From: the human T2T-CHM13v2.0 reference genome, Homo sapiens
Strand: one strand, 5' to 3'
Length of the DNA stretch: 64,000 nucleotides
NCBI RefSeq assembly: GCF_009914755.1
Contig: NC_060941.1
Shown here piece after piece: positions 1 to 64,000 of this stretch. The notes under the pieces were generated by a model, which made no database searches, was not told the origin of the DNA, and saw only the letters and a list, made by a program, of their open reading frames with translations. Position numbers and translations under genes: made by a program. The first letter of the stretch is position 1; each line of letters starts with the position of its first letter.

Positions 1-433
1 GACTCTCCCCTCCCTGAGAGTCCTCCTGCCCTCCAGCTGCCCGGGCTCCTGCTGCCATCGGTGCCCACGAATGGGCCGACCAAGCCCAGGTGGCAGCATC
101 TCCCCATCCCCTGTTCCCCGGCCCGACCCCACTACCAGGAGATGACCGGGAAGCCCAGCGCCCACCCAGTTCCGGCCACCCTGTCGTGGCCTGAAAGTCA
201 GGCTTGCCCTTTTTGCACCCTGGCCCAGGAGGCCTCCAGGGGAACCTCCAGCCAGGCTCCAGGGAATGTTCCCGCCCACCTCCCCAGGGTAAAGGCCGCA
301 TGTTGGGGTCACCAGATGGGAGGGTGGGAGGCCTTGGGGTTTGGGGGCCTCTCCAGCTGCCCAGCTCTTGCAGCTGATGGCTCCACATCTTGGGGGAAGG
401 CTCTGATTTCATGATGGGCTGGGGGCTTCTCAG

Positions 434-3400
434 GATTTCACAGCCCAAATGGCGGGACCGTCCAGGGGCTCCAAGACCAACAGGAGCATGTGGTAGCCAC
501 GTCACAACCCAAGACCATGGGGCATCAGGTGAGTTTATGGTCCCCTCAGCTCTTCCCAGAGGCCCTGCCTCCCGTGGGGCTGTAGGAGCAGGGGGGCTGG
601 AGCCCCTCGTGGGGCTGGTGACTGGCTGAGTCCCAGCCAGGGCCTGACCTGGGACGTCGGGTTCTCCATGGGCTGGGAGTTGGTTTCCTTTCCTGCCCTG
701 GAGGAGACAGAGGCACAGGGATGGGGGCCCAGCTCCCGCAGAGCAGGGCAAAGGGCAGTGTGTCCACCGGGAGTGTGGGAAGGTGACAGTGTTGTGGGGA
801 GCTCTGGACACCGCCCAGTGTTCTGCACTAGGGGAAGGGTCTTCAGAGGCCCTGGAAGAGGGAGGTTTTTAGGGCAGCCCAGTGGCCTGAGCACCTCTGT
901 TGCTTCCATCAGGACAAGAAAGATCTATGTGGGCAGTGTTCCCCGTTAGGCTGCCTCATCCGGATATTGATTGACGGGGTAAGGAGGCATAGGGAGACCC
1001 TGGCTCAGGGACCTTCCTTGCCCTGCAGTGCCCTGCTTCCCCAGCCCGGGGGTCTGGCTCACTCCCAGCCCACAGGAGGCTCAGGCGGGTCCCCAAAGGA
1101 CACACAAGCAAAACCCTCTGCCCAAGGGGGGTCATCCCAGGGCCATGGCTGGGGCTCAGGCCCAGCCTCATGGGCAGACTGGGCCAGGACCCGACTTGAG
1201 AGGGCTCAGGGAAGCCTCAAGCCCTGGGCAAGCCCCTCTCTCCAGGAGCCACATCCCCACTCAAATGAGTGCCCCCCATGAGGAGCTTCAAGACCTTGTC
1301 TGACCCAGCGTCCTGGAGGGCTCAGGCGACCCTCATGGGGAAGGTCACTGACTCTGGAGACTGAAGCCCCAGTGTGCGCAGCTCGAGCCACCAGCCCCAG
1401 CCTGGAAGGACCAGGTTCTTTCACACCTGCTGTCCCCACAGATCTCTCTCGGGCTCACCCTGCGCCTGTGGGACGTGTATCTGGTAGAAGGCGAACAGGC
1501 GTTGATGCCGATAACAAGAATCGCCTTTAAGGTTCAGCAGAGTAAGTCTACGTGTGCCCAGCGGGGCCTGGGGAGCCCTGGGGTCAGACCCCGACTGGCC
1601 CGAGGGCAGCTTCCTCACACTGTCCTCATGATCCTCTGTTCTGGCCCAGAGGGAGGTCTGGCCAGGTGGGCTGGGCAGGACACTGTGACACCGAGCCCAT
1701 CCCCCACATGACCCAGATGAAAGTCGAGAGTGTGGTGAGCACTTCCCTGTCCGGATCGCCCCCCAGCCACAGTCTCCTGTATATATCTGGACACCTGGGG
1801 TGGCCACAAAAGGATCCGGCACCGCCCAGTAGGAGACTGAAGTGGCCACGGGGTATGAGCTGTGACCATTCCCAGGTAACTCCCCTGGCCTGATATCCAC
1901 CCTGTCCCTAGAGCGCCTCACGAAGACGTCCAGGTGTGGCCCGTGGGCACGTTTTTGCAACCGGTTCGTTGATACCTGGGCCAGGGATGAGGACACTGTG
2001 CTCAAGCATCTTAGGGCCTCTATGAAGAAACTAACAAGAAAGCAGGGGGACCTGCCACCCCCAGGTGGGCTCCAGTGCCATGTCCCCTCCCATGTCACCC
2101 TCTGGGGTAGTCAGTAGTAGGGGAGTGCCCGGGACCCGCAACCCTACTACCTGGGCCTTCCTCTTCACCTTTTCTTCCTCCTCTTCCTCCTGGACTCTAA
2201 GAAAGTACAGGAGGCCCACCGGTCCTCAGGGCAGGCGCTCAGTGCGTGTATACTGGACATGCTGTGCACGCAGGAGGGGGATGTGGGCAAGACCCTCCAA
2301 CAAGCCCCCTCCCACTTTCCACGGTGTCTCCCTCTCCCCCTCGCAGGGCCCTCCAAGTTACTAGACGAGCCCAGACCCATTTGTGGGAGACCCCGCCCCT
2401 CCCTGCAAGCACCCACAGCCTCAGAGAGCAGCAGAGGCCCCTCACTCCTGCACGCTCCTCCAAGGTTGCCAGGACAAGAAGCCTGGAGCCAGGGAGACAA
2501 GGGAATCCGTGTCCCTGACCCACAGAGCATTCAGGGAGAGGGCACAGGCGGGACCCCGGGCCCAGAGCCAGAGCCAAGAGTTCAGCCAGAAGTGGGAACG
2601 GTCAGTCCTGGCATGGACTGGGCAGCCCAGGAGGGCAGAGGGTGACCCACGTCCGGGCCCAATCACCCACTGCGGAGACGGGTCCCCACGTGAGGTGACA
2701 AGGGGCTGGGTGACATCCAAGGCCCCTCCCACCTGAGTTCTGACTGGGGGCCGTATCCCAGGCCCAACAGCCCTGGGACGAAGGTGTGTGGCAGGAAGCC
2801 CCCAGCCAGTCTGAACCCTGGGGGCAGTCCCAGGAGCCACCCGCCATGCCACGACAGCTTCCCCACGCCAGGCAGCACGCACCCCTCCCTCTGGGATCAG
2901 CAGACTACAGGCGTGTCCTCGGTGTCAGGCCACGGGGGCCACACAGAGACCCCGAGGACTCCAGAGACGCAGGCAGGTGGGGCCCAGCCCGGAAAGGCCT
3001 GCGTGGGCTCACTGGAGATGCTGACCGCGTCTGTTTTCCTTTCAGCCAAACCCGAGCAAGGGTCGTCGGCATCCAGGCCTGTGCCGGCTTCACGTGGCGG
3101 GAAGACCCTCTGCAAGGGGGACAGGCAGGCCCCTCCAGGCCCACCAGCCCGGTTCCCGCGGCCCATTTGGTCAGCTTCCCCGCCACGGGCACCTCGTTCT
3201 TCCACACCCTGTCCTGGTGGGGCTGTCCGGGAAGACACCTACCCTGTGGGCACTCAGGGTGTGCCCAGCCCGGCCCTGGCTCAGGGAGGACCTCAGGGTT
3301 CCTGGAGATTCCTGCAGTGGAACTCCATGCCCCGCCTCCCAACGGACCTGGACGTAGAGGGCCCTTGGTTCCGCCATTATGATTTCAGACAGAGCTGCTG

Positions 3401-3614
3401 GGTCCGTGCCATATCCCAGGAGGACCAGCTGGCCCCCTGCTGGCAGGCTGAACACCCTGCGGAGCGGGTGAGATCGGCTTTCGCTGCACCCAGCACTGAT
3501 TCCGACCAGGGCACCCCCTTCAGAGCTAGGGACGAACAGCAGTGTGCTCCCACCTCAGGGCCTTGCCTCTGCGGCCTCCACTTGGAAAGTTCTCAGTTCC
3601 CTCCAGGCTTCTAG
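434..3614 (+). CDS. TBC1D3E: TBC1D3 paralog (left copy), 3' part only: coding exons 434-528, 913-978, 1442-1541, 1912-2064, 3046-3614; the 5' exons lie outside the window
   Basis: All exons have GT-AG boundaries and splice in frame to the TBC1D3 C-terminal half (GFHSPNGG... / DKKDLCGQ... / [11 protein letters not shown]... / [11 protein letters not shown]... / AKPEQGSS...SSQFPPGF*). Family assignment is firm. The paralog letter E is inferred only from the remembered layout. Confidence 0.92.
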
Positions 3615-3905
3615 AAGCATCTGGGCCAGGGCTCATGGCTGGATAATTTCCCTAGGCTTAACAACCCAAGCAAGCTTCGCATCCTCGTTTTATTTTTGGT
3701 TAAACTTATGAAAATGTATTAAGAAAGAGTGCAGCTCGAGAGAGATTCAGAGATGGAACACACCAGACCCCAGATCACAAAGCCAACCATGCCCAGCCCC
3801 TCCCAGCACCCCCAGCCCCACGACCATCGTTCTGAATTCTGACGACACCGTGAGCCTGCCTTTGTACTTCAAACTCATGGAAGGATAACCACCTTCATGT
3901 TTTGA

Positions 3906-3911
3906 AATAAA
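3906..3911 (+). terminator. Polyadenylation signal of left TBC1D3 copy
   Basis: AATAAA about 290 nt after the TAG stop. Confidence 0.8.
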
Positions 3912-4041
3912 TGTTTCCTGTTGAAATGATTTTAGATTTTAGACAGAAATATTGAAAAGGCACTATAGTATCCTCCTATACCTTCCATCCAGCTGCCCCT
4001 AATAATGATGTTTTGCAGTCCCATGGCACATAAGAAATTTA

Positions 4042-4340
<299 letters not shown>

Positions 4341-5708
4341 TTTAAGAAATTTAATGTGGGTACAGTTCTATTAACTAAATAATAATGTGAACTATTATCT
4401 AAGGTTATGAAGGCTAGAATTATCCCATTTTTGCCTAACTTCTCGTACCTGTCCCAAGATCCCACCTTGGACTCACCCTCTGCCTTCAGCTCACGTCTCT
4501 TCAGCTTCCTCCACATGGTCCAGCAAACACACACCTGGGCTGAATGGTAGAGCTGATCGCTCATACACAAAGGTAGACCGGTGGGCAGGGATTTTCAGAC
4601 TTACACAGTCAATGAGTTTTCCTTGGTGTTCTGGAGAGCACCGTTTGAGAAACACTTTGACAGTGAATCTAGGCCTCAAGATCCATCAGCTGCTCTAGCT
4701 TGAATTTTGCTCAAGCTCAGTGAACACCTGCTCTGCCGGGTGCACGTGAAAGGGGCAAGGATGAGAAAGCTGTAGATAAAGAAGACAGGACGCAGGGGGT
4801 CTGTCTAAGCTCTATCCCCTGCCTTCAGCACTGAGGGATGAAATCCAACTCTTAGGGAACGGTGGCCACGTGCTGGGCCAGCCCCAGGCTCTCAGGATCT
4901 GACAGTGGGTGACGCAGAGCCAGGCCTTGCCCCTGGGGAGCTCTCCAGCATACACCTCCCTCTCCCCTCCCAGCGTGCCGCAAAGCAGGCGTCAACGCCA
5001 TTGTTAATGCACGGAGGAGGAACCTGACTGTTAGACCTGGGTTTTCCAGGGTTGCACGGCTTCTGGGAGACGGATGTGACCCTGAGGACAGGGCACAGGC
5101 CAGTGTAATGCCAGGATGGAATGAGCTGTGATCTGTGCTGTATAGAGGCCTAGGCCAAGGTGGGACTGACGGATGACCAGGTCAGCCGGGTCACTGAAAA
5201 CACTCTTGGGTCCTCACCTGCCGGTTCCCAGGAGTCCGGAACTGCCAGGAGAGTGGTGGCAGGTCCCCCATCCTCAGCTGGGTGGGCCTGGATAGAACAG
5301 CAAGGCGAGGGCACATTTCCCTGGCCATTCCCTCCAGGCACAGCCGTGACCTGTTCATTCCAAATTTGTGGAAGTATTTCCACACACACAGAACTGCAAA
5401 TAGCAGTGGACATGGTGAGAGGCGTTTGCACACGGGATAGGCAGGATTTTGGAGGCAGAGCCTCCAGGGCTTGCCGATGGGTTAGCTGCAGGGCTTGAGA
5501 GGGAACGGAGAATCCAGGATGATGTGTTCAAATCGGTCCATTCACCTCTTCCGTTCCACGCCTGTGCTGGGCACTGGGAGAGACAGATGCACACAGGAGC
5601 CCCGGCCGAGGGGAGGTGTGGGGGGAAGCCCAGAGTGTCTGGGCAGGGTAGGAAACCCAGAGCGTCTACTGGGAGCTGAAGGCTTAGGTCCACCTGGGTG
5701 CCGTCCAG

Positions 5709-5813
5709 GTTCTCTGCATGTAGAAGTATAGGCTGAGCTTCCCGGAGGAGGAGCAGCTGCTGTTGCTGGTGACCAGCACATTCAGGAACGGAGACTACTC
5801 TGTCAACAGACAG
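5709..5813 (+). pseudogene. NOS2 exon 15 remnant (FMN-binding domain)
   Basis: After CCGTCCAG| it reads VLCM*KYRLSFPEEEQLLLLVTSTFRNGDYSVNRQ versus iNOS [35 protein letters not shown]. 105 nt, one in-frame stop, donor GT mutated to GG. Confidence 0.88.
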
Positions 5814-6183
5814 GGGGATGACCTGAGGTCTGGATGGTCTAGGGGGTGGTAGGGCCCAGGAGGACCCAGGAAAGGGTCTCGGGGATGCAGAACATCCTAT
5901 GGAGGGCATTTGGGAGTCAGTGCTCAGGCCACTCCGGGTCACGCAGGTCATTTGCCGGCCTCTGTCATAATTATTGCCATATGAGAGTGCCACCTTTCCT
6001 GTGACATAATTCAGCCATTCCTGTGAATGGCCTACCTGTTTATATTTACAACTTCATGTTTAAAGGAAATTTGTATCACTCTCATAAATGGAAAGCCAGC
6101 AAAACATAAATTCAATGAAAACAAAATGAAGTCAATGAACTTTAGCTAGATACTATTCCCTGACCAAGGCCTGCTGGAGGCCG

Positions 6184-7353
6184 TACAACCGGGGTTTGAA
6201 TTGAGATCTGCCAAGCTTCTGAGTTTATTCTGTTTCCCCCACACCAAGGATCCTCAATACTGCATTACTGACATCAGGGGCCAGACAATTCTTTGCGATG
6301 GGGGCTGTCCTGCACCTGGCAGGATGTTTAGCAGCTTCTCTGGCCTCCACCCACTGGAAGCCAGGGGAATGCAGAAGAGGCTTGCTTATTCTCCCATTTA
6401 ATGCTCAGGACAATATCTGACATCAATGTTACGTCTTTTATTTTATAAATGAAGACAATGAGACTCAGAAAGGTTTAAGTGAGTCACCTAAGAACACACA
6501 GACAGCAAGAGGTAGAACCCGAAACTGAACACAGGTGTCCACGAGACAACAAAAAAGTTCAGGTTCCAGCTTCCTTTGAGTCTCTCATTTCAACAATGGC
6601 CATCGTCTGCATACGAGCTGAAGTACAGGAAAGCTGGGCTGAACTCTCTTCCCATCAGGCCTAGGAGCCCCAGACCAGAACCCCAGCCCAAGTTCTCCCA
6701 GTCAGGCCCGCTGGAGGGAGCTGGCATCTACACTAGCATGGTTTCTCAAAGCTACAGGGATGCCAGTCTCGCTGCTGATGAAGAAAATGAAGGGCATTTG
6801 CTTCTCCTGCAGGCTGTCGGGATTTAACACAGATTCCTTTTCTTGCTCTCTTCTCCCATAGCACAAAACTGGGTGGTCCATCCCCCTCCCAGTGTCCCAA
6901 GGCTTTGTTGCGTGTTCTCTTTAATTTCTCCCACTCTCGCAGTGCACCCTACCCTCGTCTCCCTGGCAACCTTTCTGCTCTATCCTCTCGCCACCTGGAT
7001 CACAAGAACACTTGTGAGACCCCTTAACAAGCTACATCCCAAATTATCATTCCCCTTTGTCCTCAGCCAGTGCCCGGGTCCAACTCGCTCTCCTGGGGTG
7101 ACTTTCTTTCCTGCCCAATATGGTTTCATCATCTGTAAATTGGGGATAATTGAAGTCTTGATCCTGATATTGGGCTCTGAAAGCAGAAGTAGCAAGCTCA
7201 GCCAAGTCACTTCAACAAGAGGAGACGTTCCTTGTGAACCAAAAGGGCACTGGTCACAAGGGCCGCTCCTTCTCTCAGGCCTCTCCAGCACGCCCTTGGC
7301 TCAGCCAAAGAAGAGACTCAGGCTGTGCTTCTGTGCTGTGGGGATAACGTAGG
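6184..7353 (+). repeat. ~1.17 kb direct duplication, copy A (partner 40863-42036); contains MER20 and MIR fragments
   Basis: Colinear with 40863-42036 at roughly mid-90s % identity by eye; parallel ORFs 6843-7352 and 41524-42036. Confidence 0.93.
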
Positions 7354-8073
7354 TACCTGGTCCTTGACCCTGGGACTTTAACAGTTCCCTCTTGTGGCTC
7401 AGTTCTACAGCTTCAATGACACAAAGTGGCTTTTGCTCAAAATAGCCTTTGATAGGTTAAGGTACTCCTCTGCCACTCTAAGTCTGTGTGGAACAGACAG
7501 GGTTTTGCTTCACAGAGAAGATGCATAAAATTTGGTCTTAAAAATGAGTTCACCATGCACACATACACACGAAAAAAGTAAATACTGCATTACTGTATAT
7601 ATGAGGTTCCAAAATAGGCAAAACTAATTTATGGTGACAGAATAGTGGTGACCTCTGAGGGTCAGTGTTGACTGGGAGAGAACAGAAGAGAGCCTACTGG
7701 GGTGCTGGAAATGTTCTGTATCTTAATTTTGCAGGATAATTCCTTGGATGCATCCCTAAAAATTCAGTCAAGCTATATAGTAAGATTTGTGCAGTTTATG
7801 TAAGTAATAGGAGAGATAAGAGGGGGAACCTGTGGAGAAGCAGAACATTTCAAGATCTAGAAAGCAACAGTTGCAAGGGTACACAGTGTTCAGACAGGGA
7901 CCAAATCATAGAAACTACTAGGGCTTGCCATGCTGAAATGACTGACTTCAAACCATAGGGCATACGTACCTTCCACTGAAGAAGAGCACCTGAGTAAAAT
8001 GACTAGAGGTGCATTTCAAAGATTATTCTATGGGAAATATAAAGAACGAATTGGAGGAGTAGGAGGCAAATAG

Positions 8074-8409
<336 letters not shown>

Positions 8410-9146
8410 TAAAATGTTGATGTAATAAATGGGACTACCTAGTGCTGTGCTTTCTCCTTAAAGGAGAGAGCTGACAGAATAAAACTAGCAGTAATAATCT
8501 GGTAAATTGTGCTTTCTACAGAGTAAATTTTGTTTGTCTCATGACATTTATGCAAATATTCAAATGTTTCAGGAATATAAACATTTAAAATTTGGGTTAT
8601 AAATAATGCCTCCTGGCTCTGAAATTATCTGAATTCATGAAGCAATCAGTAGTAAATATGAAGGAAAAATGAAACACAGCCTTATATGCAAGGACAAACA
8701 CAAATTTCTAATTCTTGTTATAATTTGGGTGCCCACCTGGTTTTGAAGGTGAGCCTTGGTTTGACTGGTTCTGAGACATTTCTCTCAAATAGCAAATGAG
8801 TAGTGGGTATGAATAGGGTACATTGGAAAGTCATGTCAAAATTCCATGTAATTTTTGGAGCGTTTTTTCTCCCATATGATTTATATAATTTGACATGTGT
8901 ATTCCTATGTAAAATATTTAACCACTTCTCTACAATAAGCATTAAGTGGGCTAATTAGTATGCTCTTCTTATTCCATATTTCTGTGATTTCTCTTATCTG
9001 GAACGACTTTTTTATGCCACCCAGGCTGGAGTGCAGTGGCACATTTACTGCTCACTGCAGCCTCAACTCCCCAGGGTCAAGCCATCCTCCTATTTCAGCT
9101 TCCCTAGCAGCTAGGACTACAGGTGTGCACCACTATGCCCTGCTAA

Positions 9147-9287
<141 letters not shown>

Positions 9288-9300
9288 TAATTTGTTTTTA

Positions 9301-9349
9301 TTCTGAGATCAGATGAGATCGGCATGTTCAGGTTGGTATGGCCATAGAC
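9301..9349 (-). pseudogene. 5S rRNA pseudogene fragment (first ~50 nt)
   Basis: Minus strand GTCTATGGCCATACCAACCTGAACATGCCGATCTCATCTGATCTCAGAA versus 5S GTCTACGGCCATACCACCCTGAACGCGCCCGATCTCGTCTGATCTCGGAA, followed by an A-rich tract. Confidence 0.88.
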
Positions 9350-10609
9350 TGCTTTTATCTATTCTAATAATTTTGTATTGTACAATGTGTTGGAAAGGCA
9401 AGATGAAGTTAGATTATGAAGGGTTCATTTCCATTCAATTCTGTCTATCCTTCTGGACTTTGCCTAAATCTTACCTTCTTTGGAGCTTTCCTGAACTAAC
9501 TTATCTCCTTTGAATTCTTACATTTGGATCCTTTGTATTTGAGTATTTTTACATATATATGTACATAAATAACACGTTTTATGTGTAGTAATTTACTCTC
9601 CCAACTAGATTGAAAGCTGCTTGAAGAGTAACCTTTTTTTAAAGTCACATTGGACCGTTTTAAGTACAAATTTAGCATATGCTTGATGATTGAGAGAAGA
9701 ACCATATGGTTACAGTCATTGGTGTGTCTATGATTGTGATATGTTGCTATTTAAAAATCAATAGTTATTTCTTATTTAGTTTTCTGTTAAGCCATAACCT
9801 TTTGCTCTCATTTATACGTCTTCTGAACGTTAAGTAACATGTGGCTCATATTTCAAACTCCCAATTTGGAAGTTTATAGCAATGTAACTGAAGTTTATAA
9901 TTACAGGTCTCAGAAAACTGCACTACACAGAAGTTCTCTATGTGTTAGAAGAATTTATTAGAAGATAGACAATTGTAGGTTACACTGTAATTTAGAAGAC
10001 TTTTGCGCATCTCATGTATTTGTGTCAGTTTGAGAATTTGAAAATGCCCCCAAAATGTCTGTTCTTCACTAGTGCCTCTTGTGATCCTGGCAGAGATAAG
10101 CTAAACTTTTGAAAGGGTAGACTTTTTCTGTTTATCTTAGTATCCTGAGTCCCTAAATCTGGAATGTAGTAGATGTTTGTGCATTTCCCTATGTCAGTGA
10201 AGTCAAAATACTAGAGGTGGATTTTTCAGCTTTTCAAAGTTTTCACATTTACTAAGTCCTTCACAGTTATCGCCTACTAGTTAAAAAACTATTTGCCTCA
10301 ATTTAGGCCAGTGCTACTTTGACATTTGCATTGCTGTAAAACCCTTACTAAAAGGTATATTTTTCTGGTATATAAATACATGTATGCAGCTTTTCTCATA
10401 TCTTTGAGAAAGCAAAAAATTGTACTAAATTATGATTTCCACTGTAATAGGATTATGGCTTAGTCATGATCAGTATTATGTTTTCAGCTATGTCTTACTA
10501 GGATTATTGTAAAAGACTTTCAAAATAGTTCATGTGAATCTTTGTCTGATCTTCACAAACTCGGGTATGTACATAGCTCTCCCCCACCTTCTCCTGGCTT
10601 TGGCAATTT

Positions 10610-11655
10610 ATTTTATTTTTATTGTGGTTATATATATATATATATATAAAACATACCATTTACCATTTGAACTATTTTAAAAAGTGTACAATTAGTGGCA
10701 TGAAGTACATTCACAATATTGTATAACCATCACCACTGTCCATTTCCAGAACTTGTTCATCATCCCAAACAGAAATTCTCTATCCCTTTTCTTCCCCAGC
10801 CCCTGGTAACCTCTATTCTACTTTCTCTTTTTATGAATTTGCCTATTCTAGACACTTCATGGAAATAGAATCAAACAATATTTGACCTTTCTTATTTCAC
10901 TTAGGATAATGTTTTCAAGGTTTATCCATGTTGTAGTACATAGCAGAATTTAATTTCTTTTTTTGACTGAATAATTTGTATATACTACATCTTGTTTATA
11001 CATCCATCTGTTGATGGGACATATTTGGGTTGTTTCCACCTTTTGGCTATTGTGAATAATGTTGCTGTGAACACTGGTGTGCAAATATCTATCTGAGTCC
11101 TGCTTTCACTTCTTTTGGATATAAACCTAGGAATGGAATTGCTGGGTCATATGGTAATTCTATATTTAACCTTTTAAGGAACAGCTAACCTGGTTTCCAC
11201 GGCTTCTGTACCATTTTATATTTCTACCAGCAATGCACAAGTGCTCCTTCCATTTTCTCCATATCTACCCAATACTTGTTATTTTCTGTTTTCTTTCAAT
11301 TAATAACCATCCTAATGGGTGTGACATAGTATTGTCATTTTGATTTTTAGCTTCCTAATGGCTAGTGCTAATGAGCATTTTTTTATGTGCTATTGGTCAT
11401 TTGTATGTCTTTTTTGGAGAAATGTCTGTTCAATCCTTTGCCCATTTTTGAATTGAGATGTGCGCTTTTTTGTTGTTGAGTTGTAGTTCTGTAGTTCTTT
11501 ATACATTCTGGATATTATTCTCACATCAGATATATGATTTACAAATATTTTCTCCCAAATACTTCTGTGGGTTACAGATATATTAATATCTGTAGATTGT
11601 CTTTCATGGTCTTGATAGGATCTTTTAATGCCCAAAAGTTTCTAATTTTGATGAA
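10610..11655 (-). mobile_element. Old L1 (L1M-type) 3' fragment
   Basis: L1 3'UTR and ORF2-end sequence; ORF 11390-11635 contains WEKIFVNHISD. Confidence 0.85.
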
Positions 11656-12806
11656 ATAATGTATGTAGCTTTGAACTTAAACAATGTTACAGATTGCGCA
11701 AAGGATATAACCATGAAATTCTGATGGAGTGACCCCACAGCTGCAGAAAACCAGAAAGAACCCTACTCTAAAACCCAAAAGACTTCCCTAGATAGAGTCC
11801 TTCGAAAATAATTTTCTAAATTATTCACACAGCCTGTGGATAAATTAAGAGGAAATGATATCTGTAACAGTGCTGCTTGTGATGAAAACACAGAAGAGTC
11901 AATTATATTATCAAATCTTAGCTGGAATGGAAAATCAGGAGGATATTTATTAGCAAACATTAATAAAAGGTTGGCCTTTATTATTGTAAGCATGTACACA
12001 GACGACAGCATGTAGTCTCTACCATAAGAATGAGAAATGCCTCCTATCTTTATGAATTCTGAAATTTAACCTTTCTTAACCCAATTGCTGTAAGGGCCTA
12101 GGGTTTATTTGTTATGTGTGTTATTGGAGTAGAGACTGTTTGAAGGTTAAGGGGGTATTTAGTGATGCAAGTGACATTTATATGTTTTAAAATCTTCTGC
12201 TTTTCTAGGCACTTTTTAAAATGAAATGCTATATTTTTAAACTTTTAAAAATTATTTTTATTATTTTTTGCAGAGATGAGGTCTTGCTGTGTTGCCCAAG
12301 CTGTTCTCAAACTCTTGGCCTCAAGAGATCCTCCTGCCTTGGCCTCCCAAAGTGCTGGGATTACAGGCGTGAACCACGTGCCTGGCCCAAACTTTTTAAA
12401 GACTTTATTTCTGGAGGCAGGTTCTCAAAAGATATCCTATCTTAATGGGCATATATAGAGAGAGAGTAGTAGGTGAGTTTAAGGGGGATGTAAATATTGG
12501 CCGAAAGAGGTTTCTTTTAGGTATATAACCCCTCAAATGTAGCCCTTTGGATATCAAAAGTTTATTATGGCAATGTTCTTTGTGCATTTTTATTCGATGT
12601 TGTCAGCCATTCATCTAATAACTCTTCAGAAGATTTTGTCTCTGGGCAGTGGCATTTTATAACTTCCTATATGGAAGAAAACTTTTATCCAACTGATAAC
12701 TGATATGCCAATGTGTTAGTATGAAAAAATTTTCCCAACATTCTTACCAGGTGTGGTGGCTCAACCTGTAATCCCAGCACTTTGGGAGGTGGAGTCGGGC
12801 GGATCA

Positions 12807-13109
<303 letters not shown>

Positions 13110-14667
13110 TTAATACTGTGTTTAAAATTAATATTTATTATTTTTAAAAATCAGCTTCCTTAGGTCGAAGAAACATTAATGTTTAATATTAAGCTATTAT
13201 TGTAGCTTAGTGTAGTTATAATAAGATACTGGAACTCATGGAAGGGGTTAGATTTTCTTCATCTTAGAAACCGTTACTTTTCATAAAATATATATTGTGC
13301 AATTATATATAAAATTATATAATAATTAGATATACAAATAAAAAATCGGATTATAGTTGGGCTCAGTGGCTCGCATTTGTAATCTCAGCTCCTTGGGAAG
13401 CTTAGACTGGAGGATTTCTTGAGTCCAGAAATTTGAGGCTGCAGTGAGCCATGATTGTGCCACTGCATTCCAGCCTGGGCGACAGGAATGAGACCCCGTC
13501 TCTAAAAATAAAAACTAAAAAAAAATAGATTATGATTGGCAAAAGATTGAGTGACAGTGAAAATGCAATGAATATTTTGACTACTATTTTTTGATTACAT
13601 ACATAGGAAGATACGAATTTTTCTGTCTTTCCAAATTAGTTTAGAAACTAAAGATTTGGCCGGGCATAGTGGCTCACCCCTGTAATCTGAGCACTTTGGG
13701 AGGCTGAGATAGGCAGATCACCTGAGGTCAAGAGTTTGAGACCACCCTGGCCAACATGGTGAAACCTCGTCTCTACTAAAAATACAATAAAAATTAGCTG
13801 GGCATGGTGGCATGCACCTGTAGTCCCAGCTACTTGGGGAGACTGAGGCAGGAGAATCACTTGAACCCAGGAGGCGGAGGTTGCAGTGAGCCAAGATCGT
13901 GCCACTGCACTCCAGCCTGGGCGACAGAGCGAGACTCTGTCTCAAAAACAAACAAACAACAACAAAACACCAGAAAAAGGAAAAATAGTGTTAAGAGATA
14001 ACTTAGTATGTACTGTTTGTACACTTCATGGGTGTGCATATATGACGTGTTTGGTTTTATAGTGAAAATTCTAACATTCTGCTGTATGGTTTATGGTGCA
14101 TTGTAGACGTTCCTTTAAGCACTCAATGATAAAGATTAAAATTACTAAGATAGAGAGTAAATCTATGTTATATGTAGTCATTTCTCAGTTTGCATAGTAG
14201 TATGGGACTGTAAAGATGACCATGCAAGCTAAGACTATTCAAAGGGATCATAGTAATCAGTGGAAAAAATTGTGATTGTTCTGTTGGACCTTTAAAAATT
14301 TTTGTCAAAACATTAAAAACTCTCTCACAGTTGGTTATAGATATACAGGGTAAGAAGAAGCGTGGTATCCACAGAGAAGGAGGGAGCTTCATAAACAAAG
14401 ACAAACAGGAATATCAACTACCAGCCACCAACAGCACTCTTGTAAAACTTATTTAAATATTACAAAAAACAATATACAAGATTACTAAGAGATTGGAAGA
14501 TAAAGGGAGAAAATTTCACTAATGATCTCATCACCAAACACAGTTAATTATTTGCTGTTACTCTTTTATCAAATTAGTGTTTAGTATTGTTTTAATCATA
14601 ATGTACATACAATTTTGTATCTTGCTTTTTCTGAGATGTCTGTTTCTGTCCATGTTATACATACCTA

Positions 14668-14875
14668 TACAGTCCTGTGCTGCATGATGATGTTTTGGTT
14701 AACGATGGACTGCATACACAACTGTGATCCCATAAGATAATAGTAGAGCTGAAAAATTCCTATTGCCTAGTGACATTGTAGCCATTTACTTGTTTTTGCT
14801 TTCTGCTTTTTTTATGTAGTCATTTACTATACTAAACCTTTAATCATTATTTTAGAGTATACTCCTATTTATTTA
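14668..14875 (+). mobile_element. Tigger3-type DNA transposon fragment
   Basis: TACAGTC...GATGTTTTGGTTAACGATGGACTGCATA...GTAGAGCTGAAAAATTCCTATTGCCTAGTGAC. Confidence 0.7.
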
Positions 14876-14985
14876 GAAAGGTCCCCCAAGGGAGGACAGA
14901 AAACACTCATAATTTAATGTTATTGTCCTTTTCACACATATGTAGCTATATCTATTATATTTTATTTTACTTTATTTTATTTTAA

Positions 14986-15132
<147 letters not shown>

Positions 15133-15809
15133 TAGCTAATTTTTGTATTTTTAGTACAGACGAGGTTTCACCATGTTGGCCAGGCTGGTCTTGAACTCCT
15201 GACCTCAGGTGATCCACCTGCCCCAGCCTCCCAAAGTGCCGGGATTACAGCACTTTTACAGCATGAGCTGCCATGCCCAGCCTATTTTATTTTATTTTGT
15301 TTTATTTTATTAGAGACAGTCTTGCTCTGTCCCCAAGCCTGGAGTGCAGTGGCGTGATCGTAGCTCACTTGGCTAATTTTTAAACTTTTTGTAGATATGG
15401 GGTCTGGGTATGTTGCCCAGCCTGATCTTGAACTCCTAGGCTTAAGTGATCCTCCTGCCCTGACCTCCCAAAGTGCTGGGATTACAGGCGTGAGCCATCC
15501 TGCCCAGCCTGTATCTATTATATAAGCTGGTTTTTTTGATTACTTTAATGTAAATGAGATTATACCATACTCTCTTCTCTGTCACTTCCTATTTTCATGT
15601 AATTTATGTTAGACATCTGTCAATGTCAGTATAAATAGGTCTAGATCATTTTTTATAGTTGTATACCTTTCGTTACATGGATGTTTCACAATTTACTTAG
15701 CTAACTACCTATTGTTGGACATTTGGTTATTTCCAAATTTTTGCTGTTTTATATAATGCTGCGCTTATATAAAATATAGTTCTATATAATTATGTTTAAT
15801 TATGTACTA

Positions 15810-16124
<315 letters not shown>

Positions 16125-16226
16125 TCAAAGGCCCTGTCTCAAAAAAAAGGAAGAAGCGGGGGCGGCAAATAAGTAGAGTATAAGCCACCTCATCCAACTT
16201 TATTGGAACCAGTAGTTGACTGGTTA

Positions 16227-16436
<210 letters not shown>

Positions 16437-16686
16437 TCAGGAGGCTGAGGCAAAAAAAGGAGAAGAAATGCTATGTGAAGCCTTTTTATAAGCACATTAA
16501 TTTCATTCAGGAGGGCAGAGCACTCATGACCTAATCACCACCTTGAAAGCCTCACTTCTTAACATCATCACATTAGGTCTTAGGTTATAACATGAATTTT
16601 GGAGGACTCCAGAAAAAAAAAGTGAAAGACAACCCACAGAATGGGAGAAAATACTTGCAAATTATGTACAAAGTAGGCTCACTTTA

Positions 16687-16836
<150 letters not shown>

Positions 16837-16995
16837 TTACCCAGATGTGGTGACATGTGCCTGTGGTCCCAGCTACTTGGGAGGTTGAGGTGGGAGAATC
16901 ACGTGACCCCAGGAGGTTGAGGCTGCAGTGAGCCAAGATAACATTAATGTATCCCAGCCTGGGCGATAGACCGAGACCTTATCTCAAAAAAAAAA

Positions 16996-17155
16996 AATAT
17001 ATATATATATATATGTATATATTTATCTATCTACCTATATATTCATATATAGATATAGATTAATATAGATATATAAACATATATTTATAGATATATAGAT
17101 ACATAAATATATAGCTATATATAAATATATATTTATAAATATATAGATATATATG
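16996..17155. repeat. Degenerate (TA)n / TATAGA microsatellite
   Basis: Direct inspection. Confidence 0.9.
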
Positions 17156-17164
17156 TAACAAAAT

Positions 17165-17750
<586 letters not shown>

Positions 17751-17828
17751 ATCTGACAATGGACTTGGATCTAGAATACATAAAGAACTCTTACAACTTG
17801 ATAATAAAAAGGATATAACCCAATTTTA

Positions 17829-18059
<231 letters not shown>

Positions 18060-18242
18060 TCAGGCAGATGAGGCACAAGAATCACTCGAACCCGGGAGGC
18101 AGAGGTTGCAATGAGCTAAGATTGCACCACTGCACTCCAGCCTGGGCAACAGAGCAAAACCCCACCTAAAAATAAATAAATAAATAAAAATAAAAGAAAG
18201 AAAATAAATGGCCAATAAGCACAAGAAAATACACTCAATTTC

Positions 18243-18612
18243 TGTCTTAGTCTGTTTGTGCTGCTGTAACAAAATACCTGAGACTAAGTAATTTATAAGT
18301 AAAAAAATTTATTCCTCACAGTTCCGGAGGCTGGGAAATCCAAAATCAAGGTGATAGCACATTTGGCATTTGGTGAGGGCCTGTTCCATTGTTCCCGTTC
18401 TCGCAGTGGCATCTTCACATGGCAGGAGAAGAAAGGAAAAAAGAAGAAGAAATGTTATGTGAAGCCTTTTTATAAGGGCATTAATTTCATTCACGAGGGC
18501 AGAGCCCTCATGACCTAATCACCACCTTGAAGGCCTCACTTCTTAACATCGTCACATTAGGTCTTAGGTTATAACATGAATTTTGGAGGACTCCAACATT
18601 CAAACCATAGAA
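18243..18612. mobile_element. MST-type MaLR solo LTR inserted in an old L1
   Basis: TGTCTTAGTCTGTTTGTGCTGCTGTAACAAAATACCTGAGAC...AACATTCAAACCATAG. Confidence 0.8.
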
Positions 18613-19905
<1,293 letters not shown>

Positions 19906-20137
19906 TCAGGCAAAGGGAAGAGAAGTGCAATGGTGCTATTTCAGGCAGAAGCTTGTCAGGTTTGCTGTGGTGTGGTAGTGTGGAAGGACTCAGTGGGAAG
20001 GAAAAGAAATGAGGGCACAGTAGTGGGCAGGGCCAAGATAAAGCCATACGCATACTGCTACATTTTTTCCTTGTCCAATATATTTCATTAAATGTAGACA
20101 AAACTTATTATAAAGACATAACTTTTGATGTTTGTAA

Positions 20138-20494
<357 letters not shown>

Positions 20495-21029
20495 TAAGAT
20501 TGTCAGGTGCTTTCTGGACAGGAAATGCCTTAATTTATGACTCAAAATACAAACAAGTGTAGGTGATCAAATGCATATCTATGTCTTCAATGGAAATATA
20601 TATACATACAAGTCATTAACGAAGACAAATGAGAACATGAAATTCATGACCTATTTTCCTTTCCATCACCTAGCCCCCTAAAGGAGAGATCTTTTTCATT
20701 CAGAGCCCTGGGTTTTGTTTTGTTTCATGATTTGCTTTTTTTTTTTAAAAAAAATAAGAGTTTATTTATTTATTTATTTGAGACAAGGTTTCACTCCCAT
20801 CAGCCAGGCTGGAGTGCAATGGCGTGATCTCAGTTCACTGCAACTTCTGCCTCCTGGACTCAAGTGACTCTCTTGCCTCAGCCTCCTGAGTAGCTGGGAC
20901 TACAGGCACGTGCCGCTGCATCCAGCTAATTTTTTGTAGAGACAGGGTTTCACCGTGTTGGCCAGGCTGGTCTTGAACTCCTGAGTTCAAGCGATCCGTC
21001 TGCCTCTGAGTCTCAAAGTGCTAGGGTTA

Positions 21030-21494
<465 letters not shown>

Positions 21495-21671
21495 CTATAT
21501 AATAAATATTGCAATACTTTATTTATTTATTTATTTATTTTTCGAGATGAGGGTCTCGCTGTGTTGCCCAGGCTAGTCTTGAACTCTTGGGCTCAAGGGC
21601 TTCTCCTGCCTCAGCCTCCCCAGTGGCTGGGCTAATAGGCACACACCACCATGCCCAGCTCTACATACTGA

Positions 21672-21964
<293 letters not shown>

Positions 21965-22167
21965 CATACTGATTTTGAAATTTAAAAAATCTACATTCTA
22001 TATTCGCATCATAGCTTCTCCCTAATAAAATCTTTGTGAGTGTTTATGGGACTTATTCCCCGAAAAATCTGCAAGCAGCCTGGTAGCTTTATATACACAG
22101 GAAAGCCAAAGGACAAACTAGGAATTACGTCAGAGATGGGGAAAGACTAAGGATCTTACCCAAATCA

Positions 22168-22519
<352 letters not shown>

Positions 22520-23569
22520 TTAATTTTATAAAGCAAAAGTTCATAAAAATAAATATTCTAATTAACTCTCCTACATTTTATAAACACTATTACCAAACCC
22601 ATTTAAGATTGAAGATAAATTATATCATGGCATGGGTAAAGATTTTCAATAAGGAGTTGCTAGGATAAAAGTCAAAATTCTCCAGCATAAATTCACTGAC
22701 AGGGATTTCTGTTTAATCTTTTCAAAATTCTAATACCCAATTTGTTTCCTCTAGAGAATAACTCGTGTAGAATCATAACCTCTTTGGTGGACCTTGATTT
22801 TTCCATCTGTAAAAGTATAGAACTAGTTTTGACTTAACAGTCAACAAATGCCTACCCTCTCCACATCTAGCTGATTAGAGCGCCCTCATGTGCGCATTTG
22901 CTGTAATGTTTTAGAAATCTGAAAAAGACAATATTAATCTCAGCAGTAATACAATAAATAATGTCTTCATTTGCACATTTATAGCAAATGCTATAAATAT
23001 ATAGCTCCAAGTATTACTCAGTAAAAGCTAAAGGCAAATGCTGTAGTAGGTTAATCTTACTGTCGTTCACTATCAAACCTTTCATATGCCAATTTTATCC
23101 TAAAACAGTGAAGTTATTGTTTTGGTTTCAATTTTAATTTAATGACTTAAAGGATTTTTTCCCTTAAAACTTCTAAGTATTTCATTATAATATTATTTCA
23201 TCATTAGGCTTAAAGGAAAATATGTGGTCAATTGAGTTGTTATTTATTATACATGATAGCTTGACATCATCTTTTTAGGGATGGAAAACAGCTCCAGGGA
23301 CCAAGTCTAACTCAGTTTTTTGATATAAGAATTTACCTGTCGGCCGGGCGCAATGGCTCACACCTGTAATCCCAGCACTTTGGGAGGCCGAGGCGGGCGG
23401 ATATAGGTCAGCAGATCAAGACCAGGAGTTCAAGACCAGCCTGGCCAAGATGGTGAAACCCCATCTGTACTAAAACTACAAAAATTAGCCAGGCGTGATG
23501 GCAGGCACCTGTAATCCCACCTACTTGGGAGGCTGAGGCAGGAGAATCACTTGAACCCGGTTCAAGTGA

Positions 23570-24266
<697 letters not shown>

Positions 24267-24404
24267 TGAAGTAAAGCAAAAAAAAGTACTGGTTATTTTT
24301 CCTTCTATAAAATGACCTAGTAATAACCGCTTTACCCAGGAGAGTTGCTGTAAAGATCTAATAACATGACACATATAACCACACCCCTAAAGAATGAGGT
24401 GTTA

Positions 24405-24705
24405 CTGCATGTTCTCACTCATAGGTGGGAATTGAACAATGAGAACACATGGACACAGGAAGGGGAACATCACACTCTGGGGACTGTTGCGGGGTGTGGG
24501 GAGGGGGGAGGGATAGCATTAGGAGATATACCTAATGCTAAATGACGAGTTAATGGGTGCAGCACACCAGCATGGCACATGTATACATATGTAACTAACC
24601 TGCACATTGTGCACATGTACCCTACAACTTAAAGTGTAATAATAATAAAATAATAAAATAAAAAAAAGAAATTTTGCTTAAATAAATATTATAATAAAAA
24701 AAACA
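24405..24705 (+). mobile_element. 5'-truncated young L1PA (L1PA2/3-like) with 12-bp target-site duplication
   Basis: L1 3'UTR GCTAAATGACGAGTTAATGGGTGCAGCACACCAGC (GAG, non-Ta); TSD AATGAGGTGTTA at 24393-24404 and 24706-24717. Confidence 0.9.
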
Positions 24706-26679
24706 AATGAGGTGTTATTAAAATGTTTGCAAGAGAAACCCTAGTAATTCCAAGCACATATTTTAGGAATGGTTTCTTGTGTAGAAAATCCTGGAATGTG
24801 AGGCTCTGCTGATTTTTTTAATGCATATTCTCTTCTTATGTATGCGGAATTTTTTTTTTTTTTGAGATAGAGCCTTGCTCTGTTGCCCAGGCTGGAATGC
24901 ACTGGCACGATCTTGGCTCACTGCAACTGCCACCCCCTGGTTTCAAGTGATTCTCCTGCCTCAGCCTCCCGAGTAGATGGAATTACAGGCGTGTGCCACC
25001 GCACTTGGCTAATATTTGTATTTTTAGTAGAGATGGGGTTTCACCATATTGGCCAGGCTGTTCTAGAACTCCTGACCTTGTGATCCACCCACTTCAGCCT
25101 CCCAAAGTGCTGGGATTACAGGCATGAGCCACTGCACCTGGCCTATTTTTGTTTTTACTAATGTTTCAAGAGACCCACTTTATGTACAGAATTCTGGCTA
25201 CAACCTAACAAATGAGTTGCTCTGTTCATCAGTTATAGCCAATTTAAGTAATTATGAAAAGCTCAACAATACTTTTAACTGGCAATGAAAGCGTCAATAG
25301 CTCACATTTACCACCACAACTTAGGATTTCTTGGTAGCTAAATAAAATGCTTCTATTTTGTGGGGGGAAACTGTCACATAAGTTGAAATTCTGCAATGTT
25401 CAATTGATGAAAAGGTCTCTATGTTAAATCAAAGGTATAAATTCCACATCAGTAGTACATGAAAGAGAAAAAAAAAGCCAAAATTAAAGTGATTCATGCC
25501 CACTTCCCTGAGTGAACCTAAGATTTTACTAACAGAGATGCCGTAACTTTGATCATGCACACATCAAACTTGAATTTAAAAACATGCATGCACTCACTCA
25601 TCTTTTATCTCTTATGTAATTAATACTGTAAGATTATATTTTGCCTACGTGCTCTATATTACTAATTTATAGGATTATTACTATTCAGTGTTGTTTACTT
25701 GAAACCATACTGTACTATACACAACTTTTGCATTCCATGCTAACTTTATTTTTTTAATTATTTTTTTTTTATACAGAGTCTCACTCACTCTATTGCCCAG
25801 GCTGGAGTGCAGTGGCACGATCTTGGCTCCTGCAACCTCTGCCTCTCGGGTTCAAGTCATTCTCCTACCTCAGCCTCCCAAGTAGTTGGTACCACAGGTA
25901 CATGCCACCACACCCGGCTAATTTTTGTATTTTTGGTAGAGATGGGGTTTCACCATGTGGGCCAGGCTGGTCTCGAACTCCTGACCTCAAGGTTATAGGC
26001 CTGAGCCACCATGTCCCAGCTCCATGCTAACTTTAGAGCTTATTTCCCATCCCATAAGATACAACACTACTTGTGTTATATAGTGAGCAGTGTGGGGAAG
26101 AAAAGCATAGAATTAAGTTAGTGACAAATCCAGTGAACTCAAAAAGAGGGAAAAAAACACTCCCAAACAATTGTTTTCCCCATATTCTATTCTCCCTAGA
26201 GGTATTCCATACAGGAACGACAAAAGAAAAAAAAGGATACAAAATGAGAAAGATGTTCATGTGACATATAAGTACAGTAATAAAATCAACAAGCATATAT
26301 GGTATTTAAGCAAAATAGTATGTATGCATTGATGGTCATCTGATATAAATCCATCATTTCTGTTGGCCAACATCTAAAACCTTTACTTTTCTGAGGAGAC
26401 AAGCTATAAATCTATACGGATATTTCTACAACGAGAATTCACTATTACATATGAACCAATATAATTTGATGTCAAATATTCACAATTAGGTTGAAAAAAT
26501 CCCCTACTTGGCCGGGCGCAGTGGCTCATGCCTGTAATCCCAGCACTTTGGGAGGCCAAGGCGGGTGGATCATGAGGTCAAGAAATCAAGACCATCCTGG
26601 CCAACATGGTGAAGCCCTGTCTCTACTAAAAATACAAAAATTAACTGGGCGTGGTGGCAGGCGCCTGTAGTCCCAGCTA

Positions 26680-26856
<177 letters not shown>

Positions 26857-27483
26857 TCATGCCTATAATTTTGGCACTTTGGGAAGCCGAGGTGGGAAGA
26901 TAGCTTGAGTCCAGGAGTAAAATAGTGAGACTCTGTCTCTACAAAAAAATAAAAAATTAGCTGGATGGGGCACACACCTGTAGTCCAGGTACTCACGAGG
27001 CTGAAATGGGTGGATCACTTGAGCCTGGGAGGTCAAGGCTGTAGTGAACTGTGATCACACCACTACACCCTACACCCAGCCTGGGCTACAAGGTGAGACC
27101 CTGTCTCAAAAAAAAAAAAAAAAAAAAAAGGTACCAAAAATCTATAGCTGTTTCAGAAATAAAATACATGTAGTTAGTGAGGTTTTTCTCTCCCACTGCT
27201 ATGACTTAATTTTTGGTTGAGATGCTAAGCCAAACATCATTTTAAGTCTGTGGCCCAACCAAAAAAGGGAATCATACTCTCCAAAGAATTGTACATTCCC
27301 ACTCTAATTGCTAAAATAAAATGTTGGATTATGAAAATCAATTTTGTAGGTATCAATAAGTTATAAGAGCATGGCTTATTTAAAAAAAAAAGTGGGCCAG
27401 GTTACCTACATGAGCTGCAAAGCAAGCAAACTGAATTTTCTTATCGAAGAGCCCATCCTCATACTTAAAATTTCCCATGACTA

Positions 27484-27705
<222 letters not shown>

Positions 27706-29505
27706 TTAACTATAATAAAGTATTAGAATAGTCTTAGCAGGCACTATTCTAATAGTGGAGAAATGCAAGTGGAAGAAAAAAATGCAAGTGGAAAGTACTG
27801 AGTCAAATTACATCTTCAAATCTTAAACATGCACTAAAAAAGATTTTAGTATACTGTTATTCCTATTAAAAATGTGAATATATTGGCTGGGCATGGTGGC
27901 TCAGGCCTGTAATCCAGCACTTTGGGAGGCTGAGGCAGGCAGATCATGAGGTCAGGAGTTCAAGACCAGCCTGGCCAATAAAGCGAAACCCCGTCTCTAC
28001 TAAAAATACAAAACATCAGCCGGGCGTGGTGGCGGGCGCCTGTAATCCTAGCTACTCGGGAGGCTGAGGCAGGAGAATTGCTTGAACCTGGGAGGCAGAG
28101 GTTGCCGCAAGCAGAGATCGTGCCACTGCACACCAGCCCAGGTGACGGTGCGAGAGTCTGTCTCAATGAAAAAAAAAAAAAAAAAAGAATATATCGAGCT
28201 CAAAACAAGCTGGAAAAAATGTGAATATCAATTTCCCCTCTCACAAAGCTTCAGTGTGCCTAGTCCACTGGCTAAATCCCTGTTTAGAGATAATTAATTC
28301 AGTTGGCTACTGCAGGTTTGTAATAAACCTGAAAAACTACTGAAGCAGAGTTAAAACATGAATAATACTGGTAAGATGCTCCAGTTAAAGTTTCTTCCCA
28401 CAGCTCATTTCATTCCTTCAGAAATCTAAAGGAGCAAAAATAATTTTCTATTCCGCATGGGTTATAAGTTATATTTCCTTGTGAAAGTATAGTTATCACT
28501 TCAGTTCTAACCATGAGATTTATTTATTTAATTCCTTCTCTCTTTCCCAAAATATCTGGTTAAACTCTTGGGCCAAATGTAAGAAGTAAATAATAATTTA
28601 GAATATCTGACTTAATACTAAAAGATGATGACCACATTGACCTTATAATTCTCTTAGAGCCCAGACTGTGAACCTGCACTCCCTGGAGGAATGGCTGATT
28701 CCAAGTGTGGGGAAAATGTACAAGATAAGCATAGAACACCAGTTTCCTTATTTTGCTCTCTCGTACAACACCAGACAATGTGCTCATGTCAAAAGGACTC
28801 AGAACCCAACATGAAGATGCACCCAGCATTCACTGCACCCAGCATTCAACGAAGGGAAAAAACGAGCACCAATAAAAATAACTGCTAGGTGCGGTGGCTC
28901 ACGCCTATCATCCCAACACTTTGGGAGGCAGAGGCAGGTGGATTGCTTTTGAGCTCAGGATTTGAAGACCAGCCTGGTGAACACGGCAAAACCCCGTCTC
29001 TACCAGAAACACAAAAATTAGCTGGGCATGATGGTGTACCTGTGGTCCCAGCTACTCAAGAGGGTGAGGTGGGAGGATTGCTGGAGGTCGGGACGTCAAG
29101 CCTGCAGTGGGCAGCGATCATACCACTGCACTACAGCTTGGGTGACAGAGTTAAGACCCTGCCTCAAAACAATAAATGAATAAATAAAAATAAAATAAAA
29201 ATAACTGCGATGAAAGGAAACACAAATATGTTAAAACGTGTAAGTTCATAATATACTAAAAAAGAAAAAAACACACACAAAGTTCATTGGTCAATTTTGG
29301 AAGATGCTAGGGAACTAATTCATTATTTTGAAAACTAGGAAAGAATCAAACATACATCCTGCCTTTTCTGTATGAACTGTACCTTGGGTAACTAACTGAT
29401 CAAAGAGTTTCTCTTTATGAAAGAATTCCAGCTAACAAAGAAAGAAGAAATAACAGTTAGAATAAAACCATTTCACAAACACCTGATGAAACTACAAAAG
29501 TAGGC

Positions 29506-29672
29506 CAGAGTTTCTCAACCTCAGGGCTACTGACATTTTAGGCCTATTAATACTTTGCGTTAGGGGGCTGTGCTGTGCTGTGCTGACTCTTACCCCTGAA
29601 GGTACCTATAGCATTCCCTCTCCCAAGCTGTGACAATCAGTGTGTCTCCAGACATTGCCAAATTACCCTGGT
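29506..29672. mobile_element. MER20 DNA transposon fragment
   Basis: TTTCTCAACC...CTACTGACATTT...TGTCTCCAGACATTGCCAAAT. Confidence 0.7.
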
Positions 29673-30561
29673 AGTGAAATGCTGACACAGGCAGTGACCA
29701 CTAACATCACTAAAAAAACACACATACGCACACACAAGTACACATTATGCCTCCTGATCAAAGCATATGCGATACTGAGAGTGTAATCTGAATCAGATCA
29801 ACCACCTAAATTTAACTACCAGTTTTTGGAAATTTGGGGAACAGATGAACATGGTCAATGACACTCTGGGGATAATATCAGCAAAATCAAAATTTGAGAA
29901 TTCTACAGGACAAATGACCCCGTTTCTTCAGTAAATCACGAGGGGAATCTATAAACGAAAAGAGACCTAAGAGACATAGTAACCAAACTACATACAGACC
30001 TTGATTAAATCCTTACAAACAGGAGAAAAAAAAAAAAGAATGGAACAACAACAAAAAAAAAATTAGGTGGGGCAACACAGGGAGACCTCATCTCTAGAAA
30101 AATTCAAAAAATTGGTTGTGGTGATGCACCCCTGTGGTCCCAGCTATATGGGAGGATCCCTTGAGCCTGGGAAGATGAGGCTGCCATGAGCCACTATCAT
30201 GCCGCTGCACTCCAGCCTGGGCAACAGAGAAAGACCCTATCTCAAAAAAAAAAAAAGAGAAAAAAAAAACTGGGGAAACTGTCAACTTCTTAGGTGTGAT
30301 GATGGGATGACAGTTATGTTTAAAGAAGATGATCTAATTATTTTTAAGCTGGGCAGTAGGTGTATGACAGTTCTCCTCCTTACAATTGTTTGTTGTTTTT
30401 TAAAGTGGGTCACATTATGGGGCATGACCAAAAAATAATCACCATCATCATCCTCCTCCTTCTCCACCTACAGCCCAAGGAATGGAAAAAGAAACTGTTT
30501 TCTCAGATTCTGAGGTGGCAGAAAGACAATAACACACTAACTCATTTACTCATAAACATAT

Positions 30562-31034
30562 TGTTATGGATTGAATCGTGTCCCTTACCCACCCCCCAGA
30601 AAATTTCGTATGTTGAAACTCTAACCTCTAGTTCCTCAGAATGTGACCTTATTTGGAAAGGGTTATTGCAGATGTAATTAGTGAAGATGAGGTCCTACTG
30701 GAGTAGAGAGGAACCCTAATCCAATATGCCTGGTATCCTTATAAAAAGGGGAAATTTGTCCACAGATATGCACACAGGTAGAACACCATGTGAACATGAA
30801 GGCAGAGATCCAGGTGATGCACCTACAAGCCAAAGTATGCCAAAGATGACCAGCAAACCACCAGAAGCCAGGGGAGAGGCATGGAACATAAGGTTTCTCA
30901 CAGTTGTCGAAGAAACCAACTCTAACAACGTGATCTAGAACTTCTAGTCTCCAGATCTATGAGATAATAAATTTCTGTTGTCTAAGCCACCCAGTTTGTG
31001 GTACTTCGTTGCAGCAAGCCTAGCAAACTAATGC
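30562..31034. mobile_element. MLT1-type MaLR LTR
   Basis: TGTTATGGATTGAAT...CTCAGAATGTGACCTTATTTGGAAA...AATAAATTTCTGTTGTCTAAGCCACCCAGTTTGTGGTAC. Confidence 0.85.
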
Positions 31035-32239
31035 ACACATATTCTATATTTTGAAGAAAAAATTCCCAGAGAATCATTTTTAAAATGGTTAAATTAAGCA
31101 AAATAAAACAAACCAAAAAAAGAAAAGTCCCAACTACCTGAAATATTTAATTGTCTTAGGAAACTGACTTAAAAATATCTAATACAGGCCGGGCGCGGTG
31201 GCTCACGCCTGTAATCCCAACACTTTGGGAGGCCGAGGTGGGTGGATCACAAGGTCAGGAGTTCAAGACCAGCCCGGCCAAGATGATGAAATCCTGTGTC
31301 TACTAAAAATACAAAAATTTGCTGGGCATGGTGGCAGGTGTCTGTAATCCCAGCTACTCAGGAGGCAGAGGCAGAGATTTGCTTGAACCCAGGAGGTGGA
31401 GGCTGCAGTGATCCGAGATCACACCACTGCACTCCAGCCTGGGGGACAGATCAAGACTCTGTCTCAAAAATAAAAAAATAAAAATAAAGAGGAAGAACGC
31501 TATGGAATTTGACTAGAATTAGGGCTAACAATATGAAGCACTTTGGGAAGCCAAGGCAGGTGGATCACCATGTCGGCCAGGAGTTTGAGACCAGCCTGGC
31601 CAACATGGTGAAACCTCATCTTTACTAAAAATACAAGAATTAGCCAGGTATGGTGGTGAGCACCTGTACTCCCAGTTACTCCAGAGGCTGAGGCACGAGA
31701 ATCACTGGAACCCGGGAAGCAGAGGTTGCAGTGAGCTGAGGCAGCCTGGTGTCCAAGCTGTGGTGAGCCATGATCATACCACTGCACTCAAGTCTGGGCA
31801 ACAGAGGAAGTCCCTGTCTCAAAAAAAAAAAAAAAAAAAAAAGGGCCAGGTGCAGTGGCTCACACCTGCAATCCCAGCATTTTAGGAGGCTGAGGCGGGC
31901 AGATCATGAGGTCAGGAGTTGAAGACCAGCCTGGCCAACATAGTGAAACCCCATCCCTACTAAAAATACAAAAATCAGCCGAGTGTGGTGGCATGTACCT
32001 GTAATCCCAGCTACTCAGGAGGTTGAGGCAGAAGAATTGCTCGAACCTGGGAGGCGGAGGTTGCAGTGAGCCAAGACCACATCATTGCACTCCAGCCTGG
32101 GCAACAGAGTGAACCTCCATCTCAAAAAAAAAAAAAAAAAAATTTAAAAAGGGAGTATAGGGCCAGCCACGGTGGCTCACGCCTGTAATCCCAGCACTTT
32201 GGGAGGCTGAGGTGGCTGGATCACGGGGTCAAGAGATCA

Positions 32240-32587
<348 letters not shown>

Positions 32588-32739
32588 TTAAGTAAAGATT
32601 ATTATGGGACAGAATATTCACACTGTTTCTATCATGCCATAGATCACTTGTTAATTACAAAAGGAAAAAGAGGCTGAGAATGGAGTCTCACGTCTGTAAT
32701 CCCAACACTTTGGGAGGCCAAGGAGGGCGGATCACCTTA

Positions 32740-32976
<237 letters not shown>

Positions 32977-33897
32977 TTATTCTTAGGAGATGTATAGAAG
33001 AAATTAGGGTTGAAGTGCTATGAAATCTGCAGTTAACTCTCAAATTGTACAGAAAGAAAATTTATTAATGTTAAAAAATGTCAATATTCATAGATACACA
33101 TATATGTGGGGGCAGGTAGAAAGGGAGGGACACAGAGACAAAGAAAATATGGCAAAATGGTAACACCTGGTGATCACTGAACTATTCTTGCAACTCTGAA
33201 AAGTTTAAAAAATTTCAAAGGTATATTGTTTTTGAACTGCTCGGGAGGTTTAAATTTTTGAATTTTTAAAATAAGCAATCAATTGTGAGGAAGTCTGAGA
33301 AGCCACAGACTTAAGAGATAAGATGAAAAATAAGGAAAGTAGAATCACAGTAATAAGAGGAACAGAGTTTCAAAATGCTGTGGTCAGTCAGTAGCTTCAA
33401 TGCAAAAGAAAGTTAAATTAAGGACCAACTCAGTAAAGACAACTGGATTCAGCAACTGGGAAGTCAGTGATGACCTAGGGTACAGGAGCTGCATTGAAAT
33501 AGTAGAGTTGGGCCACGCGTGGCCCACATCTATAATCCAGCAGTTTGGGAGGCCGAGGTAGGTGGACCTCTTGAGGCCAGGAATTCAAGACCAGCCTAGC
33601 CAACATGGTGAAACCCCATCTCTACTAAAAATACAAAAATTAACCCGAGACAGTGGCGCACCCCTGTAATCCCAGCTACTCAGGGGCCTGAGGCATGAGA
33701 ACTGCTTGAACCTGGAAGGCAGAGGCTGCAGTGAGCTGAGATAGGGCCACTGCACTTCAGCCTGAGTGACAGGGGAAGACTCTGTCTAAAAAAACAAAAA
33801 ATAGGCCTGGCGTGGTGACTCATGCCTGTAATCCCAGCACTTTGGGAGGCCGAGGCAGGCGGATCACGAGGTCAGGAGATCGAGACCATCCTGGCTA

Positions 33898-34218
<321 letters not shown>

Positions 34219-34788
34219 TTAACTAGTTTTTGGTCTCTTCCACTAAAGGCATTGCCTGTTGAACCTTGTTAGGAATGTAAGTACTGAAGGCAAACTGCCT
34301 GGGTTTGAATTTTGTTCTGTCCCTTGCACCCTGCCTGGTTTCAAATCCTAGCTCTGCTTATTACGTTCTTTTAAGGGGATGACCTTTGAGCAAATGTCTT
34401 AGCTTCTGTTTTCCCCAGTAAATGGACACAATAGTTGCTACTTTGTGAAAGATTCATGTAATTGACCAGCGTTTACCAAGTAGCATCAGTGTTTAGTTTC
34501 AGTCATTGGTGATTCTGCAGTTGGACTGTGAGGGGGTATTGGGGTGGGGGGTGGTGTGTGTGTAGCACTTAATTGCAGGCAGGAAGGAAAAGATACTTTT
34601 GATAACCGACAGGCAGCTTTTCTCTGCTTTTGTGTCAAAAGGGAGGAAGGGAGTTTGGAGAGGGAAATGAATTCTCTGTAACACTAAGCTCTCTTCCTCA
34701 AAACCAGAGGTAGATAGAATGTGTAATAATTTACAGAATTTCTAGACTTCAACGATCTGATTTTTTAAATTTATTTTTATTTTTTCAG

Positions 34789-34895
34789 GTTGAGACTGAG
34801 CTAAAGTTAATCTGTGGCGACGTTCTGGATGTACTGGACAAACACCTCATTCCAGCAGCTACAACTGGCAAGTCCAAGGTTTTCTATCATGAAAT
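34789..34895 (+). pseudogene. Orphan YWHAE (14-3-3 epsilon) exon 3, unprocessed duplicate
   Basis: 107 nt, TTTTTCAG|...|[41 protein letters not shown] versus parent [36 protein letters not shown]. Confidence 0.92.
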
Positions 34896-37800
34896 GTAGG
34901 TTCTATACTAACAATTAACAAGTGTACTTCAATAAATTTAAACATTCTCAGGAATAGTTGACTTTGTTTCTTTTTTTCTTAGACATTTCATATTATTTTC
35001 CTTATTAAATATAACCAAAAATCCCACAGAAATTAACTGAGGAGCCTCTAAATATCAACAAAATTATCACTTGATAGACTAGAATTAAACAAGCAAGTGG
35101 TTCCAAGAAATGGCACGAGTGTATTAATCATAAAATAAAATTTCTACATGAAACATTCAGCCATTCTAGACCATTTCTGTCTGTGCAGACTCATCTTTTC
35201 CTGTTCTTTGCAAAGCCCAGCTAGAGCAAGCAAGTTCTTCCCAATAGGTTTTTCCCATCTCTGGTTGCTTGGCTGGCTGGGCTTCCTCTACAAACCCCCT
35301 TCCTTTCCCCTAAGCAGGGCCCGGTGTCCCCATCCCGCGGAGTTGACCTCATGAGGGCATCTGACCAGGAGTAGCTATTCCTGGTGCTATTGTCATTGTC
35401 CTGTTTCATGTGTGAACATGGCTGGCTCTACAGAGATTTGGCGGGTAGCAAGGAGGTTTCTTTTTGAATCTTCTTTTGGAAGTCAGACTTGATGAGGATC
35501 TTATGCCCACTTTTTCCTAGCTCTGTGGTGTCAGGCAAAGTCTGTTTCTGCAAATGGGGGTTAAGAATTCCTACCTCACAGCAGTCTTTTGATAATAAGA
35601 TCTTAAGTGTAAATTATTCCACTAGAAATTGCACAGTCACTTTGGTCTTCATCCTGGAGGTCCACTGACAAGCCTCATGCAAACCTGTGGCCCTGTTCAT
35701 AAAGTGTTTTGATCCATACTTTCAAATGGCCTCAGGAAGACCTTTTATAAAGTAAAAATGTTAGGCAGCCACATGATATCCATTGACCCAGTGAGGCTGT
35801 TTTACTGCATATAAGAGGTTTGACCCGGCATTTTGGGGGGCCGAGACAGGCAGATCACTTGAGGCCAGGAGCTGGAGACCTGCCTGGCCAACATGGAGAA
35901 ACCCCATCTCTATTAAAAATACCAAAAAAATTAGGTGGGCATGGTGGCACATGCCTGTAATCCCAGCTACTTGGGAGACTGAGGCACAAGAATCGCTTGA
36001 ACCCGGGAGTCAGAGGTTGCAGTGAGCCAAGCCGAGATGGCGCCACTGCACTCCAGCCTGGGCAACAGAGTGAGACTCTGTCTCAGGGGAAAAAAAAGGG
36101 TGAGGGGAGGGTTTGAAAAAATAGTAGCATGTAGTTATGTTTCTACAATATTTAATATATATAAGGATTTACCAACCTCTTGCATTAGCTGCTATCCCCT
36201 ACAGCAGTTGCTGTAGGAAAAAAACATCAAGTTCTGAGCTCCTACTGTTTGCCAGGCATATTCTGAGATGATCACGTTGAAATCTCAGAGTTACCCTGCA
36301 GAGTAGTCAGGGTATCACTGCCTGACAGATGAAGAAGCTGAGGCTTCCAGCAGTTAAATGACTTACCCCAGGCCACATAGAAAATGAGTGGGAGAGCCCA
36401 GGTCTGTCTGTGAGGTATAATGAAATTAGCATAAACCCTCCACATTGGCGCCACTTGCATAAATTAACATACATTCTCTCACAGAAAGTATTTTATTGGG
36501 CATAACAGTTTGTATCATTTACCGTTTAACATTAGCCGTGGATCTTCCCACATCACATGACTATGCCTCATTCTTTTTGGATAATATGATTACTATTGAA
36601 TGGATTTACTATCATTCACTTAATCAATACTCCTTTTGATGGCCATTTTAATTGTCTATTTTTTCCTTTTGCACAGATTGGTGTAATAAACCTGATTTTA
36701 TAGTAATATTTTTGTCTGCCTGTGAAAATGTTTGCTGGACAATAAATTCCTAGGAGTCAAATAAGGTCAAAGATTATAAATACAGTATTTATTTTCATAA
36801 ATATTACCAAGTCAGCCACAAATGTTTAAATTACTAATGGTTTCAGATTATTGTATTTAATGAGTAAACACTTTTATAGGGTTTACTTTTATGAACACTT
36901 TTATTTGCCAGATATCATTCTAAGTCCTTTACAAAATTAACTTTTTAAATTTGTAATATAACCCTGAGATGTATATTAGGATTATCCCCATTCTACAGAT
37001 AAGAACACTGAGAAGTTAATTAACTTGCCACATATCTAGGAAGTGACAAGGCTAGTTGCACAGCCAGGCAGTCTGGCTCCTGAGTCCACATTTTAGACAA
37101 CACTATACCTCCTGGTTCTTTTGAGGCATTACTGCTGGAACTATCCTAATACTCATAAATAAACATTTCTTTTGGGGAGGGCCAAATAAAATTTTAAACA
37201 GAAAAGTTTTCACCAACTGTCAAGCTCATAAAGTTGTACGTTATACACTTTTTTCATGATGCCCACAGATAATTTATTAATGATATCATCTATTTTAAAA
37301 GACGTATGTAAAACCCAACCCTTAAGAAAGGATTCCTATCACTGTTCCCACAGGCACCCTCCTCAGTCTTATACCTTTCCATTCCACCCCCCAAAACAAA
37401 TCATTCAGCATATTTATTTCATACTGTAATAGAGGAAGTAGCTTCTTTTTAGATTTTCTTAGATTATTAACATTGATCATACAAACATGGAATAGAAATT
37501 CCTTATGTTTTATCTGGATTTAAGGTGCTACATAATGGAATCTATTTCTATCAAGCCATACACATTGGAGATAATGAAATCACTTGTGTTCTAGCCTAAA
37601 CGTTATGGGAATTTCAGAACTGCAACATAACAGATAATCCTTGGACGAAAACTAAATCTCTCCTCTGGTCAGGCATCTATGTGCATCAGTGAAGAGAAGA
37701 CGGGGACTGTGGAAGGGAAAACAGTGAGTCAGGAAGGACTGTGGCCACATCTGTTCCCCGGACCCTCAAGTAGTTAAATCCTGACCTCCTCTACCCCAGA

Positions 37801-38372
37801 CTGTCCTGGGGAATGGCCAACACTGGCTTTTCACAACTGTGTGTTACCAGAAATGCAACAGAAACCCAGCTGAATCCCCAGGGTTTCCCTTCCGCCCTTC
37901 TCAATGGAAAGATCTGTCCCAGGACCATTTATTCCAACATTTTCAATTATGAGAAATCTGGGAAGATAAAGTTATTTTCACATTTCTCAAGAAATACATA
38001 CTTATTCATACTCATTACAGGAAAGTCAGAATCTACAGAAAACCAAGAAGATTTTTAAAAATCCATGATACCACCATCAAAAGAGCCACACTTAGTATGT
38101 TGGTCCACAGGTTTCCTAGCACCCTTTTCTGTTGGTGTATGCACAAAATACACAATCACATTCTGTCTACATTTTACAATTTGCCATTTTTTGATTAACA
38201 CTATATATTGACCAATTTTTAAGACCTGCAACATATGTCGACAACATTATTTCAAAATAATATATTTATAAATAAACGCACACACAAACTGTCTGTCTTA
38301 TATACAACACGTCTTACTTTCTAATTCTCCACTCTGGAAGATTTAGGTTTTCCTAACTTTTTAATATACTCA

Positions 38373-38593
38373 CCAGGAATCAGTAAACTTTTTTTATAAA
38401 AGGCCAAAGGGTAGATATTTTAAACTCTGCAGGCCATAGGTTTCTGTTGCAACACTCAACTCTGCTGTTGCAGGGAAAGAAGCCATACACAATTTGTAAA
38501 TGAATGGGCATGACTGTGTTCTGATAAACTTTACAAAAACAGGTGGTGGACTAGATGCAGCCTGCTCCTCTGGACATGGCTTACCAGCCCCTG
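38373..38593. mobile_element. MER58A-like hAT element
   Basis: CAGGAATCAGTAAACTTTT...AAAGGCCA...CTGTTGCAACACTCAACTCTGC...CCCCTG. Confidence 0.75.
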
Positions 38594-39039
38594 ACATATA
38601 CCACTACAGAGGATGCTGTTAGAATGAAATCTCTTTACACATCTCTGATCATCTCCTTAGGACTAATTGCTAGACATGACATCATGGTAGCTGTGGGTCA
38701 AAGGGCATGCACGCTCTGGGATGTACATTGCCAGATTGCTCATGATCAGCCTTTCTCATGTCAAAATGTTTTGTGACCACCAGAAGGCTGGTTCTGCTTT
38801 TATTATCCATTGACTGAGGAGTAGAAATGACATGGCATGTATGCAGGATATTTAACCATCGTATAGATAATCCTTGTGCACAAGTGCATTCTATATTCTT
38901 TCCCAATAGGTCTACATCTGCCAGAGTTGAAATAAAATAAAACAAAACAAACCTATTTAGCACCTTCTGTGTAGCAGGTCCATTCATGTATGTTGTTGTA
39001 TTTCATTCTCAGAATTCTTATGACCTAGGCATTTTAAAC

Positions 39040-40446
39040 ATTTTTTTAAAAATATTGAGTTGACAAGGATTGTGTATATTTAATGCATACAATGTGATGA
39101 TTTCATATATGTATATATTGTGTACTAATTATCACAATCAAATTTATTACATCCATTACCACCTATGCTGTACATTAAATCTCCAGAATTTGTTCATCTT
39201 ATAACTGAAAGTTTACACCCTTTGATTAATAGCTTCCCATTTTCCCCACCTCCAGCCCTTGGCAACCACCATTCTACTATCTGTTTTTATGAGTTTGACT
39301 CTCTTAGATCCCACATATAAGTGAGATCATACAAAACTTGTCTTTCGGTGTCTGGCTTATTTCACTTAGCGTAATGTCCTCCAGGTTTATCCAGGACAGG
39401 AGTTTCTTCTTTTGAATGGCTAATAGTCCATTGTTTATATGTATTTTATTTATCCATTCATCTGTTGCTGGACACTTAGGCTGTTTCCATATCTTGGGTA
39501 TTGTGAATAGTGTTGTAATAAACATGGGGCGCAGATCTCTCTTCAAGGTTCTAACCTGATTGCTGAATCGTATGGTAGTTCTGCTTCTAATTTTTTGAGG
39601 AACCTCCATACTGTTTTCTGTAAAGGTTATACCACTTTACATTCCAACCAACAGTGTACAAGGGTTCTCTTTCCTCTATGCTTTCGCCAACACTTGTTAT
39701 CTCTTGTCGTTTTTTTATAAGAGCCATCCTATCCTATGAGGCAATATCTCACTGTGGTTTTGATTTGCATTTCTCTGATGATTAGTGGTGTTGAGCACCT
39801 TTTCATATGCTGGCTGGCCATTTGTATATCTTCCTTGGGGAAAAAAGTCCATTGGGGTCCTTTGCCTATTTTTAATTGCGTTATTCATGTATTTATTAAT
39901 TTTTGCTATTGAATTGTGTGAATTCCTTATATTTTTTCAAATAACCCCTTATCAAATATATGGGTCGCAAATATTTTCTTCCATCCCGTAGGTTGCCTTT
40001 TCATTTTGTCATGGTTTCCTTTGCTGTGTAAAACCTTTTAAGATTGATGTAGTCCCATTTATTTATTTTCACTTTTGTTGCCTGTGCTTTGGTGTTACAT
40101 CAAAAAAAATATTGCCAATTATGACCAATGTCGAGGAGATTTTTCCCTATGTTTACTTCCAGGATTTACATGGTTTCAGATATTACATTTAAATCTTTAA
40201 TCCACTTTGAGCTAATTTTCTGTATATGATGTAAAACAAGTGTGCAATTTCATTCTTTTTCATGCACTTTCCCCAACACCATTCATTGAAGAGAGTTTCC
40301 TTTCTACATTGTGCCTTTTTTTTTTTTACAGTACAGTGAAAGCAAGTCTATTAAGAAAGTAAAGGAATAAAAGAATCTACATTGTATATCCTTGATGGCC
40401 TTGTCAAAGATCTGTTGACCATATATGCACGGGGTTATTTCTGGGT
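39040..40446 (-). mobile_element. L1MA-type 3' fragment
   Basis: ORF 39304-39609 contains [27 protein letters not shown] (L1 ORF2 C-terminus). Confidence 0.85.
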
Positions 40447-40461
40447 GAGCTTGGCATTTTT

Positions 40462-40768
<307 letters not shown>

Positions 40769-40862
40769 GAGCTTGGCATTTTTATCTACCTCATTCTACC
40801 GATGAGGAGGCCGAGTCTCAGAGAGTTCACAGACCTGCCTAAGGTCACTCAGCTAGAGGTGA

Positions 40863-42036
40863 TACAACCAGGGTTTGAACTGAGATCTGCCAAGCTTCTG
40901 AGTTTATTCTTTTTCCCCCACACCAAGGATCCTCAATTCTGCCTTACTGACATCAGGATCCGGTCAATTCTTTGTGATGGGGGCTGTCCTGCACCTGGCA
41001 GGATGTTTAGCAGCTTCTCTGGCCTCCACCCACTGGATGCCAGGGGAATGCAGAAGAGGCTTGTTCATTCTCCCATTTAATCCTCAGGACAATATCTGAC
41101 ATAAATGTTACGTCTTTTATTTTATAAATGAAGAAAATGAGACTCAGAAAGGTTTAAGTGAGTTACTTAAGAACACACAGACAGCAAAGGTAGAACTGGA
41201 AACCGAACACAGGTGTCCACATGGGACAACAAAAAAGTTCACGTTCCATCTTCTTTTGAGTCTCTCATTTCAATAATTACCATTGTGTGGATACGAGCTG
41301 AAGTACAGGAAACCTGGGGCTGAACTCTCCTCCCATCAGGCCTAGGAGCCCCAGACCAGAACCCCAGCCCAAGGTCTCCCAGTCAGGCCCGCTGGCGTGA
41401 GCTGGCATCTACACTAGCATGGTTTCCCAAAGCTGCAGGGATGCCAGTCTCGCCGCTGATGAAGAAAATGAAGGGCATTTGCTTCTCATGCAGGCTGTCG
41501 GGATTTAACACAGATTCCTTTTCTTGCTCTCTTCTCCCATAGCACAAAACTGGGTGGTCCATCCCCCTCCCAGTGTCCCAAGGCTTTGTTGCGTGTTCTC
41601 TTTAATTTCTCCCACTCTTGTGGTGTACCCTACCCTCATCTCCCTGGCAACCTTTCTGCTGTATCCTCTCGACACCTGGATCACAAGAACACTTGTGAGA
41701 CCCCTTAACAAGTTACATCCCAAATTATCATTCCCCTTTGTCCTCAGCCAGTGCTCAGGTCCAACTTGCTCTCCTGGGGTGACTTTCTTTCCTGCCCAAT
41801 ATGGTTTCATCATCTGTAAATTGGGGATAATTAAAGTCTTGATCCTGATATTTGACTCTCAAAGCAGAAGGAGCAAGCTCAGCCAAGTCACTTCAACAAG
41901 AGGAGAAGTTCCTTGTGAACCAAAAGGGCACTGGTCACAAGGGCCGCTCCTTCTTCTGTCAGGCCTCTCCAGCACGCCCTTGGCTCAGCCAAAGAAGAGA
42001 CTCAGGCTGTGCTTCTGCACTGTTGGGATAACATAG
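40863..42036 (+). repeat. ~1.17 kb direct duplication, copy A'
   Basis: Colinear with 6184-7353. Confidence 0.93.
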
Positions 42037-42137
42037 GCCTCTTCCATGTGGTTCCACACCAGGAACATGGGGACAATCAGACCTCTCCCAGTGTGGGCAT
42101 AAGGATACAAGATCATGTCAATATTGACATTCATAAT

Positions 42138-42440
42138 GGCTGGGCGCAGTGGCACACGCCTGTAATGCCAGCACTTTGGGAGGCTGAGGTGGGCAGATTG
42201 CTTGAACCCCAGAGTTCGAAACCAGCCTGGGCGACTTGGCAAAACCAGTCTCTACTGAAAATACAAACAATTGGCTGGGCTTGGTGGCGCACACCTGTAG
42301 TCTCAGCTACTTGGGAGGCTGAGGTGGGAGGATTGCTCAAACCCAGGGAGGTTGAGGCTTCAGTGAGCTATGATGGCACTGCTGTACTCCAACCTGGGCA
42401 ACAGAGTGAGGCCCTGTCTCAAAACAAAAACAAAGACAAA
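42138..42440 (+). mobile_element. AluJ-like element
   Basis: Diverged Alu dimer with A-rich tail. Confidence 0.85.
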
Positions 42441-42656
42441 ACAACATTCATAATAGTAGCAATAGCTACTATGTGCCAAGCCCAGGCACCTCTTTGAGTC
42501 TTTGCTGGCACTCTATCAGGTAAGCGTGCTTAGAAGTTACACGAAGCACACGGCTCAGTGTTTGGCCCATGGTAAGGGCCTAAAAAGGGATAGCCCCAGT
42601 GGTGGGGATGCTGCTGCTGCTGACCATTAACCCCAGTCTGCTCCACCTTCTTCCAG

Positions 42657-42789
42657 GCAGTCTGTGAGATGTTTCATGTCCGAGGCAAACAGCACATTCA
42701 GATCCCCAAGCTCTACACCTCCAGTGTGACCAGGCACCTGCACCACTTCAGGCTCATGCAGGACTCACAGCCTTTGGACCTCAGCTAAA
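42657..42789 (+). pseudogene. NOS2 exon 18 remnant
   Basis: After TTCTTCCAG| it reads [43 protein letters not shown] versus i[47 protein letters not shown]. Acceptor intact, donor lost. Confidence 0.92.
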
Positions 42790-43443
42790 GGACTTGCTTC
42801 TCTTCAGCACACGGGGCTTGTTTGTGTTGGGGTCTGAGCCCTGAGCCCATGGTCAAGGAGACCCCCAGGTCTTTCTGAACAGAGACAGCTGGCCTGGGGG
42901 CCTCCCTCTCACTGCGTGCAAGAGGCTGTTAGGGTGCAAGACTCAAGGCGCTGAGGGAGGCTGTTTCAGGAGGGAGCCCCAGGAGGGTGGTGGAGACAGA
43001 AGGGGGCAGCATCTGCCGAGGCCCTACTGTGTGCCTGGCACCGTGTGGGGTTTCTGGCCCATATGGGCTAAGTGACCCTGCACACTCCTCTTAGGAGAGA
43101 GGCTCAGATGGAGAAATTGCAGTTCAGGAAGGTGAAGCAAGCTGCTAGCCTGTGGCCATGTTGGGATCTGGGCCTCAGCCTTCCAGCCACGAAGGCAGCC
43201 AAGTGTCATGAAGAAGGCATCACAGAGGCAATTCCAGGCTGTAGTGGTGAACTTTCCACTCTGCATCCCCGGGTGCTGTGCCCTGTGCCCTGTCTAAGGT
43301 AGCCCTGTGGGTTTCTATATGTTTAAATTGTCCCCAGCATCAATGATGCTCTCCTGTGGATCCCAAGCCATGGAGATGTCCTGGGACTTTTCATTTTTAG
43401 GTACCTAAATTGAATTTCCCAACACACAGAAGCAAGACAGCCG

Positions 43444-43699
43444 CCCTAACAGACTCTTGCATGCAGTGAGAGGGAGGCCGCCAGGCCAGCTGTCTCTGTT
43501 CAGAAAGACCTGGGGGTCTCCTTGACCATGCGCTCAGGGCTCAGACCCCAACACAAACAAGCCCCGTGTGCTGAAGAGAAGCAGGTCCCTTAGCTGAGGT
43601 CCAAAGGCTGTGGGTCCTGCATGAGCCTGAAGTGGTGCACGTCCCTGGTCACATTGGAGGTGGAGAGCTTGGGGATCTGAATGTGCTGTTTGCCTTGGA
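43444..43699 (-). pseudogene. Inverted duplicate of most of the NOS2 exon 18 remnant plus downstream intron
   Basis: Reverse complement of 42679-42934, 12 mismatches in 256 bp by manual count and no indels. Reads [34 protein letters not shown]. Confidence 0.93.
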
Positions 43700-43878
43700 T
43701 CTTTATTTGTGATTCAGAAACAGTGGAATAAAAGGAAAGGAAAGAAAACCTGAATGGCCACCTCAGCAGGATGCTCCAAGGGTAGTGTCCAGGTGGCACT
43801 GACTCAGATATGTGGGGGCTTCCCCCACCCATGCTCAAGAGCCACTTTGCCATTTCACCATCTCTCTGTCCTCCACAC

Positions 43879-43955
43879 CCCTCAGCAGCAAGCACAACAA
43901 GAATGTGTTCACCATGAAGCTCAAATCTCAGCAGAATCTAGAGTCTGAAATCCAA
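43879..43955 (+). pseudogene. NOS2 exon 19 remnant
   Basis: [20 protein letters not shown] versus iNOS LSSMHAKNVFTMRLKSRQNL. Acceptor AG mutated to AC, small deletion near the 3' end, donor GTAAG retained at 43956. Confidence 0.88.
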
Positions 43956-44838
43956 GTAAGGGAAAGTGTAGAGCTTCTTGGATGATGCCCTGTCAATTTT
44001 ATTTTAACGAATGAAAGACCAGAAGAAGTCAGTCTTGAAAGGAGAGGACAGGAGCATCTGCTGGCATTAGCAGCCGTGCCATCGTAGGACCGACTCACCT
44101 GGACCCGCGGCCACCTGTGCTTTTACATCTAGTCTTGGTTAACCATGGGCCACTTTTCCAGCTTGGAAACTAAGCATATGCTCCACTTCCTCTCCTTCCT
44201 CATTGAACTCTTTCACTAAAAGAACAGTGCAAGAGAGACTTAAACTGTTTGCCTCATTCTTAAGACCTTTCAGGAAAAGTGTTGGCAGGGAAGGAAATCT
44301 CCCAGCTCTGGGAAACAGTCTTGTGGATTATCTGCTGGTTTCATTGATCTGTGCTGTCCTCCCTGCATTCATTAGGAAAACTGGCCTTGGTTCAAATAAG
44401 AACAGGATTTGTCCTGGTGACAGAGAAAGGTTTCTTCTGATGTCCATATATCTCCGAGGGGGATGCTTTCTCCAGGCAGAGGCTGTGGCCAAGCGATCGG
44501 GGGGCTCAGAGGGCTGCTGGGAAGGGGTGGGCCCCTCTCTCCCCAGAGGGAAACTCCTGGGGACCTCTCGAGCACCCCTGCCCATCCTTTAAACATAAAT
44601 TCATAAATACAAACAAGTAGGCCATTCACAGAAATATATAAAATATGTCATAGGACGGGTGGCACTCTCATATGGCAATAATTATGACAGGGGCCGGCAA
44701 ATGACCTGCGTGACCCGGAGTGGCCTGAGCACTGACTCCCAAATGCCCTCCATAGGATGTTCTGCATCCCCGAGACCCTTTCCTGGGTCCTCCTGGGCCC
44801 TACCACCCCCTAGACCATCCAGACCTCAGGTCATCCCC

Positions 44839-44943
44839 CTGTCTGTTGACAGAGTAGTCTCCGTTCCTGAATGTGCTGGTCACCAGCAACAGCAGCTGCT
44901 CCTCCTCCGGGAAGCTCAGCCTATACTTCTACATGCAGAGAAC
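44839..44943 (-). pseudogene. NOS2 exon 15 remnant, mirror copy in the right arm
   Basis: Reverse complement of 5709-5813. Confidence 0.88.
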
Positions 44944-46320
44944 CTGGACGGCACCCAGGTGGACCTAAGCCTTCAGCTCCCAGTAGACGCTCTGGGTTTC
45001 CTACCCTGCCCAGACACTCTGGGCTTCCCCCCACACCTCCCCTCGGCCGGGGCTCCTGTGTGCATCTGTCTCTCCCAGTGCCCAGCACAGGCGTGGAACG
45101 GAAGAGGTGAATGGACCGATTTGAACACATCATCCTGGATTCTCCGTTCCCTCTCAAGCCCTGCAGCTAACCCATCGGCAAGCCCTGGAGGCTCTGCCTC
45201 CAAAATCCTGCCTATCCCATGTGCAAACGCCTCTCACCATGTCCACTGCTATTTGCAGTTCTGTGTGTGTGGAAATACTTCCACAAATTTGGAATGAACA
45301 GGTCACGGCTGTGCCTGGAGGGAATGGCCAGGGAAATGTGCCCTCGCCTTGCTGTTCTATCCAGGCCCACCCAGCTGAGGATGGGGGACCTGCCACCACT
45401 CTCCTGGCAGTTCCGGACTCCTGGGAACCGGCAGGTGAGGACCCAAGAGTGTTTTCAGTGACCCGGCTGACCTGGTCATCCGTCAGTCCCACCTTGGCCT
45501 AGGCCTCTATACAGCACAGATCACAGCTCATTCCATCCTGGCATTACACTGGCCTGTGCCCTGTCCTCAGGGTCACATCCGTCTCCCAGAAGCCGTGCAA
45601 CCCTGGAAAACCCAGGTCTAACAGTCAGGTTCCTCCTCCGTGCATTAACAATGGCGTTGACGCCTGCTTTGCGGCACGCTGGGAGGGGAGAGGGAGGTGT
45701 ATGCTGGAGAGCTCCCCAGGGGCAAGGCCTGGCTCTGCGTCACCCACTGTCAGATCCTGAGAGCCTGGGGCTGGCCCAGCACGTGGCCACCGTTCCCTAA
45801 GAGTTGGATTTCATCCCTCAGTGCTGAAGGCAGGGGATAGAGCTTAGACAGACCCCCTGCGTCCTGTCTTCTTTATCTACAGCTTTCTCATCCTTGCCCC
45901 TTTCACGTGCACCCGGCAGAGCAGGTGTTCACTGAGCTTGAGCAAAATTCAAGCTAGAGCAGCTGATGGATCTTGAGGCCTAGATTCACTGTCAAAGTGT
46001 TTCTCAAACGGTGCTCTCCAGAACACCAAGGAAAACTCATTGACTGTGTAAGTCTGAAAATCCCTGCCCACCGGTCTACCTTTGTGTATGAGCGATCAGC
46101 TCTACCATTCAGCCCAGGTGTGTGTTTGCTGGACCATGTGGAGGAAGCTGAAGAGACGTGAGCTGAAGGCAGAGGGTGAGTCCAAGGTGGGATCTTGGGA
46201 CAGGTACGAGAAGTTAGGCAAAAATGGGATAATTCTAGCCTTCATAACCTTAGATAATAGTTCACATTATTATTTAGTTAATAGAACTGTACCCACATTA
46301 AATTTCTTAAATTTTTTTAA

Positions 46321-46503
<183 letters not shown>

Positions 46504-46740
46504 TAGGTTTCCCAGGCTGGTCTCAGACTTCTAGACTCAAGTGAACCTGAACCTCCCGCCTCGACCTCTCAAATTGCTGGGATTACAGGTGTGAGCCACC
46601 ACACCCGGCCTAAATTTCTTATGTGCCATGGGACTGCAAAACATCATTATTAGGGGCAGCTGGATGGAAGGTATAGGAGGATACTATAGTGCCTTTTCAA
46701 TATTTCTGTCTAAAATCTAAAATCATTTCAACAGGAAACA

Positions 46741-46746
46741 TTTATT
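46741..46746 (-). terminator. Polyadenylation signal of right TBC1D3 copy
   Basis: TTTATT on + (AATAAA on -), the mirror of 3906-3911. Confidence 0.8.
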
Positions 46747-47037
46747 TCAAAACATGAAGGTGGTTATCCTTCCATGAGTTTGAAGTACAAAGGCAGGCTC
46801 ACGGTGTCGTCAGAATTCAGAACGATGGTCGTGGGGCTGGGGGTGCTGGGAGGGGCTGGGCATGGTTGGCTTTGTGATCTGGGGTCTGGTGTGTTCCATC
46901 TCTGAATCTCTCTCGAGCTGCACTCTTTCTTAATACATTTTCATAAGTTTAACCAAAAATAAAACGAGGATGCGAAGCTTGCTTGGGTTGTTAAGCCTAG
47001 GGAAATTATCCAGCCATGAGCCCTGGCCCAGATGCTT

Positions 47038-56085
<9,048 letters not shown>

Positions 56086-57514
56086 CCTGTGAGACAGAAT
56101 TGTCTAAAGGTCACACCGTACGCGGCGGCTTCGGAGAACACCTGAACCGCTCTCGCCGGGCTCCCAGATGCTGGCTGGCTGCGTAACCCCCATTCCACCG
56201 CCGCCCCCAGGGAAAAAGGGGCCAGACCCAGTGGCCCACAGCTGCTCCAGTCTCTGGAGTCTCAAGTCCCAAGCAGGGGTGGGCATCTTCCCAAGGACTT
56301 GAGTACAGTGGGACCTAGACAGAGAATCCTGTTGTCCCCCAATGCCATGAAATGGGGACACACCGGCCCCAGCAGGTTGAATGGTTTCCACCTGCCAAGG
56401 GTGAAGGGCCCATGATGGGCTATTCCAGGGATGTGGAGGCAGACTGGGGTCAGCGACCAGAGGTCTCTGTGCAATCGGCCTCCTGGGATGCTCAGGGCCT
56501 CAGCGATGCCCAGTTTCCTACAGGGAACAAGATCTCTCCCGACTGCTCGGTTCTACTCCGCTCATCACTTTGGCTACCGTGGCTCTTCAGTCTGAACAGT
56601 GAAGCCACTTTAGGAATAACGCCTGTTGAGCAGGAGGGTGTTGGGTTTGGGGGATGAGGAAGATCTATTGTACGCATGGAAACCACGTCTCTCGCGGAGG
56701 GACTGTGGAGTCCACCATTCTGAGCCGTCCCAACAGGAGGAGGCTTCATTTTCCTGGGTCACTGAGGAAGAACAGTGGGTCCTTGGTCCTGAAGAACAGC
56801 TGGATGGACCGTCCCTCCTGGGAATACTCGAGGCAAAAGGAGGGCGAGGCTTCAAGAGGACCACGCAGAGCAAGAAATACCTGGGGAGAACCCTAGTGCC
56901 CGGACCCCTTTGAACACAAGGGAAGATAGTCTCCCCTCAGCCAGCCCTCCAGGGCTCCTTCATTTTCCACAGCTGCCCAAGGGCAGCAGGCTCCCCCGGA
57001 CAAGGGACCATGTGTGTTCAGTGGGGCCCACAGCGACCATCAGTACCCAGCTTAGGGCACAGAGGTGTTCTGAGGACCGTCAGTGGATCTGTACCAGTGG
57101 CTCTATACCAGTGGCTCTGCCAGGACCAGGCTCTGCCCCATCGGGATGGGAAACCTGGGCAGATTTGGGATCTAGGGCAGGGAGGTCACAGGGTTCAGGC
57201 CTGAATTCCAGCACAGCACACGGCAGGGCTGAGAGCAAAACTCAGGGTCATGTCCGGATTCCCAGGCCGGTTACTGCCTCTCTGACCCCAGACGTCTCAT
57301 CTGTCGAATGGGGACATTTGGGAACAGCACCCACTCTACGAAGCCACCATGGAGACGAAAGAGCCAATCGTCTACACGGGCAGTGTAGAACGGGCACCTG
57401 GTGAGTGCTCAGGGATGACCCTCCTCGGTAGCTGCCCCACAGAGGCCAACACCGCCCGCACCGTAGCCACTGCCCCCAAGTCCGCCTGGAGGGAAGAGAG
57501 CAGGTCACGCTCAC

Positions 57515-57665
57515 CTGATTCTGATGAATCAGCTGGCCTGGGTCATGCCTCTCAGGGAGAAAACCTTTGAGTCCACAGAGCTGCTCACAGATACCACTGC
57601 CTGTGTGTAACTGCTGTAGACCACTGAGGCAGACCAGAGAGCAGATAGGTGCTAAGCACCAGTGA
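57515..57665 (-). other. TBC1D3: Non-coding exon 1 (5'UTR) of TBC1D3; 5' end approximate
   Basis: Strong donor CAG|GTGAGC at 57515/57514. Splicing to the acceptor at 56086 gives ...GAATCAG|GATGGACG, which matches my recollection of the TBC1D3 5'UTR. Confidence 0.65.
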
Positions 57666-58449
57666 CATTCTGAGGTCATGGCACGAATCACAGTGGGGCC
57701 TTGCCCGGGTCAGCAGTGCCCAGAGTCAGGGTCCTCCGCTGCCTGAGGCGTCAACATGCCTGCCTGCAATGTGTTTGTGCACGTGCGTGCACATGTGTAT
57801 GTGGGTAAACACATCTGTGCACGTGTGTGCTGCTTCTCTGGCCAGGCCCGGCTGCCCCACTCATGTGTGCACCCAGTTCCTCATCACTGTCACCCCCGAG
57901 GCCCAGGGCCAGCATCAGAGCATCCATGGCTGCTCCCTAACCTCAGCCCTCCCTGCCCAGGGTGGTCCTGGGATACACATAGCGGTGGAGGGAAGTGACT
58001 GCTGCTGTTGGATCTCAGAATACAAAAGCTAGTACTATTACCTAATGGTCTTTTTAGTGTCTCTAATGGTATCGCTTTTTCATGTCTGATATTTTAACTG
58101 GGTATTTCTCTCCATGACCCTTGGATATTCTAGCTAGAGGATCCTGTGGGGAAAGTGCCGGGCACACAGTAGGGGCTCACTCTTCTAGACATGTTATCTA
58201 AAACCTGGTTCATCTGTCCTTCCACACAGGGCCTAGGGGATGCCGAATTCCAGGGGCCAGAAAGAGCTTGGGATAAAAAGAAACTTCAAGGGGACGGCTT
58301 TGACCTGGGCTGAGTCTGCCTGTGCCATCCAACTGGAGTCTCAAGTCCTGAGGCAGGACGTCCAGATGCCCCAGTGCAGGGTCCTCCTGATCAACACCTG
58401 CTCCCCTGTACTCATTAGCAACCTCACCCACCCTACTCTCAAAGCACAC

Positions 58450-58786
58450 TTGGCTCTCGTATCCAGGAGCTCTGCATCTGTAGATTCAGCAACAGCAGAT
58501 GGAAAATATTCAGAAAATAAATTGGACGGTTATGTTTCTATTGAACATGTGCAGAGTTTGTTCTTGTCATTATTCCCTAAAGAATCCAGTATCACGACCA
58601 TTTATGTAGCATCTGCATTGTATTACACATCATGAATAATCCAGAGATGGTCTAATGTCTACGGGAGGATGTGCATAGCTGATATGTAAATACTAGGCCA
58701 TGTTATGTCAGAGACTTGAGGATCCATGGATTTTGGCATCCCCGGGGACCCTAGAACTAATCCATGGATACCAAGGGATGACTGTA
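58450..58786. mobile_element. MER2 (TcMar-Tigger) element about 0.8 kb upstream of TBC1D3 exon 1
   Basis: TCTGCATCTGTAGATTCA...GGAGGATGTGCATAG...GGATACCAAGGGATGACTGTA. Confidence 0.75.
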
Positions 58787-59234
58787 TAAACTCACTCAGG
58801 AAGGCTTCTCATTGGAGGAAGGTCCCAGTTCAGGACACACAGGGACATCTCCCTGGACTACTGTCCATTCATCCATCCATTCATCCATTGTCTCCCCCCA
58901 CCCCCCCATCTCGGACTGTCCCAGTGACAGCCCTAGCAAGAAGAGACAAGAAACAAGTTCACGTTGTCCAGTTTTGAGGTAATGGAAGAAGTTGCACCAG
59001 TATGAGAATAGTGGGTCAGTTTTCTACAGGATGCAGAAAGCATATCGGGCAGCCTCGGGGTGCGGAAAGGAGCCTGGCCTCTCTAGCAGCCACACAGGCC
59101 TGCAGTAGGATGGGGCTGTGGCTGGCCATGTGGATCACTTGGGCCTCATGAGGGGAAAGGAAATACCAGGGGGGCAGAAGAGGAGCATGGGGGCAGCTGG
59201 TTGCCTAAGGAGAAGGCACCTCAGGGAAGGGGAC

Positions 59235-59427
59235 TGTATTCATTTGTTTTCACACTGATGTAAAGAAATACCTGAGATTGGGTAATTTATAAAGGAAACA
59301 GGCTTAATTGACTTGCAGTTCCGGAAACTTACAATCATGGAAGAAGGGGAAGGGGAAGCAGGCACCTTCTTCACAAGACGGCAGGAGGGAGTGAGTGGAG
59401 AACCAGTAAGTGCCACACTTTGAAACT
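59235..59427. mobile_element. Truncated THE1/MST LTR fragment
   Basis: AAGAAATACCTGAGATTGGGTAATTTATAAAG...GGAAACTTACAATCATGG...GCAGGCACCTTCTTCACAAG. Confidence 0.75.
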
Positions 59428-59639
59428 ATGATCCTCCTACCTCAGCCTCCCAAGTAGCTGGGACTACAGGCACATGCCACCACACCCAGCTAATTTTTGT
59501 ACTTTTTATAGAGACGAGGTATTGGCATGGTGCCCAGGCTGGTATCAAACTCCTGGACTCAAGCAGTCCACCTGCCCCAGCCTCCCAAAGTGCTCGGATT
59601 ATAGGCATATCAGCCAGCTGATGGAGCATCTTTAATATC

Positions 59640-59914
59640 ATATTTTTACTGTAACTTTTCTATATTGAGAAATGTTCAGGTATACAAATACTATTGTGTT
59701 ATAATTGCCTATGGTATTCAGTACAGTAACATGCTGTACAGGTATTTTGTAGCCTAGGAGCAACAGGGTATATACCATGTAGGCTAGGTGTATATAGCCT
59801 AGGACATACTGTGTAGGTTTCTGTAAGTACATTCTATGATGTTCACATATTGATGAAATTGCCTGACAACATATTTCTCAGAACATATCCCTGTTGTTAA
59901 GCAACACATGACTA
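59640..59914. mobile_element. Tigger3b/MER7-type fragment
   Basis: GTATTCAGTACAGTAACATGCTGTACAGG...GTAGCCTAGGAGCAA...CTGTTGTTAAGCAACACATGACT. Confidence 0.75.
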
Positions 59915-60324
59915 TTCCCTTGATTTTTTATTTTTTCAGAGACAGGATCTTGTTCTGTTGCCCAGGCTGGAGTGCAGTGGTGCCACGATTGCTCACTGTA
60001 ACCTCAAACTCCTGGGCTCAAGTGACCCTTCCCACTTCAGCCTCCTGAGTAGCTGGGACTACAGGCACATACCACCACACCCGGCTAATATTTTTGTATT
60101 TTTTGTAGAGGTGGGGTCTCGCTATGTTGCAAGCTGGTCTTGAACTCCTGGGCTCAATCAGTCCTCACATCCTGGCCTCCCAAAGTGCTAGGATTACAGG
60201 CGTGAGCCACCACACCCGGCCCAGACTCTTTAAGTTGGCAAAATATTCAGTTATGGAAAGCAGAATGCTGGAGGATGACCAAAGGGATAATGAGTCCTGA
60301 TTCATGTTGACCCTATGACTTACT

Positions 60325-60808
60325 GCAGGTTGAGTGTCCCTTATCCAAAATGCTTGGGACCAGAAATGTTTTGAATTTCATATTTCTTTTGGATTTTGGA
60401 ATATTTGCATTATACTTACTAGCTGAGCATCTATAATTGCAATATCCAAAATCTAAAATGTTCCAATGAGCATTTCCTTTGAGCATCACGTTGGCACTCA
60501 AAAAGTTTCAGATTTTGGGTGGGAATTGAACAATGAGAACACTTGAACACAGGGCGGGGAACATCAGACACCAGGGCCTGTCATGGGGTAGGGGGCTGGG
60601 GGAGGGATAGCATTAGGAGAAATACCTAATGTAAATGACGAGTTAATGGGTGCAGCAAACCAACATGGCACATGTATACTGATGTAACAAACCTGCACAT
60701 TGTGCACATGCACCCTAGAACTTTAATTAAAAAAAAAAGAAAGAAAGAAAAGAAAAAGTTTCAGATTCTGGAGCATTTCAAATTTCAGATTAGAGATATT
60801 CAACCTGA
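60325..60808. mobile_element. Tigger4-type element with a nested L1PA 3' end (about 60517-60755, +)
   Basis: CAGGTTGAG...CCCTTATCCAAAATGCTTGGGACCAGAA...TCAACCTG; the L1 insert is flanked by AAAAGTTTCAGATT on both sides. Confidence 0.8.
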
Positions 60809-60950
60809 ACACAGCTTCAAATAAGGCTAATTTATTTATTACATGGATCCTGACCTTGAGTTAAGTATTCAGAACAAAAATAAAATGTCCCAGCCTGGAT
60901 AGAGTGACAATACTTTCTCTCCATTTCTATCTCAAGCTATTAAAGATTAC

Positions 60951-62781
<1,831 letters not shown>

Positions 62782-63001
62782 CTAAAAACAGAAGATGAAA
62801 ATACTTAAAGAAATTGAAATGATTGTCATTCTACTAATCTAAAACACTCACATGTCCCTTCCACTATATTCCAAAACTCACAATTTAATGACCTAAAATT
62901 CAGTTCAAAACATTTCGCAAAGAACTCACATTTCTGAAAAAGAGAGAAGACTAAAAGAGATGTCAAGAAAGGCCAACTGGTGATATTAGAATTATATCTG
63001 A

Positions 63002-63373
<372 letters not shown>

Positions 63374-64000
63374 TGAACACCGGGGCTCAAGCAATCCTCC
63401 CGCCTCAGCCTGCCAAAGTGCTGGGATTACACACGTAAGCCAGTGCACTCAGTCCTAAGTAACTTTTTAAATACCAAAGGTAGAAAAGGAAGAAGAGGGA
63501 AAAAAAAAATAAGCCCATATATGGAAAAGGAAAAGACAGCAGATAAATATAGGCAAATAGAGGTGGAAAATATAATCACGTAGAATTTAGTATAGTAAAG
63601 GATTATCTCTGAAAAACAAAAACAGAAAACTATCAGAGCCAAATAAAGAAAAATGGAAATGACTGGGGAAAACCACTCACTAATGAGTTGAATGTTCAAG
63701 AGAAACTGAGAAAGAGTACTGCTTATATAAAAATTATGTGAAATTAAACAAAAATGTAGTTTAGTAATGAATGGTGTTTAAGCACTTATGGAATATAAAA
63801 TTATCACCTGTTAAATAAGAATGCATAGTAAATGGAATGGACAAAGAATATGAGTGACAGATAAAATCAGTTTTTAAAAAATTTTATTAAAGTTGATTAA
63901 GCCTATTAGTGAAAGAAAGCAGGCCAGGCACAATGGCTTGCTCCTGTAATGCCAATACTCTGGGAGGTCAAGGCAGGAAGATCACTTGAGCCCAGGAGTT

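What the first reader, a model, noticed from the sequence alone, without database searches (positions are those of the whole stretch)
42657..44943. Internally inverted NOS2 pseudogene directly downstream of TBC1D3: a candidate anti-NOS2 RNA module
Seen: four iNOS reductase-domain exon remnants within 2.3 kb in mixed orientation. Exon 18 is on + (42657-42789), an inverted exon 18 copy on - (in 43444-43699), exon 19 on + (43879-43955) and exon 15 on - (44839-44943). The module starts about 1.8 kb past the poly(A) signal of the complete TBC1D3 copy. Any transcript crossing it, on either strand, carries both NOS2-sense and NOS2-antisense sequence. Established (from memory): NOS gene duplication followed by internal inversion produced trans-acting antisense RNAs in Lymnaea, and a human chr17 'anti-NOS2A' RNA of similar origin has been reported. 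I cannot tell whether this is that locus or a paralog. Inference: read-through from the TBC1D3/NPEPPSP1 unit could tie TBC1D3 expression and copy number to NOS2-antisense RNA output.
Basis: partly seen in the sequence, partly recalled or inferred. Interest (0 to 1): 0.85.

Follow-up and report, generated by a model that had tools for sequence, protein, structure and literature searches.

The report
NOS2 fragment riding the TBC1D3 duplicon
A scrambled, intron-containing piece of the iNOS gene sits just past this TBC1D3 gene and is copied along with most TBC1D3 copies, so it looks like a sister copy of the already published anti-NOS2A locus, not a new kind of element.

Summary
Window 42035-46077 is a 4-kb unprocessed (intron plus exon) mosaic of NOS2. 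It holds exon 18 (+), a 257-bp inverted copy of exon 18/intron 18 (-), exon 19 (+) and exon 15 (-), at 86-93% identity to NOS2. It is not unique. The whole mosaic lies 643-649 bp beyond TBC1D3, E, I, H, F, B and TBC1D3P2. The exon-15 block alone flanks TBC1D3D, K, G and TBC1D3P1. Two reviews place the published 1.9-kb anti-NOS2A RNA at 17q23.2. The only inverted NOS2 mosaic I found in 17q23 is the TBC1D3P2 copy, which is 98.2% identical to this one. This window therefore most likely holds a 17q12 paralog of that known locus. The read-through idea remains untested. No RefSeq transcript enters any full mosaic. The exon remnants are no better kept than the introns, and the reported expression trends run in opposite directions. 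Two things looked new in the searches I could run: anti-NOS2A-type sequence is multicopy and tied to TBC1D3 copy number, and each full copy carries a 256-bp, 95% hairpin.

The parts
42035..43438 (+). Block A: NOS2 intron 17 (3' part, including a shared Alu at 42133-42448), exon 18 and intron 18 (5' part). NOS2-sense on the + strand.
   Evidence: 88.8% over 1407 columns to chr17:28708460-28709858. K2P 0.115 to NOS2.
42657..42790 (+). Exon 18 remnant. 92% identical to NOS2 mRNA, longest perfect run 48 nt. A 1-nt insertion creates TAA and the donor GT is lost.
43443..43699 (-). Block B: inverted duplicate of exon 18 positions 23-133 (43589-43699) plus 145 bp of intron 18. It is inserted into intron 18 of the mosaic.
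   Evidence: 93.4% to NOS2. NOS2P1 is contiguous across this insertion. B shares 6 derived substitutions with arm A.
42679..42934 (.). Left arm of the 256-nt inverted repeat. Its partner is 43444-43699, with 509 nt between the arms.
   Evidence: 95% complementary. MFE -710 kcal/mol with one long stem; arm duplex -534 to -545 kcal/mol against -160 for shuffles.
43723..44582 (+). Block C: NOS2 intron 18 (3' part), exon 19 remnant (43879-43955; acceptor AG lost, 2-bp deletion) and intron 19 (5' part).
   Evidence: 88.4%; exon 19 is 84.6% over 78 nt.
44585..46077 (-). Block D: NOS2 intron 14, exon 15 remnant (44839-44943, 82% identical, in-frame TAG) and intron 15. NOS2-sense on the TBC1D3 strand. 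It is part of the TBC1D3 core flank.
   Evidence: 85.9%; present beside all 11 full-length TBC1D3 copies.
4575..6175 (+). Second D block in the window, downstream of TBC1D3D (type II flank). Its NOS2 homology runs 108 bp further into intron 15 and then abuts non-NOS2 sequence X. There is no A-B-C here.
   Evidence: 86.3% over 1623 columns to NOS2 28713568-28711954..
40852..42037 (.). Sequence X: a non-NOS2 duplicon that bounds block A. It is also present at 6184-7353 next to the type II D block.
   Evidence: it has a further copy, continuing into window 35639-40769, at chr17:60965203-60975218.
46741..46746 (-). TBC1D3 poly(A) hexamer (AATAAA on the - strand), 18 nt before the annotated 3' end at 46723.
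   Evidence: Conserved in 7 of 7 copies.

Best explanation
This is an old, unprocessed and rearranged fragment of the NOS2 gene. It covers introns 14-15 with exon 15, and introns 17-19 with exons 18 and 19.

Shown: it became part of the 3' flank of the TBC1D3 segmental-duplication unit and has been copied with it.

Inferred from cytoband and uniqueness: the copy in this window is a 17q12 paralog of the published anti-NOS2A locus, which is the TBC1D3P2-linked copy at 17q23.2.

Inferred: the DNA is mainly a passenger of TBC1D3 duplication and is under no detectable selection to stay complementary to NOS2.

Inferred, and not tested here: if it acts at all, it would act as proposed for anti-NOS2A. 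An unspliced polyadenylated RNA from the mosaic would pair in trans with NOS2 mRNA made 10.3 Mb away.
- On the TBC1D3 strand (window -), the free antisense piece is exon 19 (78 nt, 84.6%).
- On the opposite strand (window +), it is exon 15 (100 nt, 82%).
- On either strand, the exon-18 antisense copy would first pair in cis with its own sense copy in a 256-bp hairpin.

Because seven near-identical copies exist in this assembly, any such RNA and any assay for it would sum over copies and scale with TBC1D3 copy number.
For: - Structure.
- Unprocessed and disabled: introns are retained. There is a TAA in exon 18 and a TAG in exon 15, and the exon 18 donor and exon 19 acceptor are lost.
- Linked to TBC1D3: 7 full mosaics lie 643-649 bp from TBC1D3, E, I, H, F, B and P2. 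Four D-only flanks lie beside TBC1D3D, K, G and P1. The D query gave 14 of 14 candidates scored: 11 TBC1D3-linked, NOS2, NOS2P1 and a 133-bp piece in USP6.
- Paralog of anti-NOS2A: reviews give ~1.9 kb, intronless, polyadenylated, 17q23.2, ~80% antisense homology. The exon 18 query gave 16 of 16 candidates scored: NOS2, NOS2P1 and seven mosaics with two hits each. The only one in 17q23 is the TBC1D3P2 copy. TBC1D3P2 is the distal SD of the 17q23.1-q23.2 deletion. NOS2P1 keeps the NOS2 orientation, so it has no inversion. This copy is 98.2% identical to the P2 copy over 6 kb, with 78 differences in the 4043-bp mosaic.
- Age: K2P to NOS2 is 0.115-0.144. D was already joined to TBC1D3 when USP6 formed.
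- Passenger status: exon 19 (84.6%) and exon 15 (82%) are less like NOS2 than their own flanking introns (89.1% and 87.1% by ungapped count; 88.4% and 85.9% by BLASTN; exon values). There is no CpG island, no Rfam family and no RefSeq transcript over any full mosaic.
- Pairing potential: duplex energies of -116 to -261 kcal/mol against -38 to -78 for shuffles.
Against: - I could not read the primary anti-NOS2A paper. The cytoband and RNA properties come from three reviews. The cDNA was never aligned, so its strand, its exact extent and even its copy of origin are unknown.
- A 2008 assembly may have lacked the 17q12 copies, so the cloned RNA could in fact come from a 17q12 copy such as this one.
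- Matches in closed regions of the reference are not shown, and the exon 15 query missed known 82% copies. The copy lists are therefore lower bounds.
- Against pure passenger status: among the seven copies the two hairpin arms have 4 variable columns in 512, against 188 in 5555 elsewhere (binomial p 1.2e-4, chosen post hoc).
- Published reciprocal expression with NOS2 is compatible with function.
Confidence: 0.72

Rival explanations
1. Transcription that fails to stop at the TBC1D3 poly(A) site runs on the - strand through D, C, B and A. The NPEPPSP1-driven TBC1D3 of this window would then export NOS2-antisense RNA in proportion to TBC1D3 expression and copy number.
For: - The geometry fits: the mosaic starts 646 bp downstream on the same strand.
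- This TBC1D3 is the copy fused to NPEPPSP1. The preprint reports that the fusion makes up 56% (116/206) of TBC1D3 transcripts in neurospheres (passages).
- Read-through past a TBC1D3 3' end is annotated at TBC1D3P1-DHX40P1.
- That preprint excluded single-exon reads, so unspliced tails would not have been counted.
Against: - TBC1D3 has a canonical AATAAA 18 nt before its 3' end.
- None of the 45 RefSeq TBC1D3-family transcripts enters a full mosaic.
- A read-through RNA meets further - strand AATAAA hexamers at 44003 (before the exon 19 antisense piece) and 43707 (before the hairpin is complete).
- The reported trends are opposite. Anti-NOS2A falls from hESC to neurospheres, while the fusion rises from iPSC to neurons.
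- The published RNA is described as a 1.9-kb intronless unit, not a TBC1D3 tail.
Confidence: 0.1
2. The 256-bp inverted repeat is the active part. Once transcribed on either strand it folds into a long double-stranded hairpin. The hairpin is either diced into small RNAs, some perfectly matching NOS2 exon 18, or edited and sensed as dsRNA. This would resemble pseudogene hairpin endo-siRNA loci described in mouse oocytes (recalled, not checked).
For: - The arms are 95% complementary with a 509-nt loop, and the fold is dominated by one stem.
- There are 37 (arm A side) and 12 (arm B side) 21-mers identical to NOS2 mRNA.
- The arms are the least variable stretch among the seven copies.
- A + strand AATAAA sits 28 nt after arm B and is kept in 7 of 7 copies.
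Against: - No small-RNA or editing data were available.
- The same stretch is also slow-evolving between NOS2 and NOS2P1, where no hairpin exists (94.9% against 91.3% for block A). Low variation may therefore be a local rate effect.
- The variation test was chosen after seeing the data.
- The 12 arm mismatches show no compensatory pattern.
- Long hairpins are rarely diced in human somatic cells (general knowledge).
Confidence: 0.05
3. The fragment matters as DNA, not as RNA. The NOS2-derived flank is simply the edge of the TBC1D3 duplicon, where rearrangement junctions accumulate.
For: - Three different junctions lie in or at block D: D|C at 44583/44585; D|X in type II copies at NOS2 28711954; and the USP6 TBC1D3/USP32 breakpoint 133 bp into D.
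- TBC1D3 copies flank large chromosome 17 rearrangements and the 17q23 microdeletion.
Against: Junctions are expected at the edge of any duplicon by definition, so the clustering may be an ascertainment effect. No breakpoint data from haplotypes were examined. This reading gives NOS2 sequence no special role.
Confidence: 0.12

Closest known systems
Human anti-NOS2A locus and RNA (Korneev et al. 2008, RNA 14:2030). Primary paper not readable here; known to me through passages of reviews PMC5603141, PMC3098824 and PMC4469312.
   Same: Both are NOS2-derived sequence on chromosome 17 with an internal inversion, and both carry antisense homology of roughly 80-90% to NOS2 mRNA. The only such mosaic in 17q23 is 98.2% identical to this one.
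   Different: This copy lies in the 17q12 TBC1D3 cluster 2, next to the NPEPPSP1-driven TBC1D3, not at 17q23.2. Whether it is transcribed is unknown. The link to TBC1D3 and the multicopy state did not appear in any paper found.
Lymnaea pseudo-NOS / antiNOS transcripts (Korneev et al. 1999; seen only as a reference entry, content recalled).
   Same: A NOS gene duplicate with an internal inversion gives an RNA carrying a stretch antisense to the parent mRNA, encoded in trans.
   Different: It is in a different phylum and arose independently. Regulation of the parent gene was shown experimentally there (recalled). Nothing of the kind was tested for this copy.
NOS2P1-NOS2P4, the annotated NOS2 pseudogenes on chromosome 17.
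   Same: These too are unprocessed duplicates of the 3' half of NOS2. NOS2P1 covers the same exons and is about as diverged from NOS2 (K2P 0.09-0.11).
   Different: NOS2P1 keeps the parental order and orientation. NOS2P2 and NOS2P3 cover later exons. NOS2P3 RNA is reported as a sense-strand miR-939-5p sponge, not as an antisense. None of these is attached to a TBC1D3 3' end.
LOC100420853, 'nitric oxide synthase 2, inducible pseudogene' (RefSeq).
   Same: It is the same block A in the TBC1D3E paralog, at chr17:38925651-38926523. That corresponds to window 42551-43423.
   Different: It is annotated at one copy only, as a plain pseudogene. It does not include blocks B, C and D. Nothing is annotated in this window.
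Pseudogene-derived hairpin endo-siRNA loci of mouse oocytes
   Same: An inverted duplication of gene-derived sequence is able to fold into a long dsRNA that carries parent-gene exon sequence.
   Different: No small RNAs have been shown here. It is in human, and only 111 nt of each 256-nt arm is exonic.

Membership tests
anti-NOS2A locus (Korneev 2008) | NOS2-derived genomic sequence containing an internal inversion relative to NOS2. | tested here: met
   Blocks A and C are NOS2-sense on +. Blocks B and D are NOS2-sense on -.
anti-NOS2A locus (Korneev 2008) | Map position 17q23.2. | tested here: not met
   The window is chr17:38998001-39062000, in the 17q12 TBC1D3 cluster. The 17q23 copy is at chr17:63129946-63133990 beside TBC1D3P2. 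This copy is therefore a paralog, not the locus itself.
anti-NOS2A locus (Korneev 2008) | Antisense homology of about 80% to NOS2 mRNA. | tested here: met
   Identities are 82.0% (exon 15), 84.6% (exon 19), 91.9% and 92.1% (exon 18 copies). Which of these is the published antisense region is unknown.
anti-NOS2A locus (Korneev 2008) | Gives a ~1.9-kb intronless polyadenylated RNA that varies reciprocally with NOS2 mRNA. | not testable with these tools
   No RNA data were available. Poly(A) hexamers that could end such an RNA lie at 43727 and 46297 (+) and at 44003 and 43707 (-). All are kept in 7 of 7 copies.
Unprocessed (duplicated) pseudogene fragment | Introns of the parent gene are retained in colinear order. 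| tested here: met
   Each block aligns continuously through intron-exon-intron.
Unprocessed (duplicated) pseudogene fragment | The reading frame or splice signals are disabled. | tested here: met
   There is a 1-nt insertion and TAA in exon 18, and its donor GT is lost. The exon 19 acceptor AG is lost and there is a 2-bp deletion. Exon 15 has a TAG at codon 5.
TBC1D3 segmental-duplication unit | Present at a fixed distance from the gene in its paralogs. | tested here: met
   Block D lies 463-649 bp from the annotated 3' end of 11 of 11 full-length copies (9 coding genes, P1 and P2): 643-649 bp in ten of them and 463 bp at TBC1D3P1, whose annotated gene end differs. The full mosaic is present at 7 of these 11.
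Hairpin endo-siRNA / long dsRNA locus | A long, near-perfect inverted repeat within one transcription unit. | tested here: inconclusive
   The repeat exists (256 nt, 95%, 509-nt loop). No transcription unit spanning it is known.
Hairpin endo-siRNA / long dsRNA locus | Small RNAs or A-to-I editing map to the arms. | not testable with these tools
cis-natural antisense transcript of NOS2 | Overlaps the NOS2 gene on the opposite strand. | tested here: not met
   NOS2 is at chr17:28698170-28741926, 10.3 Mb from the mosaic. Any action would be in trans.

The most novel reading that the evidence does not exclude
The TBC1D3 duplicon carries a conserved NOS2 exon-18 hairpin, plus free exon-15 and exon-19 antisense pieces. 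Their RNA output scales with TBC1D3 copy number, which the preprint abstract gives as 3-39 per haplotype. In this window that output would be driven by the human-specific NPEPPSP1-TBC1D3 unit. Human TBC1D3 expansion would then also dose a trans-acting repressor or dsRNA source aimed at iNOS in neural progenitors.
Probability: 0.05. Interest if true: 0.8.

Novelty: new member of a known kind. Interest (0 to 1): 0.38.

Why it matters
Anti-NOS2A appears in lncRNA catalogues and review tables, and 43 papers in the held library mention it. In the review passages I read it is treated as a single locus. In this complete assembly, sequence of that kind exists in at least seven near-identical copies (98.2-99.9%), each welded to a TBC1D3 gene, and TBC1D3 copy number is highly variable between people. 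Primers or probes for anti-NOS2A may therefore report the sum of several copies and be confounded by TBC1D3 copy number. The copy of origin of the published RNA is also open. For people working on TBC1D3 duplications, the NOS2-derived flank is a handy old marker. It shows that the flank was already in place when USP6 formed, and it separates two flank types (with and without A-B-C). It does not by itself show any regulation of NOS2.

Tried and rejected
- Reading the primary paper (Korneev 2008) by PMC id and by DOI: not held. A further search for papers giving exon-level detail found only the review already seen. Other citing papers gave no location or primers.
- Pfam on the open parts of the exon 18 remnants and on true NOS2 exon 18: no domain match. 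The only hit was a sub-threshold DUF at E about 0.1 for both. The 'reductase domain' label therefore rests on position in the mRNA (codons about 569-749, from the exon table) and on general knowledge, not on a domain hit.
- Rfam at E <= 1: only Alu-derived sub-threshold matches (SRP, mir-1268, mir-3135), with nothing at gathering score.
- ORF list: 12 mechanical ORFs of 80-212 aa. None was followed up, because the exon remnants are broken.
- CpG-island promoter: none. The highest CpG o/e within the mosaic is 0.48.
- NOS2 exon 15 query: it found only NOS2 and the TBC1D3P1 copy (2 of 2 candidates) and missed the ten known 82% copies. Blanks from that tool at this divergence therefore mean little.
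- Simple deletion as the origin of the D-only flanks: rejected. Their NOS2 homology runs 108 bp further than in the full mosaic, and X has the opposite orientation relative to TBC1D3.
- X as NOS2-derived: rejected. It belongs to another duplicon with a copy at chr17:60.965 Mb.
- Literature for a TBC1D3-NOS2 link. The search 'TBC1D3' + 'NOS2' listed 22 papers; judged from titles and abstract starts only, none is about this. No paper holds two of anti-NOS2A / TBC1D3 / LOC100420853. 'NOS2' occurs 0 times in the main texts of Guitart 2024 and the two 2026 preprints.
- Non-human primates could not be examined with these tools.
Full report
**1. What is in the sequence**

I compared window 38000-47000 with the NOS2 gene region of the same assembly (chr17:28697000-28743000, fetched). 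Apart from Alu matches, four blocks align:
- Block A, 42035-43438, matches NOS2 28708460-28709858 (intron 17, exon 18, intron 18). Identity is 88.8% and NOS2-sense is on the + strand.
- Block B, 43443-43699, matches 28708963-28709219 (part of exon 18 plus intron 18) in the opposite orientation at 93.4%.
- Block C, 43723-44582, matches 28707281-28708147 (intron 18, exon 19, intron 19) at 88.4%, sense on +.
- Block D, 44585-46077, matches 28712061-28713568 (intron 15, exon 15, intron 14) at 85.9%, sense on -.

I used the 27-exon table of NM_000625.4. The exon remnants fall at 42657-42790 (exon 18), 43589-43699 (exon 18 positions 23-133, inverted), 43879-43955 (exon 19) and 44839-44943 (exon 15). 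The element is a 4043-bp intron-containing mosaic, not just four exon scraps. It begins 646 bp beyond the TBC1D3 3' end.

**2. State of the remnants**

Identity to a NOS2 mRNA assembled from the reference exons:

| Remnant | Identity | Aligned length |
|---|---|---|
| Exon 18, block A | 92.1% | 139 nt |
| Exon 18, block B | 91.9% | 111 nt |
| Exon 19 | 84.6% | 78 nt |
| Exon 15 | 82.0% | 100 nt |

- The longest perfect runs are 48, 32, 13 and 10 nt.
- Exon 18 in A has a 1-nt insertion that creates TAA and has lost its donor GT. Exon 19 has lost its acceptor AG and has a 2-bp deletion. Exon 15 has an in-frame TAG.
- Exons 19 and 15 are less similar to NOS2 than the intron-derived DNA around them: 89.1% and 87.1% by the ungapped counts, or 88.4% and 85.9% by BLASTN. 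This is the opposite of what selection for complementarity would leave.
- No Pfam domain is detectable in the short open pieces, nor in true exon 18. No Rfam family reaches threshold. There is no CpG island.

**3. The hairpin**

- Arms 42679-42934 and 43444-43699 are 256 nt long, 95% complementary and 509 nt apart.
- The 1061-nt stretch folds into one long stem at -710 kcal/mol, with no shuffle control at that length.
- The two arms alone give -534 to -545 kcal/mol, against -160 ± 9 for shuffles.
- NOS2P1 is contiguous across the site, so B is an insertion specific to this lineage.
- The arms share 6 substitutions that are absent from NOS2 and NOS2P1, and they differ from each other at 12 sites. 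B was therefore copied from A after the fragment left NOS2, and long ago.
- In any RNA spanning both arms, the exon-18 antisense copy would pair in cis. The 95% arm match beats the 92% match to NOS2 mRNA.

**4. It is part of the TBC1D3 duplicon**

A whole-genome search with the mosaic and with D alone (14 of 14 candidates scored) was combined with the annotation.
- Seven full mosaics lie 643-649 bp from the 3' ends of TBC1D3, TBC1D3E, I, H, F, B and TBC1D3P2.
- Four D-only flanks lie beside TBC1D3D (window 4575-6067), K, G and TBC1D3P1.
- Over 6 kb, the other six full copies are 99.90, 99.78, 99.75, 99.27, 98.87 and 98.24% identical to this one.
- RefSeq annotates block A of the TBC1D3E copy as LOC100420853, 'nitric oxide synthase 2, inducible pseudogene'. 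It annotates nothing in this window.
- These lists are lower bounds, because matches in closed regions are hidden.

**5. Two flank types and origin**

- In the D-only (type II) flanks, NOS2 homology runs 108 bp further into intron 15 (window 4575-6175 matches NOS2 28713568-28711954). It then meets sequence X (6184-7353).
- In the full (type I) flank, X (40852-42037) adjoins block A instead, in the opposite orientation relative to TBC1D3.
- X and the DNA beyond it (window 35639-40769) belong to another duplicon with a copy at chr17:60965203-60975218.
- Read along the + strand, the window gives: TBC1D3D, then D (NOS2-sense), then 35.9 kb of other DNA, then A-B-C (NOS2-sense), then inverted D, then inverted TBC1D3.
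- The same convergent pairing, one type I and one type II flank 35.9 kb apart, occurs at G/H and at E/K.
- The sense/antisense junction at 44583/44585 can therefore be read in two ways. It may be an inversion inside a once-continuous NOS2 fragment that lost exons 16-17. Or it may be the joint where an inverted TBC1D3+D unit was placed against the end of C. I cannot choose between these readings.

**6. Age**

- K2P to NOS2 is 0.115 (A), 0.120 (C) and 0.144 (D). NOS2 to NOS2P1 is 0.09-0.11.
- Taking human-macaque divergence as about 6.5% (recalled) and 25 My (the calibration quoted), the fragment left NOS2 on the order of 40-60 My ago. That is early in simians, the group to which TBC1D3 is confined. 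Duplicated DNA may evolve faster, so this estimate is rough.
- A 133-bp piece of D sits in the USP6 intron between the TBC1D3-derived and USP32-derived exons. It ends a 3.3-kb stretch colinear with window 49231-45945 (92.0%), and it also matches NOS2 intron 14. D was therefore already fused to the TBC1D3 flank when USP6 formed.

**7. Relation to anti-NOS2A**

I could not read Korneev et al. 2008. What I have comes from passages of reviews:
- The RNA is about 1.9 kb, intronless, polyadenylated and at 17q23.2 (PMC3098824 and PMC4469312).
- The locus arose by duplication followed by internal inversion, has about 80% antisense homology, and its RNA is high in hESC and lower in neurospheres, opposite to NOS2 (PMC5603141).

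A query with NOS2 exon 18 found 16 of 16 scored candidates: NOS2, NOS2P1 and the seven mosaics, each hit twice. The only one in 17q23 is the TBC1D3P2 copy. TBC1D3P2 is described as the distal duplication flanking the 17q23.1-q23.2 microdeletion. NOS2P1 has no inversion. The published locus is therefore most likely the TBC1D3P2 mosaic, and this window holds a paralog that differs at 78 of 4043 positions.

All candidate poly(A) hexamers are kept in 7 of 7 copies: + strand 43727 and 46297, - strand 44003 and 43707. Four 1.9-kb unspliced RNAs are conceivable, and I cannot say which is the published one.

**8. The read-through idea**

In favour:
- This TBC1D3 is the NPEPPSP1-linked copy. The fusion transcript made up 56% (116/206) of TBC1D3 transcripts in neurospheres and rose from iPSC to neurons (passages of PMC12871316).
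- That study dropped single-exon reads.
- A read-through is annotated at TBC1D3P1-DHX40P1, where D is intronic.

Against:
- The TBC1D3 poly(A) signal is canonical.
- None of the 45 RefSeq TBC1D3-family transcripts enters a full mosaic.
- Two further - strand hexamers lie before the hairpin is complete.
- The expression trend is opposite to that reported for anti-NOS2A.
- The other 2026 preprint reports no Iso-Seq evidence of expression for TBC1D3P1-P7. That concerns the pseudogenes, not the mosaic.

The idea is untested, and I rate it at 0.1.

**9. A loose end**

Among the seven copies, the two arms show 4 variable columns in 512, against 188 in 5555 elsewhere (binomial p 1.2e-4). Arm B is the least variable 256-bp window in the alignment. 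The test was chosen after looking at the data, and indel columns inflate the background. The same stretch is also slow between NOS2 and NOS2P1 (94.9% against 91.3% for block A). This keeps the hairpin reading alive at low probability.

**10. Verdict**

The feature is real and was precisely observed. It is an old NOS2 gene fragment that travels with TBC1D3, and it is most likely a sister copy of the known anti-NOS2A locus. The link to TBC1D3, the copy number and the hairpin did not turn up in the papers I could search. No evidence obtained here shows that this copy is transcribed or regulates NOS2.

Noticed in passing
L024 (chr17:5031000-5036500), positions matching window 49231-45945; D piece at chr17:5034186-5034318: The USP6 intron between its TBC1D3-derived and USP32-derived exons ends its TBC1D3 homology 133 bp inside NOS2-derived block D. 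The breakpoint of this chimeric gene therefore lies in old NOS2 intron-14 sequence.
   Followed up: yes
window 4575-7353 and 40852-46077: There are two kinds of TBC1D3 3' flank. Type I is X-A-B-C-D. Type II is a D that is 108 bp longer, followed by X in the other orientation. Convergent gene pairs D/TBC1D3, E/K and G/H each combine one of each type, 35.9 kb apart.
   Followed up: partly
window 35639-42037; L022/L023 (chr17:60965203-60975218): The DNA flanking block A is a separate duplicon. It has an 89-94% copy in 17q23 between WFDC21P and an AP1S2 pseudogene, about 90 kb from TBC1D3P1.
   Followed up: partly
window 42679-42934 and 43444-43699: The hairpin arms are the least variable part of a 6-kb alignment of the seven copies: 4 of 512 columns against 188 of 5555. 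This is unexplained. It is partly matched by slow change of the same stretch between NOS2 and NOS2P1.
   Followed up: partly
NOS2 intron 18, chr17:28708170-28708430 (L008): NOS2 has an Alu here that is absent from both NOS2P1 and the mosaic. It was therefore inserted after both duplications. Block B sits at the corresponding place in the mosaic.
   Followed up: no
chr17:63133456-63133956 (TBC1D3P2 copy; equals window 45545-46045): RefSeq marks an 'H3K4me1 hESC enhancer' inside block D of the 17q23.2 copy only. hESC is the cell type in which anti-NOS2A was reported to be high.
   Followed up: no
window 18288-30761 (-) and equivalents: Each 17q12 type I flank has an uncharacterised lncRNA gene about 11.1-11.9 kb beyond the mosaic. 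It lies on the TBC1D3 strand at the five minus-strand copies, this window included, and on the opposite strand at the inverted TBC1D3E copy. Its relation to TBC1D3 transcription is unknown.
   Followed up: no
chr17:18.3-18.5, 20.4-20.5 and 28.4-28.6 Mb: The NOS2P2, NOS2P3 and NOS2P1 pseudogenes each lie within about 100-230 kb of a TBC1D3 pseudogene fragment (TBC1D3P4, P3, P5). This may only reflect shared duplication hubs.
   Followed up: no
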